The notes under the pieces were generated by a model. It worked only from the letters and a program-made list of their open reading frames with translations, was not told the origin of the DNA and ran no database searches. 64,000 bases of DNA, taken from Escherichia phage cardinal. This document shows positions 1 to 64,000 of the stretch, piece by piece. The stretch lies in sequence record PQ567651.1; one strand, 5' to 3'. The translations under genes and the position numbers were made by a program. How positions within the stretch are numbered: the first letter of the stretch is position 1; the number at the start of each line of letters is the position of its first letter.

Positions 1-168
1 TTCGCTTGCAATGTAAAAACACTATTGCCCTGTAATGCTTCCAGGTCATCATGTGCAAGGCGATACTCTTTAAAGCCTGATTCTATCATTTCAATAGCAT
101 CAAGTAAACGCGCGCGATGATAGAAAAAATCAGAGTTATCCAAATAAACACCGATCACAGATTTCATA
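1..168 (-). CDS. hypothetical protein, 3' part only (gene continues beyond window start)
   Basis: Minus-strand ORF with ATG at 168-166 reading MKSVIGVYLDNSDFF... and running off the window edge; not in the ORF track because truncated. Confidence 0.35.
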
Positions 169-496
169 ATTTTACCCTTTTGTTTGCGGCCTTTGCCGTT
201 TTCAAGATATAGTTTAAAGCATAACAAAAAATTGTCAAGCCTTTAAAGCGTACAACTATAAAACCTATTAAAACACAATGTATAACAACATGGCTATAGT
301 AGCAATACAACATAAAGCCATGCTTGTTTTCCTTCCTTCCTCGTATGCTGGATTTATTACGCTATATTGTACGGGAATAATTTTCATGCTGTTTCCTTAA
401 TGTCTTAAAACGTGGTTTACAATAGAAACAAGCATACAGAAGAAAAAAGATCCTGTCAATAAGATACCGAAAAATAAATGTAAATAGGGCATGGTT

Positions 497-799
497 TTAC
501 TCCTTAAAAAAATCATTGACAATTAAACTGATAACGCCCAGCACCAGATCACCAGGTAGTGCCGCGCTTTCGTTGTTGCTTGTTTGCACTTCCTCACTAG
601 TACCAGCACGATAGATTGCATGGTAAGCAATAGTATAATAACCTTTCGTTATTTCTTTAAGATTAATGATTAGCACGTTATTTGTTTCATCTTGAAACAA
701 TTTAGCGGTGATAGTATTGTTTTCTTTTACACTATCGACTTTTATTGATGGATCATTTACACCAGAAAAAAGAAAAAACGTTTTAGCTATGCCGTTCAT
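497..799 (-). CDS. hypothetical small early protein
   Basis: 100-aa ORF in a co-oriented minus-strand gene array; no recognisable motif. Confidence 0.45.
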   Translation of the reverse strand: MNGIAKTFFLFSGVNDPSIKVDSVKENNTITAKLFQDETNNVLIINLKEITKGYYTIAYHAIYRAGTSEEVQTSNNESAALPGDLVLGVISLIVNDFFKE

Positions 800-846
800 G
801 TAGTTCTCCTTTGTTGTGTGTATCTTATAACGTGCTTTCTATGTTG

Positions 847-1248
847 TCAATCTTTTATCTCGGTGCATTTTGCCAGGGTATACGTTGCAAGTGCTGACAC
901 TAGTTTTTCATTGCTACGATCTGCGGCTGTACTGTGTACTTTTTGAATACTTTTTAACCACGGCGTAAAATTTTGAGTAGTCAGCACACTGGTAATAATT
1001 TCACATGGCACATCTTCATTTAAGCCGTTAACAATAGATTTATCTATTTTTGCCGTTAGTTGTGTAACAGCACCATAAGCGATCATGTGTGAATCCTCCA
1101 TGATTTCATCGGGGATCGCATTATTAATAAGCATGACGTTTTCCATTGCATCAACGGCGCTTAATTCTGCTACTGTGGAGGATATCGCCGCGCTAGATGT
1201 TCCAACCATGCCAAAAGAGATTAAACCAGCGATCAATAATTTTTTCAT
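847..1248 (-). CDS. hypothetical secreted/periplasmic protein
   Basis: N-terminal MKKLLIAGLISFGMVGTSSAA looks like a signal peptide; start moved to second ATG, which has a GAGG RBS. Confidence 0.5.
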   Translation of the reverse strand: MKKLLIAGLISFGMVGTSSAAISSTVAELSAVDAMENVMLINNAIPDEIMEDSHMIAYGAVTQLTAKIDKSIVNGLNEDVPCEIITSVLTTQNFTPWLKSIQKVHSTAADRSNEKLVSALATYTLAKCTEIKD

Positions 1249-1256
1249 TTCTTGCC

Positions 1257-1439
1257 TCATATATGTTTTATTGAGATTATATTGTCACTATATACAACGT
1301 TTTTCAACGTGTCAATAAAAATCTTATTGCCTTCAATCCCCAGGATCACGCCGCTAGTTATGAAGCCATATTGATCACGATATCGGGCGCATAACCTTTG
1401 CCCCTGGGCTAGTGCCTTGCTTATTTCGTCTAATTTCAT
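1257..1439 (-). CDS. hypothetical small protein
   Basis: 60-aa ORF, co-oriented, tightly packed. Confidence 0.4.
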   Translation of the reverse strand: MKLDEISKALAQGQRLCARYRDQYGFITSGVILGIEGNKIFIDTLKNVVYSDNIISIKHI

Positions 1440-1534
1440 TTTTAAAGCTCCTGTAAAGCCGTCTAACGTTGATTTATAGGCTTATCCTGGCGTTACCATT
1501 GCCTATGGGTAACAAGCCTCTATATAAGCTAAAA

Positions 1535-1557
1535 GGGCGCTTATTGCGCCCTTTTTT
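1535..1557. terminator. intrinsic terminator hairpin (bidirectional)
   Basis: GGGCGC-TTATT-GCGCCC stem-loop flanked by an A-run upstream and a T-run downstream. Confidence 0.55.
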
Positions 1558-1711
1558 GTTATTCGTTCCAGTATCTTTTTGTGCTGCGATCTCTTTTTGT
1601 TTTGTTCCGCTTGTCGCCTTTTTTGGTGATCTCTTCGTTCCAATTTTTACGCGCCTTGCTGCGGTTGAATTTTTCGATCTGCTGTGATGCGTTCATGTTT
1701 CTTCCTCTTAA

Positions 1712-2071
1712 TTACGCCACGTTATGCTGTTTTGCCAGGATTACGATCATGCTTGCAATATATAACCAATAATTTTCCCGCTCACGGGTAACGGTTGTTT
1801 CTTTGCTTGTTTCTTTTATGTACTTCCATTCAATTAACAAGTGATCGATCTCGTTATAATCAAAAGCAATATTGATTTCTGACGGTAAACCTTGTAACCA
1901 GGAGGCTATCGCCTTGATCATGTTGTGATTGTAACGTTTTTGATTATCGGGATACCAGTATTCAGATGTAAAACGGCGCATCAGTTCGGTGATCTTTTCT
2001 TTTTCTGTTGTAGTACCCTCAAAAGAAATAGCCGACACAATGTAAGTTTTAATTGCTTTTACTGATTTCAT
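1712..2071 (-). CDS. hypothetical protein
   Basis: 119-aa ORF; promoter/palindrome module upstream at 2092-2112. Confidence 0.5.
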   Translation of the reverse strand: MKSVKAIKTYIVSAISFEGTTTEKEKITELMRRFTSEYWYPDNQKRYNHNMIKAIASWLQGLPSEINIAFDYNEIDHLLIEWKYIKETSKETTVTRERENYWLYIASMIVILAKQHNVA

Positions 2072-2091
2072 AATCTTATCTCTTTATTGTT

Positions 2092-2112
2092 GGCGGGAAA
2101 CCATTCCCCGCC
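2092..2112 (-). promoter_or_regulatory. GC-rich palindrome, member of a repeated leader/operator family
   Basis: ggcgggaaaccattccccgcc inverted repeat about 20 nt upstream of the start codon of 1712..2071; a TGTCAA (TTGACA on minus) lies about 45 nt further upstream. Confidence 0.5.
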
Positions 2113-2343
2113 GTTGTTGTTACTTTACTTATAAATGATGCTACTGTCAAACGGATATTATTTGTTTTTTAACGTTAATGTTCCCAGCTTATCAGCGTGA
2201 CGCAGACCAGGAAAGATCCATTTTCCTGATTCATCTTTTACCGGGGCTTTAAGCGTAGCGCCCAGGTTGGCGGCATTAACTTTACGTGCAACGTTGCGAG
2301 CGGCTTCACGGGTAGCGAAAGTGATCATGATGTTTTCCTCTTC

Positions 2344-2365
2344 TCTTTGTTAGGCGGTGGGCTAT
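2344..2365 (-). promoter_or_regulatory. GC-rich palindrome, same family
   Basis: ggcggtgggctattccaccgcc inverted repeat upstream of an unannotated ~56-aa minus-strand ORF (about 2163-2330). Confidence 0.4.
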
Positions 2366-2419
2366 TCCACCGCCTTGATGAATACAGTTTACTTTATTTT
2401 TGCAGTATTGCAAGCGGTT

Positions 2420-2635
2420 TTATGAAATAAATGTCAAAGTAAAATCATAATCTTTTGACAGTTTATATTGCACCTTGTTACCGTATATGTCACCTTTACG
2501 TAAAGATCCGCGAATACCTATTACATCCTTTACATCTTTAAGATTTTTCACGCCTGTAATGTCTTTATTGAAATGATCGTGATCAGAAAATAAAACCTGC
2601 TTTGCATTTTTTAACAGTGTGCGGATATTAGCCAT
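2420..2635 (-). CDS. hypothetical small protein
   Basis: 71-aa ORF preceded by palindrome 2656-2675. Confidence 0.45.
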   Translation of the reverse strand: MANIRTLLKNAKQVLFSDHDHFNKDITGVKNLKDVKDVIGIRGSLRKGDIYGNKVQYKLSKDYDFTLTFIS

Positions 2636-2655
2636 TTGATAATCTCTCTTACTAG

Positions 2656-2675
2656 GGGCGGCACTATTGCCGCCC
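2656..2675 (-). promoter_or_regulatory. GC-rich palindrome, same family
   Basis: gggcggcactattgccgccc followed by ctatgc..., then TGTCAA at the conserved distance. Confidence 0.45.
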
Positions 2676-2721
2676 TATGCATTACATTTTACTGATTTTA
2701 GTTATCTTGTCAATATTATTT

Positions 2722-2949
2722 TTAGTTTAATTGATCCAGGCACAACAAGCGATCAACATTCAGATCGGTTAGGCTAATCGTTGGCACCTGGTAGGATTCG
2801 ATGTACTCAACGCTCGACCATTGCCCGAAGTTAGCGACCGCCCAGCTATTCAAGGAAGAGTGAAGATCATCCCCTTTCTTCTCGGTGATAACTGCTACTA
2901 CCTGGGAGCTTCCAACCGTACCGGATACGCGAACAATAACGATAGCCAT
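2722..2949 (-). CDS. hypothetical small protein
   Basis: 75-aa ORF; GAAAGG RBS; palindrome 2972-2992 in the leader. Confidence 0.45.
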   Translation of the reverse strand: MAIVIVRVSGTVGSSQVVAVITEKKGDDLHSSLNSWAVANFGQWSSVEYIESYQVPTISLTDLNVDRLLCLDQLN

Positions 2950-2971
2950 AATGATAACCTTTCTTTGATTT

Positions 2972-2992
2972 GGCGGGAAACCATTTCCCGCC
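2972..2992 (-). promoter_or_regulatory. GC-rich palindrome, same family
   Basis: ggcgggaaaccatttcccgcc, identical to the copy at 5675-5695, followed by the conserved ctatgtgata box. Confidence 0.55.
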
Positions 2993-3003
2993 CTATGTGA
3001 TAT

Positions 3004-3031
3004 ATCTTACACTAATTTAAAACGTTGTCAA
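3004..3031 (-). promoter_or_regulatory. sigma70-like promoter (TTGACA, 16-nt spacer, TAAGAT)
   Basis: On the minus strand TTGACA at 3031-3026 and TAAGAT at 3009-3004; predicted transcript start falls at the edge of palindrome 2972-2992. Confidence 0.45.
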
Positions 3032-3126
3032 ATTATTTTCTATTTCTTCCGTAATAGCCCAATTTATGATCTAAGCTAAAACGTTTTGTGAGATAGGTCG
3101 AACGATGTTTCATTTTTATGTCTCCT

Positions 3127-3366
3127 TTACATTCCAACCATAGCGGCACGGATCGCGGTTTTACTGAACTTGAATCCGTCTGGCGTTTTATCTTGATCCA
3201 TACTTTCAAGAAATAACATCATATCCCGCGCTGCGTCATTCTTATTGGTGTTAGCTGCGATAAATTCACGCGCAAGATTATAAAAACCTTCATCGTTGTT
3301 GATCCAAAGGCTTACATTCCAATGAGTTTTGTTTTTGTGACCTAAGAACATTTTAGATTTAGCCAT
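3127..3366 (-). CDS. hypothetical small protein
   Basis: 79-aa ORF; palindrome 3391-3407 upstream. Confidence 0.5.
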   Translation of the reverse strand: MAKSKMFLGHKNKTHWNVSLWINNDEGFYNLAREFIAANTNKNDAARDMMLFLESMDQDKTPDGFKFSKTAIRAAMVGM

Positions 3367-3390
3367 GATGTTAATCTCTTTTTCAGTGAG

Positions 3391-3407
3391 GCGGGAACTA
3401 TTCCCGC
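3391..3407 (-). promoter_or_regulatory. GC-rich palindrome, same family
   Basis: gcgggaactattcccgc, identical core to the copy at 5227-5243; TGTCAA about 45 nt upstream on the minus strand. Confidence 0.5.
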
Positions 3408-3454
3408 TCTCGATATAAGTATTATATGCTTTTTATTCGTGCTGTCAATGCTTT

Positions 3455-3820
3455 TTATAAATCTTTTTTACGTTTAACATCGCTTGCATGACTGTATACA
3501 GCGATCCCATTATCACGGCAAAAACGGGAAAGATACGCGCCGCGTGAAAACTCTTTGCCCTCCAGGTTGATAACCTTGCTAAACTCTTCCAGGGCGACGG
3601 TATCAAAATGATCCCCATAACCATATTGAAACGGAACGTTAACGACTTCAATCAGTTTACCGCCGATCTCAACGTCAACCATCAAAGAGAAATAAGTATT
3701 ACCATAAGACTTTTGAAACCAGCGACGGGCGCTAATATGTACCGCTTCAATGCTGGATAGTTCAATTTTAGCAGTGTTAGCCAGGGTAGCATAAGCAGAA
3801 ACATTGATATTTTTAGCCAT
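3455..3820 (-). CDS. hypothetical protein
   Basis: 121-aa ORF in the co-oriented array. Confidence 0.5.
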   Translation of the reverse strand: MAKNINVSAYATLANTAKIELSSIEAVHISARRWFQKSYGNTYFSLMVDVEIGGKLIEVVNVPFQYGYGDHFDTVALEEFSKVINLEGKEFSRGAYLSRFCRDNGIAVYSHASDVKRKKDL

Positions 3821-4182
3821 AGTCTTTAATCTCTTTTGATTAGTTAGGAGTATTCCCGATAAAAGTTATTATGCTTGTACTATCGTTCGTTGTCAATAGC
3901 ACAAGACTAAAACTTTTAACGATAATCATCATAGGCTTTATTGACCTGGCGAATATAGCATTCAAAAGCTAGATCAATAGATTTATATTCACGGATATAA
4001 TCACCATAGGAAACCACATACATTTCTATAGCTTCCTCATATGCCAGGATGATAGAATCTAAACCTACGATCTCAGTCTTTGCAATAATAGCCATGCTTT
4101 TATTCCTTAGTAATGTTTCAATCTATATAAGCATTATAGCTTACTGATTTCAGGTGTCAAGTGATTTTTTATTTCACCTTAT

Positions 4183-4197
4183 GGGGCGTTGCCCCGC
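4183..4197 (-). promoter_or_regulatory. GC-rich palindrome, same family (degenerate)
   Basis: ggggcgttgccccgc followed by tttatgtggtacat and TGTCAA at 4233-4238. Confidence 0.35.
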
Positions 4198-4241
4198 TTT
4201 ATGTGGTACATATTACGGGGCTTGTTCGCATATGTCAAGCC

Positions 4242-4796
4242 TTACACAAGACAATTTTCATAATTTTTTAGGGCTTGTCTTTTTTCCTCTTCCGTCGGCA
4301 TGTATGGCTGGATCTCTTCCTCTTCCAGGGTAGGCATGATTTCTTCCTCTTCCTCCTGGTCGTCCTGGTCTTCCTCTTGCGCTACTGCAACAAGTTTATT
4401 GATCTTCTCCTGGGCTTTAATCAATTTTGCATCTAGCACCATTTTAGCGGTGTTGTATACCGTCCATGCCATGCGTTTTTCTTCGTATGCTTTATCTAGT
4501 GCGGCTAATTTAGCGGGATACTCTTCCAACACCTTAAAAGCCGGATCAATGCTGTATAAGGGATTATTTTTAGCGTCATCGCTTGGATCTGCGGCGCTTG
4601 CAATGTCAGCGTTGCCATTCGCCAGCCATCCAGGGCGAACGGATCGCGCCTTTGTGTTGCCGTTGCTCTTTGCCGCTCGATTTCCTATCTGCTCCCCGCT
4701 ATACCCTACCATGTGATCGATCATGTCATCTGGTATTATGCGCGGATCATTAGCGTCATGCTTTACCCAGGACTGGATCACATATTCACGCCCCAT
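4242..4796 (-). CDS. hypothetical protein with acidic glutamate-rich N-terminal region
   Basis: 184-aa ORF; poly-E tract in the N-terminal region (coded at the high-coordinate end on the minus strand). Confidence 0.5.
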   Translation of the reverse strand: MGREYVIQSWVKHDANDPRIIPDDMIDHMVGYSGEQIGNRAAKSNGNTKARSVRPGWLANGNADIASAADPSDDAKNNPLYSIDPAFKVLEEYPAKLAALDKAYEEKRMAWTVYNTAKMVLDAKLIKAQEKINKLVAVAQEEDQDDQEEEEEIMPTLEEEEIQPYMPTEEEKRQALKNYENCLV

Positions 4797-5058
4797 GTTC
4801 GTTCGCCTCTTCTGTTAGTAGTTTACATACCTTAAACATGCTTGCCGCGTCTTTTGACGGTAGCCAGCCTATGCGATACACTCCAGGATCTGGATTCGTT
4901 ATATCTGTTAATTGAGCGTTACGATGATTAAAAATAGTGTAACCGCCGCCAGCACGGGGATAAACATTATCTTTAAACCTGATAGCGTATCTCGCCAGGT
5001 TGAACGTTGTAGCATGTTCAAAAGCGATCACATTATCAAAAACTTTTAGAAAAAACAA
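4786..5058 (-). CDS. hypothetical small protein
   Basis: 90-aa ORF overlapping the upstream gene end by a few codons, typical phage packing. Confidence 0.45.
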   Translation of the reverse strand: MFFLKVFDNVIAFEHATTFNLARYAIRFKDNVYPRAGGGYTIFNHRNAQLTDITNPDPGVYRIGWLPSKDAASMFKVCKLLTEEANEHGA

Positions 5059-5226
5059 GATTATCCTCCCCAGCGTTTAAAGCCCGTTGCACGGTTATTT
5101 TTTAACTCTCGTTTTAGTCTCTTGCAACGGTTTACAAGTGCAAACCGTGCCGGAGTGGTAACAGTAGCGCCGTTTTTGGTGTGAATACTCATTACATATT
5201 GTTTCATAAAGTTTTATCCTATGTAA

Positions 5227-5243
5227 GCGGGAACTATTCCCGC
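5227..5243 (-). promoter_or_regulatory. GC-rich palindrome, same family
   Basis: gcgggaactattcccgc upstream of an unannotated ~43-aa minus-strand ORF; TGTCAA at the conserved offset. Confidence 0.45.
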
Positions 5244-5285
5244 TTTAAGATAGCTTATCAGGTTTTAGTGCAATGTCAACCGTTT

Positions 5286-5648
5286 TTATTCGTAAATTTT
5301 ACCGCTTTCTACCCATACCATAACGCGGCGCATATTATCCCATGCATCTTGTCGCAGATTTAAGGCATGCAATTCTTCGGTTGTGCTCATACCTGGTACG
5401 GGCTTGCTATATGTTACAAAGAGATCGCCAGCATATTCATAAGCCAGGGTAAGATCACATTGAATCATCTTTTTAAGCATAGCATTAAGCATCATATTAG
5501 CGGCATGTTGATCACGTTTTAGCGGTAGCGTTGCGATCTGTGAGCGATAGCTTTCGATCCGTGCATCCACTGCATCACGTGGAAGATTTTTCACGTCGTC
5601 GCGGAAAGATACCAGGTTTAACATGATAGTATTGATTTGCTTGCTCAT
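5286..5648 (-). CDS. hypothetical protein
   Basis: 120-aa ORF; palindrome and promoter module immediately upstream. Confidence 0.5.
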   Translation of the reverse strand: MSKQINTIMLNLVSFRDDVKNLPRDAVDARIESYRSQIATLPLKRDQHAANMMLNAMLKKMIQCDLTLAYEYAGDLFVTYSKPVPGMSTTEELHALNLRQDAWDNMRRVMVWVESGKIYE

Positions 5649-5674
5649 TGTGTTACCCTTTCTTTGATGGCCTG

Positions 5675-5695
5675 GCGGGAAACCATTTCCCGCCC
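5675..5695 (-). promoter_or_regulatory. GC-rich palindrome, same family
   Basis: ggcgggaaaccatttcccgcc plus ctatgtgata box, identical to the 2972-2992 copy. Confidence 0.55.
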
Positions 5696-5705
5696 TATGT
5701 GATAC

Positions 5706-5733
5706 ATCTTATCAGATTAAAAAACGTTGTCAA
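5706..5733 (-). promoter_or_regulatory. sigma70-like promoter (TTGACA, 16-nt spacer, TAAGAT)
   Basis: TTGACA at 5733-5728 and TAAGAT at 5711-5706 on the minus strand, same architecture as 3004-3031. Confidence 0.45.
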
Positions 5734-5752
5734 GAATATTTTTTAGATAATT

Positions 5753-6067
5753 TTAACTATATGATCCACATTGTTCGCAGTAGTGATCATCGTCGCCATC
5801 AGCTACCTGGCTGATAAAGTGATCTACTTTTGCTTTTAGGTTATTATAATTGTTTTCTACTTCCTTTAATCGCTCCTGATAGTAGCCCAGGGCTTTAATA
5901 TACGCCGCCTCTTCTGTTTTTTCACGCATGGCTAAATTCATGCCGCGCGTATCATCATACAGCCAAAAGCCATCGGTACATTCACTCATTGAAAGGGTAG
6001 GGCTTAACTCTTTATGATTAATTACCTTGCTCATAGTGTGCGCCTTATAGAATGATTGAAACAACAA
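5753..6067 (-). CDS. hypothetical protein with C-terminal cysteine cluster
   Basis: 104-aa ORF ending ...HYCEQCGSYS, possibly a small zinc-binding motif. Confidence 0.45.
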   Translation of the reverse strand: MLFQSFYKAHTMSKVINHKELSPTLSMSECTDGFWLYDDTRGMNLAMREKTEEAAYIKALGYYQERLKEVENNYNNLKAKVDHFISQVADGDDDHYCEQCGSYS

Positions 6068-6418
6068 TTGCTACAGTGATCCACACTGGAACGGCTAACA
6101 AAATAGCGTTAATCGTTCCAACCGTCAAGCTGTTTTCTTTCTTGATCATCGTTATCAACCTTTTATAAGTAATGTTATTGTGACGGTGGATTGTGGAGAT
6201 CCTCACCTTTGCCCGTCCTGCATTGCGCCCTCCTTTTGTTTATTGTCGTTGTGCCTCGCCCCCCTCGACAAGATGAATAATACGCTACCAGGTGAGGAAC
6301 GTCAACCCCTTTTTTAATCTTTTTTTCATTTCTTTTTTTTGCTTGCTATCTATAAAGGAAAGGGCTATTATCTTTCTACCACGCCAACCAGGGCGCACAT
6401 CAAAGAAAGGGCGATACC

Positions 6419-6685
6419 ATGACAAATACTACTTTACACCTCATGCACTCATTAGGCTGGCAAGGCGGCACGGTGCACCAGGTAGCAAGCGCAACGGGCT
6501 TAAAGGTTGAAACCGTTCTCAACCTGGGCGATCATAAGGTGGAAGAAATAGATCATTTTGATACGTTCGCAAATGGTTATCTATGGGCTTGCAGTGGCGG
6601 CGGGGAAAGCAAGATCCCACCAGGGGCGCGGGGTGATATATATTTTTGGTTAGGTGTCCTATCCTGGCAAGAAAACAAAAAATAA
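6419..6685 (+). CDS. hypothetical protein
   Basis: 88-aa ORF, first plus-strand gene after the divergent region. Confidence 0.4.
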   Translation: MTNTTLHLMHSLGWQGGTVHQVASATGLKVETVLNLGDHKVEEIDHFDTFANGYLWACSGGGESKIPPGARGDIYFWLGVLSWQENKK

Positions 6686-6835
6686 TATTGACAAGCCCAG
6701 GGATCGGGCTTATACTGTTTTACATACAGAAGAGGAAGCGCCACCCCCACGGCGTAAAGGCGGGGCTAACATACCAGGGCACTACTGGTTGGAAGGTTGA
6801 TCGCTGGTACAACGTATTTACAAAGGAGGTTAGCA

Positions 6836-7429
6836 ATGAAAAAAGTTTTTGGAGTAGGCATTAACGATAGTGCAAAGCCGATCAAAGGTTGTCGATTCTA
6901 TGCAACATGGCGCAACATGTTACAACGTTGTTATAGTGAATCATATCAGGACAAAAGGCCATCTTATAAAGGTTGTAGTGTTTGTGATGAATGGTTGACG
7001 TTTAGCACTTTTCGTGCTTGGATGGAACAGCAGGATCACCAGGGAAAACAATTAGATAAAGATATAATAACACCGGGTAATAAACTCTATTGTCCTGATC
7101 GTTGCGTATTTGTAACGCAAGAAATGAATAGTTTGTTAACAGTTACAAAGAGTAACAAAGGGGATCATCCTTTGGGTGTTTCATTTTTGAATCATAAACC
7201 ATTGCCGCGCCCTTATTTAGCAACAATACGTTATAATAACGTAGTGGAAAGATTAGGGTACTATGTAGATCCTTTATCCGCTCATTTGGCCTGGAATAGG
7301 CGCAAACGTGAAATAATCATAGAGATTATTAGTAATGAAACGGATTCAAGGATCGCCGCTGGCTTGGCTTTACGTGTTGACGCTCTCGATCTGGCTTATG
7401 AAAATAAAGCGGAAATAACTTGCTTATGA
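6836..7429 (+). CDS. putative homing-endonuclease-like / DNA-binding protein
   Basis: AGGAGG RBS then ATG at 6836; motif ATWRNMLQRCYSESY...YKGCSVCDEWLTFSTF, resembling the W..M..RC...Y.G..VC..W..F..F signature of phage HNH-associated proteins (assigned from memory). Confidence 0.4.
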   Translation: MKKVFGVGINDSAKPIKGCRFYATWRNMLQRCYSESYQDKRPSYKGCSVCDEWLTFSTFRAWMEQQDHQGKQLDKDIITPGNKLYCPDRCVFVTQEMNSLLTVTKSNKGDHPLGVSFLNHKPLPRPYLATIRYNNVVERLGYYVDPLSAHLAWNRRKREIIIEIISNETDSRIAAGLALRVDALDLAYENKAEITCL

Positions 7430-7432
7430 CGC

Positions 7433-7461
7433 TTGACAAGCGCCCGACAAGGGCGCATAAT
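7433..7461 (+). promoter_or_regulatory. sigma70-like promoter (TTGACA, 17-nt spacer, CATAAT)
   Basis: TTGACA at 7433-7438 and CATAAT at 7456-7461; fires into the non-coding repeat region. Confidence 0.45.
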
Positions 7462-7682
7462 CTCTTACATAGACAGGAACGCCTACCAATGGCGCTAAAC
7501 TTGGTGATGATAGCCGCAGGGCATCGACAGCTATAATCGCCGGTAGCTCGTCTAAAATAAATTTGTAAAGAAATGTAAAGATAAAAATAATCGCTTGCTT
7601 TTGTTGTTGGTTATGCTATTCTTATTGTATGGCGAGGGGACACGGGAGCGCGAGACAAACACCGCCCCTGCGCGTTATTTTC

Positions 7683-7800
7683 TAAATGAGAAAATTCTCA
7701 TTTGCTAATGATTCTCATTCTCTTACTGAGAATGATTATCACTTACATAATTAAATGATAATGATTCTCATTTACAAATGAGAATGATTATCATACGCAT
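7683..7800. promoter_or_regulatory. cluster of AT-rich palindromes resembling Fur boxes
   Basis: tgataatgattctcatt and aatgagaatgattatcat match the GATAATGATAATCATTATC Fur consensus at about 14-15 of 19 positions; 3-4 overlapping copies. Confidence 0.35.
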
Positions 7801-7810
7801 ACCTATAAAA

Positions 7811-8035
7811 ACACGAAATTGAACTTTTCATTTTTGATTTTTCTACGGAAAAAGGCAAAAAAACTTTAAATAAACTGGGGAATTTTTAAAAAATTGAAGT
7901 TTTCATTTTCAAAATCTGGATAGAAATACGTACAAAAACTTTAAATAATTTTGACCAAACTTGAACTTTTCATTTTCAAAATTTGTACCCAAAAATCTGT
8001 AAAAACTTTAAATAATTTTGTACTTTTTATAAAAA
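7811..8035. repeat. three tandem ~72-bp direct repeats (iteron-like)
   Basis: Each unit contains ttgaa(c/g)ttttcatttt(c/t)aaaat and aaaaactttaaataa; AT-rich, no ORF. Confidence 0.6.
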
Positions 8036-8171
8036 TGATTTTACTGTTCTGTTATAAGTAGTAGTTAAGAGATAGTATGCCTTTTAAAGATCAGATACCA
8101 TAGTCAAACAAACAAATTAAATACTTTATTAACAGAGTACAGAATAATATTTACTCTGGATATATTATTCA

Positions 8172-8210
8172 GAGGGTGGATTTCCGTACATGAAACCCAC
8201 ACCCCTTTTT
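8172..8210 (+). terminator. putative intrinsic terminator
   Basis: gggtggatttc / gaaacccac stem followed by ccccttttt; no plus-strand CDS upstream, so it may end a non-coding transcript. Confidence 0.4.
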
Positions 8211-8331
8211 ATAAAAATAAAAATTTTCAAAATATCAGTAAATATCAGATTGTGCTTTTAGATAAACAGCAAGGTCTGTATGCCATTTTCCTAAAAGATT
8301 TTGTCCTTTCCAACAGTCCTTATTTTCCACA

Positions 8332-8787
8332 TCACGATCCCACATTCCCATTTTTGATACCATAAATAGAATCATAAGGGCTTGCCTCTACGAACTCCTT
8401 ATCTGCGTAAGCGATAAGTTTATTTTTGAGATCTTCATTTTGTGTGTATTTAAGATACAAACCACGTTTGACAATCTTCTCCCGTAAAGAAGTCCAGGTA
8501 TCTTCATCATAATCTTTAACTAATCTGCCTAGACGTTTATAATATGCTTGTTCTTTTTCTCCTGTATATCTTAGATCTCCGGTTAAAATAGAAGATGCAA
8601 TATTGTAATCATAAAACAAACATGCTTTTCTCCACATCATATATTGTTCCACACAAGTAAATTCGACAGAACTTGTGATAGAATTATTATACTTGGGAGC
8701 TAAAGGTTCAATAAAAGATGATAGATACCAGTTGCTAAATTCATCTTTTGCCGAGAAAAAGAACACATACTTGTCAGTAATCCGCAT
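8332..8787 (-). CDS. NADAR (YbiA/DUF1768-like) domain protein, putative ADP-ribose N-glycosidase
   Basis: 151 aa; FFFS..DEFSN, CVEQYMMWRKA, YKRLGR, WTSLREKIVKRGLYLKYTQNEDLKNKL and SPYDSIYGIKNG align with the conserved blocks of E. coli YbiA. Confidence 0.65.
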   Translation of the reverse strand: MRITDKYVFFFSAKDEFSNWYLSSFIEPLAPKYNNSITSSVEFTCVEQYMMWRKACLFYDYNIASSILTGDLRYTGEKEQAYYKRLGRLVKDYDEDTWTSLREKIVKRGLYLKYTQNEDLKNKLIAYADKEFVEASPYDSIYGIKNGNVGS

Positions 8788-10185
8788 TTACACCTCCTTA
8801 TTGTATACTAATTTGCCACCATATTGTGTAACAATTTTTTGAAGATTTTCCAAATCAGAAACACTTACTGTTTCTGTATGACCATCTTTCAACTCTCTTG
8901 CCGTTAAAATACCAGTTTTTAATTTTTTCTTTATAGCTCTTTCAGCAGCCTTACATTGTTTCACTGTGCTAAAATCATATAAACAAATACGCTCCATAGG
9001 AAACATATTACAGCTATTTTGACGTTTTAATCGACTATCACTATTTTTAGCTATACCAAACTTAAGAGCAACTATAATATTATCATCCTTAACAATATTA
9101 ATATATAACTGCTGCTGACTATGACCAGCACACATAGGACAACCTCGACCGTGGCTTAATAAGGCATTAGCCCTCCCTGTCTGTTCCCCATGCACAAGAC
9201 AAAGATATTTAAACTTACCGTGACTTCTAGACGGTTTACCGATCCAACCTACCCAGACATACCCTTTCCCTTCTACTTCCTTTTTTACCCTGTAGGTAAT
9301 CTGATTTTCTGTATAGTGATAACTAGTTGCACAGCGGCAAGGGATACTTCCTTGTTTTAGGGGCCACCCTTTAGAGTAAAATTTACCATCGCAAACACCT
9401 GCTTGAACATATTCATCATGGGAGCAAACAGGACACTCAACCATCCATACTGCATCACGCTTGTTACGTTTCCCTGTATTGGTGAAGATAGTGCCTTCCT
9501 TAAATTTCCCTGTAGAAAAGAAATCTGCAATATGTTGATCGTCGGACATTGTTAGTGCCTTCCTTGTATTCTCATACCTACATAAAGGACAACCATAACC
9601 ACGTTTAAAATTGTTAATACTTGTAGTATCCCATTTATAACCACAGTGACACAACAAATCAAGTTTTGTTTTATGTCCTTTCCATTTTCCAACGTACCCT
9701 AACACCTGATACCCCTTCTTCTGTGCTATCTCTTCCAAGATCGGTAATTCTGTTTCCCATGCTAACGGTTTATTACTTGCACATGCCGGACAACCACGTC
9801 CATTCCTAAAATCAATAATGTTTGTGGTGTTCCACTCTCCATGTTTAGGGCAAATTATGCGAATTTTTGTTCGCACACCTCGCCACTCCTCGGCAAGACC
9901 TATAAAAGTAAACCCTCTTTCTTTAGCAATATCAACAAGGGAGATACATTCCTTTTCTTCTGTTACTTTTCTATGACCATTGCAATCGGAGCAACATTTA
10001 CCGCCTTTAGTTTTAAATACATTGATTATGGTACTTTCCCACTCTCCATGATCAGAGCAAGATAGCTTAAGCCTAGTCCTGCTACCTTTCCATTCACCAA
10101 CATAACCCAAGATTTGAATATTGTGATTTTTAGCAAGGGGTATTAATTCTTCTTTATATTGTTCCCATGATTTTAGTGCTACCAT
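8788..10185 (-). CDS. protein with five tandem zinc-ribbon-like repeats and a C-terminal T5orf172/GIY-YIG-like domain
   Basis: Five ~50-aa repeats of the form GY.G.WKG..T...L.C..HGEW......F..G.GC..C; C-terminus IVALKFGIAKNSDSRLKRQ...AERAIKKKL resembles the T5orf172 family. Confidence 0.5.
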   Translation of the reverse strand: MVALKSWEQYKEELIPLAKNHNIQILGYVGEWKGSRTRLKLSCSDHGEWESTIINVFKTKGGKCCSDCNGHRKVTEEKECISLVDIAKERGFTFIGLAEEWRGVRTKIRIICPKHGEWNTTNIIDFRNGRGCPACASNKPLAWETELPILEEIAQKKGYQVLGYVGKWKGHKTKLDLLCHCGYKWDTTSINNFKRGYGCPLCRYENTRKALTMSDDQHIADFFSTGKFKEGTIFTNTGKRNKRDAVWMVECPVCSHDEYVQAGVCDGKFYSKGWPLKQGSIPCRCATSYHYTENQITYRVKKEVEGKGYVWVGWIGKPSRSHGKFKYLCLVHGEQTGRANALLSHGRGCPMCAGHSQQQLYINIVKDDNIIVALKFGIAKNSDSRLKRQNSCNMFPMERICLYDFSTVKQCKAAERAIKKKLKTGILTARELKDGHTETVSVSDLENLQKIVTQYGGKLVYNKEV

Positions 10186-10223
10186 CTACTACTCCTTTTA
10201 TTAAATCTGGCATCAATACAAGA

Positions 10224-10246
10224 AAACCCGCCGAAGCGGGTTTTTA
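10224..10246. terminator. intrinsic terminator hairpin
   Basis: aaacccgccgaagcgggttttt with flanking A- and T-runs, between two minus-strand genes. Confidence 0.55.
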
Positions 10247-10259
10247 TTTGCTGGCTTAC

Positions 10260-11294
10260 TTAAAACACACTTGCCAAAGTTGCACCATTGGTGATAGTTG
10301 GTTCCAGAACAATACGGAAAGAATCTTCTGGATCATCACTAAACACAACGATTTTACCGCCTGTAATAAGGTCTGCTTTCATTTTTGTCGCATTCAATGG
10401 AATTCGAGCATCTCCTTCATCATCAAAAACCACGTAAGAGCTATTAGCAAGGGCTTCTTTAGAGTCTGCATCACTTGGAGATGACAAGTACACGTCTAGT
10501 GTGCACGAACCACCTAAAAAGATTGCAGGTGTGAAGTTATGCCAACTAGATACCCAGCTAACTTTCTGAAGTTTTCCATTAATAACAACGCTGCTGATAT
10601 CCCATTTATTACCACCACCTAAAGAAACACCCATCATAGAGATGCATTCTTTAAAGGATAAATCAGGGTAGAAATTAAGTTCTTCTACTATACCTTGGAT
10701 CACATCAAAGGACAACTCTAAACTTACATCCCAAAGTCTTTGGAAATTATCAAAGTGTGCTTTGTTATCCAGGTTTTTATCTAAATAGTCAATCATAGTT
10801 TCTAGTGAGATTTTATCATAATTAAAATTATAAAACACACGACTAGGACGATTTAAAAAGAATTCAGAGATAAAACCACTGTTTTTAGTCAGAATAAACA
10901 GTTTATTACCACTGCCAGTACCATCTAACAAAGTGAGAAGTGCTTCTTGATCTTGTTTCTTCTCATACACTTTATCAAACTCGTCAAAAATAATCACTGC
11001 TTTGTCGGTGATCTTGCTAATAAGTTCAATGAAATTAGCATCGCTGTAGGCTTGAGTAACCATAATAGTTGGAATACCTTCTTCTACAAGGTCACGACTA
11101 ATGAGTTTGGCTAACATAGTTTTACCACTGCCCTTAGTTCCTGTCAGGAGCAAACCTGTATTTTTACCTTGTGCACTCCGGCGATGGAATGTACGAATAA
11201 CGTGATTTGCTCGTTTTTCTGTTTCACCATACAGAACATCCGGTACACCTGTTAGATTACCACGGCTTAAAAAAATAATTGCCAAGGGGATCAC
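10260..11294 (-). CDS. AAA-type P-loop ATPase; N-terminal ~30 codons lie in another frame (to ~11388)
   Basis: Walker A GTKGSGKT and Walker B IIFDEFDK; clear paralog of 26400..27560; N-terminal homology continues in a different frame up to an RBS-preceded ATG at 11388. Confidence 0.6.
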   Translation of the reverse strand: MIPLAIIFLSRGNLTGVPDVLYGETEKRANHVIRTFHRRSAQGKNTGLLLTGTKGSGKTMLAKLISRDLVEEGIPTIMVTQAYSDANFIELISKITDKAVIIFDEFDKVYEKKQDQEALLTLLDGTGSGNKLFILTKNSGFISEFFLNRPSRVFYNFNYDKISLETMIDYLDKNLDNKAHFDNFQRLWDVSLELSFDVIQGIVEELNFYPDLSFKECISMMGVSLGGGNKWDISSVVINGKLQKVSWVSSWHNFTPAIFLGGSCTLDVYLSSPSDADSKEALANSSYVVFDDEGDARIPLNATKMKADLITGGKIVVFSDDPEDSFRIVLEPTITNGATLASVF

Positions 11295-11400
11295 GACTAA
11301 CAGTATAGAATCCAGGTGGAAGATAGTTAGATTCCACGCCCATATCTTTATTTACACTTACAATATCACCATAAATCGTGTATTTCATTTTAAACCCCTT

Positions 11401-11838
11401 TTATTTTTGTTGAGATGAACGAATTAAATCAGCAGCAAATTCAATCAGATACACTTTTGGTGCAATAATGATTTTTAGCCAATCAAAATTCGAAAAGAAA
11501 ATAACAAATCCTAAAAAGAAAAAGAAAGCACAGACAACAAGACCAACAATAGGTAAAGCAGATACTTCACCATAGCGATCTCGTGACCACAGGCATTCTT
11601 TATCTTTAATTGCTTTTACGAGGTTCCGTACAGCAATAAAAGTAATAAACATAAAGCAAATACTAAAAAGTTGCCATAAACCTGCGGATACTGCTTTCCA
11701 CAATAACAATTGATGGATTACTTCTGGAATTTGTTGTTTTCCAAACTCCACAACATCACTCATTGTTTGAATAGTGACGTTAACCATGTTCAGAAGTACA
11801 TCCGTTGCTTTATCTGCGATTGCGTTTGTTTTACTCAT
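11401..11838 (-). CDS. hypothetical membrane protein
   Basis: 145 aa with at least two hydrophobic helices (LWQLFSICFMFITFIAV, LPIVGLVVCAFFFFLGFVIFF). Confidence 0.45.
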   Translation of the reverse strand: MSKTNAIADKATDVLLNMVNVTIQTMSDVVEFGKQQIPEVIHQLLLWKAVSAGLWQLFSICFMFITFIAVRNLVKAIKDKECLWSRDRYGEVSALPIVGLVVCAFFFFLGFVIFFSNFDWLKIIIAPKVYLIEFAADLIRSSQQK

Positions 11839-12046
11839 TCTTTATTCCTCACTTACCTTTTAAGGAAACCAATCATAATGAAGAACCACATCCAGGCAGG
11901 AGAGATAATAAAGCCAAAGAAACCGCAAATAACCGCTTTCTTAATCTCTTCCAGACAACCCACCAGGAAAAGACCGAGTGAGACTACAATCCAGATAGCC
12001 ATAAATACTGTAACAAAGAAACTCATACCTTTCTCCCGTCTGTATT

Positions 12047-12298
12047 TTAAAATTCAACCACCACTTTATCGAGGTGCTCTGCTTCAACTTGATCTAATGT
12101 TAACACCTCAACTAAACCCTTGTCAATACCTAATTTAATAACATCAACATATTGTCCAAACAGATCCTGAATAGATATCTTGTGTTCGACAACAACCACT
12201 ACTTCATTCCCTTTTGTGAATTCTCTCCATACACGTCCACATTTGAAAATAAAGTCTGCTTCATCTGCTGTTATCATTTTAGGTTTGATACTTAACAT
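12047..12298 (-). CDS. hypothetical small protein
   Basis: 83-aa ORF; stop overlaps the start of the upstream gene. Confidence 0.4.
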   Translation of the reverse strand: MLSIKPKMITADEADFIFKCGRVWREFTKGNEVVVVVEHKISIQDLFGQYVDVIKLGIDKGLVEVLTLDQVEAEHLDKVVVEF

Positions 12299-12849
12299 TA
12301 TAAAACTCCGTATTCCGGCTCAAAATCATATTTTTCACAAATCATGTCCCAGCGTTCGTTGCCGAAGCTGCGACCACAAATTGCATCGTAAGCATAATGC
12401 TCTGCTAACCATTTTACAACAGTGTCTACATCGTTATCAAGTGGTAATCTGAATTCTTTGCCATATCGCATACGAAGAACAAATTCATCCCCTTCTTCAA
12501 ACAAGTGCATATGGCTTTTTGCATAAGAAGCCAAGTTGAAAAAAGATACCTCTTCCCAGCATTCTTTTTCCACTGCAATCCCGTGATCAACAACTAAAGC
12601 ACCGATAACGCGATACATAATAGGGCTAAACAGTGCGCTTGAGCTAGGCTGCTCTTCAACTACAGACCAACCTGTTCCCTGCCAAATTTCATTTTTGAAC
12701 CATTGTTGCATGTCATTCCCTTTTTCATCTACAAGGGATCGGTTACGCATTTCAAACCATTCTCCTTCGCAAAAGTATTTATGTTTAACACGTTTGCCTT
12801 TTAACATTGCTTCTTTGGCTTCTATCCAAGTCAGATCGGTGTTTTGCAT
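12298..12849 (-). CDS. hypothetical protein, possibly DUF2829-like N-terminal domain
   Basis: Start chosen at the GAGGAG-preceded ATG (MQNTDLTWIEAKEAMLKGKRVKHKYF...); the W.EA..A...GK.V pattern resembles DUF2829, family assignment uncertain. Confidence 0.4.
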   Translation of the reverse strand: MQNTDLTWIEAKEAMLKGKRVKHKYFCEGEWFEMRNRSLVDEKGNDMQQWFKNEIWQGTGWSVVEEQPSSSALFSPIMYRVIGALVVDHGIAVEKECWEEVSFFNLASYAKSHMHLFEEGDEFVLRMRYGKEFRLPLDNDVDTVVKWLAEHYAYDAICGRSFGNERWDMICEKYDFEPEYGVL

Positions 12850-12968
12850 TCGTTTATCTCCTCTCATTTGTGTATGCATTAAGATTAGCACAATAAAACA
12901 GTATGTCAATACTTGATCTGAAATTAATTTCTGGTATTCTGTGTGTATCGTAACAAAAGAGGTTAGAT

Positions 12969-13259
12969 ATGAACATCACACTAGCAACTAAGAATATTAC
13001 AGAAACTTTTGATGGTTTTGGCATTATTATTGCTGTTCATGGGCATAACGAAAAATGGTTAGCCTCTTTTGAAGAGGACAAAGAACGCAATGTACGTTTG
13101 AATGCACCAATCAAAGTTTTACACCAGGTAGGTGAGAATAAGAAACAATGGAGATCATACAAAGAGTGGAACATTACGAACGAGTTAATACACAAACTTG
13201 ACAAAGTGATAAACATGTTCGACAATGCACCAAGCAGTGCAAAACGTGTTTTACTATAA
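12969..13259 (+). CDS. hypothetical early protein
   Basis: 96-aa ORF, first gene of the long plus-strand block. Confidence 0.45.
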   Translation: MNITLATKNITETFDGFGIIIAVHGHNEKWLASFEEDKERNVRLNAPIKVLHQVGENKKQWRSYKEWNITNELIHKLDKVINMFDNAPSSAKRVLL

Positions 13260-13270
13260 AGGAGAGTGAT

Positions 13271-13624
13271 ATGAAAATTGTACACGATGAAATTCAATTT
13301 GAAGAGAGTGATCTTCTTGATCTAGATGTAGCACTAAGTAAACTGATCTACAATGCACTTTCTGCTTATCGTGCAAAAGTGATAGCCACAAACAATGTTA
13401 AAATTCCTAGTGGGTTACTTCGTCGGATGTACCCACACGCTAAAGGTGACTATCTACCTTATATGGAAGAACGAGCAGCAGAGCACTGGTTGGAAATTCT
13501 TGAAAAAATGGAGTCTTCTTTTAAGGACTCAACTCCACCAGAAGAAGTTAATGAAAAACAGCGGCAAGATCGTTTAGAAGGTCGTATTTTGTTTGCTAAG
13601 TATTTTCATAATCTGTGGATGTAA
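13271..13624 (+). CDS. hypothetical protein
   Basis: 117-aa ORF; AGGAG RBS. Confidence 0.45.
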   Translation: MKIVHDEIQFEESDLLDLDVALSKLIYNALSAYRAKVIATNNVKIPSGLLRRMYPHAKGDYLPYMEERAAEHWLEILEKMESSFKDSTPPEEVNEKQRQDRLEGRILFAKYFHNLWM

Positions 13625-13788
13625 CAAGGAGTAAACATGGTTATCTACAAAAATAAGTTCACTGGCTGTCTGCGTAAATTTATTGACAAAAAAGGGTATG
13701 TTTCTGTTGACAATGGTGTTACGTGGGTGCAAAATGGCACTTCAGAACAACTGATCAAGGCTTTACCTTACTATGAGGAGTTTACAAA

Positions 13789-13989
13789 ATGACAGGATGG
13801 GCAAAAGTAGAAGATCCATACGATATCCCACTAGGTGAGTATGTGGTGGTAATGGAAGATGGTGGAAAAGGGTATTGTGAAGTGCATAAAAGTATGTCTG
13901 GTAAGATTATTGTGGTGAACCATCATTTTCACTTTGATTACCCTCCCATTGTGGCATATATGCCTTTACCTAAATATGAAGGGGATTAA
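13789..13989 (+). CDS. hypothetical small protein
   Basis: 66-aa ORF. Confidence 0.4.
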   Translation: MTGWAKVEDPYDIPLGEYVVVMEDGGKGYCEVHKSMSGKIIVVNHHFHFDYPPIVAYMPLPKYEGD

Positions 13990-14132
13990 ATGTTATTCTT
14001 TAGACTTAATATTGCTTTTTGTTTGTTTGCAAACATTGCATTCTGGGTATTGGGTAGTGTAAAATTAGGCTACTTCTTTATTGTACTACAAGCTATTTGT
14101 TTAGCTGGTCAAATAATCACTAAGGGGCGAGT

Positions 14133-14561
14133 ATGACACAACAAATCCAAGACAAGTTTAATGAACTCTATCCAGCAAGCGAAAGCGGCACTCATAACGT
14201 GCGTAAATCGCTCTATAACGTCTTTAAAGCAGGATGGGAGGCTTGCCTTCAGGCTCAAGAAGAACCAGCTTCAGGGACGCGTAACGGCTTTTATATCCCG
14301 ATTGTTGAAAGTGAGGAAGGATGGGGTAGCAAACATGATGGTTATATGGTAGGATTCACCATAGAAGATCTTGAAGAACGCCGTAAAGTCTTTGAGGCAG
14401 CTAATACAGAAAAGTATGGCTACTATTATGAACGACCTGTTCGTTACATTCCTGTTGTGCTTAGTCCTAAAGCTGTTGAAACAATGTCTGCAACAGAAAA
14501 AGAAAGGACTCGCCATTGTGTATGGTTTGACGATATTGACGATTTTCGATTTGGAGAATAA
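14133..14561 (+). CDS. hypothetical protein
   Basis: 142-aa ORF. Confidence 0.5.
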   Translation: MTQQIQDKFNELYPASESGTHNVRKSLYNVFKAGWEACLQAQEEPASGTRNGFYIPIVESEEGWGSKHDGYMVGFTIEDLEERRKVFEAANTEKYGYYYERPVRYIPVVLSPKAVETMSATEKERTRHCVWFDDIDDFRFGE

Positions 14562-14564
14562 ATT

Positions 14565-14837
14565 ATGAAAAATAAACACCCTTACTACAAATTATTGCAT
14601 GTACTGCGCCGATTGCGCAATAAACAGATTGAAGATTTCCGTCACTTCAAGCGTGATCGTGTGAATCGTCAATGGATGGATCATCGTTTCTTCTCTTTAA
14701 CTGTACGTAAGTTCCGTGAAGAGATTAAGAAGACAGACCAGGTAATTGCAGGTGCTAAACGTGCAATCTCTATGTCAAAAATCACAGGTGTAAATCATAT
14801 GTACGACTTCAAAACAGACTCTGTTGTACCTATGTAA
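14565..14837 (+). CDS. hypothetical basic protein
   Basis: 90-aa ORF rich in R/K. Confidence 0.45.
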   Translation: MKNKHPYYKLLHVLRRLRNKQIEDFRHFKRDRVNRQWMDHRFFSLTVRKFREEIKKTDQVIAGAKRAISMSKITGVNHMYDFKTDSVVPM

Positions 14838-15001
14838 AAGTATTTTGTAAAGTTTTGTGGAGAGTATTGACTTTTTCAGAAAAACATGCTACCCTAAACC
14901 TGAAAGGTGACGAGCGAAGCGAGTTAGTATTCTCTATAGATATTGTTCCTGTCACTCATGGAGGGGCAGGAACAGAGTATATTACTGTATAGGAGAATGC
15001 T

Positions 15002-15208
15002 ATGGATATTACTACACTAAAGTTTATACTTCTCTTCTTACTTATAGTTATAGGCTTAATTGTTATACCCTATCTATATGTCTACATGTTATCTCGTAAG
15101 TATGGTTATGAGCGTATACCATTTTACTATTTAATACCTGTCTTAGTTATCTATCTATTTCTCTTTTGTAGATATTGTCCTGAACTAGTCCTGAACATTG
15201 GAAGTTAG
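15002..15208 (+). CDS. hypothetical small membrane protein
   Basis: 68 aa, two hydrophobic helices. Confidence 0.4.
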   Translation: MDITTLKFILLFLLIVIGLIVIPYLYVYMLSRKYGYERIPFYYLIPVLVIYLFLFCRYCPELVLNIGS

Positions 15209-15502
15209 AACCTGTTGAAGTTTACCATCGTGTATGGAAGACAAAATACAGATCTAACAGTAATTAGTTATTGACTCTATCTACTAAATAATCTAGACTC
15301 TATGTAAAGTTTACTAAGGAGATTACTATGCAAAACATTTCTATCACTAAAACAAAAAGATCTGTACCTAAACTTACTCACTCTACCTACCCTGTTATCA
15401 TCCGAAAAGGAAAAGAATGGATTAAAGATGATCATGGTGGTTATGTAGAAGTGTCAAAGCTGAAAGAAGCAGAAGTTAACTTTGTACGCTAAGGAGTAGA
15501 TT

Positions 15503-15784
15503 ATGACTGAAGAGTTTAAGCAATGGTTTGATAAAAACTTTCTACCACATCTGTGGCCTAATGAAGAAGAACGTCAAGAGATGATGATCTACACTTGGCT
15601 TGCCTGGCGGGATGGCATCCGTAGCAAAGAAGCACAGGAAGAGGAACCTATTGCTTACATCTTTAAACATCCAGCAGGTAAGTTGTTTTGGGCTTTAACA
15701 GATGAAAGTAATAAAGATCACGACGATGTTATTCCTGTGTATACCAAGAGCAATGTAAAGGATCAATCAGATGACAATGTATAG
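15503..15784 (+). CDS. hypothetical protein
   Basis: 93-aa ORF; RBS AAGGAG. Confidence 0.45.
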   Translation: MTEEFKQWFDKNFLPHLWPNEEERQEMMIYTWLAWRDGIRSKEAQEEEPIAYIFKHPAGKLFWALTDESNKDHDDVIPVYTKSNVKDQSDDNV

Positions 15785-16253
15785 CATATGGGGTAGAATG
15801 GGCGAAGACCATGATTACTATTGCTTGAAAAGTAATGTTGAACAGGCAGATGTTGATAAAATTATAAAGCACTACCTAAAAACATGGCGTGAAGTGGAGT
15901 TTAGAGAGTTCGCTATCCTCCATAGTCAAGAAGGAGAAAAGGAGATAGACATGAGTACACTAACTAAAGCAGTACAAACGCATAAAGAATATGAGGAAGC
16001 AGTTAAAGATGAAATAAACCCTACTTCACTGACCTTCGAAAACCTTACCCCTTTGTTTTGGTCATACGATGGTAATGAAATTCTTACACATCATACACCA
16101 GAAGCCGTTAAAAATTGGGAAGGCTGTTGTAATTCCTATGAGGTATTATATGTCGTAGAAGAAGATGATACGTACATTATGTTCCGCATAGATAACGGTT
16201 GTGGTGATCAATGGGATATTGTTCTTTCTAAACATTTGCAATTGGGTGGTTAA
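15771..16253 (+). CDS. hypothetical protein
   Basis: 160-aa ORF overlapping the previous stop. Confidence 0.5.
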   Translation: MTMYSIWGRMGEDHDYYCLKSNVEQADVDKIIKHYLKTWREVEFREFAILHSQEGEKEIDMSTLTKAVQTHKEYEEAVKDEINPTSLTFENLTPLFWSYDGNEILTHHTPEAVKNWEGCCNSYEVLYVVEEDDTYIMFRIDNGCGDQWDIVLSKHLQLGG

Positions 16254-16254
16254 A

Positions 16255-16617
16255 ATGCTAAAGTACCTGATGATCACTTGGTTATGTTTACTTTCATTTG
16301 CTGGACATGCAACAGAAGGTTTTAAACTTGGTGCTGACGGTACTAAATTCTTTACATATTGGGGTGGGAAAGCCTTATACCAAGAAGAAAAGAATAGCAT
16401 AGAGTGTACGGTTAGTAAGAAGATTAAATCAGTAGATCAATATGGGGATGCCTATACTGGTGTAGGTTTTAACTGTGGAAAAGATTTATTTCTATTTGTT
16501 AAGAAGTATTTAGATGTTAACCTTGTATTGCTTATTGTTGTAGATCCTGCTAAGTTTGAAGAGCGTAAAGCATATCGTGCAGATATGTTCTTAGAATATG
16601 ATGATAAGGAGAAATAA
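16255..16617 (+). CDS. hypothetical secreted protein
   Basis: Start at MLKYLMITWLCLLSFAGHA (signal-peptide-like), ATG overlapping the upstream stop. Confidence 0.45.
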   Translation: MLKYLMITWLCLLSFAGHATEGFKLGADGTKFFTYWGGKALYQEEKNSIECTVSKKIKSVDQYGDAYTGVGFNCGKDLFLFVKKYLDVNLVLLIVVDPAKFEERKAYRADMFLEYDDKEK

Positions 16618-16968
16618 ATGCTTGATGTAACTATTAATGGTGTTAAATATATTCCTTATGTAGAGAAAAGCAATCCTGATGCCTTGGATGTTATGTTTGA
16701 GGATTCAGATCTTGGTACTGTCACTGTACGGGAATATTTCCGACAACTACTCTCTACGTTATGGAGAGAAGAAGAGTGTTTTAATGGTAAACGTCCATTT
16801 GGTAACTCATGCTGGCAATTTGATATGATCCGCGCCTTAATTGAGGCAGGGTATATTGAAGGTACAGTTGTGTACGATGAAGATGGATATCCAGAAGAGA
16901 CTGACTACGACAGTAAAGAAGCTAATAAATTTATACAGGGCTTGATTGCACAGATGTGTTTGGGTTAA
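16618..16968 (+). CDS. hypothetical protein
   Basis: 116-aa ORF. Confidence 0.5.
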   Translation: MLDVTINGVKYIPYVEKSNPDALDVMFEDSDLGTVTVREYFRQLLSTLWREEECFNGKRPFGNSCWQFDMIRALIEAGYIEGTVVYDEDGYPEETDYDSKEANKFIQGLIAQMCLG

Positions 16969-16969
16969 T

Positions 16970-17356
16970 ATGAAAGTATTAAATTTTTACCACTTAGGTA
17001 AAGTAATACCTGAAGGTGCAGTGTACATTGGCAGAGCTATGCCTCATATGGGACTAAAAGCCTCAAAGTTTGCAAATCCTTTTAAGCTAAAGGATGATGA
17101 ACCACGAGGATCAACTATACAAAGATATAAAGAGTGGTTGTGGGAACAAATTCGTTGTGGTAAAATCACTCTTGAGGATTTGTTAGAATTAGAAGGGAAA
17201 GACTTAGTTTGCTTCTGCGCACCTCAACCTTGTCATGGTGATGTGTTGGTAGCAGCGGTTGCTTGGGCTAGAACAGAGTGGGATAAAAGGCATCCTACTT
17301 ACACAGATGATTATTGGATTTGGGAGGATATTTATGAAGACTACACAAGAAATTAA
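16970..17356 (+). CDS. DUF4326-like protein
   Basis: SKFANPF...YKEWL...GKDLVCFCAPQPCHGDVL matches the conserved signature of the DUF4326 family. Confidence 0.5.
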   Translation: MKVLNFYHLGKVIPEGAVYIGRAMPHMGLKASKFANPFKLKDDEPRGSTIQRYKEWLWEQIRCGKITLEDLLELEGKDLVCFCAPQPCHGDVLVAAVAWARTEWDKRHPTYTDDYWIWEDIYEDYTRN

Positions 17357-17699
17357 CGTATTTGATCTGTCAGGTTTAGATATGGAAAAAGCAACCCTGT
17401 ATCATCACGATAAAGATAACATTACATACATCTACATCGGAGCAGATAAATATAACATTCCTGAAAACTCCCTGGCAGTAATGAAGGAAGGGGATATGCC
17501 TTTGCAAGAGAAGATGATTGGTTTTTCCTTTCGTCAAGATGTTAAGATGGATGGTGTTATTGCTATCTTCCAGGTGGACGAGTTTTATATGGTTACTTTT
17601 GTCACACCAAATTTCACCAATATCAATGGGGAAGAGGCAGCAAACGATGTTATTGTTCTAACGTTGGGTAATGCCTTAAAAGATTTAGAAAACGTTTAA
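17334..17699 (+). CDS. hypothetical protein
   Basis: Start at GGGAGGA-preceded ATG (MKTTQEINVF...). Confidence 0.45.
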   Translation: MKTTQEINVFDLSGLDMEKATLYHHDKDNITYIYIGADKYNIPENSLAVMKEGDMPLQEKMIGFSFRQDVKMDGVIAIFQVDEFYMVTFVTPNFTNINGEEAANDVIVLTLGNALKDLENV

Positions 17700-17720
17700 C
17701 AAACCAATAAGGAAAATATA

Positions 17721-18236
17721 ATGTTTTTTGATGCTCAATCTCCACTTGTTGACTCTGTAAGCAGGGCGGTAATATATCCAGACTTTGATGAAAGAGAAAT
17801 ATGGCTTAAGGAACACCACTATGATCCAGAAAATGTCAACTGGTGCAATCTGGATGTTGGTAAGTATCCGCGAGATAAGGGCATCTTGAAATATTATGCT
17901 TGCTATACGGTGGATAACATCTATGAATACTACGTGTTTCGTAGTTTGATTATCCATCTAAATAAATTGGGTGCTCTAACAGGGGATTCTCAATTTACTC
18001 TAGGCCACTATAAACCATTTAAGAAAGGTGGAGAGCACTTTCCAAGCAATTGGATTATACAAACATTAAAAGATAATTCTCGTGCTAGTGATGTTATCCC
18101 AGACAAAAAAGAAAAGTGGACATGGCATGAGCAAATGGAGTATATTATACAACATATGCCACAACGTGTATTGTATGAGGAAAAGTTGGTCAACCGTTGT
18201 GCCGAGTTAATACAGATTGTTAAAGGGTTTTACTAG
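17721..18236 (+). CDS. hypothetical protein
   Basis: 171-aa ORF. Confidence 0.5.
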   Translation: MFFDAQSPLVDSVSRAVIYPDFDEREIWLKEHHYDPENVNWCNLDVGKYPRDKGILKYYACYTVDNIYEYYVFRSLIIHLNKLGALTGDSQFTLGHYKPFKKGGEHFPSNWIIQTLKDNSRASDVIPDKKEKWTWHEQMEYIIQHMPQRVLYEEKLVNRCAELIQIVKGFY

Positions 18237-18244
18237 GGGGAAAT

Positions 18245-18721
18245 ATGTCTAAACGTTTTGGTCGTAATCAAAAAAGAAAGTTAAGTGCTCAACTAGCAGC
18301 TTTGCAAAAAGAGGTTAACACTTTACAAAAAAGTGTTTGTGAACTTAAGGAACAAAACCAACTTGAAAAAGAGTGTATCCAGCTTACACAGGAAGTTATT
18401 GGTGAGTATTTTCCTTCACTAGTTCCTAAGAAGGTGGCTCTTAGGGAAAATCTACCTTTTACCTTGTCCTTAATGCAAGCAAATGATAGATTCCAAACTG
18501 AAACTGATGATTTGATGTTTGCAATGCATCAATTACATGGTTTAGAATATACAGCACAAGTGGATAAACTTCGTAACATGTTATATGTGCGGGTAGAAAC
18601 ACCTAAAGGTGAGACAGTAGCTTTTAATTATAATTTCCAACAGCTACCTGATCATATTATTGAACAAATTTTAAAACGAGATTTTGTTCCTATGCTTGTT
18701 AAACAAATTAAGAGAGGTTGA
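18245..18721 (+). CDS. hypothetical protein with N-terminal coiled coil
   Basis: 158-aa ORF; heptad-like QLAALQKEVNTLQKSVCELKEQNQLEKE. Confidence 0.5.
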   Translation: MSKRFGRNQKRKLSAQLAALQKEVNTLQKSVCELKEQNQLEKECIQLTQEVIGEYFPSLVPKKVALRENLPFTLSLMQANDRFQTETDDLMFAMHQLHGLEYTAQVDKLRNMLYVRVETPKGETVAFNYNFQQLPDHIIEQILKRDFVPMLVKQIKRG

Positions 18722-18722
18722 A

Positions 18723-21497
18723 ATGGCTAAGAAAGAGTTGAGCTTCACTCCGACAGAAGAGCAAACAGCTATTAAGGAGGCTTTTCCAGATCATCGCTTT
18801 TTAACTATCCAAGCTAAATCTGGATCAGGTAAAACGTCAACACTTTATTTGCTGGCTAACAGTACAGAAGATCGCATTCTTTACTTAGCTTTCAATAAAA
18901 GCATGGCAGAAGAAGCACGACGTAAGATGCCACCAAATGTAGAATGCCGTACATTGCATTCTATTTGCTATCAATTCCTGGATCATCGTTTACGTGCAAA
19001 ACTGTCACGACCAGAAGGACAGTATGTTAACGTTGCAGGTACAGGTAGCGAGATAGCAAAGAAATTTAAGATTAATAATCTTATTGATAAACGAGGGAAA
19101 ACACTTTTAACTCGTGCTATGATTGGTTTAATGATCAAGCAAACCGTAGGTAAGTTTGAATTTTCGGATGATCCTTTTATCAGCCGTAAACATTTTCCTA
19201 GTGTACATCTTGCAGATATTAAAAGAAAAGGTATTAACGAACACAAACTAATTACAGAAGTAGTTAAGTATGCAAAACAATTGTGGCGAGAGCGCATCGA
19301 TCCTAACACAGATACTTTGATGACGCATGACACCTATGTAAAATTGTTTGAATTGTCTGGTGCTGATCTTGGTTATGACATTATTTTTGGGGATGAATTC
19401 CAGGATGTTAACCCTGCATTCTTGTCTATTCTGCGAAATGCTAAATCTGCAAAACAAATTGTGGTAGTTGGCGATGAATTCCAATGTGTGTCGGAAAACA
19501 CGGTACTTAACACCGAGAATGGTCAGGTTACAATGAAAGACCTGCAAATCGGTGATAAGGTAGAGTCTTATTCTAATGGTAAAGTTACATTTAGAAAAGT
19601 AACAAATAAGACTTTATCTACACGTACAAAAGGTAGGAATATTATTACTGCTACAGGTAAAACTTTAGATATGACACATAACCATCGTATTTGGGCTTCA
19701 TCCTATGTTCTGAAAGATGACCAGATGGTGGTATACCTAATGTGGAGGAAAGATTTAGGTTTCCGAGTAGGGATCACTAACAAATTCGATGATAAAGAAG
19801 GTTTTTCTAAACTGGGGCAACGTACACGTTCTGAAAAAGCACAGAAATTATGGGTGTTGGACATTGTTGAAAATCGCGAAGCTGCTATGGAAAAAGAAAT
19901 GGCATACAGTTTACAATATGGCATTCCTACTTGTGTATTTGAAGCAAGTTCACGCGGCATTAATCAAGAAAGGATCAATAACATCTTTGAACAATTCGGA
20001 CAAAATGGTTTTAAACTTTTAGAGGATAAAGATTATCATTTTGCTTATCCACACTGGCACAGCATCAATTGTGCAGTAGATGAAAGAAAAATGCTAACAG
20101 TGACTTTGCGAGCACAAAGTTGTAAAGGAACACAAGTTAGTTTTGAGTGGACAGAAAGTGAAATGCCGATCTATTCTTCACTGATTAAAGCAGGTGTAAG
20201 CGTAAGTGCTGCTAAATTGGAAGGTCGTTACCGTGTACGTAAATATTTCAATTCTTATCGTGAAGCATTGAGTTTTGCACAAAAGATCCTTGAAATAGTT
20301 CCGTTTGCATCTTTAAAAGAATGCATGTCCTCTGTGAACAGTGCCAAATATAACTTAATTCCGGCAGCGGGTTTGTTTAAAGGCATGTCTGTGTTGGTAA
20401 AAGATGGTGATACTGTAACGGCAGAAGAGATTGTGGATATTGTAGATAGTGAGGGTATCTATTATGATATTGAAGTAGAGGATACTGCTAACTTCTTTGG
20501 CAATGAAATTCTTAGCCACAACTGCATTTATCAATTTAGAGGTAGCTCTAATATGATGATTGAAACAGCTAAGTATGGGGCAGAACTTCCATTAACTGCT
20601 TGCTTCCGTTTTGGCCCCAAAGTGGCAAACATTGCCAATATGATTTTAAGCGATAAAGAACCTTTGCGTCATCCTTTGGTTGGTAAAGGCTTTGATACTG
20701 TAGTAGGTAGCTACAAATCAGATGTTGTAGACTATACAAAACCTTACACTATCATCTTTCGCAAGAATTTAACCTTGCTTATGGAGGCAATGGATCGTAT
20801 TGCAGATGGGGAAGAAATTATTATTAACGTAGATACCAGGGATTTTATCTCTATGGTAGATAGTGTTAATGCTCTTCGGAGAGGAGATATTGAGAAAGTA
20901 AAACATGAAACTGTATTACCTTACGCAGACTGGGATGAATTTGTTGAGTGTGCAGAGGCTGATCCAGATGCTAAACGCTTGTTAAACATCGTAGTTTCTG
21001 GTAAGGCGAACACCATAGCACATACACTTAGAACGCACAGAAATTCTCCTACAGCAAAAGTCACACTTACTACAGCACACAAGTCTAAAGGTTTGGAGTG
21101 GGATCAGGTTATTGTTGCTAATGATTTTCCTTCCAACTATGATAAAAAGACTGGTGAATGGGTAGGACTAGAAGAGGCAGAGCGAAACCTACTGTATGTA
21201 GCGCATACCCGTTGTGTTAAATGCTTACAATGGAACACAACCGTACAGGAGATTATAGATATCAATCGTGTTGCAACAGAGAAAGTACCAACAAGCACCA
21301 CTTTACCGATCAATGGTATTAAACTTGGTGTATTTGGCGCTGGCACATCTCGAAAAACTGTAGAAAAATTTGTTGCAGATTCTTTTGATGGTAACTATAA
21401 TCATGCACAAGCATATGAGAGTTGGTTAGAGGAAGGTGAAGGTGATTTTTTAGGTGAAATAAATCTTTTACCAGACATAAATAAACTGGTAAACTAA
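18723..21497 (+). CDS. UvrD/PcrA-like SF1 DNA helicase containing an intein
   Basis: Walker A AKSGSGKTST, motif II FGDEFQDVN, motif III split as VVGDEFQ | intein | CIYQFRGSS; precursor 924 aa. Confidence 0.8.
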   Translation: MAKKELSFTPTEEQTAIKEAFPDHRFLTIQAKSGSGKTSTLYLLANSTEDRILYLAFNKSMAEEARRKMPPNVECRTLHSICYQFLDHRLRAKLSRPEGQYVNVAGTGSEIAKKFKINNLIDKRGKTLLTRAMIGLMIKQTVGKFEFSDDPFISRKHFPSVHLADIKRKGINEHKLITEVVKYAKQLWRERIDPNTDTLMTHDTYVKLFELSGADLGYDIIFGDEFQDVNPAFLSILRNAKSAKQIVVVGDEFQCVSENTVLNTENGQVTMKDLQIGDKVESYSNGKVTFRKVTNKTLSTRTKGRNIITATGKTLDMTHNHRIWASSYVLKDDQMVVYLMWRKDLGFRVGITNKFDDKEGFSKLGQRTRSEKAQKLWVLDIVENREAAMEKEMAYSLQYGIPTCVFEASSRGINQERINNIFEQFGQNGFKLLEDKDYHFAYPHWHSINCAVDERKMLTVTLRAQSCKGTQVSFEWTESEMPIYSSLIKAGVSVSAAKLEGRYRVRKYFNSYREALSFAQKILEIVPFASLKECMSSVNSAKYNLIPAAGLFKGMSVLVKDGDTVTAEEIVDIVDSEGIYYDIEVEDTANFFGNEILSHNCIYQFRGSSNMMIETAKYGAELPLTACFRFGPKVANIANMILSDKEPLRHPLVGKGFDTVVGSYKSDVVDYTKPYTIIFRKNLTLLMEAMDRIADGEEIIINVDTRDFISMVDSVNALRRGDIEKVKHETVLPYADWDEFVECAEADPDAKRLLNIVVSGKANTIAHTLRTHRNSPTAKVTLTTAHKSKGLEWDQVIVANDFPSNYDKKTGEWVGLEEAERNLLYVAHTRCVKCLQWNTTVQEIIDINRVATEKVPTSTTLPINGIKLGVFGAGTSRKTVEKFVADSFDGNYNHAQAYESWLEEGEGDFLGEINLLPDINKLVN
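19485..20522 (+). mobile_element. intein (346 aa) inserted in helicase motif III
   Basis: Begins with Cys (CVSENTVLNTENGQV...), ends ...EILSHN followed by +1 Cys; extein junction restores GDEFQ-CIYQFRG. Confidence 0.7.
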
Positions 21498-21507
21498 GGG
21501 GGTTAAA

Positions 21508-21759
21508 GTGGCAGGGTATCATTTGAAGGAGATTAGCAAAGAGGAATATGGTTCTATTGCTAAGATTCAAGAAGAGCTTTATGAACTTCAAGATGCTATT
21601 GATCAAGATTGCAAGCTGATGCAACTTATTGAGTTATCAGATATTGTAGGCGCTGTTGAAGGTGTTCTTGAACAACATTTTCCTGATATGACGCTTCAAG
21701 ATTTGATCACTATGTCAAACATTACTAAACGTGCATTCCGCAATGGAGGTCGATCATGA
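21508..21759 (+). CDS. hypothetical protein
   Basis: 83-aa ORF; GTG start after GGGGG RBS. Confidence 0.4.
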   Translation: MAGYHLKEISKEEYGSIAKIQEELYELQDAIDQDCKLMQLIELSDIVGAVEGVLEQHFPDMTLQDLITMSNITKRAFRNGGRS

Positions 21760-22328
21760 ATGTTGCAGTAATAGCTCAAGCTGTTGATTACTATGGTCGG
21801 TTTGCACAAATGTTGGAAGTTCCATATCTCGTGGATGCTGATATACTGGCGTACACACTACCAGAAAATAAAGAGGATCGCCCATTAGGGCATCCTAACG
21901 GTAAATACTATGTAGCTAGTGCAGAACAATCTTTCCTGCAAATGGAGAAGGATGGTTTTGAATTTGCAGCAGGAAATCCTTACATGGCACTAACACCATG
22001 TTACCGTACAGAAGAAAATTTAGATGATACTCATTTTAATATTTTCTTGAAATTGGAGTTGATTGAGTTCTACCCTGATGCTACAATTGAAGAGTATGCT
22101 AACTCTATGCGCTGTTTCTTCTCTACTTATTATGGAGTTAAAACATATTTAGTACCCACTAATATTGGGGTTGACGTAGAGGATGAATATGGTTTAGAAT
22201 TAGGTTCATTCGGTATAAGGGAGTCTCCAAAAGGTCATCCTTATATCTATGCAACAGGTATTGCGGAGCCTAGGGCTTCACTGGCAATAAACCGTGTTGT
22301 AAATAAGATTCAAAGCATTAGCAAATAA
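21756..22328 (+). CDS. class II aminoacyl-tRNA-synthetase-like / AsnA-like catalytic core (minimal)
   Basis: TPCYRTEENLDDTHFNIFLKLELIEFY resembles class II motif 2 (CFRNE...H.PEFT.LE.Y); only 190 aa. Confidence 0.35.
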   Translation: MNVAVIAQAVDYYGRFAQMLEVPYLVDADILAYTLPENKEDRPLGHPNGKYYVASAEQSFLQMEKDGFEFAAGNPYMALTPCYRTEENLDDTHFNIFLKLELIEFYPDATIEEYANSMRCFFSTYYGVKTYLVPTNIGVDVEDEYGLELGSFGIRESPKGHPYIYATGIAEPRASLAINRVVNKIQSISK

Positions 22329-22340
22329 GAGGAGAATAGA

Positions 22341-22775
22341 ATGTCTATTGTGACACAAATGAAAGCAGATCGTATCTTAGCACGTACAACCGATAAGGGT
22401 GCTTTTGCTTTGTTAACTAATATTATTGGTGAGTTTGACCTTGCTCGTACTCAAAAGGCAAATCTGAATAAATCAGAAGATGATATTATGATTAACATTG
22501 TTAAGATTGGTATTGCACACGCTAAAGAGGAACTAGACTCGCTTAAGAAAGTTAATGCCTCCATTAGCAAATGTGAGCGAGCTATGCGTGATATCACCAC
22601 TCTGGAGAAATATTTACCAGAAATGCTATCTGAAGATGATCTTCGAGCTATTGCCGAAGAATTTGCCTTGACAGGCAAGAAAATGCCAGATATGATGAAA
22701 CACCTTAAAGCAGAGTATCCGAATCAATATGATGGAAAACTTGCTTCTACCATTGCAAAAGAAATTTTAAACTAA
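22341..22775 (+). CDS. GatB/YqeY-domain protein
   Basis: LEKYLPEMLSEDDLRAIAEEF...DGKLASTIAKEIL aligns with the YqeY motif (YLP..LSDEEL ... DGK..S..V...L). Confidence 0.55.
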   Translation: MSIVTQMKADRILARTTDKGAFALLTNIIGEFDLARTQKANLNKSEDDIMINIVKIGIAHAKEELDSLKKVNASISKCERAMRDITTLEKYLPEMLSEDDLRAIAEEFALTGKKMPDMMKHLKAEYPNQYDGKLASTIAKEILN

Positions 22776-22792
22776 TTTAGAAGGAGAACATA

Positions 22793-23743
22793 ATGATTGC
22801 ATTTTACGCTAATAAACTGGAAGTTAAAAAAGCAGCAGAAGAGATGGGTATCCTGCATATTCTTAATGAAGCAATTCACAAAAGTTTTGGTTACACATCT
22901 GAAGCAGAAATCAATGATCTGATTCATAGTGTTAATGACTTGTTCTTCTATCCTAACTTCCTACAGCAATTAGATGGTTGTGGATTTGAATATATGGAAC
23001 TTCACCCTGAATACACATTTATGGAAGTAACACCTGAAGGTTTTCTGGAGATTATTCGTACTGAATATCTTGCCAACGAGGATAAAGAAATGGATATGGT
23101 TGCAAAAGTACAACTGACTGTGCATAATACGTGTTTCCTGGATACTAGTGCAACGGAAGAAGATATTAGTTATCTGCTTTCCGTTTGTAATCCGCATTGT
23201 CCACAACCACATTGGAAAGATGCAGACCATTATCTAACATATTCAACTGAAGAAAACATTACTTTCTTCGATGAAAACAGTGGTATTAATGGTGCACATA
23301 AGAATTCTCCATATAGGAAAGATCGGTTTGTAGTTGATGTAAAAACATTTACTAAACTGTTTGAGGAGTATTATTCAAAAAATGAAAGTAAGACTGAATC
23401 TTCACCAAAACCACGTTTTCGTCGTCCACGTAAACCTGTGCCTACTCGTTCTGTAAGTTATGTTCGTATCATTTACACTACGCAGCAGGTATATACTCTT
23501 AAGAACGTAAGCACTCTTACTGTACAAGAAGATGTAATTAATATTGTGCGTAATAATGTTATTACAGAGGGTATTGAGGAAAAGATTATGTCTGTTATCG
23601 ATCCTAAACTTGTTATGGCAATCATTATTAATGAACCAAAAGGTGTAACAACATTGTTCCGAAATATTCATGGCACTTGGGAAACTCAAGTTGACGGTTT
23701 GACTTCTGACGGTTGTACACGTATTACCAAAAACCTTGACTAA
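22793..23743 (+). CDS. hypothetical protein
   Basis: 316-aa ORF with AAGGAG RBS; no recognisable domain; terminator downstream. Confidence 0.55.
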   Translation: MIAFYANKLEVKKAAEEMGILHILNEAIHKSFGYTSEAEINDLIHSVNDLFFYPNFLQQLDGCGFEYMELHPEYTFMEVTPEGFLEIIRTEYLANEDKEMDMVAKVQLTVHNTCFLDTSATEEDISYLLSVCNPHCPQPHWKDADHYLTYSTEENITFFDENSGINGAHKNSPYRKDRFVVDVKTFTKLFEEYYSKNESKTESSPKPRFRRPRKPVPTRSVSYVRIIYTTQQVYTLKNVSTLTVQEDVINIVRNNVITEGIEEKIMSVIDPKLVMAIIINEPKGVTTLFRNIHGTWETQVDGLTSDGCTRITKNLD

Positions 23744-23791
23744 GATCAAGGACAATCTTACGAAAAAGATTTAAAATAAAGATCCACCCTA

Positions 23792-23819
23792 AAGCCAGCA
23801 TTAAGCTGGCTTTTATTTT
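23792..23819 (+). terminator. intrinsic terminator
   Basis: aagccagc-atta-gctggctt stem-loop followed by ttattttc. Confidence 0.55.
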
Positions 23820-23832
23820 CCACGGAGGATTA

Positions 23833-24690
23833 ATGACCCAAAAACTATATGAGGATGTAATCGGATTCCTCGAACAAACATCCGAAGAATTTACTCGTGA
23901 AAATGCAAACAAACCTGCAATGATTGTTAATACTCACCGAGATTTACTAGCAGGTATCCTAAGCAAGCACATGGCAATGACCCATATTTTACCTGAAGAT
24001 TTAGCAGAATGGCATAAAAGTGGGTATGGTCACATCCACGATTTAGATTATTTACTCTCACCTTTAACTAATTGTTGCCTGGTAAATTACCAAGATATGC
24101 TTGAGAACGGTTTCCGTATTGGTAATGCACATATTGAAAAACCAAAATCTATCGGTGTAGCGACTACTGTCCTAACTCAAATTATTCAAGCAGTAGCTTC
24201 TAGCCAATATGGTGGACAAACTTGTGCACATGTTGATACTGGGCTTAGTCAATACGTTAAAGCAAGTTTTAATAAAATATATGCCGATGTTGGCGATTAT
24301 GATATTGCTATGCGTATGGTAGATAAACAGGTCTATGATGCAATGCAAACTTTAATCTACCAGGTGAACACTCTAATGAGTGTAAATGGTCAGTCACCTT
24401 TTATAACAATTAGTTTAGGTTTGGATACCTCTGCTTTTGGTAGAATGATCACTAAAAACTACCTAATGGTGCACAAACAAGGATTGGGAAAAGATAGGGT
24501 AACTCCTGTGTTTCCTAAAGTTATCTTCTTCTTGGAAGATGGTGTTAACATGAAAGCTGGCGATCCAAACTATGATTTGAAGCAACTGGCAATGGAGTGT
24601 TGTGCTGAACGCATTTATCCTGATTTTATCTCTGTACCTTTAAACAAAGAAGTTACAGGATCTTCAGATGGTCGCGTCACAAGCATGGGT
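23833..24690 (+). CDS. nrdD: anaerobic ribonucleoside-triphosphate reductase, exon 1
   Basis: Aligns with E. coli NrdD from NENANK...RDLLAGI through GDPNYDLKQLAMEC to ...VTGS...MG; exon ends on U after the Gly codon. Confidence 0.85.
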
Positions 24691-24970
24691 AAACTATAAC
24701 TGCTCATGTAAAATCTGCCTAAACGGGGGAACTCTCAACGAGACAATCCCGTGCTAAACGTAACAGAACTCCCAACACAGAAGAAGGGGGGTACTATTAC
24801 GAAATGCCTAACGACTAGCTGTGATGAATGTAGCAGCGTAGGGTGTAAGCCTATGACACCCCAAATGGTAGACATGCTTTAAGCATGAAGATATAGTCTG
24901 ATCTGCATGGTGACATGCAGCAGCACGTAATGGTGCGGGAGTGGCCTTGCGAGCCACTTTGAACATAATG
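24691..24970 (+). mobile_element. group I self-splicing intron (ORF-less) in nrdD
   Basis: 280 nt separating two NrdD halves that sit in different frames; core element ctaaacgggggaactctc...gacaatcccgtgctaaa closely resembles the phage T4 td/nrd intron core; 5' exon ends in U and intron ends in G. Confidence 0.75.
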
Positions 24971-25912
24971 TGTAGAAGTTTCTTGTCATACTATGCAACA
25001 GAGCAAGGTGAAAAATATGATGGTCGTTTCAACTTAGGCGTAGTTTCTTTAAACTTACCTATCATTGCAGCAGAGTCCCGTGAAAAGGGCATCTTATTTA
25101 CTGAACTGTTGGAACAACATATGGAGATGGCGTATAAGGCACATATGCTACGTGTTAACCGTATTAGACATACCAAAGCATCTCAAAACCCTACATTGTT
25201 TATGGAAGGGGCTTTAGCTCGACTAGAAGCTAATGAAGAGATTGGTAAACTATTTGAAGGTGGTTATGCCTCTATTAGTATCGGTTATGTAGGTTTAGCA
25301 GAAGCTATGGAGATTTTATACCCAAATAACACCAATCCAAAAGCAATGGGTAAAAACATCCTTCAATATATGAAGGATATCTGTTGCACATTTAAAGAAC
25401 GTTCTGGTTTAGCTTTTAGTTTGTATGGAACACCAGCAGAATCCTTGTGCTATAAATTTGCCAAAGCGTTAAATGATCGCTATCCTGGCTCTATTGATCG
25501 TGACTATTTGACAAACTCTTTCCATCAACCTGTATGGATGCACACTACCCCGTTCCAAAAGTGGGATTATGAGGAAGGTTTTGCACAAATTAGTAATGGT
25601 GGGAACATAGGTTATGTAGAAACACCAAACCTTAAAAATAACTTGCAAGCACTGGAAACTCTTGTAGATTATGCCTACAATAAAATTCCTTATTTTGGCG
25701 TGAACCAACCTGTAGATCAGTGTTTCAAATGTGGTTTTCATGGTGAATTTAAGGCAACAGCTAAAGGCTTCGAGTGTCCAAGTTGTGGAAATCATGAAGA
25801 AGAATCCATATCTGTGATCAGAAGAGTGTCAGGATACCTTTCTGCTCCTAACTCTCGCCCTTATAATAAAGGTAAGATGCAAGAGGTACTAGAAAGGGAG
25901 AAACACTTTTGA
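24971..25912 (+). CDS. nrdD: anaerobic ribonucleoside-triphosphate reductase, exon 2
   Basis: Begins CRSFLS (E. coli MGCRSFLG), contains NLGVVSLNLP, the C..C...C..C zinc ribbon and glycyl-radical motif RRVSGYL. Confidence 0.85.
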   Translation, partial: CRSFLSYYATEQGEKYDGRFNLGVVSLNLPIIAAESREKGILFTELLEQHMEMAYKAHMLRVNRIRHTKASQNPTLFMEGALARLEANEEIGKLFEGGYASISIGYVGLAEAMEILYPNNTNPKAMGKNILQYMKDICCTFKERSGLAFSLYGTPAESLCYKFAKALNDRYPGSIDRDYLTNSFHQPVWMHTTPFQKWDYEEGFAQISNGGNIGYVETPNLKNNLQALETLVDYAYNKIPYFGVNQPVDQCFKCGFHGEFKATAKGFECPSCGNHEEESISVIRRVSGYLSAPNSRPYNKGKMQEVLEREKHF

Positions 25913-26379
25913 ATTACGCCGGATATGAACCTGTTGACATGCTCAACGGTGACGGTGTAAGATGCTCTTTGTGGGTGAGCGGTTGTAGCCACGGTTGCCG
26001 TGGCTGCTTTAACCAGAAAGCCTGGTCGTATAACTACGGACAAGAGTTCACTGCTGAAACATTAGATCTTATCTTGGAAGATTTATCTCGACCTTTCATT
26101 AAAGGATTAACAGTTTTAGGTGGTGAACCTCTTGACAAAGAGAACATTGACACTGTAGAGTATGTTCTTGAGAAGGTAAGAGATTGTTTTGGAAACAAAA
26201 AAGATATTGTCTTATATACAGGATATCTTTTTGAAGAAATTCCAGAGAAAATTAAAAAACTGGTTGACATAGTGATAGATGGTAAGTATGATATGAATCA
26301 ACCAACAACGAAACGTTATAGAGGTTCAGATAATCAACGAATGTGGGTTAAGAAAGACAACATTTGGGAATCTGACTAA
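25909..26379 (+). CDS. nrdG: anaerobic RNR activating protein (radical SAM)
   Basis: CSLWVSGCSHGCRGCFN cysteine-cluster motif; immediately downstream of nrdD; TTG start overlapping the nrdD stop. Confidence 0.8.
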   Translation: MNYAGYEPVDMLNGDGVRCSLWVSGCSHGCRGCFNQKAWSYNYGQEFTAETLDLILEDLSRPFIKGLTVLGGEPLDKENIDTVEYVLEKVRDCFGNKKDIVLYTGYLFEEIPEKIKKLVDIVIDGKYDMNQPTTKRYRGSDNQRMWVKKDNIWESD

Positions 26380-26399
26380 ATTAAATAGAGGAGAAAACT

Positions 26400-27560
26400 A
26401 TGTTTACAGTATTCGGCAATCAAATCTTTCTGCGTCAGAAATCTGGTACAGATATTGAAGAAATTCCAGCAGGAACTTTTGGTGTAGGTGTTACTCAAAG
26501 TGGTGAGTTCTTCCTGTATCCTAAAAACGATATGGAAGTCCCTTCAGTAACATACGGTGATACTGATGATAAATCAGAACGTATTATCAAAACGTTCCTT
26601 AGCCGCAAAGGTAAAAACACAGGTGTTCTCCTTGAAGGTACGAAAGGTAGCGGTAAAACTTTGCAAGCTAAAATGCTGTCTTCTGCTCTTCGTGAAATGG
26701 GTATTCCTACTATTTCTATCGGTAGTGCTTTTAATGGTGAAGGCTTTATCAATTTTATGTCTAAAATCACACAACCTGTGATGATTATGATCGATGAATT
26801 TGATAAACTGTATGCTGAAAAAGATGCACAAGATGGTTTGCTTACCCTGCTGGATGGTGTTGGTGGCTACGACAAACTGTTTGTATTGACTAAAAATGAT
26901 GGTTATGTATCAGAATTTTTGCGTAATCGTCCTAGCCGTATTTTCTACAGTTTTAGCTATAAGAAACTACCTAAAGCTACTATGGATGATTATCTGGCTA
27001 AAAATCTGGAGAACAAAGCCTTCTTACCAGACTTTGAAACGCTTTATAATCTCTCCGTGGATTTGAACTTTGATATTGTTCAGTCATTAGTAGAAGAACT
27101 TAACCGTTACCCTAATGACAAATTTTCTGATGCACTTGCACTAATGGGTATCAGTATTACTGAACACCGCTATGCTGCAAAAGAGGTTAAACTTCTGAAA
27201 GTTAACGGTGTAGATCGTACAGGAGATGTTTCGGCAGATACCGATATTGACGGTATGACAGCACAAGGTTTGTTTAGTGGTAATCGTTATGTTGTAGCTG
27301 TAGACCATAAACTAGGTGAAGAGCATCTTCCTGAAATGGAAGGGATCGTTACCGTAGAAGATAAAGATGAAGAAGGTGACTACTACTGGGGTGTAGACCG
27401 TATCTTGCTAACGTATGATGAAAAACACATCCGTACAATGGGTGGTGACGGTTATCACTTTATGTTCACCGATGATAAAGGTAACAACATTGAAGTTGTT
27501 ATTAAAAACAAAGAACGTAAAAACTACACAGAGTATGTGTTTGGTGGTCGTTCTTACTAA
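26400..27560 (+). CDS. AAA-type P-loop ATPase (paralog of 10260..11294)
   Basis: Walker A GTKGSGKT, Walker B MIMIDEFDK, LLTLLDG and LTKN blocks shared with the minus-strand paralog. Confidence 0.65.
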   Translation: MFTVFGNQIFLRQKSGTDIEEIPAGTFGVGVTQSGEFFLYPKNDMEVPSVTYGDTDDKSERIIKTFLSRKGKNTGVLLEGTKGSGKTLQAKMLSSALREMGIPTISIGSAFNGEGFINFMSKITQPVMIMIDEFDKLYAEKDAQDGLLTLLDGVGGYDKLFVLTKNDGYVSEFLRNRPSRIFYSFSYKKLPKATMDDYLAKNLENKAFLPDFETLYNLSVDLNFDIVQSLVEELNRYPNDKFSDALALMGISITEHRYAAKEVKLLKVNGVDRTGDVSADTDIDGMTAQGLFSGNRYVVAVDHKLGEEHLPEMEGIVTVEDKDEEGDYYWGVDRILLTYDEKHIRTMGGDGYHFMFTDDKGNNIEVVIKNKERKNYTEYVFGGRSY

Positions 27561-27566
27561 GTGATA

Positions 27567-27593
27567 AAAGGAGGCGAAAGCCTCCTTTATTTA
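27567..27593 (+). terminator. intrinsic terminator
   Basis: aaaggaggc-gaaa-gcctccttt followed by atttat. Confidence 0.5.
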
Positions 27594-27594
27594 T

Positions 27595-27798
27595 ATGGAG
27601 GGTATTATGGATCATTATTTTGTTTTTAAAGATAAAGTTGATACAGCAGGTGGTCACGTTGCTAAAAATGATCGTGACATTAAAGAAGTATTAGGAGATC
27701 TGATTAACATTTTAGAACAAAAAGAGTTGCTTTTAGATAAGGATATTGCTAGACTTCTTGGTGTGGGGATAAGTGATATACAAAGATTACCATTCTAA
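27595..27798 (+). CDS. hypothetical small protein
   Basis: 67-aa ORF. Confidence 0.4.
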   Translation: MEGIMDHYFVFKDKVDTAGGHVAKNDRDIKEVLGDLINILEQKELLLDKDIARLLGVGISDIQRLPF

Positions 27799-27967
27799 AG
27801 GGGAAGAAAATGCTTACAGATGATGAATATAAAGCTATCCAAGAAAAACTAACGGAGCTTGAAATTCTTGCTGTCAATATTAAAGATCAATCACATGCTG
27901 GAAAGTTACTACATCAAGAGATCAATAAAATTAAGCAGATGATATTCTTTTGGACGGAGGATTAAAA

Positions 27968-28624
27968 ATGACTGTTAAGCATATTTCTTTTGATGTATGG
28001 AACACTCTTATTACTGCTAATCCTTTGTATGCAGAAGAGCGCAACAAGGTAATTGCCGAGTATGCCTCTTGTTCTGAGGCAGAAGCAGCAACTGTATATA
28101 AAGAAGTAAAAACTCTCCTGGATTTAAGAGCAGAAAAAGGCATTTGTGGAACATCTAGAAATGCTTGGGAAACACTTTCTGCTCATTTGAACATTGATCT
28201 TGATAAAGTAGATGGGTTAAAAAGAGACTGTTTAGCAATGTTTATAAAACATCCTCCAATATTAAACCCTGAACTTTGCAAGAAGTTGGAAGAGCTAAGT
28301 TCAACCTATTCTTTGAGTATTAAAAGCAATACCAATTTTGTACCTGGTAGTTTCTTAGCTGTATATTCTGGCTTGACAAAATTACCATTTGACTTTATGC
28401 ATTTTTCTGATGAGTTTTGCTTGTGTAAACCAGATCCCAGGTTTTTTAAACTCTCTTTTGATGAAATGGTAACGTTTGATCTCGCACCAGAGGAGATCTT
28501 ACACGTTGGAGATAGTTTGATCTATGATGGAAAAGCTGTTGACATAGGGATGAAGTTCTGTCATATTATTAATCCAGAAGACTTGTTGGCTAAACTTAAA
28601 AAAGAGGAACTTATTAATGCGTAA
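27968..28624 (+). CDS. HAD-superfamily hydrolase-like protein with atypical motif I
   Basis: Motif I ISFDVWNTL (Asp nucleophile, but Trp where the second Asp is expected), motif III CKPDPRFF, motif IV HVGDSLIYDGKAVD. Confidence 0.55.
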   Translation: MTVKHISFDVWNTLITANPLYAEERNKVIAEYASCSEAEAATVYKEVKTLLDLRAEKGICGTSRNAWETLSAHLNIDLDKVDGLKRDCLAMFIKHPPILNPELCKKLEELSSTYSLSIKSNTNFVPGSFLAVYSGLTKLPFDFMHFSDEFCLCKPDPRFFKLSFDEMVTFDLAPEEILHVGDSLIYDGKAVDIGMKFCHIINPEDLLAKLKKEELINA

Positions 28625-29474
28625 TCAAATTCAACATTTTGCTAATATTTTTACTAACCTGAAGGAAGCAAAATTTAACATTGCAGATTATTCCAAGCTA
28701 AAGTTTGGTAGTAACCAGGCAGCAAAAAGAATGGGGCGCATTCTGGCTGAAAGTTTCTTTTCCAAGTATGAAGAACGACTGGTAAATGAAAGTTTTGTTG
28801 TTATTCCATCTCCATATAACTATGTGAAAAATGCAGCTACAGTGTTATCTGAACATTTTGTAGATCACCTCAACTACCTAATCTCTATCAAAGGAGGTAA
28901 AGCAGTGGAGTGGGATATCGTTCATCGTAAAGTGAGCTATATCAATGATTATGGATTTCTTAGCAAAGAAGATCGTAAGGCTTTGATCGATGGTGACACT
29001 TTCTCTATCAATCGTGATTTCTGGGGTAATAAAACTCTGATTTTCATTGATGATGTTAATATTACAGGAACGCACGAAGAAAAACTTATTGAAATTTTAG
29101 ACAAAGAAGGTGTTGAAAACGATACGTTTTTCCTGTACTTTGCAAAGTATGAAGGTACAGAAGCCAACACCGAAGCTGCACTTAACTTCAACTATATCAA
29201 TAACCTGGCAGCTTTTATTAAAATGATTAAGCAAGAAACTGATGCTAAATGTTTGGTTCGTCCTATTAAGTATCTAATGAGTCAAAGCGAAGTTGATTTT
29301 AAAATTGCACTTTCACAGCTTCCTTTGTATTATGTAGAACAACTGTTCTTTGGTTGCCTTGCAGAAGGCTACAATAACATTGAAAAATATAAAGAGAACT
29401 TTGATTTCCTGCGTCAATTTTTTGAAAGCAACATTATCAACAAATCTAATGTTAAAGGGGATTATTATGTCTAA
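28617..29474 (+). CDS. phosphoribosyltransferase (PRTase type I) domain protein
   Basis: PRPP-binding loop LIFIDDVNITGTH (hydrophobic-DD-xx-TG-T); overlaps the HAD gene stop, so probably co-translated. Confidence 0.55.
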   Translation: MRNQIQHFANIFTNLKEAKFNIADYSKLKFGSNQAAKRMGRILAESFFSKYEERLVNESFVVIPSPYNYVKNAATVLSEHFVDHLNYLISIKGGKAVEWDIVHRKVSYINDYGFLSKEDRKALIDGDTFSINRDFWGNKTLIFIDDVNITGTHEEKLIEILDKEGVENDTFFLYFAKYEGTEANTEAALNFNYINNLAAFIKMIKQETDAKCLVRPIKYLMSQSEVDFKIALSQLPLYYVEQLFFGCLAEGYNNIEKYKENFDFLRQFFESNIINKSNVKGDYYV

Positions 29475-30183
29475 TAAAGTAATGACTTTCGGAGATCCTA
29501 TCACCAATATTACAGAAAAAGATTTTGGGCGTGTAGCAACAGATAAAGATGGTGTCTTAAGAATTCGTGTACAAGGTATTACAGCACAGGATGAATATGC
29601 TGTGTATGTTTCAGGTCTTAACTATATTGATGATCGCATTACACAAAACTTTGCACTGATCGGTGGTGTAGAGAAAATGTATTGGGAAGATGAAATTGTA
29701 ACAAGTTATCCGGCAGGTATCATTGAGGTATACGGTGATCTTTTAGCAGCAGCCGAGAGAGGCGATATAGACGCTATAGCACACTGCTGTAACTGTTTTT
29801 GCACTATGGGTAGTGGTATTGCACCAAAAATTAAAAGCAAGTGGCCTGGTGCGTTTAAAGCAGATTGTGCCACTAAACGTGGTGATTATAAAAAATTAGG
29901 TACGTTTACCAAATATACAGAAAACAATTTGACAATTTATAATTTATATGGACAATATGGTTATAGTCGTCGTGAGGAAGGTAAGCGTGACCTGAATTAT
30001 GAAGCTATCTACAATGCGTTAGATAGTATGGGAGACGATGTTGTATCTTCAGGCGGTAAAGTTGTAGGTTTACCGATGCTGGGTTGTGGTTTGGCTGGAG
30101 GGTCTTGGAATATTGTAAAACTTATGATCGAAGAAACTCTAGTAAACAAAGGTTTAAATGTAATTGTTTACAAACTGAAATAA
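29467..30183 (+). CDS. macrodomain protein (TARG1/DarG-like), putative ADP-ribosyl hydrolase
   Basis: C-terminal ~150 aa align with human TARG1 as recalled: AIAHCCNCFCTMGSGIAPKIKSKW vs [23 protein letters not shown], and VGLPMLGCGLAGGSWNIVKLMIEETL...VIVYKL vs [26 protein letters not shown]...ITVYTL; N-terminal ~90 aa unassigned. Confidence 0.65.
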   Translation: MSNKVMTFGDPITNITEKDFGRVATDKDGVLRIRVQGITAQDEYAVYVSGLNYIDDRITQNFALIGGVEKMYWEDEIVTSYPAGIIEVYGDLLAAAERGDIDAIAHCCNCFCTMGSGIAPKIKSKWPGAFKADCATKRGDYKKLGTFTKYTENNLTIYNLYGQYGYSRREEGKRDLNYEAIYNALDSMGDDVVSSGGKVVGLPMLGCGLAGGSWNIVKLMIEETLVNKGLNVIVYKLK

Positions 30184-30192
30184 GGAGAAAGT

Positions 30193-30399
30193 ATGGCAGG
30201 TGTTTTAGCAGTATTAGGTTGTTTTATTGTTGTGTTTTTGATTGTGTTAATCCCTAGTTGGCTGCTGCTTTTAGCATACAACTATATGATTGACATTATC
30301 GGTTTAGACTGGCATCATGTTCCTGTAACGTTTTGGAGTGTAGTCTGTGTGACGTTCATTCTTGCGGTACTTCGTGGTATCTTTCAATCTAACAAATAA
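30193..30399 (+). CDS. hypothetical small membrane protein
   Basis: 68 aa, two hydrophobic helices. Confidence 0.4.
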   Translation: MAGVLAVLGCFIVVFLIVLIPSWLLLLAYNYMIDIIGLDWHHVPVTFWSVVCVTFILAVLRGIFQSNK

Positions 30400-30426
30400 G
30401 AGAGGATTTTTATATGCGTAAAGTAA

Positions 30427-30663
30427 ATGTTGAAGTGCTTGAAAAAATTTAGAAACACTCGTGATTGTACTATCGGCAAGGTTTACGAGGCTATTCTCCT
30501 TGAAGATGGAGATCAAGTTCCTGCCCCGTATCACGCCTTTAATGGTCAGATTAGCAAAGTGGAAGGTGGTATTGCTATTTGCTTTATTGATGACGTAGGT
30601 GATGCTGTAGCTTTCCCTATCATTAACAAAGAAGATAAACTTAAAATTACAGAACTGAACTAG
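30427..30663 (+). CDS. hypothetical small protein
   Basis: 78-aa ORF; start uncertain (a 12-codon ORF with a better RBS lies just upstream in another frame). Confidence 0.35.
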   Translation: MLKCLKKFRNTRDCTIGKVYEAILLEDGDQVPAPYHAFNGQISKVEGGIAICFIDDVGDAVAFPIINKEDKLKITELN

Positions 30664-30740
30664 TTGACTTTCTTTAAAAACAGTTTATAGTATAAGACAT
30701 AGAGCGGAGGATTGTCCTCCGCATTAAAGAGGAGAAAAGA

Positions 30741-31718
30741 ATGCAACTGGGTTTCCCAATTATTGATGTGGTTGTTTTAGTGGGTATTTTAGTCTTGTCG
30801 ATTTGTATTGACTTCTTTGGACACAGAGAAAACAAAGAAATTTCATTTAAATCGGCAGTTGGTTGGTCAATTTTCTGGATTGGAGTATCATTAGCCTACT
30901 ATGGTTTTGTATACTTCCAACACGGTGCTGATTTTGCGAGCTTGTTCTTGAGTGGGTATGTGTTGGAGAAATCTCTTTCTGTAGATAACTTAGTAGTATT
31001 TGTGGCAGTATTCGCAAGTTTTGGTATTAAAAGCACACACTTGCAACACAAGATTCTACTTTGGGGTATTGCAGGTGCGATTGTCTTCCGAGGTGTGTTT
31101 GTAGCAGTAGGCACTTACTTGTTGAGTTTGGGCTGGTATGTTAATATCTTCTTCGGTGCTGTCATCCTTTTCTGTGCGGCTAAAATGGTATTCGCTGGAG
31201 ATAATGATGCAGAAGTTGATTACTCTAAACACTGGGCTACTCGCATTGTTCGTAAGCTGTTCCCTGTATCTGATCAGATGGATGGTGAGAAGTTCTTCAC
31301 AATCAAAAATGGTGTTCGTGTAGCAACTCCGGCTCTGGTTTGTGTGTTTGTAATGGAAATGGTTGACGTAATCTTTGCAGTAGACTCTGTTCCAGCAGTA
31401 ATTGCAGTGACACAAGAACCTCTGCTTGTATTTTCTTCGATGCTCTGTGCAATCTTAGGTTTACGTGCTCTGTTCTTTGTTCTTAGTGTTGCACTGAAGT
31501 ATTTGGTTCATCTGGAGAAAGCAGTTATCGTAGTCCTGGTATTTGTGGGTGCAAAACTGATGTATCATCCGTTTGCAGAAACTCTGCACGCAAAAATGAG
31601 TTTCCTGCCAGCACACATTGATCCGACGATCAGTATGTATATTGTGTTAGGTACTCTTGGGTTGGGTGTTGTTGCAAGTTTAATCTTCCCTGAAAAAGAA
31701 GATCAGACTGTTGCTTAA
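30741..31718 (+). CDS. TerC-family integral membrane protein
   Basis: Multiple transmembrane helices and both TerC signature repeats: LEKSLSVDNLVVFVAVF and MVDVIFAVDSVPAVIAVT. Confidence 0.75.
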   Translation: MQLGFPIIDVVVLVGILVLSICIDFFGHRENKEISFKSAVGWSIFWIGVSLAYYGFVYFQHGADFASLFLSGYVLEKSLSVDNLVVFVAVFASFGIKSTHLQHKILLWGIAGAIVFRGVFVAVGTYLLSLGWYVNIFFGAVILFCAAKMVFAGDNDAEVDYSKHWATRIVRKLFPVSDQMDGEKFFTIKNGVRVATPALVCVFVMEMVDVIFAVDSVPAVIAVTQEPLLVFSSMLCAILGLRALFFVLSVALKYLVHLEKAVIVVLVFVGAKLMYHPFAETLHAKMSFLPAHIDPTISMYIVLGTLGLGVVASLIFPEKEDQTVA

Positions 31719-31724
31719 TTCATT

Positions 31725-31746
31725 AAGCCCCTTCGGGGGCTTTGTT
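31725..31746 (+). terminator. intrinsic terminator
   Basis: agcccc-ttcg-ggggct followed by ttgttg. Confidence 0.5.
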
Positions 31747-31950
31747 GAGGTGATCTGATGGTGGTTTTACGTGTTCTTTGGATTCTGTTTGAAAATATTT
31801 GTTTTGCTCTAGGGTTGTTTTGTTTGATTTTTATCTTGACAACATATATTGATAACCATACAATTACTATCAACAGGAACGGAGAACAGATGTATTGTTT
31901 CTCTAGGGATTTTAAAAATTGTGTTGAGACTTTAAATGAGAGGGTTACAA

Positions 31951-32541
31951 ATGAAAAACATTAAATCTTTTATTGTTGCAGTTGTTTTAGGTAGTGCATT
32001 GCTGGTAGGTTGTGATGATTCTGAAAATGTACAAAATCAACGTTACCAACAAACACCAAATCAGATGGTAGATGAACAATATGTAAATCAGCCTGCACCT
32101 CAAGTTGTTCAAGCAGCACCTGCACAACCTTCAACAGTTGTTGTGCAAGGAGGCGGCAGTGGTTCTTCTGGCGTAGGTGAGTTTGCTACAGGTATGCTTC
32201 TTGGTCATATGTTGAGTGGTAATAGTGGCGGTGGTGGTTATAGAGATGGCGGTAGCAATACAACAATTATTAATAACAACGCTGCTCCTACAACTAACAG
32301 TAAAGCATATACAACACAAAAACATAGTTTTTATGATAAACAAGGGAATACATATACAACAACTAAACAAAACACAATTAAGCAGCAAAGTGTACAAACG
32401 TATTCACGCCCATCAACAACAAAAGTGAATAGTGATTACTCTGCTCGTAAGTCTTACTCAAGCCCTATTAGCTCTTATAGTAAGTCTTCGAAAAGTTATT
32501 CTTCGTCGAAACGTAGTTTTAGTAGCTCACGTCGTCGTTAA
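31951..32541 (+). CDS. lipoprotein with low-complexity S/T/N-rich C-terminal region
   Basis: Signal peptide with lipobox LLVGC; remainder rich in Q/S/T/G with SYS..SK repeats. Confidence 0.55.
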   Translation: MKNIKSFIVAVVLGSALLVGCDDSENVQNQRYQQTPNQMVDEQYVNQPAPQVVQAAPAQPSTVVVQGGGSGSSGVGEFATGMLLGHMLSGNSGGGGYRDGGSNTTIINNNAAPTTNSKAYTTQKHSFYDKQGNTYTTTKQNTIKQQSVQTYSRPSTTKVNSDYSARKSYSSPISSYSKSSKSYSSSKRSFSSSRRR

Positions 32542-32576
32542 TAATTTAATACAGATTAAATAAGAAGGAGAAACAG

Positions 32577-33428
32577 ATGAAACTAGAAGTTGGTAAAGTG
32601 TATCGCCTGGAAGGTTGGATCTTTAATCAAGAAATTCTTGAGAAGAATAAAGATGGTTTTGAGTTTGTTGGTACTACCAAAGAAAGTATGCACGATGACG
32701 AATACTGTAAATTCGTTGGTAAAAATACAGGTCAAGAACAATTTTGCTTTAAAAGCGCAATCGGTGATTATGCTTCTGTAATGCCAACACCAGAAAAGAC
32801 TTCGAAGCAATATACTGTCTTTGGTGTAAAACTTGAAGAACTTGTAGAACACCCACGTTTTGAAGAGTTCAAGGTTGCTGCAATGCGCAAGCATTCTGAA
32901 ATTAAAATACATAATTTGTTTGATTTAGAAGATCGGTTTGATATCTTTATGTATGATCGCAGGGAAAAGCATTTTGATGCAACGACTTCAAAATTTGCTG
33001 CAACAGAGGATATTAAAATCCTTGATGTTGATACCTTTCTTGAGAGTGTATCGTTTGTATTCATCCATAAATACAAGAAACGTAGTGATCATAAACGTGT
33101 GAAAGGAACTCCTCGTAAGAAACGTACTGTAAACAAAGCAACTTTGCACTTCACTTCTGGTGATAAATATACTCTCAAAGGGTTTGAAAGTGTTTTGTAT
33201 GATGCTGGAACGGGTAATATCAAGTTTATTATTAAGGCAACCTACAAAGGTACGGTATTGCACGAAGAGGCTGTTACACTACCTGTATTCGATATCTCTC
33301 GTGTTGAGGTACGGGGTGTTAAAGAGTCCTTCGATCTGGATTTCTTAACTGCTAATACCACGGGTTATGTTAATCTGGAAGCAGATGGAGCATTTATTAC
33401 TACAAATTATTTAGATATGTTTGTTTAA
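32577..33428 (+). CDS. hypothetical protein
   Basis: 283-aa ORF with AAGGAG RBS. Confidence 0.5.
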   Translation: MKLEVGKVYRLEGWIFNQEILEKNKDGFEFVGTTKESMHDDEYCKFVGKNTGQEQFCFKSAIGDYASVMPTPEKTSKQYTVFGVKLEELVEHPRFEEFKVAAMRKHSEIKIHNLFDLEDRFDIFMYDRREKHFDATTSKFAATEDIKILDVDTFLESVSFVFIHKYKKRSDHKRVKGTPRKKRTVNKATLHFTSGDKYTLKGFESVLYDAGTGNIKFIIKATYKGTVLHEEAVTLPVFDISRVEVRGVKESFDLDFLTANTTGYVNLEADGAFITTNYLDMFV

Positions 33429-33496
33429 TACTTAACTTGTGTTATGATGGTGGTACAGAGGTATCACCATTTACTAAAGAATATGGAGGAAATTGA

Positions 33497-34600
33497 ATGT
33501 CCAGTCCTTTTATCAGTGCCGTAAAAAGCAAACCGTCTGAAATGAGTGTATTCACGGCAACAACAGAAAAAAGTAAGTCTTTGTTTGCTCCAAGTGCTAT
33601 GGATGCAAGCCCTGTATATGCCCCTGCTGTTGCACGCCCTGTACAAATGCTGCCTCCAATGTCTCGTGAAGAGATTGAACAGGTTGGTGCTGATGCAGGA
33701 CTTACTCTTCGTAACCTTAATGCTGAAGTGCTTAAACACCAGCGTTCATCTCAGGGAGATGAAATGAGTGAACGTTTAACTGCGCTTATTAAGCAAGCAA
33801 AGCAACTTGATCCTAACTCTATTAAACAATCTAAAGGTTTAGGTAAACTAGTTAAGAAAGTTTTAGGTATGAAAGAAGATTTGTTTGGAGAATTTGACAC
33901 CATCAATAACCGTATTGAAGGTTTGGTAAAGACACTCCAAACAGACTTGAAAAAAGAAGAAGATTCTTTACGATATCTGCAACGTTTAGAGGAAGCTATT
34001 GCAAAATATGCTCTTAGCTTAAACAGGGATATAGAGCTTCTAACAGCTACTTATGAAAAAGAAGAAGTTCGCCTTAATACACTACCTGAAAATGAGGTAG
34101 AAGAGCGTCAACGTACTCGTGATACTATGGATCTGCTTGAAATTCGTATTGCAGACCTGAAAGCCTTACGCTTACTATGTGTTCAGATGGGGCCACGTGT
34201 ACAAAGTATGCAGAAAGTATCTGCAAGTTTGATGCGATCAGCCCGTAATATTGTGAATAATGTTATTCCTGCTTACTCTGCAAACTTTTCTATGTATATT
34301 GAAAGTCTACGCCAGAAGAAAGCAGCCGATACACAGAACAATGTACTGAATGAATTTAATGCTGCTATTGCAATGGGTAGTGATCTGGCTGCACAAAACC
34401 AGATTGAAGCTACACAACTTGCTAATCGTCAAGTATTGGATATTGAAACATTGCGTCGTGATCAAGAAAACTTAGTTAAAATGTTGGAAGAAACTAACCG
34501 AATCAACACTGAAGCCCGTGCTGCTCGTATTGATTACATTCAAGAAGTGCAGTCTCTTGAAGATGGTATGATTCAAACTGTTAAACGTGGTCTACTTTAA
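33497..34600 (+). CDS. TelA-like (toxic anion resistance / KlaB family) protein
   Basis: 367 aa, coiled-coil-rich; C-terminal blocks VIPAYSANFSMYIESLRQKKA, NEFNAAIAMGSDL and IDIETLRRDQENLVKMLEE match the TelA family pattern (assigned from memory). Confidence 0.55.
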   Translation: MSSPFISAVKSKPSEMSVFTATTEKSKSLFAPSAMDASPVYAPAVARPVQMLPPMSREEIEQVGADAGLTLRNLNAEVLKHQRSSQGDEMSERLTALIKQAKQLDPNSIKQSKGLGKLVKKVLGMKEDLFGEFDTINNRIEGLVKTLQTDLKKEEDSLRYLQRLEEAIAKYALSLNRDIELLTATYEKEEVRLNTLPENEVEERQRTRDTMDLLEIRIADLKALRLLCVQMGPRVQSMQKVSASLMRSARNIVNNVIPAYSANFSMYIESLRQKKAADTQNNVLNEFNAAIAMGSDLAAQNQIEATQLANRQVLDIETLRRDQENLVKMLEETNRINTEARAARIDYIQEVQSLEDGMIQTVKRGLL

Positions 34601-34613
34601 GGAGAAATATATT

Positions 34614-34820
34614 ATGAATATTAAAATTTACAAACTGTCTGGTTCTATGATTGCTGTTCAGTATGACAATGAAGATCGTTATGTTCTCCTCCAGGATGCT
34701 TGGTTAGATGATCCTAATGTATTCACTGTCCTGCGAGAACTACGTGCTGTCTATACCTATTCTTCTAAAGATGGTTTTGACAATTCAACAATGGAATTGG
34801 TAAAAGAGGAGAATGTGTAA
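34614..34820 (+). CDS. hypothetical small protein
   Basis: AAGGAG RBS then ATG (MNIKIYKL...). Confidence 0.4.
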   Translation: MNIKIYKLSGSMIAVQYDNEDRYVLLQDAWLDDPNVFTVLRELRAVYTYSSKDGFDNSTMELVKEENV

Positions 34821-35020
34821 TGAGTAAAGATATTCACTTAACTCGTGAAGAATTGCAAACCATTATGGAAGATGCTTTCATTGATGGTTGGAAACAAGGT
34901 CAAGAATCAGATTGGTATGATGCCGAAGATTTTTTGTATTATCATATGACTGCACCTGTAGACGAGCAAACACACTCTGAAACAACTTTGGCTTTAATTG
35001 ATCTTAAGGCTGGTGTATAA
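34820..35020 (+). CDS. hypothetical small acidic protein
   Basis: 66-aa ORF, translationally coupled. Confidence 0.4.
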   Translation: MSKDIHLTREELQTIMEDAFIDGWKQGQESDWYDAEDFLYYHMTAPVDEQTHSETTLALIDLKAGV

Positions 35021-35583
35021 TGGGGTGTTTTAGTTTCTTGTGCAAAGAGTCTGGTAATGCTGCTCTTTCTACCTCTTTCGATGGCTCTCCTTGCTACCTA
35101 TTTCTTTTGAAAGGTGGTAAGGTTGTCGAAGAGATGTATGGGAATTATGATAGCTATGGTAGTGTTTTCTCTAACGAAGAAGATAAACATGGCAATCGTA
35201 AAAGATTCAAGTGGTCTATGCCTTGGGAAGAAGTTTGTAATTTGATGTTCTCTTCCGATCTTGGAGATGGGATTGCTCTGGTATTAGAAGAGCACTTTAC
35301 AGGCGAGATCCCAACAGAAAGATCTGAAGAAGATCCTAACCAGGGTTGGGGTGATGGGGAAGAAGATCCAGATTGCTTCTTCAGCACTGAAAATAATAAA
35401 TTTAAACGTGTTGACAATCCTTACCACAAAGTGCATAATACTTGCATTGAGACAGAAGAAGACTCAAAGCTAGAAATTGAAGATGATTTAGTTGTAACTA
35501 TCTCTTTAAACGAGTTGCAAAAGATCACCAGAGAGGCTTTCTATTTAGGCTTGAGAGCAGGTAAAGGAGAAGACAGTGCTTAA
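35020..35583 (+). CDS. hypothetical protein
   Basis: 187-aa ORF, acidic. Confidence 0.45.
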   Translation: MGCFSFLCKESGNAALSTSFDGSPCYLFLLKGGKVVEEMYGNYDSYGSVFSNEEDKHGNRKRFKWSMPWEEVCNLMFSSDLGDGIALVLEEHFTGEIPTERSEEDPNQGWGDGEEDPDCFFSTENNKFKRVDNPYHKVHNTCIETEEDSKLEIEDDLVVTISLNELQKITREAFYLGLRAGKGEDSA

Positions 35584-35845
35584 ATTTAATATCAAAGACG
35601 ACAAATCAGATGAACCTAAATGTTTTGGAGAACTTGACGTAGGTGATACATTTGTATATTATGTTGCCTATCAAGATTCTGGTTTAGATACGTTCAGAAA
35701 CTTAGTGTTTATTAAAGTTAATACAAACCAAGCAATGTGTCTGAACGGTTCGCAAAGAGGTCAAATTAGCTGTATTTCGTATGATACAGAAATGGTAGAA
35801 GTGGATTTAGAAGTTACTAACATTACACTCAGAAAGGAGAAATAA
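35576..35845 (+). CDS. hypothetical protein
   Basis: 89-aa ORF. Confidence 0.4.
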   Translation: MLKFNIKDDKSDEPKCFGELDVGDTFVYYVAYQDSGLDTFRNLVFIKVNTNQAMCLNGSQRGQISCISYDTEMVEVDLEVTNITLRKEK

Positions 35846-35846
35846 T

Positions 35847-36640
35847 ATGTCCAATAAAATCAGTCTTAAAAAACGTCAAGAAACTCTTACCGTATCTCTG
35901 CGTAAGAAAAAGATTAACGATGTTGTTCTTCGTGTCGGTAGCGCCTTAGATATTTCGGGTAGTATGTGTGAGCTGTATCGTGATGGCACTGTTAGTGATT
36001 TTGTAGGTAAGCTGCTGCCGTTTGGTATGAAGTTTGATGATAATGCACAGATTGACATGTGGGCTTTCAATAGTTCTTCTTTTGAACTGCCTCCTGCAAC
36101 GGCTGATGTATATGATGATTATGTCGGCTCTTGTATGTCTAACGTTTGCATCAATGGTGGTACAGCTTATGCTCCAGTAATGCAAGAGATCTATGATACA
36201 TACTTCGGTAGTGTACCTATGAAAAATATTACACGCGAAGTCGTTGAGTATGAAGAAGTTCCGGCTAAGGGTTTCCTTGCTAAACTAACTGGTAAAAAGA
36301 ACTTGTAGAAGTAACACGTACTGTTGTAGAACAGGTTGTAGATACTGATGCACAAGTTGATCGTACTCCTGCAATGATTTTCTTCCAAACTGACGGGGAG
36401 AACATGGATACTTCAGCAGTACGTAGCTTACTGAACAAACACCGCAATACGCCTGTTTACTGGTTTATGGTTGGTGTAGGTAATGCAAACTTTAAATTCC
36501 TGAAAGACTTGGCAAAGGAATACGATAATGTTGACTTTATCGGTATTGCAGATTTGTCCTTGTCTGATGAAGAACTTTACGATAAACTGTTATCCGAAGA
36601 GTTTGGTGAGTGGGTTAAAAAATTTGGAGCAAAAGCGTAA
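35847..36640 (+). CDS. vWA-domain protein (TerY-like), reading frame interrupted by a -1 shift near 36291-36300
   Basis: MIDAS motif DISGSM in frame 0 (35847..36308); the vWA domain continues as IFFQTDGENMD in the -1 frame (36296..36640); junction at ggT AAA AAG. Confidence 0.55.
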
Positions 36641-36712
36641 AAAACGCTTGACTTTGTAGAAAAGATTAGTAAAATAGACAACGTAAATTAACAACAAAGG
36701 AGATAATAAATT

Positions 36713-37309
36713 ATGACTCAGAAAATTTCCCTGAAAAAAGGTTCTAGCGAAAAAGTTTCTCTGAAAAAGATCGCACCAGCACTGAAACGCATTCGTCTGG
36801 AATTCTCTTGGAAATCTAACGAAAAACTGGATCTGGATGTTAGTGCTCTGATTTGCCGACACAATGCATCTGGTCTGCCGGAACTGTTGTCTCCTCGTCA
36901 CCTGGTGTGCTACGCGCAGAAATTTGATCCTGAACGTTCTACTTTTGCAGGTGAAGATGTTCGTGATGGTGTAGGACAGATGGAGCAGATCGATGTTACT
37001 CTGGATAATATCTCTGCTGAAGCACAGGAAATTGCATTCGTAATTACTATTGATGACGAAACGGGTAAGAAACGCCTTGGTCACGCTACCGAAGGTTTCC
37101 TTAAAATCTTCGATGATGAACGTAACGTTGAACTGCTGGATTTTGACTTCTTGGCTCCAGAACTTGCAGGTAATACCATTTGCCACGTTGCCTCCCTGGT
37201 GCGGGAAGATAATGAATGGAAACTGAAAGCATATGGTGTAGGTAAAGCTGGACTTGACATTTATGATGTAGTTAAAGCGTTTGGCGCTGGTGACGATTGG
37301 TTCGAGTAA
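36713..37309 (+). CDS. TerD-domain protein
   Basis: ISLKKG...VSLKK...LEFSWKS...LDLDVSALI...GEDVRDGVG..EQIDV...IAFVITI....FDFLAPELAGNT matches TerD/TerZ family blocks. Confidence 0.75.
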   Translation: MTQKISLKKGSSEKVSLKKIAPALKRIRLEFSWKSNEKLDLDVSALICRHNASGLPELLSPRHLVCYAQKFDPERSTFAGEDVRDGVGQMEQIDVTLDNISAEAQEIAFVITIDDETGKKRLGHATEGFLKIFDDERNVELLDFDFLAPELAGNTICHVASLVREDNEWKLKAYGVGKAGLDIYDVVKAFGAGDDWFE

Positions 37310-37317
37310 TAAATCAT

Positions 37318-37342
37318 AGCGCCCTTCGGGGCGCATATTTTA
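37318..37342 (+). terminator. intrinsic terminator
   Basis: agcgccc-ttcg-gggcgc followed by atatttt. Confidence 0.5.
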
Positions 37343-37361
37343 AATAGAAGAGGAGAAAACA

Positions 37362-37964
37362 ATGGGTATTACTTTAGAAGGTCAAAAACTTATTCGTAGC
37401 GGTAATTTTCTTGTAGATATTGACAACAATGAAGATTATGCTTTAGAAGTTAGTGATGTACTGTTTGATGCTTTGCAGTCTGGTTTCAATTTTGAAGTTT
37501 ATGAAGTAATCCGTGGAACTAAACTCAGAGAAACCCTTGGATCAACTAGTGATGTTTATTCTGCGATCTGGCAATATTTCGGGTTAATGGATGGTAAGAC
37601 ATACCTTACTGATAGTTATTCTGAAGATGTTGTTTATCTTGATATGGAAGAGTTTCGTCGTCTGTTCAAGAATGAAGAAAATGAAGAAGAGGGCGAACTT
37701 TTTGAAGGAATTACTCTCGAAGGTAATGTTGAAATTGTGTATAAAGCAGGAAAAACATTCCACTTGCGCGAAAACGGTAAAGCAAAAGTTGATTTTGTAA
37801 ACAAGACAGTGACAACCGAACATAATTATCTTAAAGATGGTCAACCAGCTTTTGAACGTGTAAAAATTAAATTTAAAGTGTTGTCTGCACTAGTTACGGA
37901 TCAAGAACGTATTGATTTTGTAGAAGATGGTGTAGTAACTCATACAAAGGTTTACAATATCTAA
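37362..37964 (+). CDS. hypothetical protein
   Basis: 200-aa ORF with GAGGAG RBS. Confidence 0.5.
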   Translation: MGITLEGQKLIRSGNFLVDIDNNEDYALEVSDVLFDALQSGFNFEVYEVIRGTKLRETLGSTSDVYSAIWQYFGLMDGKTYLTDSYSEDVVYLDMEEFRRLFKNEENEEEGELFEGITLEGNVEIVYKAGKTFHLRENGKAKVDFVNKTVTTEHNYLKDGQPAFERVKIKFKVLSALVTDQERIDFVEDGVVTHTKVYNI

Positions 37965-38056
37965 CAGAGTGTAAGAGGGGGATAGTCCCCCTCCACTTGC
38001 AAAATAGCCTCTTCTGTGTTACAATAAAAGTTCGTTTAACAAAATAGGAGGCAAGT

Positions 38057-38566
38057 TTGTCAATAAAAACCTTTGTCGCAATTGCGTTACTATCCTTAAC
38101 TGCTTTTACATTTACACCTGTTGTGGCGCAAGCCGAAGCTGCAAACGTAAAAACTGCTAAAGTAGTTCACAAGTGTACAAAGCGTGATAGTAAAGAAAAT
38201 CTATTAGCTTGTGCAATCTATGCAGAAAGTCGTAATCAAGGAAAGCGCGGTATGTCTGCTGTTGGTAATGTAGTATTGAATAGGGCTAGAGATTCATATT
38301 TCCCTGATACTATAAAAGAAGTTTTGTTTCAAAAAGGACAATTCTCTTACACAAAGACATTCAACGTTATGGAACGTGATAAGTGGAAAGACGCTAAAGC
38401 TATAGCAGAACGTCTACTTTATCTCGATAACCATTTTCCAGAATTACGAATTGCATTAGATATTACAAAAGGAGCATTATACTTTAAAAAATCTACAATA
38501 AGAGCACACTGGGAAAAAGATATGGTTCTAGTGTACCGCTACAAAGAACATCAATTCTATCGCTAA
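38057..38566 (+). CDS. SleB-like cell wall hydrolase (Hydrolase_2 family) with signal peptide
   Basis: Signal peptide MSIKTFVAIALLSLTAFTFTPVVAQA; LACAIYAESRNQGKRGMSAVGNVVLNRA matches the cell wall hydrolase signature; TTG start after AGGAGG. Confidence 0.6.
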   Translation: MSIKTFVAIALLSLTAFTFTPVVAQAEAANVKTAKVVHKCTKRDSKENLLACAIYAESRNQGKRGMSAVGNVVLNRARDSYFPDTIKEVLFQKGQFSYTKTFNVMERDKWKDAKAIAERLLYLDNHFPELRIALDITKGALYFKKSTIRAHWEKDMVLVYRYKEHQFYR

Positions 38567-38576
38567 GGAGATATAG

Positions 38577-38855
38577 ATGAAAGATGGCGTTATCGTTGCA
38601 AGTTATCTTGTTATTGGTCTTACAGAAGAGGATGTACATTACATTAGGAAACATTTAGAACAGTTTGCAATGATGTTCATCGAAGACGAAGACAATGTGG
38701 ATGTTTATTCAATTGAAATGATCAATGATAACGTCTATCCTTGTGTAGCTTTACGAGTCGATGAAGATGTTTGGGAACGTTTTTCACGTAGTCACGATAA
38801 TGTTGAATGTTCTATGGTTATGTCACAAAGCAACATACTGGGAGTGTTACACTGA
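38577..38855 (+). CDS. hypothetical protein
   Basis: 92-aa ORF. Confidence 0.4.
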   Translation: MKDGVIVASYLVIGLTEEDVHYIRKHLEQFAMMFIEDEDNVDVYSIEMINDNVYPCVALRVDEDVWERFSRSHDNVECSMVMSQSNILGVLH

Positions 38856-39085
38856 TGGCTGATGTTATTGAAGTTAACTTTAAAACAAAAAAGAAAGTTG
38901 ATAAGTATACAATCTTAAAAAATATTTGCGTTGTGTGCTTCAATTCTGTAATATATGACTCACGTAAGGGCGAAAATGAAAATGAACCTTACATCCAGAT
39001 TTCTAAAGGTAAAGGGCAGTGTATCTGCAAAAACTGTGCTGTAGCAATTAAGGAGGTTGTAGATGAAAACCATTGGGATCAATGA
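38855..39085 (+). CDS. hypothetical zinc-ribbon protein
   Basis: CVVCF ... CICKNC cysteine pairs; ATG overlaps the upstream stop. Confidence 0.4.
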   Translation: MADVIEVNFKTKKKVDKYTILKNICVVCFNSVIYDSRKGENENEPYIQISKGKGQCICKNCAVAIKEVVDENHWDQ

Positions 39086-39257
39086 TACTGGTGAAGTTGT
39101 AAAGTCTTGGGATGATCTTAGTGGTATCCCTACAGATAAACTGATTAAACTGCGTGATGTTTGTCGTGATCATCTTAATGAAACATATAAAGAGTATATG
39201 GAAGCACGAGATCACAGTTTAGCTATCCAGATGGAACTCGCAAAACGTAATCAATAG
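39063..39257 (+). CDS. hypothetical small protein
   Basis: 64-aa ORF. Confidence 0.4.
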   Translation: MKTIGINDTGEVVKSWDDLSGIPTDKLIKLRDVCRDHLNETYKEYMEARDHSLAIQMELAKRNQ

Positions 39258-39314
39258 GTAAAACCATTTGGACTTTTTAGTCTAAAAATGCTAAAGTAAT
39301 AATACGGAGGGAGT

Positions 39315-39878
39315 ATGATATTTCACATAACTCCCTATCTTTCTGGAGATATTGGAAAAGGTATCAATGACACAATAAGTGTCTTACCAGAAGATAGTTG
39401 GATTTGCCTAAGAGACATTGATACAATGTTTCTTCTTCCAGAACAACCTGCTTGGTTGGAATCAATAGTCCGTTCAAATCCTGATTTTGATGTTCTTGGT
39501 GCATCTTGTAATAGATTGGGATCAACATATCAATTATTTAATAATGAAAGAAGTGAAGATCCAAATATATTACACCACATTGAGATTGCAAAAAGAGCAC
39601 ATCTAGAATGGGGAAACTCAATAGAGGAAGTACCTACAGATGCTATCTTAGCAGGATTCTTTCTTCTCTTTCGTAAGAGTCTGTGGAATGAAATCCCTTT
39701 TGAGGAAAGATCAATACAGTTTGATATAATTTTCTCTAAAGCATTACACGCTAACAATAAAAGGCTAGGTTTATTACGTGGGCTATATTTATTTCACACA
39801 TACCGTTTAGGTAGTGATGATCCTAGGAAAGCTGTTTCACACCTTTTACATTGTCAAGACATGAATAAAATTATTTAA
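39315..39878 (+). CDS. putative glycosyltransferase-like protein
   Basis: 187 aa with D.D-like CLRDIDTMF; first gene of a four-gene cassette; weak assignment. Confidence 0.3.
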   Translation: MIFHITPYLSGDIGKGINDTISVLPEDSWICLRDIDTMFLLPEQPAWLESIVRSNPDFDVLGASCNRLGSTYQLFNNERSEDPNILHHIEIAKRAHLEWGNSIEEVPTDAILAGFFLLFRKSLWNEIPFEERSIQFDIIFSKALHANNKRLGLLRGLYLFHTYRLGSDDPRKAVSHLLHCQDMNKII

Positions 39879-39887
39879 GGAGTTATT

Positions 39888-40574
39888 TTGGAAAATACAA
39901 AAATTGGTGTTGGTGTTATTACTGTAGGTAAGCGTCCTCTTAAAGATTATCTTGTGACTGATCCTAATGCTACTTTTGTTGTACAGTATGATCGGGAACG
40001 AAAAGGTGTTGCATATGCCCGTAATGAACTGATGAAAAAGTTTTATGATGAAGGGTATGATTACTGGTTTATTTTTGATGATGATTGTTATCCGGTTGTG
40101 CCAGGTTGGGAAACATATTTTGTAAAACAGGCTAAGGAAAATGGTTGGGATTTCTTTGGTATGCCTGAATACTTTAAAGATAAAGTAAAAGGTATTGAAG
40201 GTGAAGTGGTTATTTGGGAACTAGGTATGTGCCAGTTTGGTATGTATTCCCGTGCAGTTATTGAGAAAGCTGGCTATTTCCGTTCATACACCCACGGTTA
40301 TGGATATGAAGATGCAGAGTGGATTCAGCGCGTTCCACTGGCAGGTTTGAACCGAGGTATTCTCGGCGTACCATGTCCTATTCGAATTATGGCGTTTATC
40401 CATCCTGACGATGTGTTTGGAGATAATCCTTTACCTTTTGCGAATCTGTCAAAAGAAGAGAAAGAACAGGGGATTGGTGTAAACTGGGAACAATATAAAC
40501 AATCACTGGAGGATCTTCGCAATGGTAAAACTTTTATCTCTTATGAGGAGGCTCAAAAATATGGTAAGTCCTAA
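39888..40574 (+). CDS. putative GT-A-fold glycosyltransferase
   Basis: DxD motif in YDYWFIFDDDCYPV preceded by a nucleotide-binding-like N-terminus; YGYEDAEW block. Confidence 0.5.
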   Translation: MENTKIGVGVITVGKRPLKDYLVTDPNATFVVQYDRERKGVAYARNELMKKFYDEGYDYWFIFDDDCYPVVPGWETYFVKQAKENGWDFFGMPEYFKDKVKGIEGEVVIWELGMCQFGMYSRAVIEKAGYFRSYTHGYGYEDAEWIQRVPLAGLNRGILGVPCPIRIMAFIHPDDVFGDNPLPFANLSKEEKEQGIGVNWEQYKQSLEDLRNGKTFISYEEAQKYGKS

Positions 40575-41535
40575 TACTCCTGTACTTAAGTGTGATAATA
40601 AGTTAGGCAGTGGTTGTGATTACCATCGTATTGTAATGCCGTTTGCGGGAAATACATTTAAACCTAAGAAAGACGTTTTGGTTTTTAATAGAGTGTATTC
40701 TCGTGGATCAGACGAGGTTAAACGCCTGAAGGCACAAGGTGTTAAGATTATTGTTGACTTAGATGACTTTTATTCACTTAACCCTGAACATTATATGGCT
40801 GGCGTATTTACTAATCACTCAAAGACTATTGTAGAGATGATTAAGTTAGCAGATGTTGTTACTGTAACAACAGAATATCTAGCTTACAAAATTCGTCATT
40901 TAAACCGTAATGTTGTCGTTATTAGAAACGCACTGCCTTACGACGAAGGTCAATTTACTTTGACAAAAGACCGTTATTCTGACACGCCTATTATTTGGGC
41001 TGGAGGAGCAAGCCATGAGCCTGACTTATCTCTTGTAGCTAATACATTTGATGATACACTATTGACAATTGCAGGGTATGAAGTGTATCCTTCTGCACCT
41101 GTTGGAAATAATAGTCAGTATCTAACTACTGCGGAGTGGGTTAAAGTAAAACGTAAAATTCCAAATGCACAGTATAAACCAGCTATTAAAAATTTAGGTG
41201 AGTATATGTCTGTGTATGACGGTCACAGTATTGCAATTGCTCCTCTGGTAGATAACGACTTCAACAACTGTAAAAGTAATTTGAAGATTTTGGAAGCAGG
41301 TGCAAAGGGTCTTCCTATTATCTGTTCTCCTGTGCTGCCGTACTTCAATCCGGTAGATGCAAAGGCTGTTATCTATGCAGACTCTAAAGCATCTTGGCAT
41401 TATGAAGTTGTCAAGCTAATGAGAAACCCTAGATACACAGAAGATCGTGGTATGATGCTTGCAGAACACGTTCGTCTTAATTATAATCTTGCAGATGCCA
41501 ATGAACTGCGTCGTCAAGTTATTGAAAGTCTTTAA
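40561..41535 (+). CDS. putative GT-B-fold glycosyltransferase (tandem paralog 1)
   Basis: C-terminal KSNLKILEAGAKGLPIICSP resembles the GT1/GT4 EAmA.G.PvV block; paralogous to the next gene. Confidence 0.45.
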   Translation: MVSPNTPVLKCDNKLGSGCDYHRIVMPFAGNTFKPKKDVLVFNRVYSRGSDEVKRLKAQGVKIIVDLDDFYSLNPEHYMAGVFTNHSKTIVEMIKLADVVTVTTEYLAYKIRHLNRNVVVIRNALPYDEGQFTLTKDRYSDTPIIWAGGASHEPDLSLVANTFDDTLLTIAGYEVYPSAPVGNNSQYLTTAEWVKVKRKIPNAQYKPAIKNLGEYMSVYDGHSIAIAPLVDNDFNNCKSNLKILEAGAKGLPIICSPVLPYFNPVDAKAVIYADSKASWHYEVVKLMRNPRYTEDRGMMLAEHVRLNYNLADANELRRQVIESL

Positions 41536-41546
41536 TAAGGAGCGAT

Positions 41547-42491
41547 ATGCCTAATATTATTCTTGACACACGTGGGCATGAGAGGTATAGTGTATGTGAT
41601 TTTCATAGAATCATTTTGCCATATAAACGCAAACTGACCATTAATCCTAAGCATAATATTTTTGTGTTTAATGGAGTACCAACCCGTGGAAAGCCAGGTT
41701 TCCTGGCTCTTAAACAACTTGGGTTTAAATTGGTAATGGATCTGGATGATTCTTTAATTATTCCTGAAGGGCATATGCTGGAAGGATTATTTGAAAATCA
41801 AATCCGAGATGACCTAAAATGGTTCCTTGAAAGAAGCGATCTTGTAACTACAACAACTCCGGCATTAAAGGTTGAACTAAGCCAATACAATGATAATGTA
41901 CATATTGTGCCTAACGGACTACCTTTTGATGAAGGACAGTTTGTTCTTACTAAAGATCGTTATTCTAAAAGTCCACTGGTTTGGGCGGGAAGTGAAACAC
42001 ATAAACATGATTTAGCAATTCTTCCTGATTTTGGTAAAGATTTAACTTTATGTGGATTTCGTAGAGATCACGAAGAGTTAAGTAGTGCTCAATGGTTGCA
42101 AATTAAAGAAAATATTCAACCAGATTGTGTTTATGAAGGTATTCGTCCTTATGAGTGTTATATGGAAGCATACGATGGTCATCAAATCTCCATAGCTCCA
42201 TTAGTAAATAATCATTTTAATAATGCCAAAAGTAATTTAAAAATTCTTGAAGCTGGTGCTAAAGGTTTGCCACTCGTTTGTTCGCCACGAGAGAACTATT
42301 ATACTGAAGAATTTAAAGATCTAATCTTCTTTGCTGATTCAGTTAAAGAGTGGAAAGATATTGTAGAATACTTAATCGAATCCCCTGATGTTTGTATTGA
42401 GAAAGGATTGGCTCTTGCTAAGTATGTAAGAGATAACTACAATATTGATGATTTAAATGAAACCCGCAGACTGCTTATCGAGGATTTATAA
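41547..42491 (+). CDS. putative GT-B-fold glycosyltransferase (tandem paralog 2)
   Basis: Shares CD(Y/F)HRI, DLDD, LTKDRYS, WAG, DGH.I(A/S)IAPLV.N.FNN.KSNLKILEAGAKGLP blocks with 40561..41535. Confidence 0.45.
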   Translation: MPNIILDTRGHERYSVCDFHRIILPYKRKLTINPKHNIFVFNGVPTRGKPGFLALKQLGFKLVMDLDDSLIIPEGHMLEGLFENQIRDDLKWFLERSDLVTTTTPALKVELSQYNDNVHIVPNGLPFDEGQFVLTKDRYSKSPLVWAGSETHKHDLAILPDFGKDLTLCGFRRDHEELSSAQWLQIKENIQPDCVYEGIRPYECYMEAYDGHQISIAPLVNNHFNNAKSNLKILEAGAKGLPLVCSPRENYYTEEFKDLIFFADSVKEWKDIVEYLIESPDVCIEKGLALAKYVRDNYNIDDLNETRRLLIEDL

Positions 42492-42760
42492 TGCACACTT
42501 TTGATTTTGAGTATAAACAAGATAATAAAGAACCTATTATTGTTGAAGTAGATTACTATTATGAAGAACCTAACCCTTTCTCACGAGAAAGTGATTGGGA
42601 TTATTATGGTGGTCTTATTGTTGATGGTATTAGGTTTTATTCTGGTACAAAAGACCTTTTTGATATAGATATTTCCCCATCGGAAATTGTTTACCAATTT
42701 AAGAAACATATGGAAGATTTGGAAATGCAATATATTATGGAGACAAACGAATCATTTTAG
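42491..42760 (+). CDS. hypothetical protein
   Basis: 89-aa ORF. Confidence 0.4.
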   Translation: MHTFDFEYKQDNKEPIIVEVDYYYEEPNPFSRESDWDYYGGLIVDGIRFYSGTKDLFDIDISPSEIVYQFKKHMEDLEMQYIMETNESF

Positions 42761-42772
42761 TAGGAGAATCCT

Positions 42773-44545
42773 GTGTCTTATGTTGTAAATAAATATGGGT
42801 ATAACATTGATCTAAGTCAAGAAGGACATACTGGGTGTCCTCGTTGTATGAAAGGAGGGCGTGATCGATCACAAAACAATTTGATGGTATATGGCTTAGA
42901 TGCCGATGAAGACCATCGAGGCGCACATTGTTTTTCTTGTGGCTTTACTATCCCTGATCAAAAATGGTTAAATGCACACGGCGAAGAAATTGAAGAGGAG
43001 GATATCTTGGGTAGTGAGTTTAATCCAGAAGTACATGATAAACTAAAAGCCAGCACTGGAACTAATCCAAAAGGTTATCGCGGTATTCGTGAAGATATCT
43101 CTAAGCCTTTCGGTGTACGTTATATGTACGATGAAGCTACTGGCGAAGTAATTTCAACACTATACCCTACAACTAAAGATTACAATATTGCTGGGTATAA
43201 ACAACGTATCGATCCAAAAGATTTCTCACATCCTATAGGTGAAACAGGAAAGGATTGTGATCTTTTTGGGGAGTTTAAATATCGTAACCACAGCGGTACT
43301 ATTCTAATCGTTGGTGGTGAACACGATATGCTGGCTGCAACACAGATGCTAAAAGATTATAACAAGGGTGGTAAATATCCTGTTCCTGCTGTAGTATCTG
43401 GTACTTGTGGCGAAACATCTCTGCATAAGCAGCTTCAACATCGTTATAAATTCTTAGATCAATTTAAAAAGATTGTTCTATGTATGGATAATGATGAAGC
43501 TGGACGTGCAGCAGTTGAGAAATGTGTTAAAATCTTACCACGTAATAAAGTTTACGTGATGGAACTAACGGATGTTAAAGATCCTAACCAGGCACTAGTA
43601 GAAGGAAAAATTGATCATTTTATTGATCGCTTTTTCAAAGCTAAACTGTACACACCTGCTGGTGTTTACGCTTCTAACGTACTATATGAAGCAGCCTTGG
43701 AATGCCTGGAAGCTAAAATGATCACCCTTCCTCCATTCATGCGTGTTGCTTCTAACATGTTAGGTGGAGGCTTGGTAGAAGAAGAAATTACTGTTATACT
43801 TGCAAAAACAAGTATCGGTAAAACACTGTTGGTTAACGAGATTACGAAGCACATTATTCTTGCACACCCAGAACATACTCTTGGTATTTTATCTTTGGAG
43901 GCAACGTATAAGAAGTATTCTCGTAACTTACTGTCTTCATTCTTGCACATCCCTCTTCACCGTAAAACAAAAGAAGAGAAGGAAAAGATTTTAAAAGATA
44001 ATGAAGAAAAGATTCGTGATTTTTACGAACGAGAAGATGGAACACCACGTTTCTATGTTTGTGATGATCGTGGAGCTAACGTAGATGTGATTAAAGAGAA
44101 GGTTCTGGAAATGATTATTTATTTCGGAGTAACCATTCTTGTTATCGACCCTTATTCTGACTTGCTTTCTGGTATGGACGTGTCACAACAAGAGGAACTT
44201 GCGACGTGGCTCAAACGCATTATGAAAGAGTACGCAATTACCATTGTTGTAATTTCACACGTTAAAAAGTCTTCTAACAATAGTAATGAACATATTGTAG
44301 AAGATGATGCAATGGGTAGTAGCTTCCTTGCTAAAGGTGCTGGTATCACAATTGCGCTGGAGCGTGATAAACAAGCTGAAGATCCTATGGAACGTAACCG
44401 CACATATTGCTACATTCTAAAGAACCGTGAGTTCTCAGAGACTGGTGCAGCAGGTAGTTTCTTCTATGAGATTAAAACAGCGACACTTCACGATTACGAT
44501 CAATACACAAGTAACCCAGAGAATATTCCTGATGGTTCTTATTAA
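42773..44545 (+). CDS. T7 gp4-like bifunctional primase-helicase
   Basis: N-terminal zinc finger CPRC...CFSC, central TOPRIM-like region (ILIVGGEHDMLA, CMDNDEAG), C-terminal DnaB-like helicase with Walker A AKTSIGKT. Confidence 0.8.
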   Translation: MSYVVNKYGYNIDLSQEGHTGCPRCMKGGRDRSQNNLMVYGLDADEDHRGAHCFSCGFTIPDQKWLNAHGEEIEEEDILGSEFNPEVHDKLKASTGTNPKGYRGIREDISKPFGVRYMYDEATGEVISTLYPTTKDYNIAGYKQRIDPKDFSHPIGETGKDCDLFGEFKYRNHSGTILIVGGEHDMLAATQMLKDYNKGGKYPVPAVVSGTCGETSLHKQLQHRYKFLDQFKKIVLCMDNDEAGRAAVEKCVKILPRNKVYVMELTDVKDPNQALVEGKIDHFIDRFFKAKLYTPAGVYASNVLYEAALECLEAKMITLPPFMRVASNMLGGGLVEEEITVILAKTSIGKTLLVNEITKHIILAHPEHTLGILSLEATYKKYSRNLLSSFLHIPLHRKTKEEKEKILKDNEEKIRDFYEREDGTPRFYVCDDRGANVDVIKEKVLEMIIYFGVTILVIDPYSDLLSGMDVSQQEELATWLKRIMKEYAITIVVISHVKKSSNNSNEHIVEDDAMGSSFLAKGAGITIALERDKQAEDPMERNRTYCYILKNREFSETGAAGSFFYEIKTATLHDYDQYTSNPENIPDGSY

Positions 44546-44555
44546 GGAGAGAAAT

Positions 44556-44951
44556 ATGAAAGACAACGAAAATATCCTCTATGGAGTATCCCCTTCTGCG
44601 TTAGGGTATGATTATACGAAAACTATTGCTAAGTTTAAATTTCAAGATGGATCGGAGTTAGAACCATACGGTTATGCTTATGGTGAACATTTGTGGTTTG
44701 AGGATGGTTGCCTATACCTTCTCATTCAAACTACCAGTGGTTTTGTGGGAGAGCTTGTAGATCGTATGCTGAAAAATGTTAGTGATAAAGTTGTTCTTGA
44801 TATCGCTAGTAAGGATGAAAACATTAATAACATTGTTTCCACTTTTAATGGTTTGACAGGCACTGTTAAAATTGAACGTGTAGGCTTGAGAAATACCAAT
44901 GGTGTCCCTAATTGCCTTATTAAAGTACAACTAAGTGCTGACAATAAATAA
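44556..44951 (+). CDS. hypothetical protein
   Basis: 131-aa ORF with GGAGAG RBS. Confidence 0.45.
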   Translation: MKDNENILYGVSPSALGYDYTKTIAKFKFQDGSELEPYGYAYGEHLWFEDGCLYLLIQTTSGFVGELVDRMLKNVSDKVVLDIASKDENINNIVSTFNGLTGTVKIERVGLRNTNGVPNCLIKVQLSADNK

Positions 44952-45041
44952 CAAGAAGGGGCGAAAGCCCCTTTACAAAACAATTAATTTGTGGTACAGT
45001 ATTAACAAATTAAGACTTTAGAAATATTTTAAGGAGGGAGA

Positions 45042-48000
45042 ATGGGAGCTTTTACTTTCGACATTGAAAGTAACAACTTGCTTAATGACGAAAGTGTAGA
45101 TTACTTGGCAAGTCCATATCGTTTAAAAGATAGTTTTGCAATGCACTGTATTGTGTGCGAAAGTCATGAGACTGGAGAGATTATTGCTTTCCATGATGGT
45201 GATAAATATCTTTTCGATGGTCGTCCGTATATTGAGACTGACGGAAAGTATGAATACCGACTGGAGGAATATGAGCATTTAGAATATACCCATTTCCCTC
45301 TTAAAGATTTTCCTGATTTTGTAAATGGAACAGGTAAATTTAAAGGTAATTCAAACTATAAAATTACCAAAGTAGTTGGACATAACATCATTAACTTTGA
45401 CTTACTGGCAATTAAATTATTTTTTAAACTCAACTACAGTATTAAGTACAATACTTGGGGTAATAGTAACATTGAAATTTGTGATACTATGATCTTAAGT
45501 AAGACACTAAACCCTGATCGCTTCGGTGGTCATAGTCTGGCAGAGTTATCTAAGAAAGCTGGAGGGGATGTTAAAATTGATTTTAGAAAAAACATCCCTG
45601 AAACTGAAAGATTTAAAACATTTGCAGCAGATATGCTGTATTACTGTATTTACGATAACAAAGCTAACACCGCAGTGTTCCGTTATTTGATGGAAGAGTG
45701 GGGTGATTATAATAAGTGGTCTGAACCATTTAACTTAGAACAACGTGTAGCTGATATTATTACACGTCAAGAGCACCGTGGCTTTGCTTTCAATATGAAG
45801 CAAGCAGAAGATAATATTCGTGATCTGGATGCTCGAATGGAAGCATGTCGTTTAGAGGCAGAACCTGTGCTACCTCCTAAACCTGCTACTAAAGGTTATT
45901 TGAAATCATTCATTCCACCTAAACTACAGTTTAAAAAGAATGGTGAACCTTCAAGTAACATGATAAAGTTTGCAGAGAAACATTCTGGTGAACTTGTACA
46001 AAAAGAAGATGGTTGGTGGTTATTTGCATTAGGTAAAGAGTTTAAACTGCCTATTCCAGCAGAAGAACCTATTTGTGATCCTACAGTACCTGCTACTTTA
46101 GACGACACTACACATATTAAAAATTGGTTAGTTGGTTTAGGTTGGAGTCCATCTGAATATAAAGATAAAGATATCACTCTTAAATCTGGCACTAAGATTA
46201 AGAAAGATGAAGCACAAATGGAGAAAGCTATTCGTGACTATGTTGATCAAACGTTAGCATCTAACTTCTGCCAGGACAGATGTGATCATCTGGAGTGCAC
46301 ACCAGAAACTTTGGAATGGAAACTAAGAGATCGTATTGCTAAAGCTAAAGGTCGTGGTGTTAAAGTGCTTACTAACCCTTCCTTTACAAAAGGGCAAGAG
46401 AAAGATATTTGTCCTAATTTGGAAGCACTAGGTGAAAAGTTTCCTTATGCTACGCAGATTGTGCAGTATCTTACGTATAAACACCGTAGGAACTCTATTC
46501 TAGGGGGTGGTGCTGATTGGGAAGAAGATGAAGAGGATTACGATAAAGGTTATCTGGCAGCAGTAAGGGCTGATGGTCGTATACCAACCCCTGCTGCAAC
46601 GTGTGATGCAGCTACGTCTCGTATGAAACATAGGTTAGTAGCAAATATCCCACGTGTAACATCTCTGTACGGATATGAAATGCGTAATTTATTTGGTGTA
46701 GAAGTTCCAAAATACTTCCAAATTGGTTATGACTTTGATTCTCTTGAGGCAAAAATAGAATCACACTACTGTGTACCTATGGATGCACAAGCACTAACCC
46801 GTAAAGGTTGGGTTGGTTATCACGATCTACAAGAAGGGGATGAAATCTTAGGATATAACCCAGAAACAGGACTTAAAGAATGGACTAAAGTAAAAGGTAA
46901 GGTCTTCTATAAAAATAGTAAGACGTTTGAGATTAAAGGGAAATCACACACTTACCGTGCAACAGCAGATCACCGTTGGTATGTTAATACCCGTAGTAAA
47001 GGGAATACTTATGTGCCTAAAGTCAGAACAACTGCCGAGCTTTGCACAGGAGATAATATTATTTGTAATGCTCCATTTAACATGGAACAAGATCAGGTAA
47101 ATAGTTTAACTTCTGTTCAACAAGGTAAATGGGATGTTCCGTGGGTAGAGCGTGTAGTTAATATGTCTCATGCCGAGCGTGTGGCTTTCTTGGAAGGTTT
47201 TTTGATTGCGGATGGTTACTGGCATGAACATAAACAAAAACCTGTTTGGCGTTGGGCGCAGAACCCAGGTGAACTTTTTGAAGCAGCTTTAACTGCCTCG
47301 TACCTGGTGCATGGAGGCAATATCTCTGTAGCTTTCAATACAAAAGAGCAGAAAGTAAAAGTGGCAACATTGGCTAACCGCTCTCACATTCCTGTTCAAA
47401 GTTTGACTATTGAAGAGTGGGGTGTAGAGGATGTTTGGTGTCCACAAACAGAACTTGGTACGTGGGTCATGCGTCAGAAAGACTGCATTACCATCACAGG
47501 AAACTGTTGGCGGTACGAGCAGGAACCACACGAATATTGTAATGCTCTATTATTGGAAAAACCTAATGATGTTCATACAATGATGGCTCGACGTATTTCT
47601 GACACTATTGGTCGTAAGTTTGAACGAAGCCCTGCTAAATCTGTTAAGTATGGTATTACTTATGGTGCTCAAGCTGCAAAAGTAGCAAAAACTATAGGTA
47701 GTGATATGTATACAGGACAGCTTGTATACGATGCTTTCTGGGAAGCTGCAAAACCTCTTGCGCTTCTTAAAGAACGTCTGCATGATTTTTGGGTTAAAAC
47801 AGGTAAGAAATACATTCTTGGTATTGATGGTAGGAAAGTACCTACACGATCTGCACACGCAATACTTAACTCTCTGTTCCAGAGTGGTGGTGTTATTTGT
47901 GCAAAAAGAGCAATGGTTATCTACGACGATCTTATCGAAGAAGAAGGATTAGCTGTTGACTTTTTTGTTGATGACTGGAAAAATAAGTCATTCGTTCAAC

Positions 48001-48356
48001 AAATGATTGCATATCACGATGAAGCACAGCTTGAAGTAACTCGTGATCTGGTGCATTTTAAATGGTTCTCTAAAGAATCTTTAGGTTGGACTCAAGTTGA
48101 TGATCCAGAGGAACAAAAGAAAATTGATAAAGAATGTTTGGATAAAGTTAATGCCTGGAAAGAAGAGGAAGAGAAGCGTACTGGCAAGATTTGGGCTAAC
48201 GTACATGAATCTCCAAAAGGTGGTTGGTTTACAGCCTACAGTCGTGCTGGAGAATTAGCATCTATTGCTGTTAATAAAGCTGGTGAGTATTACAATCTTA
48301 ATGTACCTCTCACTGCTGGATACGATGTTGGTAGTTCATGGTCAACTTGTCACTGA
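45042..48356 (+). CDS. family A (Pol I/T7-like) DNA polymerase containing an intein
   Basis: N-terminal 3'-5' exonuclease motif FDIESNNL; motif A region GYDFDSLEAKIESHY | intein | CWRYEQ...; downstream AKSVKYGITYGAQAAKVAKTIG aligns with T7 Pol AKTFIYGFLYGAGDEKIG. Confidence 0.85.
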   Translation: MGAFTFDIESNNLLNDESVDYLASPYRLKDSFAMHCIVCESHETGEIIAFHDGDKYLFDGRPYIETDGKYEYRLEEYEHLEYTHFPLKDFPDFVNGTGKFKGNSNYKITKVVGHNIINFDLLAIKLFFKLNYSIKYNTWGNSNIEICDTMILSKTLNPDRFGGHSLAELSKKAGGDVKIDFRKNIPETERFKTFAADMLYYCIYDNKANTAVFRYLMEEWGDYNKWSEPFNLEQRVADIITRQEHRGFAFNMKQAEDNIRDLDARMEACRLEAEPVLPPKPATKGYLKSFIPPKLQFKKNGEPSSNMIKFAEKHSGELVQKEDGWWLFALGKEFKLPIPAEEPICDPTVPATLDDTTHIKNWLVGLGWSPSEYKDKDITLKSGTKIKKDEAQMEKAIRDYVDQTLASNFCQDRCDHLECTPETLEWKLRDRIAKAKGRGVKVLTNPSFTKGQEKDICPNLEALGEKFPYATQIVQYLTYKHRRNSILGGGADWEEDEEDYDKGYLAAVRADGRIPTPAATCDAATSRMKHRLVANIPRVTSLYGYEMRNLFGVEVPKYFQIGYDFDSLEAKIESHYCVPMDAQALTRKGWVGYHDLQEGDEILGYNPETGLKEWTKVKGKVFYKNSKTFEIKGKSHTYRATADHRWYVNTRSKGNTYVPKVRTTAELCTGDNIICNAPFNMEQDQVNSLTSVQQGKWDVPWVERVVNMSHAERVAFLEGFLIADGYWHEHKQKPVWRWAQNPGELFEAALTASYLVHGGNISVAFNTKEQKVKVATLANRSHIPVQSLTIEEWGVEDVWCPQTELGTWVMRQKDCITITGNCWRYEQEPHEYCNALLLEKPNDVHTMMARRISDTIGRKFERSPAKSVKYGITYGAQAAKVAKTIGSDMYTGQLVYDAFWEAAKPLALLKERLHDFWVKTGKKYILGIDGRKVPTRSAHAILNSLFQSGGVICAKRAMVIYDDLIEEEGLAVDFFVDDWKNKSFVQQMIAYHDEAQLEVTRDLVHFKWFSKESLGWTQVDDPEEQKKIDKECLDKVNAWKEEEEKRTGKIWANVHESPKGGWFTAYSRAGELASIAVNKAGEYYNLNVPLTAGYDVGSSWSTCH
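46770..47504 (+). mobile_element. intein (245 aa) with LAGLIDADG-like endonuclease motif in DNA polymerase
   Basis: Starts CVPMDAQALT, ends ...ITITGN with +1 Cys; internal VAFLEGFLIADGYW resembles a LAGLIDADG motif. Confidence 0.65.
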
Positions 48357-48493
48357 CATCTCTTTGATTTTAAAGGAGTTTTTATGTGGAACAATCTGTG
48401 ATTGCCAAGGTTGTTCCGCACTTTTAAACCATTTCATAATTAGATGTTTGAACATCTAGAATAACGCAAAGACCATAAAAGATAGGAGAAAAT

Positions 48494-49087
48494 ATGAATA
48501 TTGAAGATCAAAAAGTACGAGCTTTAGAAGTATTACGTATGTGCCAACTGGTAGATCCGTTTGCAATTGTAGCTGGCGGCGCTGTACGTGATTGGCGATT
48601 AGAGAAACCTGCGCAAGATATTGACATTTACTTGCGTATGCCTAACCACAATACACTCGTACTAGTAGAGAAATTTTTGATGTTGGGTGTTGGTGCACGT
48701 AATGTTAAACAACTTACTAAGCAAACAGAACACACTTATGCCGAACTACCACATTTGAAATGGGTATTTGAAGCATACTATAAAGATCTTAAGTTTAACT
48801 TTATGATCATGGAAGAAGGTGTACGTAGTGAAATCGTATGGAACTTTGATGTAGCTATCTGCCTGTGTTACTGGGATGGTCAAAATTATGTATATCATCC
48901 AGATTTTGAATTTGCATTGAAGACTAATATTTGCACTATTAATCACCGATACACAGGTAAAGAAGCACACGTCCGTAAAATGGCAGAACGTTTCCCTATG
49001 TTCCGCTTTGTAAAAGACGTTTTCATTCCCAAAGAACCAGAAGTACGTACACTAGATTCATTTAACAGTGAAGAATTTAAAATTTAA
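48494..49087 (+). CDS. Pol-beta-superfamily nucleotidyltransferase (CCA-adding enzyme head-domain-like)
   Basis: FAIVAGGAVRDWRLEKPAQDIDIYL matches the GGaVRD...DiD head-domain signature of tRNA nucleotidyltransferases and poly(A) polymerases. Confidence 0.5.
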   Translation: MNIEDQKVRALEVLRMCQLVDPFAIVAGGAVRDWRLEKPAQDIDIYLRMPNHNTLVLVEKFLMLGVGARNVKQLTKQTEHTYAELPHLKWVFEAYYKDLKFNFMIMEEGVRSEIVWNFDVAICLCYWDGQNYVYHPDFEFALKTNICTINHRYTGKEAHVRKMAERFPMFRFVKDVFIPKEPEVRTLDSFNSEEFKI

Positions 49088-49130
49088 GTGTTGACAAACA
49101 TTATAATTATGTGTTATTATGAGGACTTGA

Positions 49131-49529
49131 ATGACAGATAATCGTTCTAAAATCTTAGTCGAGACGTTTTACAGTAGAGAAACTAATCGTCTTGAGCTAA
49201 CCAAAAAAGATGTTGAACCTCAAGATAATACCTTTTTTATTCAAATACTATGTCTCTTTGGTGGATACAATCGTTTAACAGTGAGAGTAGAAAACAAAGA
49301 GATATCTGAAACCACTATCACAAAACGTGAACTTATGCTACTACAGGATACAATACGAGATGTTTTGGATAATCCTGGAAAAGCAAAAGTAATTAATCTT
49401 GGTGGAGAAAAGATACAAATTCTCCATTTTGAAAGTGGTGAAATAGGCTTTGGTATTGGTCTTGGTAAATACCTGTTGGAAGAAACTGACGCTACTCTTT
49501 TACGAGAGTTTTGTGTTAAAGTAATGTAA
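49131..49529 (+). CDS. hypothetical protein
   Basis: 132-aa ORF. Confidence 0.45.
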   Translation: MTDNRSKILVETFYSRETNRLELTKKDVEPQDNTFFIQILCLFGGYNRLTVRVENKEISETTITKRELMLLQDTIRDVLDNPGKAKVINLGGEKIQILHFESGEIGFGIGLGKYLLEETDATLLREFCVKVM

Positions 49530-49545
49530 CTATAGAGGAGAATTT

Positions 49546-50493
49546 ATGCCAGTAATTAATTCTGAAATCGACCGCCGTACTAAAAAAGAAGCATTCTGGG
49601 CTGAAGGTATCGTCGAATATGTCAAACTAGATAAGTTTGATGAAATGAAAGTCTCTTATATTAAGGTTGCAGGTCAGCCAGATAAGAAAATTGAATCAAC
49701 TCACAAAGCATCTCTGCTTATTAAAGAGAAAGGTGCTGGTGCTGATGATAAGGGTGTTTGGGTTAGCCTAGGTGAAGTTAAACTGCACCCAGAACATGAA
49801 AACCTGCAAGTTAAAGATGGTGATAAGTGGATTACTATCGAAAAAGGTGTAGAAGTAACTATGGATGTTAAACCTTCCGAATGGAATGGCAAAACATACT
49901 ACAACTCCTCTAAAGGTAAAATCACTGTTCTTTCAACAGAAGGTGTTCAGCAAGCACAATCTTCTTCAAAAGGTGGAAATAAGCCATCTAATAACGAAGG
50001 TAGCAAGCCTAACTACAAAAAACGTGATACCGTAGGGATTGAAACAGGACACGCTGTAAACGGCGCTCTGGAGCTTCTACGTGCTGGTGTGAAAGGTGAT
50101 GCTTTCGACTTGGCTGGTGTGGTACAATCTGCAACTGTTACTCTGAAAGCAGAAATTGCTAAAGATCGTGGCGTTGATGTGACTGACTATGATCTTGGTG
50201 CTTCAGTTGGACATGCAATTCTTAACGCTTGTCGTGATCATACAGGTAAAACTGTAACGGCAGAAGAGATTATTGAAGCTGCTCGTGAAGTTCTTGCTTT
50301 GTCTGATAAAGTAGCTGCTGCTATCCGTGGAATGTCTACCCCGGTACAAGAAGTTAAGAAAGAAACTAAAAAAGTAGAGAAGAAAGAGCCAGCACCGAAA
50401 GAACCAGAACCTGTTGTTCAAGATTTCGATGATGATATCCCATTTGCTCCTATTGGTTTGCAGTATGGTCGAAACTTCCTGCACTGTTTCTAA
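49546..50493 (+). CDS. putative ssDNA-binding protein with SSB-type acidic tip motif
   Basis: N-terminal OB-fold-like region, G/S/N-rich linker, and DFDDDIPF (the E. coli SSB C-terminal tip) located 15 residues before the actual C-terminus. Confidence 0.45.
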   Translation: MPVINSEIDRRTKKEAFWAEGIVEYVKLDKFDEMKVSYIKVAGQPDKKIESTHKASLLIKEKGAGADDKGVWVSLGEVKLHPEHENLQVKDGDKWITIEKGVEVTMDVKPSEWNGKTYYNSSKGKITVLSTEGVQQAQSSSKGGNKPSNNEGSKPNYKKRDTVGIETGHAVNGALELLRAGVKGDAFDLAGVVQSATVTLKAEIAKDRGVDVTDYDLGASVGHAILNACRDHTGKTVTAEEIIEAAREVLALSDKVAAAIRGMSTPVQEVKKETKKVEKKEPAPKEPEPVVQDFDDDIPFAPIGLQYGRNFLHCF

Positions 50494-50515
50494 TAGTTAA
50501 ATATTGTGTGAATAT

Positions 50516-50541
50516 AAGGAGCCTAACGGCTCCTTTTCTTT
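50516..50541 (+). terminator. intrinsic terminator
   Basis: aaggagcc-taac-ggctcctt followed by ttctttg. Confidence 0.55.
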
Positions 50542-50553
50542 GAAGGAGATATA

Positions 50554-51285
50554 ATGAGCGAATTTGTAAACAACACCGCATTAAACTACCTGCAAACCCT
50601 CGAAAGCAATAGTGTAGATTTGATTCTTACTGACCCGCCATATGCTATTTCTCGTGACACAAATTTTCAGTCTGGAGAGCCTACTGGAAAAGATACGGAT
50701 AGATTCCGTGTATCTTACAACTTTGGTGATTGGGATGTTGTAGATATTCCTTACTTTAAAGAAGTATTCAAAGAAGCCTACAGGGTGCTTAGAAAAGGTG
50801 GTACTTGCATAGTTTGGTATGATATCTGGAAGATCCAGGAGCTACGTGAAATCCTTGAACCGCTTGGTTTTCGTATGTTCCGTACTATCGAATGGATTAA
50901 AACAAACCCTGTACCCATCAACAGTGGTGTTAACTACCTTAGTAACGCTAAAGAGATGGCTATTGTTTGTGTTAAAGGTTCGAAGCCAACCTTCAATGCT
51001 TCCTACCATAAGGGTGTGTTTGAGTATCCTATCTATCAAGGAGCAGATCGTTTTCATCCAACACAAAAACACTTGACTTTGTTTTGTGACCTTATTAATA
51101 TACACACCAACGAAGGAGATGTAGTCTTAGACTTCTTCTCTGGAAGTGCAACAACACAAGTTGCGGCACTTTTAACAGGTAGAGAATACTTAGGCTGTGA
51201 AGCCGATGTAAATATTTTTAAGCAAGCGGAGGAACGACTAAATGAGTACACTGAACAGCAAAATCACCCTGAAAGCACTGATTAA
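50554..51285 (+). CDS. DNA N6-adenine / N4-cytosine methyltransferase (beta class)
   Basis: Motif IV DLILTDPPYAIS near the N-terminus and AdoMet-binding VLDFFSGSATT near the C-terminus. Confidence 0.75.
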   Translation: MSEFVNNTALNYLQTLESNSVDLILTDPPYAISRDTNFQSGEPTGKDTDRFRVSYNFGDWDVVDIPYFKEVFKEAYRVLRKGGTCIVWYDIWKIQELREILEPLGFRMFRTIEWIKTNPVPINSGVNYLSNAKEMAIVCVKGSKPTFNASYHKGVFEYPIYQGADRFHPTQKHLTLFCDLINIHTNEGDVVLDFFSGSATTQVAALLTGREYLGCEADVNIFKQAEERLNEYTEQQNHPESTD

Positions 51286-51673
51286 CAATGGTATGAACCT
51301 GGACTCTGGTCTGTCTCCAAAGATTTCTATGGCACGACTGGAACAAGTTACTGGTCTTCGTCAAGTAAGTAATGGCGGTAAGATTATTCGTGATGACGCT
51401 GTACCTTTTAATAAATTTCAGATTGAACGTCACTACGATCCTGTAACTGCAAGTCTCACTGGTGTAACTTTCTCAGGTTATCGTACTGCCGGATACCAGC
51501 GTAAGGTTGTAGCTGAACGTATTAAGAGTCGCAAACAGAAAATTGCAACATTGAAGAAACTGGTAGAGAAAGATGTTTCAGAACTTCTTAACCTGTATGA
51601 AACTCTTGAAACAAAAGGTGAAGATCATAAACTCTTCTCTAAAGAAGATGTAAGCGTAATTTTCACTGATTAA
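51242..51673 (+). CDS. hypothetical protein
   Basis: 143-aa ORF overlapping the methyltransferase 3' end; true start may be further in. Confidence 0.4.
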   Translation: MSTLNSKITLKALINNGMNLDSGLSPKISMARLEQVTGLRQVSNGGKIIRDDAVPFNKFQIERHYDPVTASLTGVTFSGYRTAGYQRKVVAERIKSRKQKIATLKKLVEKDVSELLNLYETLETKGEDHKLFSKEDVSVIFTD

Positions 51674-51683
51674 GATAAAAGAA

Positions 51684-51710
51684 AAGGAGCCTATTGGCTC
51701 CTTTTTGTTT
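51684..51710. terminator. bidirectional intrinsic terminator between convergent blocks
   Basis: aaggagcc-tatt-ggctcctt flanked by an A-run and a T-run; separates plus-strand replication genes from minus-strand tail genes. Confidence 0.6.
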
Positions 51711-53595
51711 ATGTAACATTGACTGTAAATCTGACAAGAGGTGATAACACGTCATTATCAGCATCATAGTGTGCAACATCAAACGCTGTTGTACCTGCTG
51801 CAAATCCATATTGTTCAACCTGATCTGCATAAGTAAATGTGTAAGTGTTAGTATCCAGGGTTTGTTCTGTAAGAGTTGCTGTTGTGAGGACGTTTACATT
51901 TCGGAAGTAATGTTTAGTATATCCTGCTGGTTCCCAAGAGATAATTGCATCTTGGTTAGCTTGTCTTACAGCGGCTCCTCCTGTTGGAACAGACATATCA
52001 ACCCAAACAGGTGACGTTGATGTTAAATCTGTACCGTCTGCTGCTGATTTAGCAAGTTTTGTAGCTGCTGTTTGGTATACAGAAGAAATATAATGGATAC
52101 GACCATCAATACCTTCTTCATAAACATAACCACTGTAACGTTCAGCACCATCTACCCAAGAACCAATGATAACATCATCACGTGCTGTAGAGATGGTTCT
52201 TTGTACATTTCTGTACTTCTGCCAATCCACACCATTAACTTCTACACCATATAAATAAGAACGTCCTAGGATCTGCCAAACAATTTTTGCTTGAGAAGCA
52301 GGAACTATTGTACGCATCTTATCAAAGATAGCTATCGTAGCATCATGGTAACGTGTAGTGTTACTGTACCTACCTGCAACAGTCGAAGATGCTGATACAG
52401 CATCATTTTCACCTTGTCCCCAAATAATTGCTTTAACCTTACTTGCATAAGGTGTGACTTTAGTGATAAAGTTAGTTAAGCATGGCCCATCTGCTGTGTT
52501 ATCCAGATCATACCAGTAGTTGTCTGGTGTACCTGTTCCAGCTTTATCGTCAGCATATTTATCTGCTGCTGATGATCCAGAAGCTGTATTTAACGGAAGA
52601 ACTTCAGCATTTGCTAAACCACGTTGCGTAGCATATGCATTACGGGCTGTTGTGCTACCCATTGCTGCTTTATTTGCACCAGATAGTTCTGTAAAGTGTG
52701 CATTTACGTTATCTTGTCCAGCAAAGACAATAACTTCTTTAATGAACGAATCATCTGTAGCTATTGAGTTATTAAAGATAACGGCTGCTGCTTTGGTGCT
52801 CTTAACGCTAATTTTAAGGTATGTTGGAGCAAACCCATAAAGAGGAATAGAGTCAGAGATATCAAAGTAGGCGTAAGTATTCGTGGTTGTTGTAGTCCAC
52901 TGAACACTATTATTACTTAAATCTAATACTTCTACAGTATAAGTATCACCATCTAGCGGATCAGCTACATCCCAAGCAACACGAACGTCTCCATAGCTGT
53001 TTGCCACGGCTGTTACATTAGAGATAACAGGAATAGCATTAACACCTAAATAAGAACTATCAGAGGCCACCACTGTTCCTTGATAAGTTGCAGTACAACC
53101 TATACGGCAATTACCATCTTTAAGAGCAGTTATTAATCCTGTAGGGCTTACAGTAGCTACTTCTGGATCTGTTGTGGTGTACGTAATTACCATGTCTGGA
53201 AGATCTTTAGCACCTTCTGGACTGATTGTAGCAACCAACTGTTGAGTAGTGCCTACATCCATAGCCGATAGACTTTCAGAGTACACACTTAATTCTGAAG
53301 CATAACCACCAGATTGATCAGTTAAGACAGCACCTAAATTATTTTTAGCTGTCATTATTGCATCAAAACCACCTTCGGCAACAAACTCCATCATACCACT
53401 ATTATCTATAACCATTTTGGTATTATCTGAAGATGAAAAAGCTATATCAAATAATGCACCATCTTCCGGTGTAACTGTGTATGTCAGTTGTTTTTTACCA
53501 CCAACTATTGCAATACCAATAGAGGAAGTAGTTATAGATGTAGCTGTTACTACTGAAGCTGATGTTGTTGACATAAATAAAGGAATAGGATACAT
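51709..53595 (-). CDS. tail fibre / tailspike protein with Big_2-like domain and SASA/SGNH-like esterase domain
   Basis: YTTTDPEVATVSPTGLITALKDGNCRI (bacterial Ig-like); VIVFAGQDNVNAHF and KAIIWGQGENDA resemble the GQSNM and QGESD blocks of sialate-O-acetylesterase-type esterases. Confidence 0.55.
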   Translation of the reverse strand: MYPIPLFMSTTSASVVTATSITTSSIGIAIVGGKKQLTYTVTPEDGALFDIAFSSSDNTKMVIDNSGMMEFVAEGGFDAIMTAKNNLGAVLTDQSGGYASELSVYSESLSAMDVGTTQQLVATISPEGAKDLPDMVITYTTTDPEVATVSPTGLITALKDGNCRIGCTATYQGTVVASDSSYLGVNAIPVISNVTAVANSYGDVRVAWDVADPLDGDTYTVEVLDLSNNSVQWTTTTTNTYAYFDISDSIPLYGFAPTYLKISVKSTKAAAVIFNNSIATDDSFIKEVIVFAGQDNVNAHFTELSGANKAAMGSTTARNAYATQRGLANAEVLPLNTASGSSAADKYADDKAGTGTPDNYWYDLDNTADGPCLTNFITKVTPYASKVKAIIWGQGENDAVSASSTVAGRYSNTTRYHDATIAIFDKMRTIVPASQAKIVWQILGRSYLYGVEVNGVDWQKYRNVQRTISTARDDVIIGSWVDGAERYSGYVYEEGIDGRIHYISSVYQTAATKLAKSAADGTDLTSTSPVWVDMSVPTGGAAVRQANQDAIISWEPAGYTKHYFRNVNVLTTATLTEQTLDTNTYTFTYADQVEQYGFAAGTTAFDVAHYDADNDVLSPLVRFTVNVT

Positions 53596-53612
53596 TTAAT
53601 CTCCTTAAACAA

Positions 53613-53632
53613 TAAGCCCCCGAAGGGGCTTT
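53613..53632 (-). terminator. intrinsic terminator
   Basis: agcccc-cgaa-ggggct followed on the minus strand by ttattgttt. Confidence 0.5.
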
Positions 53633-53634
53633 GA

Positions 53635-55596
53635 TTATGTGCGTTTAGCAACAATAGCATCCACGTAATCACCAACACCACAATATGTTAGTTGTAGTAT
53701 TGTTACTCCGTTAGGATTTGTATTAATATCACTAGAACCAATTACTTTGTAAGATGGGTCTAAAGTAACAGTACGACCCCCAGTGGCATCTTGGATAAGA
53801 TAAACTATTGCAGAGAATGGTTTAGGTTTTGTGCTATCTTCGACACCAGGCCATGCTTTTATAGTAGAGTTACCAGTAAGATTCAACACATTCATGTTAT
53901 GTGTTCCTGGAGGTGTCCAGTCCCCTGTAACAGAGTTGTTGGTGTATGCTGTAACCTCTATAAAATTAGTTGTTACTTTTGTTGGAACTATATCTTGACC
54001 ATCTACAGAACTAGTGAGTTCTTCCCATGCTCCATCTTTACGAGCATAGATCTTACCGTCACTAGGTGCATCTGTGATGCTAGGTAGTGTACCTTGAGAA
54101 GTCCAGACAGTTGCAGATGTTTTTAAGAACACCTCACCAGTGGAGATATTAAAGGCATAATCACCTTGTTTACCATCACTAGAAATTGGATCTGTTGTTT
54201 TAACAATCCAATTTGCACCATCCGTACCGTTAGTACCAGCGTCACCTTTCTCACCCTTATCACCTTTCAAACTACCCATATCTACATATTCAGCAGTTTG
54301 AGTTTGTTCATTATAGGTGTAAATGTAAAGATGACCTGTATCTTCCGTCAGATAAGCATCACCGTAATTGGCTGTAGGAGGAAGCGCACTTGCAGACGCA
54401 ACGTGTCCTTTTGCAGTGATTGGAGTACCAGCTAAACGACCAACATTTGTCCACTCTGTGGCTCCTTGCAACCAGACCCAAAGTTCATTATTGATCAGAT
54501 AACCATCACCCTCTTCTCCAGTTTGTGGTAGTTCAGAAGTGTCAGTCAGAATATCAATAATGGTCAACCCTGCACCAGTTGGCCCCGTCAAGCCTTGTAT
54601 ACCCTGCTTACCTTGATCACCCTTGTCTCCCTTATCACCTTTTTCTCCTTTCAGAGAGGCAATATATTCGTCAATAGTACCAACGTTACCAGCGTTTAAC
54701 CAGACTTGATAAGCTGAATCACCAGTGTTACCCTTATCTCCTTTGTCGCCTTTATCTCCTTTTGGCCCCACTATAGCACCCATATTGATCCATTCTACAC
54801 CGTTTGACACGTATAGATATGTACCAATACTCCATGCTTGAGATGTGTTTCCAGGAGATGCAGAAGGAAGATCTGAAACGGAATTAGCTGCACCTTGGTA
54901 ATCAAAACCATTAGCATTGTTACCTGGTACACCTTGTGGCCCCTCTGGGCCAGGCTCCCCTTTATCACCTTTAATTGAAGCAAGATAATCTAGTTCTGTA
55001 CCTTGGTTTCCTGCTGCAAGCCAAACTTGATAAGCTGATTTACCTTCTGGCCCCTGTGAGTTTACTTTTCTCCAAGCAGTACCATCCCAAGCATACATAT
55101 TCTCGCCTACAATCCATGCATCTCCTGCATTGTTTCCGGTTGTAGGTAATTGGTTGGTATTAGATAGTGTCCCTAGCAGCTTTAATGGAGCACCTGGATC
55201 ACCTTTTAAAGAAGCCAACCAGTCTGTCTCAGTACCTTGGAAACCATTGTCTACGGCAATCTGGTAAGCTGATTTACCAGCTTCTGGAATGGATTCTCTA
55301 AGATCTTCAATTTCAGCTTCAATAGCATCTAATTCTGATTCTATTTGAGCAATGTCATCTGCATTACCCACATTTTTCCAAGCTGTATCTGAAATCCCTC
55401 CAGTAGATGTAGGAGTAGAGTTAGCAGGTACAACTTTAGGTAGAGAACCTTTCCACTGATAGTAGTTACCGTCAGTTTCAAAGAGCAATGCTTCACGAGC
55501 ATCTCTTAAGGTAAAACCACTTGCAAAACTTCTACGCTTTCTATAGCGAGACTCTACCATGTCTGCAATGGCACTATTTGGACGTGTTAAAATCAC
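53635..55596 (-). CDS. tail fibre protein with collagen-like Gly-X-Y tracts and phage tail-fibre repeats
   Basis: GDKGEPGPEGPQGVPG, GPKGDKGDKGDKGNTG, GEKGDKGDKGDQGKQGIQG tracts; three copies of SAYQ(V/I)..(A/N)G..GTE.D(W/Y)(L/I)ASLKG. Confidence 0.75.
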   Translation of the reverse strand: MILTRPNSAIADMVESRYRKRRSFASGFTLRDAREALLFETDGNYYQWKGSLPKVVPANSTPTSTGGISDTAWKNVGNADDIAQIESELDAIEAEIEDLRESIPEAGKSAYQIAVDNGFQGTETDWLASLKGDPGAPLKLLGTLSNTNQLPTTGNNAGDAWIVGENMYAWDGTAWRKVNSQGPEGKSAYQVWLAAGNQGTELDYLASIKGDKGEPGPEGPQGVPGNNANGFDYQGAANSVSDLPSASPGNTSQAWSIGTYLYVSNGVEWINMGAIVGPKGDKGDKGDKGNTGDSAYQVWLNAGNVGTIDEYIASLKGEKGDKGDKGDQGKQGIQGLTGPTGAGLTIIDILTDTSELPQTGEEGDGYLINNELWVWLQGATEWTNVGRLAGTPITAKGHVASASALPPTANYGDAYLTEDTGHLYIYTYNEQTQTAEYVDMGSLKGDKGEKGDAGTNGTDGANWIVKTTDPISSDGKQGDYAFNISTGEVFLKTSATVWTSQGTLPSITDAPSDGKIYARKDGAWEELTSSVDGQDIVPTKVTTNFIEVTAYTNNSVTGDWTPPGTHNMNVLNLTGNSTIKAWPGVEDSTKPKPFSAIVYLIQDATGGRTVTLDPSYKVIGSSDINTNPNGVTILQLTYCGVGDYVDAIVAKRT

Positions 55597-55613
55597 TTTA
55601 CTACTCCTTTTAT

Positions 55614-55636
55614 AAAGGGGCTTTCGCCCCTTTTTA
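55614..55636 (-). terminator. intrinsic terminator
   Basis: ggggc-tttc-gcccc flanked by T-runs. Confidence 0.5.
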
Positions 55637-55637
55637 A

Positions 55638-58052
55638 TTAAGCATTGTTGACAGTAACAAAAGTAACAGGGTTCAGAGCTTTAATTTGTGTATTCTCTGC
55701 TGTAGGTGTTACAATTGGATCTGCAATATCTATTGTGTACAAACTATTTGTCACATATGTAGCACGTGCTATAGTTGTCACAAGATCGCCGCCATTTGCA
55801 CCTGCACCTGGAATAACAATCTTAGTACCTGCTGCTTTAGCGTAGCCATTACTAGCCCAGTTTAAAGCATTAGACTGTAGATAGGTTTGACCTGTAACAG
55901 TTGCTTTTATTTTCTCGTTGGCACTAAAGAAAGCACCACCTACTGTAACAACATGTTTTTTACCGCTTGCACAATGAATAACTGTTCCAGTAGGGAATTC
56001 ACGCCCACCTGGGAATTCATCATAAGCTGTAAAATATTGTTCAGAAATAGTAGTTAAAACTGGCCCACGATGACCTGTACCATCAACAGCAGTTGGAACA
56101 CCAAAGTTATTTCCAACCTGATCGCAACGATCAGTGTAGATTTTAGCAAAAGAAACTGTTGTTTCATCTCCGCTAAGTGCTGTGCATCCTACCCACTTCA
56201 TATACGTGAATTGACTGCGAGTATAGAAACCGCCACCACTTCCTTCTCCGCTTCCGTGTTGACCAATAAAGTCAATACTACGGCAACGAATATTATTAAA
56301 GGTAGAGCTAGATGGTAGCCCACGCCATTTAAAAACATTACAATTGATATTACTAACAATTGTAGAGTTTTCCCAGGCATCTGATCCAGCCGTTGCAATC
56401 TCAATTGAAGATTCTGGAATATCCAAATTCTTAATTGTAAAGTTAATTGGTGGCCCCGCATATCTTCCACTGTTAACACCCCAGTCAATAAAGACCATGC
56501 GTGTTGAAACAGATGGATCATTAAGCAGATAACCAGTTAAACCATCAACTTCAAAATCTTGGCATCCGTATAATGCAACACCACAAGTAGTTAAACCTGT
56601 ACCTGTTGAAACTGCTGTGTTAGGATAAACTTCATTATCACGTATCGTGAAGTTTTTACCCATTTCAACGTGTAGACATTGACGGCAATTGTAAACCCTA
56701 TTCCCAACGATACTGAAGTTACGTACATATTGTGAATCAGGAACATCAACACCATATGGGCCACTACCTGCTACACCAATACCAATACCCCAGTTTGCAC
56801 CTTGTCCAGAAGCATCTACGTTAGCAATGTGGTTATTCTCGATAATCAAACCTTCAGTGTAGTGCTTTTGAACTACGTTAAGTTCAATAGCATCACCTTT
56901 GATATCGTGAATATAGTTGTTAGAGTAACGCCCATAGGTCATTACTTCTCCAGTACCTTGTTGCAGGATCGCATATTTACAACCATACATTTCGTTGTAA
57001 CTGAAGTCCAACGTACCTTCACTTGTCATTGCTTGCATTAAGAATGCTGCTGTAGATGTGGCGTTGGAGAAGATATTACGATAGAATCGGCAATCCCCAC
57101 CTAACATCTTAACATAACATTTTTCAAAGCGAACGTTTTCAATCCAGCAGGATACAGTAGAAATCATTGTTCCACCGTTACCAGTGAATGTACCACCATA
57201 CCAACGAATACCAGACATAGCAATTGAGCTTGTGAATCTATAATTCTTATCTGCACGTACTTGAATGTTATTCGTGTTAGCGAAAGTAATGGTTTTTAAA
57301 ATTGCTTGAGTATCATCGGTAACTCCATCACCAATTGCACCAAACTGCTCAGGCGTTACAAAGTATTGAGCTTGTAACAGGTTGCCTCCAGATGGAAGAC
57401 CAACCATTGCTGCACCAGTGGTAGATGACAAAAGGTTTTTCTCTACGTAAGAAGTAGAGGCTGTTGTTTTACCAATAAAAGCAAACAATTTGTTAGGTAG
57501 ACCAGTAGACGGATCTAAACCTAATGGTTCTGCCAGAATAATTTTACTATCTTTGATAGTAAATGCTTCACCTTGAATCTGAATTACACCGTTAATGGTG
57601 ACAATAGCATTATCAAAGATATAAGGAGGACTGATTTCTGTTTCATATCCTGTAGCACCTTTAAAATACCAAGGATATACATCTGAAGCTAACTGTTCAG
57701 TTTTAAGAGCGTACAGAGTCCAGTTACTGTCTCCTACAGGTGTACCCTGCATAGGTACAGGGTTCGCAGTAGTGGCAGATGGAGCATAATAGTACCCACT
57801 CAAGATACCGTTTTCAAAATAACGTAACTGGTTAAATACAGTTTCAGTTGATCCTGCTGACCAAGCAACAGGACTCTTAAAGAAGAAGTTATCAACAAGT
57901 GCTTTACGCAGTGTAGGTATTAAACCTGTTTCGGTTTCTACAGTTGCTGTAGCATCCCCATTAATAACATCATGCATCTGGTTAGACGAGAATATAACCA
58001 GATCAACACCTTGTTCTAGTGTCGTAGCAGGATATGTTGGAAAATTCGCCAT
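55638..58052 (-). CDS. tailspike protein (right-handed beta-helix / pectate-lyase-like)
   Basis: 804 aa; repetitive beta-helix-like segments (NNYIHDIKGDAIELN, IIENNHIANV, FSIVGNRVYN), typical of phage depolymerase tailspikes. Confidence 0.65.
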   Translation of the reverse strand: MANFPTYPATTLEQGVDLVIFSSNQMHDVINGDATATVETETGLIPTLRKALVDNFFFKSPVAWSAGSTETVFNQLRYFENGILSGYYYAPSATTANPVPMQGTPVGDSNWTLYALKTEQLASDVYPWYFKGATGYETEISPPYIFDNAIVTINGVIQIQGEAFTIKDSKIILAEPLGLDPSTGLPNKLFAFIGKTTASTSYVEKNLLSSTTGAAMVGLPSGGNLLQAQYFVTPEQFGAIGDGVTDDTQAILKTITFANTNNIQVRADKNYRFTSSIAMSGIRWYGGTFTGNGGTMISTVSCWIENVRFEKCYVKMLGGDCRFYRNIFSNATSTAAFLMQAMTSEGTLDFSYNEMYGCKYAILQQGTGEVMTYGRYSNNYIHDIKGDAIELNVVQKHYTEGLIIENNHIANVDASGQGANWGIGIGVAGSGPYGVDVPDSQYVRNFSIVGNRVYNCRQCLHVEMGKNFTIRDNEVYPNTAVSTGTGLTTCGVALYGCQDFEVDGLTGYLLNDPSVSTRMVFIDWGVNSGRYAGPPINFTIKNLDIPESSIEIATAGSDAWENSTIVSNINCNVFKWRGLPSSSTFNNIRCRSIDFIGQHGSGEGSGGGFYTRSQFTYMKWVGCTALSGDETTVSFAKIYTDRCDQVGNNFGVPTAVDGTGHRGPVLTTISEQYFTAYDEFPGGREFPTGTVIHCASGKKHVVTVGGAFFSANEKIKATVTGQTYLQSNALNWASNGYAKAAGTKIVIPGAGANGGDLVTTIARATYVTNSLYTIDIADPIVTPTAENTQIKALNPVTFVTVNNA

Positions 58053-58393
58053 TAATTTTTGTCCTTACTTTGTGTGCGCTTTGTAATCTCCTCTAGCATT
58101 AATTGAACAGGAGCATTTTTTAAATCCATTATTTTTTCAATCTTCTGTTCTAAGGCAGTATTATTTGCCATTAATGTAGAGTTGATCTGGTTAAGCATTT
58201 GAGCAAGTTCTGCTTTGGTAGCATAAGTGGATTCAACAAACACCAACTTCTTTTCTAGTTCGCGGTACTTGTCTTCCATTTTGTCCAAATCACTTGCCAT
58301 ATCATCTATCTTCTGTTTGAAGACCACCCAGATTACGCCAATAAGAGGGATAATCGCCTCTTTAGCGATATCCCATACTTCTGTTAGCTCCAT
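58052..58393 (-). CDS. hypothetical protein with N-terminal hydrophobic helix and coiled coil
   Basis: 113 aa; AIIPLIGVIWVVF then heptad-like region; possible holin-like or fibre-assembly role, uncertain. Confidence 0.4.
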   Translation of the reverse strand: MELTEVWDIAKEAIIPLIGVIWVVFKQKIDDMASDLDKMEDKYRELEKKLVFVESTYATKAELAQMLNQINSTLMANNTALEQKIEKIMDLKNAPVQLMLEEITKRTQSKDKN

Positions 58394-58402
58394 ACATTAC
58401 CC

Positions 58403-58954
58403 CTATTTCTTAGGTCTTGTAGGCCAAGTTATATTAGGTGCATCTTCAACGTTAATTTGAATTAATGTTGCACGATAGAGTTTAACTTTTCCTAACCAAT
58501 CTTTTTGTTCTTCAGATAAACCTTGTAATTCCTCTAAATCTTGAATCGCAGACACTTGATTCGTAGCCCAAGTTAACTCCTTTTCTAACTTAAGAGTAGC
58601 ATCTTCAATAGCAAGACTATTGTGAGGAACAAATTTACCTTCAACATATTGCCAAGAGCCAATATTACTTTCATCTTCTATTTTATCTGGTGCATTATAT
58701 GTAACTAAAATAGATTGTCCGGCAGGGAAATAGGTAGTAACATCTTTAGTAGCACCACGTACAATATTATTATCATCTAAGGTAATAAAATAAGCGTCGG
58801 GATATTCAGCCATCAAGGTTTTTTGAAGTTGATACCAATCATTACCATCCTTGTCTTGCAAAAAACCACCGCCAACAGAAAGATAAAGAATGTTTTCCTC
58901 TGTTAATTCCGGTTCGTACAATTCAAAACCTGTAAAAATAACATCTTTTTTCAT
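58403..58954 (-). CDS. hypothetical tail-associated protein
   Basis: 183-aa ORF inside the late tail block. Confidence 0.45.
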   Translation of the reverse strand: MKKDVIFTGFELYEPELTEENILYLSVGGGFLQDKDGNDWYQLQKTLMAEYPDAYFITLDDNNIVRGATKDVTTYFPAGQSILVTYNAPDKIEDESNIGSWQYVEGKFVPHNSLAIEDATLKLEKELTWATNQVSAIQDLEELQGLSEEQKDWLGKVKLYRATLIQINVEDAPNITWPTRPKK

Positions 58955-58963
58955 AGACTCTCC

Positions 58964-59947
58964 TTATGAAACGTTGGTTACTGTTATCCAGCTACCATTA
59001 ATATAATATTGTAGCGGGGCTGACCAATACCAAGCACCACGAAGTTCTTTCTTATCACCAAAGCCCCAACCTGTGATCACGTGACCAGCATAGAAACGAG
59101 ACTCAGACACACCAGCTTGGATACGTGCTCCTAGACGGATAGCAGACACAACAGAAGAAACTCTATTGTTAATGTTATTAATTTGGCCTTGCAAGTTGCT
59201 ATTAACGTTGTTAATATTATTTTGCAGTGTGCTTTGCAATGAGTTTAGTCTTGAGTTAAGATAATCTAATCTTACAAGGGCATTACCATTACCAGTATCT
59301 TGACCAGAATTAGAACGAGGGTTGTCTATTAAAACATAACCTGCATCATACAAACGGACTCCACAAGATGTTCCTCCAGTAGATGGATTTATTCTATAAA
59401 TATAGAGTTGACCACCTGCACCTGGTTCAGAAGACATATTGCCTACTGTTTGTCCGTTATAGTTTCTAAAAAATAATGTTGCAGGATCTGTAGCACTTGT
59501 ACCACAAGTGTAAATATCACCTGCATAGATAGCACCACCATTATCACGCTTAACAAGGACATTCCCTACAACTTGGTTTGATGTTGCGTCTGTAATGTTA
59601 GCTGATAAGTGATTATGGCTGTTATCTACTACTTGAATAGACAATGTTACAGCAGCATTACCATTCCATGTAACTTCACCTGTAGTATCACCTGCCATTG
59701 TAATTTTAGTACCGACTATAGGAAGATATGTCGTAGGCAATGTTGGGAAGAATTCATCTTGCATATAGCGAATCCAAGACCCAATATTGTTTAAGATCCA
59801 GTTCATTTCTTCACAAGTCATAATCTGACCAAAGTCCATACCAACATTACGGATGGTTTCTTTTGGTCTAATCTTGTTTGTGTTTCCCGTTCCTGGGAGG
59901 GTTACTGTTTGTGTCGCCCAGTCAGGGTAGTATTGTGGCTTTGCCAT
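58964..59947 (-). CDS. putative tail fibre / receptor-binding protein
   Basis: 327 aa; N/Q/S-rich repeats (NNINNVNSNLQGQINNINN) typical of fibre shafts. Confidence 0.45.
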   Translation of the reverse strand: MAKPQYYPDWATQTVTLPGTGNTNKIRPKETIRNVGMDFGQIMTCEEMNWILNNIGSWIRYMQDEFFPTLPTTYLPIVGTKITMAGDTTGEVTWNGNAAVTLSIQVVDNSHNHLSANITDATSNQVVGNVLVKRDNGGAIYAGDIYTCGTSATDPATLFFRNYNGQTVGNMSSEPGAGGQLYIYRINPSTGGTSCGVRLYDAGYVLIDNPRSNSGQDTGNGNALVRLDYLNSRLNSLQSTLQNNINNVNSNLQGQINNINNRVSSVVSAIRLGARIQAGVSESRFYAGHVITGWGFGDKKELRGAWYWSAPLQYYINGSWITVTNVS

Positions 59948-59960
59948 TAAGGGTAACTCC

Positions 59961-60590
59961 TTATTCTATTTGAGCTATCAGCATAGTCATTCGCCCTGTA
60001 TCATCTCCTTCAGCCTCTGTGTAAAGAGAACCTAAACCACCTATACCATGAGGTGGCTTAGTGGCATAATAGGAAGTGAAACCAAAGGCTGCACCCGCTT
60101 TCGCACCTAAGCGATAACTGCTTAGTATCGGGAAAACGTTAAGTAACTGTGCTACTGCCTGATCGGATTGTAGACACAAATTATAAAAGAATACGTCGAA
60201 TGTTTTATTTAATCCAACGTATGTATTAATCGTTTCTTTTTCTGTTCCTGTAAAACGAGCGAACATATCAATGATATCATCTCGCGTACCAGAAGACGCA
60301 ACACGATAAGCCCTGATTTTTAATATTGTACGATACTCTTCATCTGTAGCACCATTTCTTTCCATCCCCATTTCTTCACCAATAAGATCTAAATACTTAC
60401 CAGTTGCAGTAGAGATTAAGCGGTGTTTGGCAAGATAGATCATTGCCTGATCTATCTTTTGTTTTTCGCTAGAAATGATATAGAGTAGTTTGACAATGTT
60501 CGGAGAAGATTTAAAATCTTCAATCAGTAGGTCTTTAACATCTTCATTGATACTATCCCACGTTGTCACATGGTCAACACTCACTGCCAT
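59961..60590 (-). CDS. putative baseplate protein
   Basis: 209-aa ORF immediately upstream of the baseplate J-like gene, translationally coupled. Confidence 0.4.
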   Translation of the reverse strand: MAVSVDHVTTWDSINEDVKDLLIEDFKSSPNIVKLLYIISSEKQKIDQAMIYLAKHRLISTATGKYLDLIGEEMGMERNGATDEEYRTILKIRAYRVASSGTRDDIIDMFARFTGTEKETINTYVGLNKTFDVFFYNLCLQSDQAVAQLLNVFPILSSYRLGAKAGAAFGFTSYYATKPPHGIGGLGSLYTEAEGDDTGRMTMLIAQIE

Positions 60591-60592
60591 TT

Positions 60593-62080
60593 TTAGACTC
60601 CGTACTCGTAGGAAATATTATCAAGGTCAAAGGATGGTACAACATTGTACGCTGGAGTGATATCTCCCTCATTATATTTACTGTCATCCTCAGTATTAAG
60701 TTTAACATAAACACGGAGAGAAGTCAAGCGTCCGAACGCAAGTGCAGAATAAATTACACCTTTTATCTGATCGTTAGTTACTGTTGACCCTAACTCAAAA
60801 TAAGCCTGTAGATTTGAAAGAGCAGAAACAATATTTTCTCTTTCTGTTGTACTTAACACACTACCATTGCCAGTTTGATATATTAGTTTAAGTGAATATT
60901 CAGCATTGTCACCAGGAGAAAAACGAATTACTTCTTGACCGCCATCTTCTGTTACGATAGTAATTGCTGTTGTACCATAGGTTAAGGTGTTAATAGGCTT
61001 AGTATTATAAATAACCTGTGCAACTTCTTCTGCTGTACCACCATACACAATAGTCTGGAATGTCATAGCTGGAGCATGTTCCTGATCATGTAATGTAGGG
61101 TTATCATAAATCTTAACCTTTGTCACACCATCTGTCAGTAGCAGGGCTTTAACAATAGCAGCACGAGTAGCAGCATTAGCTTCATCCATATTATCATTGA
61201 AACGAGAACGGAATTCTGCATCTGTTTCAACATCCGTACCTGGAGAGAATGGGTAGAAGTTACCTGTATCTAAAAAGCCTGTAAACGTTGAAGAAATACC
61301 TGTAATACTTTCTGTACCTACTGGATTATAACCAACGTCTGAACACGTAACTGGAATTTCACTCCATTTTGTACCAATTGCAATAGATGCGTAAAATTTC
61401 ACTGGTGTTACTAGACCTATTGGGTTAACATTATCTTCTGGATTATAACCCATGTAAACATTACTAGCATCATTCCATACTAAAGCACGATCTGTTGTTG
61501 ATACGTTAGCTTTAATGAAATTCGTGAGATCTACAATAAAGTTTGTATTGCTAGGACTTAGTGTTTTACTGTTAAGCCCACCATCAATGGCACTTTGAAT
61601 GTAGAAAGTAATGGAAGTTTCACCAGAAGCTGTTGCGTTTGCTTTAGAAATGGTATATGCTCCAATCTTAGCATTCAACATTGTCGGTGCACTGACATAA
61701 TATGTTAAATCGTTATCAGCATTAAAATAAACATCTGTGCTTAGTTCATAAGTCCAAGCTGCCTTATTGTTAGATTTAACATAAGCATAACCACTACCAG
61801 CAGAAGCAGCTTTACGATAAAAACCTCTTTTAGAGAAGATTTCATCAAGGTAAATACCTTCTGCACCATCTAAGGTTTGGGTATTGTAAACACCTTGCAT
61901 ACCTTCCCAAAGGGTGTAATCTGTATATGCAATAATACGAAACAGTTGACCAAAGACAGTATCTTCGGATGTAGCTGTATCTGCACCGAAAGTGTTTTTC
62001 AATGCTGTCATATAATTATTTAAAATATCATCAAACGTTGGAATTACAAAACCAGCATCTGTTAAACCATAATCTGCCAT
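60593..62080 (-). CDS. baseplate J-like (baseplate wedge) protein
   Basis: N-terminal GFVIPTFDDILNNYMTALKNTFGAD...GQLFRIIAY...AEGIYLDEIFSKRGFYRKAASAGSG resembles the Baseplate_J family. Confidence 0.5.
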   Translation of the reverse strand: MADYGLTDAGFVIPTFDDILNNYMTALKNTFGADTATSEDTVFGQLFRIIAYTDYTLWEGMQGVYNTQTLDGAEGIYLDEIFSKRGFYRKAASAGSGYAYVKSNNKAAWTYELSTDVYFNADNDLTYYVSAPTMLNAKIGAYTISKANATASGETSITFYIQSAIDGGLNSKTLSPSNTNFIVDLTNFIKANVSTTDRALVWNDASNVYMGYNPEDNVNPIGLVTPVKFYASIAIGTKWSEIPVTCSDVGYNPVGTESITGISSTFTGFLDTGNFYPFSPGTDVETDAEFRSRFNDNMDEANAATRAAIVKALLLTDGVTKVKIYDNPTLHDQEHAPAMTFQTIVYGGTAEEVAQVIYNTKPINTLTYGTTAITIVTEDGGQEVIRFSPGDNAEYSLKLIYQTGNGSVLSTTERENIVSALSNLQAYFELGSTVTNDQIKGVIYSALAFGRLTSLRVYVKLNTEDDSKYNEGDITPAYNVVPSFDLDNISYEYGV

Positions 62081-62325
62081 TAGTTATCCTCCTTATCAGG
62101 GGCAGGTGATCTGCCCCAACGTAAATCTATTAAATTCTTCATTAGTCTGGATGGTGTGATCATAAAAACAAAAGCCCAGCCCATCCATTCAGGAATTTCT
62201 TTTTCTATTCCTAAAAAGATAAACATGCCTGTCATGGTTAGCATTCCCAGTGCGTTCCACACTTTAGTAGAACTGATTTTGTTGTTTGGATAAGTACAAA
62301 ATATTCCGATTAAAAACTTTCTCAT
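62080..62325 (-). CDS. hypothetical small membrane protein
   Basis: 81 aa with hydrophobic helices. Confidence 0.4.
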   Translation of the reverse strand: MRKFLIGIFCTYPNNKISSTKVWNALGMLTMTGMFIFLGIEKEIPEWMGWAFVFMITPSRLMKNLIDLRWGRSPAPDKEDN

Positions 62326-62656
62326 GGTGCGTTCTCATTACTTTTTAAATCACGATATACAGCTAATTCCCCAAGGTCTACAGAACAGAGGCTAAAGAGG
62401 CCTTTCTCGTGGCATCAGGTTGATCCACGACAAGATCGTTTGATAAAGTTACAACCCCAGTGCTATCAAGATCTGAGATAGCTACTGTTGGGCGACTAGT
62501 GGTGTAATTTAACATTTACTTTTCCTTTTATACGTTATGCACTGAACACCACCTGAAGGAGATGATTTCCCCTTCAGGGTGATGATACTCAGTCGCTTGT
62601 TCTTGTTGTGTCGTAAAGTGCGGCAAGCCACACAAACCATCTATTAACGTGTGTGC

Positions 62657-62685
62657 ATTATAACTTGTGCACACAAAGTTGTCAA
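62657..62685 (-). promoter_or_regulatory. consensus sigma70 promoter (TTGACA, 17-nt spacer, TATAAT)
   Basis: On the minus strand a perfect TTGACA at 62685-62680 and a perfect TATAAT at 62662-62657, embedded in a gtgtgca/tgcacac palindrome. Confidence 0.55.
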
Positions 62686-62773
62686 TGTTTTTGAAACATT
62701 GCGGTGTGATGATACTCTGTTTTGATAAATAGCATCAAAAGAAGAGGAGCACTTAACCCCTATTGATCAATAT

Positions 62774-64000
62774 TTATTCGGTTACGGTTTTTCTAGATAT
62801 TTCATCCCATTGGTTCGTGTAAAATTTAGTTAACGTCAATGTTTCTCCAGCTTGCATAGAGAATGAGGTATTCCCTTTAAGACGTATACCGGATGAATTA
62901 TGAGAAATAACCGTTCCATTAACTGTGGCCCTAATCTTAATTGTCTGGCCCAACACACCATCAGTGAAATCGGTTATGGTAGTGGCATCGCTCAGGATGA
63001 TCGTATCTCTGTCTTTGACTGATGGTGTAGAGTTACCTTTGTAGGACAAAATTGGACCGAAATCCCCAGAATAATCTGTAGTATTACCAGCTACATAAGC
63101 AGAAATCAACTTATAACTAAGAGTAGATAATATTCCTGTAGTATTCCCTGTGACTCTACCGCCCATTATTGAACAACCGGAAGCTGCAATCACGATCCCT
63201 CTGTTGTTCCGAATTACGCTCCCCACTTTGATAACAGCATTTATTGAAGAACAATAGATTCCATCTCCCGAATTATCCTTACATTCTGATACATCAATCG
63301 TAGGGGTATCACATTTTGTTATTGACAGACCAGCCATAGTATTTTCTCTGGAAGTGTGCGAAAGAATTTCAATATTGTTTAAAGTTGGATATAACGCATT
63401 ATCAGCACCTGTGAGAACCCCATTTTGTGTGTTGGAAATAGTGATATTACCCACACATTTAACATTATGATGATTAAAGATATACAACCCGCTACGGGAA
63501 CATGCTTTAATAATATTGTTAGCAACAACGACAGTAGAATTTGGTTTAAATGATTCAGAATTGGCGTTAGTCCCTACCCCCTGCTGTAGTGCATCTGAAA
63601 TCATAATCCCATAATAAGCCCCACGAGAAATTATATTATTGGAAATAATGGCTTCAGATGTTGCGTTCACACCAATACACGCTGGTGAAAGTGTCGTAGA
63701 ATCGGTGTTTTGATTTGTGAGATCTATGGTATTCCCAATCACTTTGATACCTTCGGCAGACAAAATGTATATCCCTGATCCGTAAGTATATGTTTGGGTT
63801 GTGGTATTAAGAACATTACCATAAATATTCTTAATGGTGTTCCCTTGTACCAATGTATTGGTGAGTGTCCCTGTCTTTGTTTCCAGATTGTTATAAACGA
63901 CTATACCATACCGCGTACAATTTTCAATAGTATTGTTAACTATTCTGTTGGCATTAGAATGGTCCCCATCATCAATTGTTTGCAAAACAATAGCAGTATC
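62774..64000 (-). CDS. beta-helix tailspike-like protein, 5' end beyond window
   Basis: Repetitive beta-helix-like segments (NTIENCTRYGIVVYNN, NNIISRGAYYGIMISD, NNIIKACSRSGLYIFNHHN); frame remains open to the window edge. Confidence 0.55.
   Translation of the reverse strand, partial: DTAIVLQTIDDGDHSNANRIVNNTIENCTRYGIVVYNNLETKTGTLTNTLVQGNTIKNIYGNVLNTTTQTYTYGSGIYILSAEGIKVIGNTIDLTNQNTDSTTLSPACIGVNATSEAIISNNIISRGAYYGIMISDALQQGVGTNANSESFKPNSTVVVANNIIKACSRSGLYIFNHHNVKCVGNITISNTQNGVLTGADNALYPTLNNIEILSHTSRENTMAGLSITKCDTPTIDVSECKDNSGDGIYCSSINAVIKVGSVIRNNRGIVIAASGCSIMGGRVTGNTTGILSTLSYKLISAYVAGNTTDYSGDFGPILSYKGNSTPSVKDRDTIILSDATTITDFTDGVLGQTIKIRATVNGTVISHNSSGIRLKGNTSFSMQAGETLTLTKFYTNQWDEISRKTVTE

Follow-up and report, generated by a model that had tools for sequence, protein, structure and literature searches.

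An intein with a single LAGLIDADG half-domain in the T7-like DNA polymerase of Escherichia phage cardinal

The gene for the essential DNA polymerase of Escherichia phage cardinal, a phi92-like phage, is interrupted, directly after motif A, by an insert that is almost certainly a genuine splicing intein and that, in all likelihood, is horizontally mobile as well. The best overall explanation, and in our estimate a probable one, is that of an active splicing intein that doubles as a mobile element homing by means of paired LAGLIDADG half-domains. The relevant features, numbered along the whole 64,000-nucleotide stretch of DNA that was analysed (PQ567651.1; the window), are as follows (a slash marks an insertion point).

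45042..48356 (+), precursor gene of a T7-like family A DNA polymerase with a 3'-5' exonuclease domain, 1104 aa with the intein and 859 aa spliced
45042..46769 (+), N-extein, aa 1-576, with the C-terminal end ...IGYDFDSLEAKIESHY, from alignment with the intein-less ALITA and T7 polymerases
46770..47504 (+), intein, 245 aa, Cys1...Thr243-Gly244-Asn245, from the clean indel, the HINT fold model and the family profile
46770..47078 (+), N-terminal splicing lobe, aa 1-103, with C1, G13, T65, H68 and W70 invariant or nearly so among 121 family members
within 46770..47078 (+), block A, CVPMDAQALTRKG
46962-46979 (+), block B, T65-A-D-H68-R-W70, in the register of S62/H65/W67 of the MP-Be intein
47130..47393 (+), predicted single LAGLIDADG half-domain, aa 121-208, alpha-beta-beta-alpha-beta-beta
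47181-47222 (+), LAGLIDADG motif VAFLEGFLIADGYW, intein residues 138-151
47211-47216 (+), D148-G149 of the half-domain
47259-47261 (+), Q164 of the half-domain
47400..47504 (+), C-terminal splicing lobe, aa 211-245
47439-47441 (+), C224 of block F, which reads ..EDVW-C224-PQTELGTWVMRQ
47496-47504 (+), block G, ITI-T243-G244-N245
47505..48356 (+), C-extein, beginning CWRYEQE..., with motifs B and C and ending at the stop codon, from the ALITA and T7 polymerase alignments
47505..47507 (+), Cys+1, first C-extein residue and splice-junction nucleophile
47652..47657 (+), second intein site, empty here, in motif B, KSVKYG/ITYG

The boundaries follow from a comparison with uninterrupted alleles. The translation of 46770-47504 yields exactly the 245 residues CVPMDAQ...ITITGN, with Cys encoded by the following codon (47505-47507), and the insert is a precise in-frame indel of 735 nt relative to phage ALITA, the allele of which reads ...KIESHY/CWRYEQE... 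with no insert and with extein nucleotide identity to cardinal of 98.4-99.7%. ALITA, VEcB, alia and others share the uninterrupted form (...ESHY/CWRY...) with flanks 98-100% identical, and the nucleotide junction of the empty site in intein-less alleles (ALITA, VEcB, EmilieFrey) is ...AATCACACTAC/TGTTGGCGG... The presence of Cys at both ends of the insert creates a one-codon ambiguity when alleles alone are compared; only the frame 46770-47504 gives Cys1...Asn/Cys+1.

The host gene is readily recognizable. Pfam DNA_pol_A matches the ORF 45042..48356, the match becoming continuous without the insert (residues 498-757 of the spliced protein), and the cardinal gene is 99% identical to its counterparts in UAB_1, VEcB and ESCO32. 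The spliced form is colinear across the junction with T7 DNA polymerase (E=8e-21): D564 and E569 match T7 GIDASGLELR, the motif A aspartate D564 lies at 46731-46733, and the insert begins 12 residues past it, between Y576 and the residue equivalent to T7 M488. Thus, the translation, the ALITA indel and the T7 alignment, the last of these proposed as a check by a sequence-only reading of this DNA, all agree with the claim of that reading that a 245-aa insert followed by Cys sits directly after motif A. The motif B site is filled in relatives, for example phiWec187, by another member of the intein family, 324 aa long and with two LAGLIDADG motifs. A small ORF directly upstream of the polymerase gene (44556-44951) is called 'endonuclease' in phage ALITA; the idea that it encodes a separate homing nuclease responsible for moving the intein was set aside, its only match being a PHROG of unknown function.

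That the insert is an intein, as originally proposed, is borne out by the intein-less alleles, by a family profile, by the predicted structure and by fold searches. It would have been missed by curated profiles: Pfam Intein_splicing scores 14.7 bits on the insert (cut-off 35.8) and LAGLIDADG_3 scores 12.7 bits (cut-off 22.5), NCBIfam and PHROGs return no match, and a single-sequence search of PDB sequences gives weak matches only (E=0.09-0.9), though to inteins. The sequence-only reading had named empty intein and LAGLIDADG profile searches as grounds for refutation, a rule that would wrongly reject a real intein. The family emerged from an exhaustive homologue search, a word-indexed search having given only 9 proteins, and comprises 2,248 cluster representatives, mostly of about 250 aa, in many phage proteins; a profile built from its members matches solved inteins with E=6e-5. 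Cys1, C224, T243 and N245 are each kept in 121/121 family members (the cardinal copy counted), W70 in 120/121, and T65 and H68, the block B Thr-x-x-His, are invariant. The +1 residue is always Ser, Cys or Thr (53, 37 and 30, respectively; n=120).

The AlphaFold model of the intein (pLDDT 79.7; a prediction, not a solved structure) shows a HINT splicing fold enclosing one LAGLIDADG half-domain. Foldseek gives 44 PDB matches with E<=0.001, every one of them an intein, a bacterial intein-like (BIL) domain or the autoprocessing domain of hedgehog, and the top match is TliVMA (E=6e-8, TM-score of 0.64 normalised by query length). Within the predicted half-domain, a LAGLIDADG helix with an acidic end precedes an alpha-beta-beta-alpha-beta-beta core. 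The suggestion of a LAGLIDADG-type domain, with the motif VAFLEGFLIADGYW, holds, with the amendment that each chain has one motif and one half-domain instead of the usual two and hence is not a two-motif enzyme. In the model, the half-domain has beta-hairpins of no more than 5-8 residues and hence a small surface for contact with DNA.

After translation, the intein would excise itself, joining Tyr576 to Cys+1 and restoring the polymerase. Splicing can be assumed to work because the carrier phages are viable isolates; this argument from viability covers about 34 isolated phages with the intein in their sole polymerase gene. The junctions carry the expected C1, N245 and C+1, with Gly244 in place of the penultimate His, for which it would substitute. 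The Gly-Asn ending had been singled out as atypical; the penultimate Gly is indeed there, but it is not specific to this copy, being shared by 120/121 family members. Moreover, a penultimate His is not obligatory, because the related RDF (metallophosphoesterase) intein of mycobacteriophage Bethlehem, for which splicing has been shown experimentally (Kelley et al., 2016; PMC5050341), splices best with Gly: the native protein splices completely whereas its G316H mutant is slow (PMC5050341). More unusual than Gly-Asn is the Cys in block F (position 4), along with the Trp and Thr with which it makes up the class 3 triplet.

What chemistry does this combination of residues imply? Most likely, Cys1 starts the reaction by the class 1 route, with Cys224 (F:4), Trp70 and Thr243 forming a class-3-like catalytic centre around His68. 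A search of the C-terminal 45 residues against solved class 3 inteins gave chance matches only; the register of blocks F and G comes from the Bethlehem prototype, which was extracted anew from the phage genome and is numbered as in PMC2807308. In this register, W70, C224 and T243 align gap-free with W67, C320 and T339 of the prototype, and the 21 residues from C224 to the terminal Asn equal the C320/N341 distance of the MP-Be intein. It is possible, although we consider it doubtful, that the intein follows the class 3 route itself, such that Cys224 rather than Cys1 would attack the N-terminal junction, giving rise to a branched intermediate at block F from which the N-extein is passed to Cys+1. 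The identical spacing of the residues at B:12, F:4 and G:5 (PMC2807308) and their near-universal retention in the family are compatible with this scenario, as are the predominance of Ser or Thr among the +1 residues of the family (83/120), a preference shared with class 3 (PMC5222942), the phage derivation of the family, an origin also proposed for class 3 (PMC3196547), and the record of the triplet with Ser1 or Cys1 in 3/37 inteins (PMC2807308). However, position 1, a non-nucleophile in 34/37 class 3 inteins, is Cys throughout the present family, and B:7 holds an invariant Thr, a class 1 trait that the class 3 prototype could do without (PMC2807308). Furthermore, the Bethlehem RDF intein, with Cys1, Cys at F:4, TGN and Val at B:12, is treated as class 1 (PMC5050341), and the Cys+1 of the cardinal copy, in place of Ser or Thr, is rare among class 3.

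Turning from splicing to mobility, which the sequence-only reading had raised as a potential of the intein, the distribution of alleles is sporadic: both genera concerned, phi92-like and Phapecoctavirus, hold intein-plus and intein-minus alleles. Between cardinal and a Phapecoctavirus, synonymous divergence (pS) is 0.148 for the intein versus 0.67-0.76 for the flanking polymerase exteins, and such a low intein pS across genera shows recent transfer between them; within the genus, the relationship is the reverse, with 0.205 for the intein versus 0.05-0.07 for the exteins. The cardinal copy is itself a mosaic, with some 100 nt at the 5' end of the PaulScherrer type and the remainder of the Phapecoctavirus type. 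Such a mixture of occupied and empty sites, combined with a history unlike that of the host gene, is what is found in a mobile element.

With respect to the driving force, we lean, by a modest degree of confidence, towards the intein's own half-domain endonuclease. The half-domain would pair with its counterpart in another copy of the intein protein, by analogy with I-CreI or I-CeuI, to form a two-active-site endonuclease that would cut intein-less polymerase alleles during co-infection, whereupon recombinational repair would copy the intein into the cut allele. A point against this pairing is the target: a homodimeric enzyme normally prefers a pseudo-palindromic one, and the palindrome test around the insertion site gave at best 7 of 11, a score compatible with chance over 62 centres.

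The alternative, which we regard as unlikely, is that a real intein carries a dead half endonuclease, a remnant of a two-motif enzyme that has lost its first half by deletion, kept for the sake of the splicing fold, with spread caused by passive general recombination between co-infecting phages or by cuts of another nuclease. This possibility is in line with the single motif per chain, with the short hairpins, with the target that lacks a clear palindrome, and with the existence of two-half-domain relatives, namely the inteins of phiWec187 (324 aa) and of Bethlehem RDF (317 aa), which correspond to the present intein plus some 80-100 residues ahead of the retained half-domain; these phages also recombine readily, as the mosaic inside the intein shows. 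Nevertheless, several observations speak against a remnant. Purifying selection acts along the whole intein (pN/pS 0.03-0.12), on the half-domain to the same extent as on the splicing lobes; in the half-domain it could also reflect a role in folding. The conservation of the metal-binding Asp/Glu and of Gln164 across the family far exceeds what folding would need, and mini-inteins of 138-163 aa from the same family show that the splicing fold can do without the half-domain. The architecture of about 250 aa occupies many unrelated insertion sites, which suggests that it invaded new sites in its present form. Finally, identity to ESCO5 ends exactly at the splice junction, where the exteins differ by 20-27%, a poor fit to plain homologous recombination.

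The remaining possibility, that the insert is an extra domain retained unspliced in the mature polymerase, as the sub-threshold scores of curated intein profiles might suggest, is extremely improbable given that the insert splits the palm beside motif A, that its ends bear the invariant set of Cys1, Asn and a nucleophile at +1, that its predicted fold is HINT, and that the same module is found inserted in unrelated proteins.

Thus, an active intein with homing through paired half-domains appears to be the preferable reading, and a more far-reaching hypothesis can be advanced only tentatively: the family might combine a class 1 Cys1, a full class 3 Trp-Cys-Thr centre and a homodimeric one-motif LAGLIDADG endonuclease in a large, largely uncatalogued group. 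We know of no characterised intein endonuclease that acts as a homodimer, so that this one, if the hypothesis is valid, would be the first homodimeric homing endonuclease borne by an intein. The family would then also represent a living intermediate or the parent stock in the origin of class 3 inteins, which is debated between descent from a standard phage intein (PMC3196547) and a separate route (PMC7664689).

The intein as such is already known through annotation in sister phages: the same intein at the same site, with 98.8% aa identity, is labelled 'intein-containing DNA polymerase precursor' in the GenBank records of Escherichia phages PaulScherrer (MZ501100, BASEL collection) and SD2 (PQ821640), the PaulScherrer mat_peptide being shifted downstream by one codon relative to the Cys1...Asn boundary that makes chemical sense. 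It is present and unannotated in phi92, PD06, ESCO5, ZCKP1 and about 30 other records, and a literature search within the library that could be searched found no paper describing it. The product is labelled just 'hypothetical protein' or 'DNA polymerase' in most records, and the intein goes unflagged by standard profile libraries; for annotation, the polymerase of phi92-like and phAPEC8-like coliphages, widely used as therapeutic and model phages, is best viewed as a precursor in need of splicing. The family offers natural material on the link between class 1 and the catalytic centre of class 3 and on whether half a LAGLIDADG enzyme within an intein can drive homing. Both questions can be put to a direct test with the BASEL collection, which holds the intein-plus PaulScherrer and the intein-minus EmilieFrey of the same genus. 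In practical terms, a fast-splicing intein with a Gly-Asn C-terminus and Cys+1 could serve as a scaffold in protein engineering.

Among the known systems, the Bethlehem RDF intein shares with the cardinal intein Cys1, the '..VWC..' of block F, in which Cys occupies position 4, and the Thr-Gly-Asn at the C-terminus, and it matches the family profile with 53 bits (E=3e-18 in a two-sequence test search); it differs in its 317 aa, the two-half-domain endonuclease, Val at B:12, and another host protein and phage group. The class 3 inteins (the MP-Be 'DnaB' intein, that is, Bethlehem terminase gp11; Msm and Mch DnaB1; AceL NrdHF) have the Trp/Cys/Thr triplet in identical register, are likewise phage-associated and contribute structures to the fold matches, but have no nucleophile at the N-terminus, and in most of them G:6 is His and the +1 residue Ser or Thr, whereas the cardinal intein has Cys1, Gly at G:6 and Cys+1. 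The PI-SceI, PI-PfuI, TliVMA and PhoVMA inteins share the HINT fold and likewise hold a LAGLIDADG domain, placed between blocks B and F, and two-motif intein endonucleases of this kind are the best whole-model fold matches; however, these four have two half-domains per chain, and PI-SceI an additional DNA-recognition region, compared with the one half-domain of about 90 residues in cardinal. The homodimeric single-motif enzymes I-CreI, I-CeuI, I-MsoI and I-Vdi141I, in contrast, are free-standing and intron-encoded, with long DNA-binding hairpins and pseudo-palindromic targets, whereas the cardinal half-domain is embedded in an intein, has short hairpins and faces a target in which a palindrome is not evident.

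The source of the window is a phi92-like myovirus (genus Justusliebigvirus, subfamily Stephanstirmvirinae). The polymerase gene shares 99.0-99.2% identity with its counterparts in Salmonella phage UAB_1, Justusliebigvirus VEcB (OZ035773) and phage ESCO32. The relevant features of the window are:

45042..48356, + strand: polymerase ORF, 1104 aa (ORF list)
46770-47504, + strand: 245-aa intein in the polymerase
47652-47657: empty motif B site (KSVKYG/ITYG)
44556-44951, + strand: small ORF between primase-helicase and polymerase, labelled 'endonuclease' in phage ALITA
19485-20522, + strand: helicase intein, in ORF 18684..21497

The sequence-only reading had placed a 245-aa insertion just after polymerase motif A, and 46770-47504 indeed translates into 245 residues (CVPMDAQ...ITITGN), the next codon (47505-47507) being Cys. 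The corresponding allele of phage ALITA is uninterrupted (...KIESHY/CWRYEQE...), with exteins 98.4-99.7% identical to those of the window at the nucleotide level, and therefore the insert is a precise 735-nt indel rather than a divergent stretch of polymerase. Once the insert is removed, the protein (859 aa) is colinear with T7 DNA polymerase over the junction (E=8e-21) and the Pfam DNA_pol_A match becomes continuous; D564 and E569 match motif A of T7 (GIDASGLELR), and the insertion point in this alignment lies 12 residues past the motif A Asp.

Curated profiles almost overlook this element: Pfam Intein_splicing and LAGLIDADG_3 score below threshold (14.7 bits, cut-off 35.8, and 12.7 bits, cut-off 22.5, respectively), and searches of NCBIfam and PHROGs gave no match. 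Four independent lines nevertheless show that the insert is an intein, as originally proposed. Its distant relatives reside within unrelated proteins (tape-measure, portal, terminase, NrdA and other polymerases). An exhaustive HMMER search retrieved 2,248 cluster representatives at E<=1e-3, 79 of them at E<=1e-30; in the resulting sample of 163 inteins out of 158 proteins (150 from this search plus those of an earlier homologue search), 120 align with the window intein end to end. A small family profile matches the solved inteins Spl DnaX, NrdJ-1 and AceL NrdHF (E=6e-5 to 1e-3). Finally, the AlphaFold model (pLDDT 79.7, pTM 0.77) displays the HINT strand pattern, and each of the 44 Foldseek PDB matches at E<=0.001 is to an intein or another HINT-fold autoprocessing domain; the top matches are TliVMA, an endonuclease-bearing intein (E=6e-8), and PI-SceI.

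The intein is a known, annotated object: GenBank records of PaulScherrer (BASEL collection, 2021) and SD2 carry it as 'intein-containing DNA polymerase precursor', the BASEL inteins having been identified via comparative annotation (PMC8594841), whereas the label in most other records is 'DNA polymerase' or 'hypothetical protein', and we found no description in the searchable literature. The PaulScherrer mat_peptide (MZ501100; 3232-3966 of our extracted locus L001) runs Val...Cys, one codon downstream of the chemically meaningful Cys1...Asn, an offset that intein-less alleles cannot settle because Cys flanks both ends.

Synonymous divergence (pS) from the window copy: N-extein, C-extein, intein
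ESCO5 (Phapecoctavirus): 0.755, 0.665, 0.148
PaulScherrer (same genus): 0.045, 0.073, 0.205
KP13-16: 0.71, 0.64, 0.80

Against ESCO5, the 60 extein codons beside each junction (pS 0.74 and 0.68) are far more diverged than the intein; within Justusliebigvirus the relationship is reversed, and against KP13-16 intein and exteins diverge alike. The window intein is a nucleotide mosaic, with the first ~100 nt identical to PaulScherrer and the remainder almost identical to ESCO5, a similarity that stops exactly at the 3' splice junction. Its G+C content is 41.8% compared with 37.0% and 39.0% in the host gene (GC3, 31.8% compared with 25.9% and 24.0%). Both genera include intein-plus and intein-minus alleles as well as alleles with another, two-motif intein in motif B, 49 residues downstream. 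Mobility, originally raised as a potential, is thus well supported by the cross-genus pS mismatch, the mosaic sequence and these alleles.

The motif B intein belongs to the same family (324 aa, two LAGLIDADG motifs; 3001-3972 of another extracted locus, L003) and is found in phiWec187, nieznany, nepoznato, ukendt and AV126. The window has Ile at its empty motif B site where the occupied allele has Cys+1, and phiWec187 has Thr at +1 of its empty motif A site. Five 'Campylobacter phage' records (MG065639, MG065645, MG065650, MG065656 and MG065689) also carry the motif B intein; the listed host is C. jejuni, but their polymerase genes are about 97% identical to those of E. coli Phapecoctavirus, and the host labels look doubtful.

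The LAGLIDADG-type motif perceived in the intein is real, in the form of a single half-domain. Residues 121-208 are modelled as a helix, two strands, a helix and two strands, with the LAGLIDADG-like helix terminating in Asp148-Gly149; modelled alone, this unit gives weak Foldseek E-values, but nearly all the matches are LAGLIDADG enzymes. The related inteins of phiWec187 (324 aa) and Bethlehem RDF (317 aa) share the architecture of the window intein and have, in addition, a first half-domain (about 80-100 residues). Among 121 family sequences, 119 have Asp or Glu at position 148 and 120 keep Gly149; Gln164 is invariant, and position 143 varies only among Gly, Ser and Ala. Pairwise pN/pS of the half-domain (0.04-0.12) equals that of the splicing lobes and stays low against the KP13-16 copy (90% identity, synonymous sites near saturation). 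The ~250-aa form occupies many unrelated sites: motif A of Pol A, motif B, the TGR/SPN motif, a KNGxY site, a primase-helicase, a phosphoesterase and a 'KFDVYP/SAYANGWA' protein. The splicing fold can dispense with the half-domain, as the mini-inteins of the family show. Together, these observations argue for a working function, which most simply would be that of a homodimeric endonuclease, by analogy with single-motif LAGLIDADG enzymes (PMC2655683). Two findings count against this possibility: the target near the insertion site shows no significant palindromic symmetry, and the modelled hairpins are short.

Other elements of the window and the family deserve mention. The 'endonuclease' label of the small ORF upstream of the polymerase is unsupported, its sole match being a PHROG of unknown function (E=3e-90). 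The 346-aa helicase intein, of a different type, lies within motif III of a UvrD-like SF1 helicase (VVVGDEFQ/CVSENTV...EILSHN/CIYQFRGSS), with a canonical His-Asn end, Asp in block F, a middle domain that does not look like LAGLIDADG, and profile matches to Pfam Hint (29.9 bits, cut-off 29.7) and Intein_splicing (E=4e-8). Several metagenomic proteins (P0029, P0044, P0047, P0057, P0073, P0133 and P0150) contain two family inteins per polypeptide; those of P0029 and P0044, at '..KLVE/SFQGGEKP' and '..HKFDY/CYPR', interrupt what looks, from sequence motifs, like a metallophosphoesterase-type protein.

The sequence-only interpretation was right overall, and the finding is real. The Gly-Asn end it singled out as atypical is present, but is no oddity of the window copy: Gly244 is conserved in 120 of 121 aligned sequences (the window and 120 family members), and therefore this ending is a family trait. 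Cys1, Thr65, His68, Cys224, Thr243 and Asn245 occur in all 121 and Trp70 in 120; the +1 residue is Ser in 53, Cys in 37 and Thr in 30 (of 120). An initial Cys is common to all 163 family inteins, and a Thr-Gly-Asn end to all but one of them. By length, about 122 fall within 220-280 aa and about 35 within 290-375 aa, and another 5, of 138-163 aa, are mini-inteins; the sample is skewed toward the architecture of the window intein. The penultimate His is often missing in phage inteins, and in the RDF intein of mycobacteriophage Bethlehem, splicing is complete with the native Gly but slow with G316H (PMC5050341). Re-extracted from the Bethlehem genome, that intein starts at Cys1, reads '..EVWC..' within block F and '..LTGN/S' at its end, and scores 53 bits against the family profile (E=3e-18 in a test search of two sequences).

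What remains of interest is the conserved, putative half endonuclease and an apparent family-wide hybrid of class 1 and class 3 active sites. The hallmark of class 3 inteins is Trp at position 12 of block B (B:12), Cys at position 4 of block F (F:4) and Thr at position 5 of block G (G:5), with no nucleophile at position 1 (PMC2807308, PMC3196547, PMC5222942). The prototype, the 341-aa MP-Be 'DnaB' intein, was recovered from Bethlehem gp11, its S62, H65, W67, C320, T339, H340 and N341 agreeing exactly with the published numbering. The window intein aligns with it free of gaps in blocks B and F-G: T65/H68/W70 correspond to S62/H65/W67, C224 to C320 (each 21 residues ahead of the terminal Asn), and T243-G244-N245 to T339-H340-N341. 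Thus, the window family combines the full class 3 triplet with an invariant Cys1. Because Cys1 and Thr at B:7 are invariant, a class 1 start, with Cys1 acting first, would probably be used rather than a class 3 start. Among triplet-bearing inteins, such a combination is rare but recorded (3 of 37; PMC2807308).

What the first reader, a model, noticed from the sequence alone, without database searches (positions are those of the whole stretch)
49546..50493. SSB-like protein with an internal rather than C-terminal DFDDDIPF motif
The E. coli SSB C-terminal tip DFDDDIPF, which recruits host replication and repair proteins through its free terminal Phe, appears here but is followed by 15 further residues (APIGLQYGRNFLHCF). 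Either the phage protein presents the host-interaction motif in a masked form, or the extension reflects an unrecognised frame problem.
Basis: seen in the sequence. Interest (0 to 1): 0.4.

Follow-up and report, generated by a model that had tools for sequence, protein, structure and literature searches.

The report
Conserved mobile cap on phage SSB tip
The 15 residues after DFDDDIPF are not an error but a conserved add-on found on many unrelated phage ssDNA-binding proteins and linked to a selfish endonuclease, and it buries the free terminal Phe that host repair and replication proteins are known to grip.

Summary
ORF 49546-50493 (315 aa, Phi92_gp156 homolog) ends ...DFDDDIPF(300)-APIGLQYGRNFLHCF(315). 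A frame or sequencing problem is excluded: all 55 phi92-like genomes carry the stretch ungapped.

The tail is a conserved module, AP[IV]GL[QMP]Y...hydrophobic-COOH, 14-17 aa, 102 unique versions. It occurs on at least five unrelated ssDNA-binding scaffolds, whose family profiles all end at the Phe. It is under purifying selection (pS 0.74, pN 0.18; first eight codons pN/pS 0.065). In a DDIPF-independent scan it was always preceded by [IV]PF. It is predicted disordered.

It is tied to an HNH homing-endonuclease family that specialises in SSB gene 3' ends: about 90% of 77 relatives sit 80 nt or less after an ...IPF-type tip. In Vequintavirus and Phapecoctavirus, tail plus endonuclease is a discrete cassette inserted exactly after the Phe codon. 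This window has the tail but no endonuclease.

Known SSB partners anchor the Phe carboxylate. My inference is that the tail caps the canonical tip and presents a new linear motif to an unidentified, probably host, partner. The Lon-degron resemblance failed a statistical test. I found no prior description.

The parts
49546..50493 (+). Gene for the SSB-like protein (315 aa; Phi92_gp156 homolog; phrog_4477)
   Evidence: ORF. 99% DNA identity to phi92-like phages. phrog_4477 at E 1.9e-101, no Pfam hit. It lies in a replication module downstream of a family-A DNA polymerase gene at 45042-48356.
49546..49935 (+). Residues 1-130: predicted OB-like beta-barrel, the presumed ssDNA-binding domain
50032..50325 (+). 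Residues 163-260: four-helix domain of unknown role
   Evidence: AF2 helices 163-179, 186-208, 215-230 and 239-260 at pLDDT above 90. Only non-specific helical matches.
50326..50421 (+). Residues 261-292: disordered Lys/Glu/Pro-rich linker
   Evidence: pLDDT about 40-70 with no secondary structure. Length and sequence vary among homologs.
50422..50445 (+). Residues 293-300: DFDDDIPF, identical to the E. coli SSB C-terminal tip but internal here
   Evidence: Tip sequence from PMC3152348 and PMC5872125. D293, D295, D297, P299 and F300 are invariant in tail-bearing homologs.
50446..50490 (+). Residues 301-315: APIGLQYGRNFLHCF, the conserved C-terminal tail module (cap)
   Evidence: Same module in 20 of 97 family clusters, in more than 120 viral loci that are mostly PF00436 SSBs, and in 47 cluster representatives on further scaffolds. 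pN/pS is 0.24 overall and 0.065 for the first 8 codons. Disordered in two AF2 runs.
50465..50500 (+). +1-frame mini-ORF MVETSCTVSNS*, which shares its first six residues with the Mt1B1_P17 endonuclease N-terminus (MVETSCIASKVCFKCG...); no endonuclease body follows
   Evidence: The similarity follows from the 87% DNA identity of the two tails, so it is consistent with loss of an endonuclease but is not independent proof of it.
50516..50545 (+). Intrinsic-terminator-like hairpin and T-run directly after the gene
   Evidence: 8-bp stem, 5 GC pairs, then TTCTTT. An equivalent hairpin follows the tail-less genes in L001 and ukendt.
50554..51285 (+). Dam-like N6/N4 DNA methyltransferase occupying the variable slot that holds the endonuclease in related phages (context, not part of the module)
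   Evidence: PF01555 at E 1.9e-30. Absent from the tail-less relative L001 and replaced by an HNH gene in L002 and Mt1B1_P17.

Best explanation
The ORF is a genuine replication-module ssDNA-binding protein made of an OB-like barrel, a helical domain and a disordered acidic tail. Its host-mimicking SSB tip is deliberately followed by a conserved, portable 14-17-residue C-terminal module, AP[IV]GL[QMP]Y-x4-[IL][HNY][CVA][IML]-COOH. SHOWN: the module is real and fixed in the genus. It is under purifying selection in the SSB reading frame. It occurs on at least five unrelated SSB scaffolds. In the scan that did not require DDIPF it was never found without the ...[IV]PF tip. Its length is fixed. 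It is predicted disordered and does not dock on its own protein. It is associated with an HNH homing-endonuclease family that sits almost exclusively at the 3' ends of SSB genes. In Vequintavirus and Phapecoctavirus, tail plus endonuclease is one cassette inserted exactly after the Phe codon. INFERRED: (1) The endonuclease family targets the conserved tip-coding DNA, the only sequence these genes share, and spreads the tail by insertion or co-conversion. The phi92-like lineage keeps the tail without the endonuclease. (2) Known partners (RecO, DnaG, ExoI, chi, PriA) anchor the free alpha-carboxylate of the terminal Phe, so extending the chain caps the tip and should weaken canonical docking. 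(3) The tip plus tail then acts as one composite linear motif with a new hydrophobic C-terminus that engages a trans-acting partner. That partner is most probably host-encoded, because the phages carrying the tail share no common neighbouring gene and the tail is confined to phages of Gammaproteobacteria. The partner is not identified.
For: Reality: (55 of 55 genomes). Conservation and modularity: (102 unique tails, 14-17 aa). Scaffolds are PF00436, phrog_4477, 7364/18154, 2544/32668 and 3284, and each profile ends at the Phe. Selection: (pS 0.74, pN 0.18; first 8 codons 0.67 vs 0.044); window vs Mt1B1_P17 tails are 15/15 aa identical with 6 synonymous differences while the proteins are 62% identical. 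Where the endonuclease ORF overlaps the tail, the endonuclease N-termini vary and the SSB-frame tail does not. Tip dependence: 23 of 23 real-ORF APIGLQY occurrences are preceded by [DEK][IV]PF and end 7-9 codons later. Disorder. Cassette boundaries. Vequintavirus polymorphism: 52 of 116 records cover at least 80% of the cassette query, and sampled others are clean empty sites. Endonuclease specialisation: at least 69 of 77 relatives lie 80 nt or less after an acidic ...IPF tip; HNH-type PHROGs. Carboxylate anchoring: RecO R132, DnaG R452 and similar pockets in ExoI, chi and PriA. Host-partner argument: upstream neighbours fall into 22 clusters; distribution is confined to Gammaproteobacteria and tail subclass tracks host clade; genome hits are prophage contexts.
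Against: No binding, stability or processing data exist, so capping and a new partner are inferences. Tail-less and tail-bearing phages of the same genus both thrive on E. coli, so the tail is neither essential nor lethal. In Vequintavirus and Phapecoctavirus the tail's presence is explained by selfish endonuclease spread alone. The link between tail class and host clade could reflect horizontal transfer within host-limited gene pools rather than co-evolution with a host partner. DDDIPF stays perfectly conserved although internal, which pure masking does not explain. AF2 gives no structured conformation for the tail. Which came first, tail or endonuclease, is unresolved.
Confidence: 0.6

Rival explanations
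1. Frame, sequencing or annotation artefact: the true protein ends at DDDIPF and the extension comes from an indel or a missed stop.
For: Most homologs (about 77 of 97 clusters) and all PHROG profiles end exactly at the Phe.
Against: There is no stop or frame break. The stretch is identical and ungapped in 55 of 55 independently sequenced genomes. The same 15-aa motif appears in distant relatives and other scaffolds with saturated synonymous change.
Confidence: 0.01
2. Functionless scar: the SSB frame simply reads on into the 5' end of an inserted or lost homing-endonuclease cassette. The peptide is tolerated but does nothing, and its only role is at DNA level, splitting the endonuclease target.
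For: Tail plus endonuclease is a single insertion at the Phe codon. Longer tails occur where the endonuclease start overlaps or abuts the SSB stop, and other unrelated short extensions (IPFN, IPFS, GPCWQ, RHRHWLS) exist next to the same endonuclease family. Tail-less sister phages are viable.
Against: pN/pS is 0.065 over the first 8 codons with synonymous sites near saturation. The tail persists in endonuclease-free lineages: 55 phi92-likes, Seunavirus, Mydovirus and more than 100 prophage SSB loci. Length is fixed at 14-17 aa and the C-terminus is hydrophobic across 102 variants. DNA-level immunity would not conserve amino acids while codons drift.
Confidence: 0.1
3. C-terminal degron: the disordered non-polar tail marks the phage SSB for turnover by a host AAA+ protease (Lon, ClpXP/ClpAP or FtsH), limiting the toxicity or timing of a host-tip-bearing SSB.
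For: The tail is disordered, of fixed length, and has a hydrophobic C-terminus (I/M/L in 76 of 102). Endings such as ...IYAL and ...YALA recall ssrA ...YALAA (from memory). By eye, SGLKIHSNLYH of Sul20 aligns with IGLQYGRNFLH.
Against: Scoring Sul20 (sequence from PMC8087443) against a tail PSSM gives P of about 0.014-0.063 against random peptides and 0.07-0.12 against shuffles, before multiple-testing correction. A degron does not explain the near-invariant AP[IV]GL.Y half or the strict adjacency to IPF.
Confidence: 0.12
4. Pro-peptide: the tail is cleaved at F300|A301 by a host or phage protease, or by autoprocessing, to release a canonical free DDDIPF tip at the right time.
For: This would explain why DDDIPF stays perfectly conserved although internal, and why the tail always begins at the same junction with small residues (A/S-P).
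Against: No protease motif or candidate was identified. The phages carrying the tail share no common protease or neighbour. It does not explain conservation of the distal half or the fixed length.
Confidence: 0.08
5. Docking site for a phage-encoded partner, for example the homing endonuclease itself, the phage polymerase or a recombinase.
For: There is precedent for phage SSB tails recruiting phage proteins: the HK620 SSB tail is needed for Sak4 (PMC5928155), and T7 gp2.5 binds its polymerase and helicase (from memory). The endonuclease is physically linked to the tail.
Against: The tail occurs in 140-150 kb lytic myoviruses and in 35-55 kb contigs that look like temperate-phage genomes or prophages, with 22 different upstream neighbour clusters and variable downstream genes. 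Most tailed loci, including this window, have no endonuclease.
Confidence: 0.08

Closest known systems
E. coli SSB C-terminal tip (SSB-Ct, ...MDFDDDIPF-COOH), the hub for ExoI, RecQ, RecO, PriA, chi, DnaG and others
   Same: Identical DFDDDIPF octapeptide at the end of a disordered linker on an OB-fold ssDNA-binding protein. Relatives carry EPPMDFDDDIPF.
   Different: Here the Phe is not C-terminal, so its alpha-carboxylate, which partners anchor with an Arg, does not exist. Fifteen conserved residues follow. The OB domain is not a PF00436 member.
Phage SSB C-terminal tails that recruit phage proteins (HK620 SSB NDYPPF with Sak4; T7 gp2.5 terminal Phe; T4 gp32 acidic domain)
   Same: A short C-terminal peptide on a phage SSB acts as the protein-protein interaction handle (PMC5928155; T7 and T4 from memory).
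   Different: Those act through the extreme C-terminus of a single motif. Here a host-type tip is capped by a second conserved motif shared across unrelated phages that have no common partner gene.
Free-standing homing endonuclease genes of phages (T4 seg/mob, HNH and GIY-YIG classes; review PMC2988022, listed but not read)
   Same: Presence/absence polymorphism among close relatives, precise insertion next to a conserved essential-type gene, overlap with the neighbouring ORF, and annotation as endonuclease VII or homing endonuclease.
   Different: This family is specialised on SSB gene 3' ends across many scaffolds. In a subset it is associated with an in-frame peptide extension of the target gene, and that extension survives under selection after the endonuclease is gone.
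Inteins and group I introns carrying homing endonucleases
   Same: A selfish endonuclease invades a highly conserved coding site in a way that keeps the host gene's product usable.
   Different: There is no splicing here. The added sequence remains in the mature ORF as a C-terminal extension. No intein or intron signatures were seen.

Membership tests
E. coli-type SSB (PF00436) with SSB-Ct tip | Sequence membership in the PF00436 OB-fold family | tested here: not met
   No Pfam hit at E up to 1. By contrast, tailed prophage SSBs hit PF00436 at 6e-40.
E. coli-type SSB (PF00436) with SSB-Ct tip | OB-fold ssDNA-binding domain | tested here: met
E. coli-type SSB (PF00436) with SSB-Ct tip | Disordered linker ending in the acidic D-D-D-I-P-F motif | tested here: met
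   Residues 261-300 are disordered and DFDDDIPF is at 293-300.
E. coli-type SSB (PF00436) with SSB-Ct tip | The Phe is the C-terminal residue, with a free alpha-carboxylate that partner pockets anchor | tested here: not met
   Fifteen residues follow F300. The anchoring requirement comes from PMC3152348 and PMC5872125.
E. coli-type SSB (PF00436) with SSB-Ct tip | ssDNA binding, oligomerisation, binding of host SSB-interacting proteins | not testable with these tools
   Needs biochemistry.
phrog_4477 (phi92/rV5-type two-domain SSB-like proteins) | Full-length profile match | tested here: met
   E 1.9e-101; the profile ends at residue 300. 97 homolog clusters.
Bipartite tip-plus-tail module (defined in this report) | Tail starts immediately after ...[IVL]PF | tested here: met
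   Window junction IPF|APIGL. 23 of 23 independent occurrences obey this.
Bipartite tip-plus-tail module (defined in this report) | Core [AS]P[IVL]GL[QMP][YH]; total length 14-17 aa; hydrophobic last residue | tested here: met
   APIGLQY core, 15 aa, ends in Phe. Statistics over 102 unique tails are.
Free-standing HNH homing-endonuclease cassette at an SSB 3' end | Endonuclease ORF directly after or overlapping the SSB stop | tested here: not met
   The window has only an 11-codon +1-frame ORF, then a terminator and a methyltransferase. The endonuclease is present in Mt1B1_P17, L002, JES2013/rV5, L100 and L126.
Free-standing HNH homing-endonuclease cassette at an SSB 3' end | Presence/absence polymorphism with precise boundaries among close relatives | tested here: met
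   Shown in relatives, not in this genus: JES2013 vs FV3, Mt1B1_P17 vs ukendt; 52 of 116 Vequintavirus records.
Free-standing HNH homing-endonuclease cassette at an SSB 3' end | Site-specific cleavage of the empty allele and super-Mendelian inheritance | not testable with these tools
   Needs enzyme assays and phage crosses.
C-terminal proteolysis tags (SulA/Sul20 Lon degron, ssrA) | Significant sequence similarity to a validated degron | tested here: not met
   Tail PSSM vs Sul20: P 0.014-0.063 (random peptides) and 0.07-0.12 (shuffles), uncorrected.
Beta-clamp-binding motif (QL[SD]LF / QLxLx[LF]; consensus from memory) | Leading Gln and L-x-L-x-hydrophobic spacing | tested here: inconclusive
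   P-I-G-L-Q-Y has the I-x-L-x-Y spacing but Pro replaces the Gln. The Hda motif region scores -6.1 bits against the tail PSSM. No binding or complex prediction was possible.

The most novel reading that the evidence does not exclude
Phages of Gammaproteobacteria carry a second, unrecognised layer of the SSB-tail code. A portable 14-17-residue cap converts the promiscuous host-mimicking DDDIPF tip into a composite motif with a different specificity, for example evading host nucleases and helicases that load via the free Phe while recruiting a distinct host factor. This cap is carried between unrelated SSB genes as cargo of a homing-endonuclease family that targets the tip-coding sequence itself, so a selfish element would be delivering a functional peptide to its target gene.
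Probability: 0.3. Interest if true: 0.8.

Novelty: new variant of a known kind. Interest (0 to 1): 0.62.

Why it matters
The free C-terminal Phe of SSB is treated as the essential handle by which more than a dozen replication, repair and recombination proteins find ssDNA, and it is also a drug target. A widespread, selected class of phage SSBs in which that Phe is deliberately internal gives a natural experiment on how the tip is read. It also offers a defined 15-23-residue peptide for pull-downs that could reveal a new partner or an evasion strategy. Separately, an HNH family that homes to SSB gene ends, and in some cases extends the target protein, is a clear example of a selfish element reshaping an essential protein's interaction motif. 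It also explains patchy C-terminal differences that annotators will otherwise keep reading as errors.

Tried and rejected
(1) Frame or sequencing error: rejected.

(2) Tail strictly linked to a downstream endonuclease: rejected. Most tailed loci have variable, unrelated downstream genes, and the window has a terminator and a methyltransferase.

(3) Tail conservation caused by the overlapping endonuclease frame: rejected. The endonuclease N-termini vary while the SSB-frame tail is conserved, and conservation persists where no endonuclease exists.

(4) Lon degron (Sul20) or ssrA similarity: not significant.

(5) Intramolecular docking or a stable fold for the tail: no support. pLDDT is about 42-52 in two AF2 runs, one with a tail-only alignment. 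A beta-hairpin that brings the new carboxylate back next to the Phe remains pure speculation.

(6) A common phage-encoded neighbour as partner: none; upstream neighbours fall into 22 clusters.

(7) Host chromosomal ssb carrying the tail: the bacterial hits are prophage-like contexts.

(9) Pfam on the endonucleases: no hit; PHROGs named them.

(10) Literature searches (DDDIPF+phage; GLQY+SSB; IPFAP; SSB+homing endonuclease): no prior description in the held library. Subscription-only papers are not covered.

Full report
**1. The observation**

The window contains one ORF at 49546..50493 (+), 315 aa, ending ...VVQDFDDDIPFAPIGLQYGRNFLHCF. DFDDDIPF is residues 293-300 (nt 50422-50445), and the 15-residue tail is nt 50446-50490. 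The Phe codon TTT is followed by GCT CCT ..., with no stop and no frame break.

The window is a phi92-like Escherichia myovirus (Justusliebigvirus), 99% identical to EmilieFrey and muut, and the ORF corresponds to Phi92_gp156. The 181 nt spanning the tail are present as a single ungapped piece at 98.3% identity or better in all 55 phi92-like records. A read, assembly or frame artefact is therefore excluded.

**2. What the protein is**

There is no Pfam hit. The protein matches phrog_4477 (unknown function) at 1.9e-101, and that profile, like two weaker PHROG matches, stops at residue 300.

AlphaFold2 gives four regions:
- a confident beta-barrel, residues 1-130
- a disordered linker
- a four-helix domain, residues 163-260
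- a disordered C-terminal 55 residues

**3. The tail is a conserved, portable module**

Among 97 homolog clusters of this family, most end exactly at ...DFDDDIPF. Twenty carry a 14-16-residue extension with the same core, for example APIGLQYGRNFLHCF, APVGLQYARHAIYAL, APIGLPYGRNFIHCI and ASLGLQYASHAIHAIF. These include relatives only about 35% identical to the window protein.

Most host ORFs there are 160-180 aa canonical SSBs (PF00436, 6e-40) with tails such as APIGLPYPRHAIYVI, APIGLMYPRHLINVI and APIGLQYPALLMCM.

An exhaustive profile search with the tail region found 47 cluster representatives on further scaffolds: phrog_7364/18154, 2544/32668, 3284 and others. In each case the family profile ends at the Phe.

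Across everything collected there are 102 unique tails, 14-17 aa long (86% are 14-15). The consensus is A-P-[IV]-G-L-[QMP]-Y-[PG]-x-x-x-[IL]-[HNY]-[CVA]-[IML]-COOH.

**4. Selection**

I used seven tails found only through whole-protein homology, so they are not biased by any motif pattern. Nei-Gojobori proportions are pS 0.74 and pN 0.18. For the first eight codons they are 0.67 and 0.044, a ratio of 0.065.

The window and Mt1B1_P17 tails are identical at all 15 residues yet differ at 6 synonymous sites, while the two proteins are only 62% identical overall.

In the larger junction set, all four codons are used at Ala, Pro and Gly and five at Leu. The positions that were left free in the search pattern are also restricted.

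Where an endonuclease ORF overlaps the tail in another frame, the endonuclease N-termini are poorly conserved and the SSB-frame tail is conserved. Selection therefore acts on the peptide.

**5. The tail never occurs alone**

A scan that did not require DDIPF (the pattern encodes APIGLQY) gave 39 loci. All 23 occurrences that lie in real ORFs are directly preceded by [DEK][IV]PF and end 7-9 codons later. The other 16 have neither feature: 15 lie in ORFs with fewer than 50 codons upstream, and one (L158) is internal to a long ORF that reads on for 301 more codons. Tip and tail therefore behave as one unit of fixed length.

**6. Link to a homing endonuclease**

Three matched comparisons differ by tail plus an HNH gene versus neither:
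- ukendt vs Mt1B1_P17 (Phapecoctavirus)
- FV3 vs JES2013 (Vequintavirus)
- L001 vs L002 (metagenomic relatives)

. The first two are close pairs in which the exact boundaries could be mapped; L001 and L002 are only about 80% identical.

In JES2013 vs FV3, homology runs through the Phe codon, a 638-nt block follows, and homology resumes at FV3's stop codon. In Mt1B1_P17 vs ukendt the left junction is the same, and 510 nt replace 28 nt.

In Vequintavirus, 52 of 116 records cover at least 80% of the cassette query, including the type phage rV5. Every sampled row among the rest spans about 221 nt, that is, the two flanks joined with nothing between. None of the sampled rows shows a tail-only intermediate.

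The endonucleases belong to phrog_2340 and phrog_1035 ("endonuclease" / "endonuclease VII", HNH-type). Homologs 50-55% identical to the Mt1B1_P17 enzyme sit at the tail's end on two further scaffolds, L100 and L126.

I then searched with an alignment of this endonuclease family. The scan gave 549 relatives, of which the best 80 were kept; 77 of those had upstream DNA. At least 69 of the 77 (about 90%) lie 80 nt or less downstream of an ORF ending in an acidic ...[IVL]PF tip:
- about 27 of those ORFs end exactly at PF
- about 30 have one extra residue (N 21, S 6, and one each of R, D, K)
- 12 have longer tails, of which 4 are AP.GL-type; the others include APAFARAAWAIA, SDPLKGKLWAIQ, RHRHWLS and GPCWQ

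The longer tails occur where the endonuclease start overlaps or abuts the SSB stop. This claim covers only the 80 closest relatives (41-63% identity).

My inference is that the family targets the tip-coding DNA, because that is the only sequence these genes have in common.

**7. The window's own state**

The tail is followed by its stop codon, a terminator-like hairpin (50516-50535) and a Dam-like methyltransferase gene (PF01555). There is no endonuclease.

The +1 frame reads MVETSCTVSNS*, which shares its first six residues with the Mt1B1_P17 endonuclease N-terminus. Because that follows directly from the DNA similarity of the two tails, it is consistent with loss of an endonuclease but does not prove it.

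Seunavirus (SalP219, GAP31), Mydovirus (K54lambda1.1.1) and most prophage SSB loci also have the tail without the endonuclease.

**8. How it probably works**

Published structures and mutagenesis show that the carboxyl end of Phe177 is anchored by RecO R132 and DnaG R452. Similar pockets, with an ionic interaction to the C-terminal Phe, are reported for ExoI, chi and PriA (PMC3152348, PMC5872125). Extending the chain removes that carboxylate, so canonical docking should be weakened. This is an inference.

The tail is disordered in two AF2 runs, one using only tail-bearing sequences, and does not dock on the protein's own domains. That is what one expects of a linear motif acting on another molecule.

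Several observations point to a host partner rather than a phage one, though none is conclusive:
- Tail-bearing phages range from 140-150 kb lytic myoviruses to 35-55 kb contigs that look like temperate-phage genomes or prophages.
- Their SSB genes have 22 different clusters of upstream neighbours, and downstream genes are variable.
- Bacterial-genome hits are prophage contexts, and are almost all in Gammaproteobacteria.
- Tail subclass follows host clade: Morganellaceae GL[PM]YPRH.I.VI, marine taxa GLQYPALL.CM, Enterobacteriaceae GL[QP]YGRNF[LI]HC[FI]. Horizontal spread within host-limited gene pools would produce the same pattern.

I therefore favour a capped tip plus a new composite docking motif for an unidentified, probably host, factor.

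The fixed length and hydrophobic C-terminus suggest that the new terminus is itself recognised. Continued conservation of the internal DDDIPF suggests that it remains part of what is read.

**9. Rivals**

- A functionless scar is contradicted by the selection data and by persistence of the tail without the endonuclease.
- A degron is possible but lacks support. The Sul20 resemblance scores P of about 0.014-0.063 against random peptides and 0.07-0.12 against shuffles, uncorrected, and ssrA and the other tags score negative.
- A removable pro-peptide would explain why the tip stays conserved, but no candidate protease was found.
- A phage-encoded partner is disfavoured by the diversity of genomes that carry the tail.

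**10. Novelty**

Five searches of the held literature found no description of the tail or of an SSB-end-specific endonuclease family. The library omits most subscription-journal papers.

Both components are known kinds of thing: SSB C-terminal interaction tails, and free-standing homing endonucleases. The capped, portable tip and its coupling to the endonuclease appear to be a new variant of those kinds.

Noticed in passing
L176-L250 (for example L188, L213, L222): SSB genes next to the same endonuclease family: About 30 of 77 SSB-type ORFs next to this HNH family end in ...IPF plus one residue (N 21, S 6, and one each of R, D, K). The junction DNA is recurrent: CCTTTTAATTAG|AACGGGTCTATAATGG, which contains a TATAAT-like box. 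P0088 in the phi92/rV5 family also ends in DDIPFS. Single-residue capping of the tip may be a second common outcome of endonuclease insertion.
   Followed up: partly
L005 2492-2899 (Mt1B1_P17 gp117, NC_052662.1): The annotated endonuclease start (MADGHVNK...) omits the first CxxC of the zinc finger. The ORF is open from an ATG inside the SSB tail (TAT GGT read as ATG G), giving MVETSCIASKVCFKCGVLKPLTEFYKHKAMADGH..., so the record's start is probably too far downstream.
   Followed up: partly
Phage records MG0656xx seen: Records named 'Campylobacter phage A150/A145/C3/A110a/D1/A142...', with C. jejuni listed as host, are 96-99% identical to E. coli phi92-like or rV5-like phages. This looks like mislabelling or contamination.
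   Followed up: no
window 48494-49087 (+), 197 aa: The gene two upstream of the SSB-like gene has a weak PolyA_pol head-domain hit (E 0.0017) and is annotated nucleotidyltransferase in relatives. Its 210-212 aa counterparts in L001 and L002 have PF26128 (Gad2, an anti-Gabija family to my knowledge) on record. It may be an anti-defence gene inside the replication module.
   Followed up: no
window 50554-51673 compared with L001 3901-3946 and L002 3944-4372: The slot between the SSB-like gene and the reverse-strand tail-protein genes is a variable hotspot. The window has a Dam-like methyltransferase plus a phrog_20244 ORF, L001 has nothing, and L002 and Mt1B1_P17 have an HNH endonuclease.
   Followed up: partly
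P0065 (UniRef A0AAU7PI71, Salmonella phage SalP219): A 409-aa homolog of the SSB-like protein is named 'Tail fiber protein' by its source. That is almost certainly a misannotation carried over from the adjacent reverse-strand tail gene.
   Followed up: no
L197, L239 and P0096: Other, non-AP.GL tails following IPF (APAFARAAWAIA, SDPLKGKLWAIQ, ANPMRLSAGLYLAI) share an aromatic-small-aliphatic ending (WAIA, WAIQ, YLAI) that resembles ...IYAL and ...IHCI of the main class. This could be convergence on the same C-terminal feature.
   Followed up: no
L166 (IMGVR_UViG_3300020046_003745): A tip-plus-tail (…EFDDKIPFAPIGLQYRSILNCM) closes an open frame of more than 626 codons, far longer than any other carrier. 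It could be a fusion protein or an assembly oddity.
   Followed up: no

Follow-up and report, generated by a model that had tools for sequence, protein, structure and literature searches.

A SASA-type SGNH-fold domain with aspartate at the nucleophile position in a putative accessory tail protein of a phi92-like Escherichia phage

The SASA/CE6 family (PF03629) includes NanS (3PT5), At4g34215 from Arabidopsis (2APJ) and CAC0529 from C. acetobutylicum (1ZMB), free or periplasmic SGNH-fold enzymes in which the nucleophile is a serine. In SASA enzymes, the block I glutamine beside the catalytic serine forms an inverted oxyanion hole, the block III sequence (H)QGE contributes a hydrogen-bond network and block V contains a histidine; E. 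coli NanS lacks the block V aspartate (PMC9487903). The SGNH fold is also found in receptor-binding proteins, as in the esterase tailspikes of phages G7C (gp63.1, 4QNL) and Moo19/B2, where it is aimed at host surface glycans. In the OSK domain of Drosophila Oskar the fold serves binding, not hydrolysis, with RNA as the ligand, and in CE2 esterases, which mostly retain catalysis, the active site also binds cellulose (PMC2661963). Both are unrelated in sequence and context to the domain described here.

The closest described system is the gp65-type tail protein of phage N4 (9LC0, 9YF4), represented in phage phiAxp-3 by ORF69, which contains an FN3–SASA-like–FN3 module. N4 gp65 is a receptor-binding sheath subunit of ten domains that forms a heterodimer with gp64, and its modules of this type build a non-contractile sheath around the tail tube (PMC13434306). 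In the phiAxp-3 homologue of gp65, residues 795–1195 are both sufficient and essential for binding LPS (PMC5862860). N4 gp65 spans ~1380 aa. It opens with a sheath domain and also contains part of a TIM barrel, two copies of the SASA-like domain and additional FN3 repeats; its second SASA-like copy, the counterpart of the LPS-binding phiAxp-3 fragment, lacks the SASA catalytic motifs.

The window analysed here is a stretch of 64,000 nucleotides from Escherichia phage cardinal (PQ567651.1), a phi92-like E. coli myovirus of the genus Justusliebigvirus. Positions 51000–56000 show 98.7% identity to phages VEcB, ZYD, Eryne and muut. The final gene of the minus-strand tail-fibre operon in this region encodes a protein of 628 residues, with an FN3–SASA–FN3 module like that of gp65. 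The features of the locus, in window coordinates, are as follows.

51682–51705, strandless: bidirectional terminator-like hairpin, common to the 628-aa gene and the convergent plus-strand gene at 51242–51673
51709–53595, minus strand: complete ORF of 628 aa with ATG start and TAA stop, putative accessory lateral tail protein
51712–52011, minus strand: FN3-like domain b, aa 529–628, a mosaic segment
52012–52764, minus strand: SASA-type SGNH-fold domain, aa 278–528, without the serine nucleophile
52093–52095, minus strand: H501 in the motif RIHY, probable equivalent of the block V catalytic histidine
52402–52416, minus strand: block III, Q394-G-E396-N-D398, the SASA (H)QGE motif
52570–52578, minus strand: block II, G340-S-S
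52708–52719, minus strand: block I, G293-Q294-D295-N296, with D295 (GAT, 52711–52713) at the position of the nucleophilic serine and Q294 as the oxyanion-hole glutamine
52765–53010, minus strand: FN3-like domain a, aa 196–277, assigned by alignment to an N4 gp65 repeat and removed by a deletion in phi92
53026–53538, minus strand: two Ig-like (Big_2) domains, ~aa 20–95 and ~aa 100–190 (Pfam Big_2, 4e-13, two stretches)
53601–53606, minus strand: ribosome-binding site AAGGAG, 7 nt ahead of the ATG
53614–53631, minus strand: terminator-like GC hairpin (AAGCCCCTTCGGGGGCTT, then a T-rich stretch) that separates the collagen-like fibre gene from the 628-aa gene
53635–55596, directly upstream in the operon: collagen-repeat fibre with a TSP1/Gp66-type N-terminal domain, orthologous to phi92 gp151
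55638–58052, further upstream: colanidase tailspike, orthologous to phi92 gp150

Terminator-like hairpins lie on both sides of the 628-aa gene, and the one ahead of it (53614–53631) suggests that the gene would be expressed by read-through, should this hairpin act as a terminator. The convergent plus-strand ORF at 51242–51673 encodes 143 aa, is orthologous to phi92 gp154 and overlaps the end of a DNA methyltransferase ORF (50554–51285, plus strand) by ~44 nt (51242–51285). Elsewhere in the window, an ORF for a family-A DNA polymerase (45042–48356, plus strand; 1104 aa), whose phi92 counterpart, gp159, carries an annotation of similarity to T7-like polymerases, has a long internal insert of intein/Hint-like appearance that runs roughly from CVPMDAQALTRKGW to TITGNCWRYE, as judged by eye from the translation.

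In phi92 the ortholog of the 628-aa protein is the disrupted gp152/gp153, and BME3, alia and PaulScherrer carry a 939-aa 'tail fiber/tail protein' of which the 628-aa form is the short allele. GenBank records name the gene product variously as 'tail protein', 'lateral tail fiber protein' (BASEL phages), 'tail carbohydrate esterase' (ALITA) and 'non-contractile tail sheath' (KKE7M). The protein begins with a short conserved peptide, which is followed by two Big_2 Ig-like domains, one FN3-like domain, the SASA-type SGNH domain and a second FN3-like domain. The Ig-like assignment is also supported by PHROG Ig-domain families and by matches to the Ig-like structures 6n1a and 7quz, and FN3-like domain a aligns to the FN3-like repeat that precedes the second SASA-like copy of N4 gp65. 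Pfam and PHROG comparisons of the 628-aa protein detected no anchor, coiled-coil, beta-helix or collagen segment. The sheath domain PF23844 and the TIM barrel PF23845, both of which Pfam finds in N4 gp65 and gp64, were likewise not found by Pfam in this protein, and the window contains no gp64 or gp66 homologue. Furthermore, unlike gp65, the 628-aa protein has Big_2 domains towards its N-terminus and comes from a myovirus, whose sheath is contractile, and its identity to gp65 is only ~23–30%.

The description of the gene product as a tail fibre in the initial annotation is therefore only loosely right. The position in the locus and the GenBank names agree with it, but the protein, like N4 gp65, is built of Ig, FN3 and SGNH domains in series, has no recognisable trimerisation or anchor domain and, as the short allele, is without the fibre-tip domain of the 939-aa alleles. 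Similarly, of three receptor-recognition genes said to lie in tandem, the collagen-like fibre and the tailspike are confirmed, and the present gene is a putative third. We conclude that the 628-aa protein is an accessory product of this lateral-fibre locus. Its place as the last gene of the fibre operon and the gp17-like tip of its 939-aa alleles favour a role in the tail, where the protein would be located in the virion.

The family to which the SASA-type domain belongs was collected by an exhaustive HMMER search with aa 270–628, which returned 77 representatives at the 50% clustering level and was used in place of a word-indexed protein search that gave only 2 and 5 matches. Thirty domains from this family form alignment A1. 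The AlphaFold model of aa 270–628 computed from A1 has a pLDDT of 94.2 and a pTM of 0.90; structural readings rest on this alignment-based model, and a single-sequence model of the whole protein (pLDDT 33) was discarded. The modelled domain is a three-layer alpha/beta/alpha sandwich with a five-stranded parallel sheet, in which the block I residue lies where beta-1 ends and helix 1 starts, and the last helix follows block V. It thus has the SGNH fold that was proposed from sequence. The top match of the PDB sequence search was unexpected: the 1382-aa N4 gp65 'non-contractile tail sheath' (9lc0_I, E 6e-25). Foldseek likewise identified gp65 as the closest solved structure (E 3e-26, TM 0.78), and the A1 profile matched gp65 at 4e-112 and the SASA-family structures 2apj and 1zmb at 3e-5 and 8e-4. 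Against Pfam SASA, the 628-aa protein itself scores 15.2–16.2 bits, under the gathering cut-off of 24.8, whereas its Avunavirus ortholog reaches 25.0 bits and 21 of the 30 A1 members individually have E ≤ 0.01 (best 1.3e-13). Homology of the 628-aa protein to PF03629 is therefore supported indirectly, via family members and the Avunavirus ortholog.

The motif VIVFAGQDNV (aa 288–297), singled out in the initial annotation for its aspartate at the nucleophile position, and the accompanying QGEND block (aa 394–398) are both present. The alignment column of D295 contains serine in 24 of the 30 A1 domains, and D295 aligns with Ser19 of NanS. The A1 consensus around the active-site blocks reads AGQSNA, WaQGEnDA and (I/V)HY. 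In the comparison with NanS, profile–profile alignment recovered only block III, and a permissive hmmsearch added block I: NanS VLTVAGQSNAMAY aligns to VIVFAGQDNVNAH, and NanS WMQGEFD to WGQGEND. The histidine was not alignable with His301 of NanS by sequence. Q294 and Q394-G395-E396 also align to SGQSNM and WYQGESD of 2apj, and Q294 to AGQSNA of NanS. The block II glycine is kept in 25 of 30 family members and the histidine in 27 (90%); H501 is at the topologically expected place in the model and, as in NanS, has no aspartate at position -3. No replacement serine occurs within block I (AGQDNVNAH). Q294, G340, Q394-G-E396, D398 and the probable block V histidine H501 are all kept, so the nucleophile appears to be the sole difference from an active SASA enzyme.

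Aspartate occupies the nucleophile position in every Justusliebigvirus allele examined. It is also found in the ~49% identical Avunavirus protein (Av-05, 18-1-2, TH18), where the motif is GGDN. Avunavirus is the only other lineage with aspartate and, in neighbour-joining trees computed with the nucleophile column removed, is the exclusive sister of Justusliebigvirus in 290 of 300 bootstraps; the pair nests among relatives with GQSN (Ser) and GQAN (Ala). This topology indicates that the change from serine to aspartate arose once, ahead of the split between the two genera. In the Avunavirus protein, Q294 has since been replaced by G, G340 by I and Q394 by L, a pattern to be expected had the common ancestor already ceased to be catalytic.

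Loss of the serine is recurrent in the phage-tail family, in which D, A, M, E or V occupies its position and gp65-type proteins contain degenerate second copies. All five of the residues Q294, G340, Q394, E396 and H501 are retained in 20 of 24 serine-bearing domains but in only 1 of 5 other domains without serine (Fisher p=0.013). On these alignments, the simplest reading is that catalysis was lost along with the serine, whereupon the other active-site residues would have been free to drift in some lineages.

The Justusliebigvirus domain is not decaying and is under purifying selection. Between the window and three 939-aa alleles, it shows 0–2 amino acid changes in 251 residues, and its dN/dS of 0.03–0.04 is the lowest of four regions, on small counts of at most 14 synonymous versus 2 non-synonymous changes. 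Across all domains of the 628-aa protein dN/dS is 0.03–0.19, and 53 of 56 close relatives have an intact ORF at a coverage of at least 80%.

The 628-aa form of the protein is found in the window and in phages muut, VEcB, Eryne and arall, and the 939-aa form in BME3, PATM, inny, alia and the BASEL phages. The 311 additional residues of the long form show homology to the tip of tail-fibre gp17 (9occ, 1e-19), the head-spike fibre of RcGTA (6tb9, 6e-14) and the C-terminal end of the tail protein encoded at the syntenic position in Phapecoctavirus. Relative to the 939-aa alleles, dS is 0.06–0.1 upstream and ~1.1 from ~aa 529, in FN3-like domain b. This sharp jump, where the allele types switch, points to recombination at ~aa 529. 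In the type phage phi92 (FR775895.2, piece positions 5001–6663), a 226-nt deletion removes aa 197–272 and a 2-nt insertion lies near aa 334, leaving three reading frames annotated as gp152 and gp153; neither is mentioned in the 2026 phi92 cryo-EM study. As phi92 is infectious with this pseudogene, the 628-aa protein is dispensable, at least on the laboratory host of phi92. At the syntenic position, Phapecoctavirus vB_Ec-G1 (piece positions 2714–5386) has a tail protein of 890 aa in which an RCC1-like beta-propeller at the N-terminus is combined with Big_2 domains and a gp17-like tip, and a SASA-like domain is absent. The last gene of the fibre locus is thus a modular cassette in which middle and end domains are swapped between genera. 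A link between allele length and use of the NGR glycan was considered, since Eryne, a short-allele phage, shows poor growth on K-12 lacking O-antigen; muut, which also carries the short allele, was isolated on K-12 MG1655, and the link is not supported.

The best explanation, which we hold with moderate confidence, is that the SASA-fold domain is a non-catalytic module, lectin-like or adhesive, on an accessory tail protein. In this view the domain descends from active acetyl-esterases with the family consensus GQSN, QGE.D and His, and the ancestor from which the Justusliebigvirus and Avunavirus proteins derive acquired aspartate in place of the nucleophilic serine, so that the domain is most likely no longer a serine esterase. 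The folded, selected module would have been kept to bind a host surface glycan via the old substrate pocket and, alternatively or additionally, may act as a rigid structural unit. The main positive support for glycan binding is the distant (~23% identity) LPS-binding fragment of phiAxp-3. The A1 profile places the degenerate second SASA-like copy with its FN3 domain at residues 730–1068 of the phiAxp-3 protein, and another FN3 domain at 1093–1170; the binding fragment therefore largely corresponds to the module homologous to aa 274–628, although its inclusion of extra FN3 repeats weakens the analogy. A conceivable but rather unlikely alternative is that the domain binds no ligand itself and acts purely as a structural spacer, extending or stiffening the protein and positioning the Ig-like domains and the tip of the long alleles. 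Such a spacer would accord with the sheath built by the homologous N4 modules (PMC13434306; Foldseek TM 0.78), and the strong purifying selection would equally fit a role in packing or assembly. The dedicated fibre-tip receptor-binding domain of the long alleles also suggests that specificity resides elsewhere, but the short allele has no such tip, and its SASA and FN3 modules form the distal end. Nor would a mere spacer need the pocket-lining residues Q294, QGE and H501, though the QGE network is partly structural, and LPS binding by the homologous phiAxp-3 fragment likewise argues for a ligand.

The intact hallmarks other than serine tell against the non-catalytic reading, as they would be equally expected if the pocket still performed Asp–His chemistry. 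Asp295, His501 and the oxyanion hole might then de-O-acetylate a host glycan or catalyse a related reaction, with the aspartate either attacking as a nucleophile through its carboxylate or activating water as a general base. Such a retained enzyme is improbable, but it keeps some probability because every other part of the SASA machinery is intact and under strong conservation in the window phage. The aspartate itself has stayed the same in two genera whose proteins are 49% identical, even as neighbouring residues changed (GQDN versus GGDN), and one GenBank record names the protein an esterase. Aspartate nucleophiles are, moreover, established in the dehalogenases and epoxide hydrolases of another hydrolase fold, the alpha/beta-hydrolases. 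To our knowledge, however, no SGNH or SASA enzyme has an aspartate nucleophile. Carboxylate attack on an ester would yield an unfavourable mixed anhydride, and close GQAN relatives keep everything else, which indicates that the scaffold can persist without catalysis. The SGNH review also describes no enzyme with an aspartate nucleophile (PMC9487903). Slightly less probable again is a working Asp295–His501 centre with an intact oxyanion hole that constitutes the first carboxylate SGNH/SASA hydrolase and modifies a glycan of the host, for example the N4 glycan receptor, which is common to phi92-like phages and N4; were this so, the conservation of aspartate across two genera would mark a new mechanism, not a dead site. 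Least probable, and indeed very unlikely, is that the short allele is a decaying, functionless remnant left after loss of a receptor-binding tip. The 311-aa tip is absent from the window allele and present in the 939-aa alleles and the syntenic Phapecoctavirus protein, the phi92 copy is broken, and the gene sits after a terminator-like hairpin; yet the gene has a good ribosome-binding site, is intact in nearly all close relatives and has low dN/dS in all of its domains. Thus, of the two possibilities raised in the initial annotation, a receptor-modifying fibre or a dead binding module, the evidence favours the latter, and an active de-O-acetylating fibre is unsupported.

A 'glycan deacetylase lateral tail fibre' is said to be common to N4, Vequintavirinae and phi92-like phages (PMC8594841, PMC8669472). 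The 628-aa protein was considered as this fibre and rejected, as the deacetylase was aligned to N4 Gp64, a Pfam TIM barrel, of which the window has no homologue. In N4 (NC_008720, 52000–70153), gp65 lies at 8044–12192 and gp64 at 6758–8011 within that piece, both on the minus strand. The first SASA-like copy of gp65 (aa 439–602) comprises blocks I–III only, with FAGESQV, which has serine in the nucleophile column, and WGQGDQDA. The C-terminal third that this copy lacks, with a block V-like GQIHF, matches gp64 aa 15–76, and the Pfam NCTSP TIM-barrel model is likewise split between gp65 aa 374–416 and gp64 aa 109–407. As both models are split across the two genes, the gp64–gp65 heterodimer may rebuild a TIM barrel and possibly an active SASA-type esterase in trans.

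In the literature searched, neither the serine-to-aspartate change nor an esterase-like domain in Justusliebigvirus tail proteins was found described. The finding is a variant of a known theme, that of SGNH domains on phage receptor-binding proteins and of enzyme folds reused as binders. It is a modest and unsurprising refinement of an already annotated gene, whose SASA domain exchanged its serine for aspartate long ago and is most likely sugar-binding or structural. The GenBank name 'tail carbohydrate esterase' is probably wrong in the catalytic sense. The distinction between enzyme and binder matters for annotation and for host-range engineering, as phi92-like phages are broad-host-range 'Swiss army knife' phages and therapy candidates. 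If the aspartate were catalytic, it would represent a new mechanism for the SGNH superfamily. More broadly, the FN3–SASA–FN3 module of N4 gp65 falls, within the SASA esterase family, in a sizeable branch from phage tails, and the repeated loss of the nucleophile in this branch offers a natural example of an enzyme fold reused for binding or structure.
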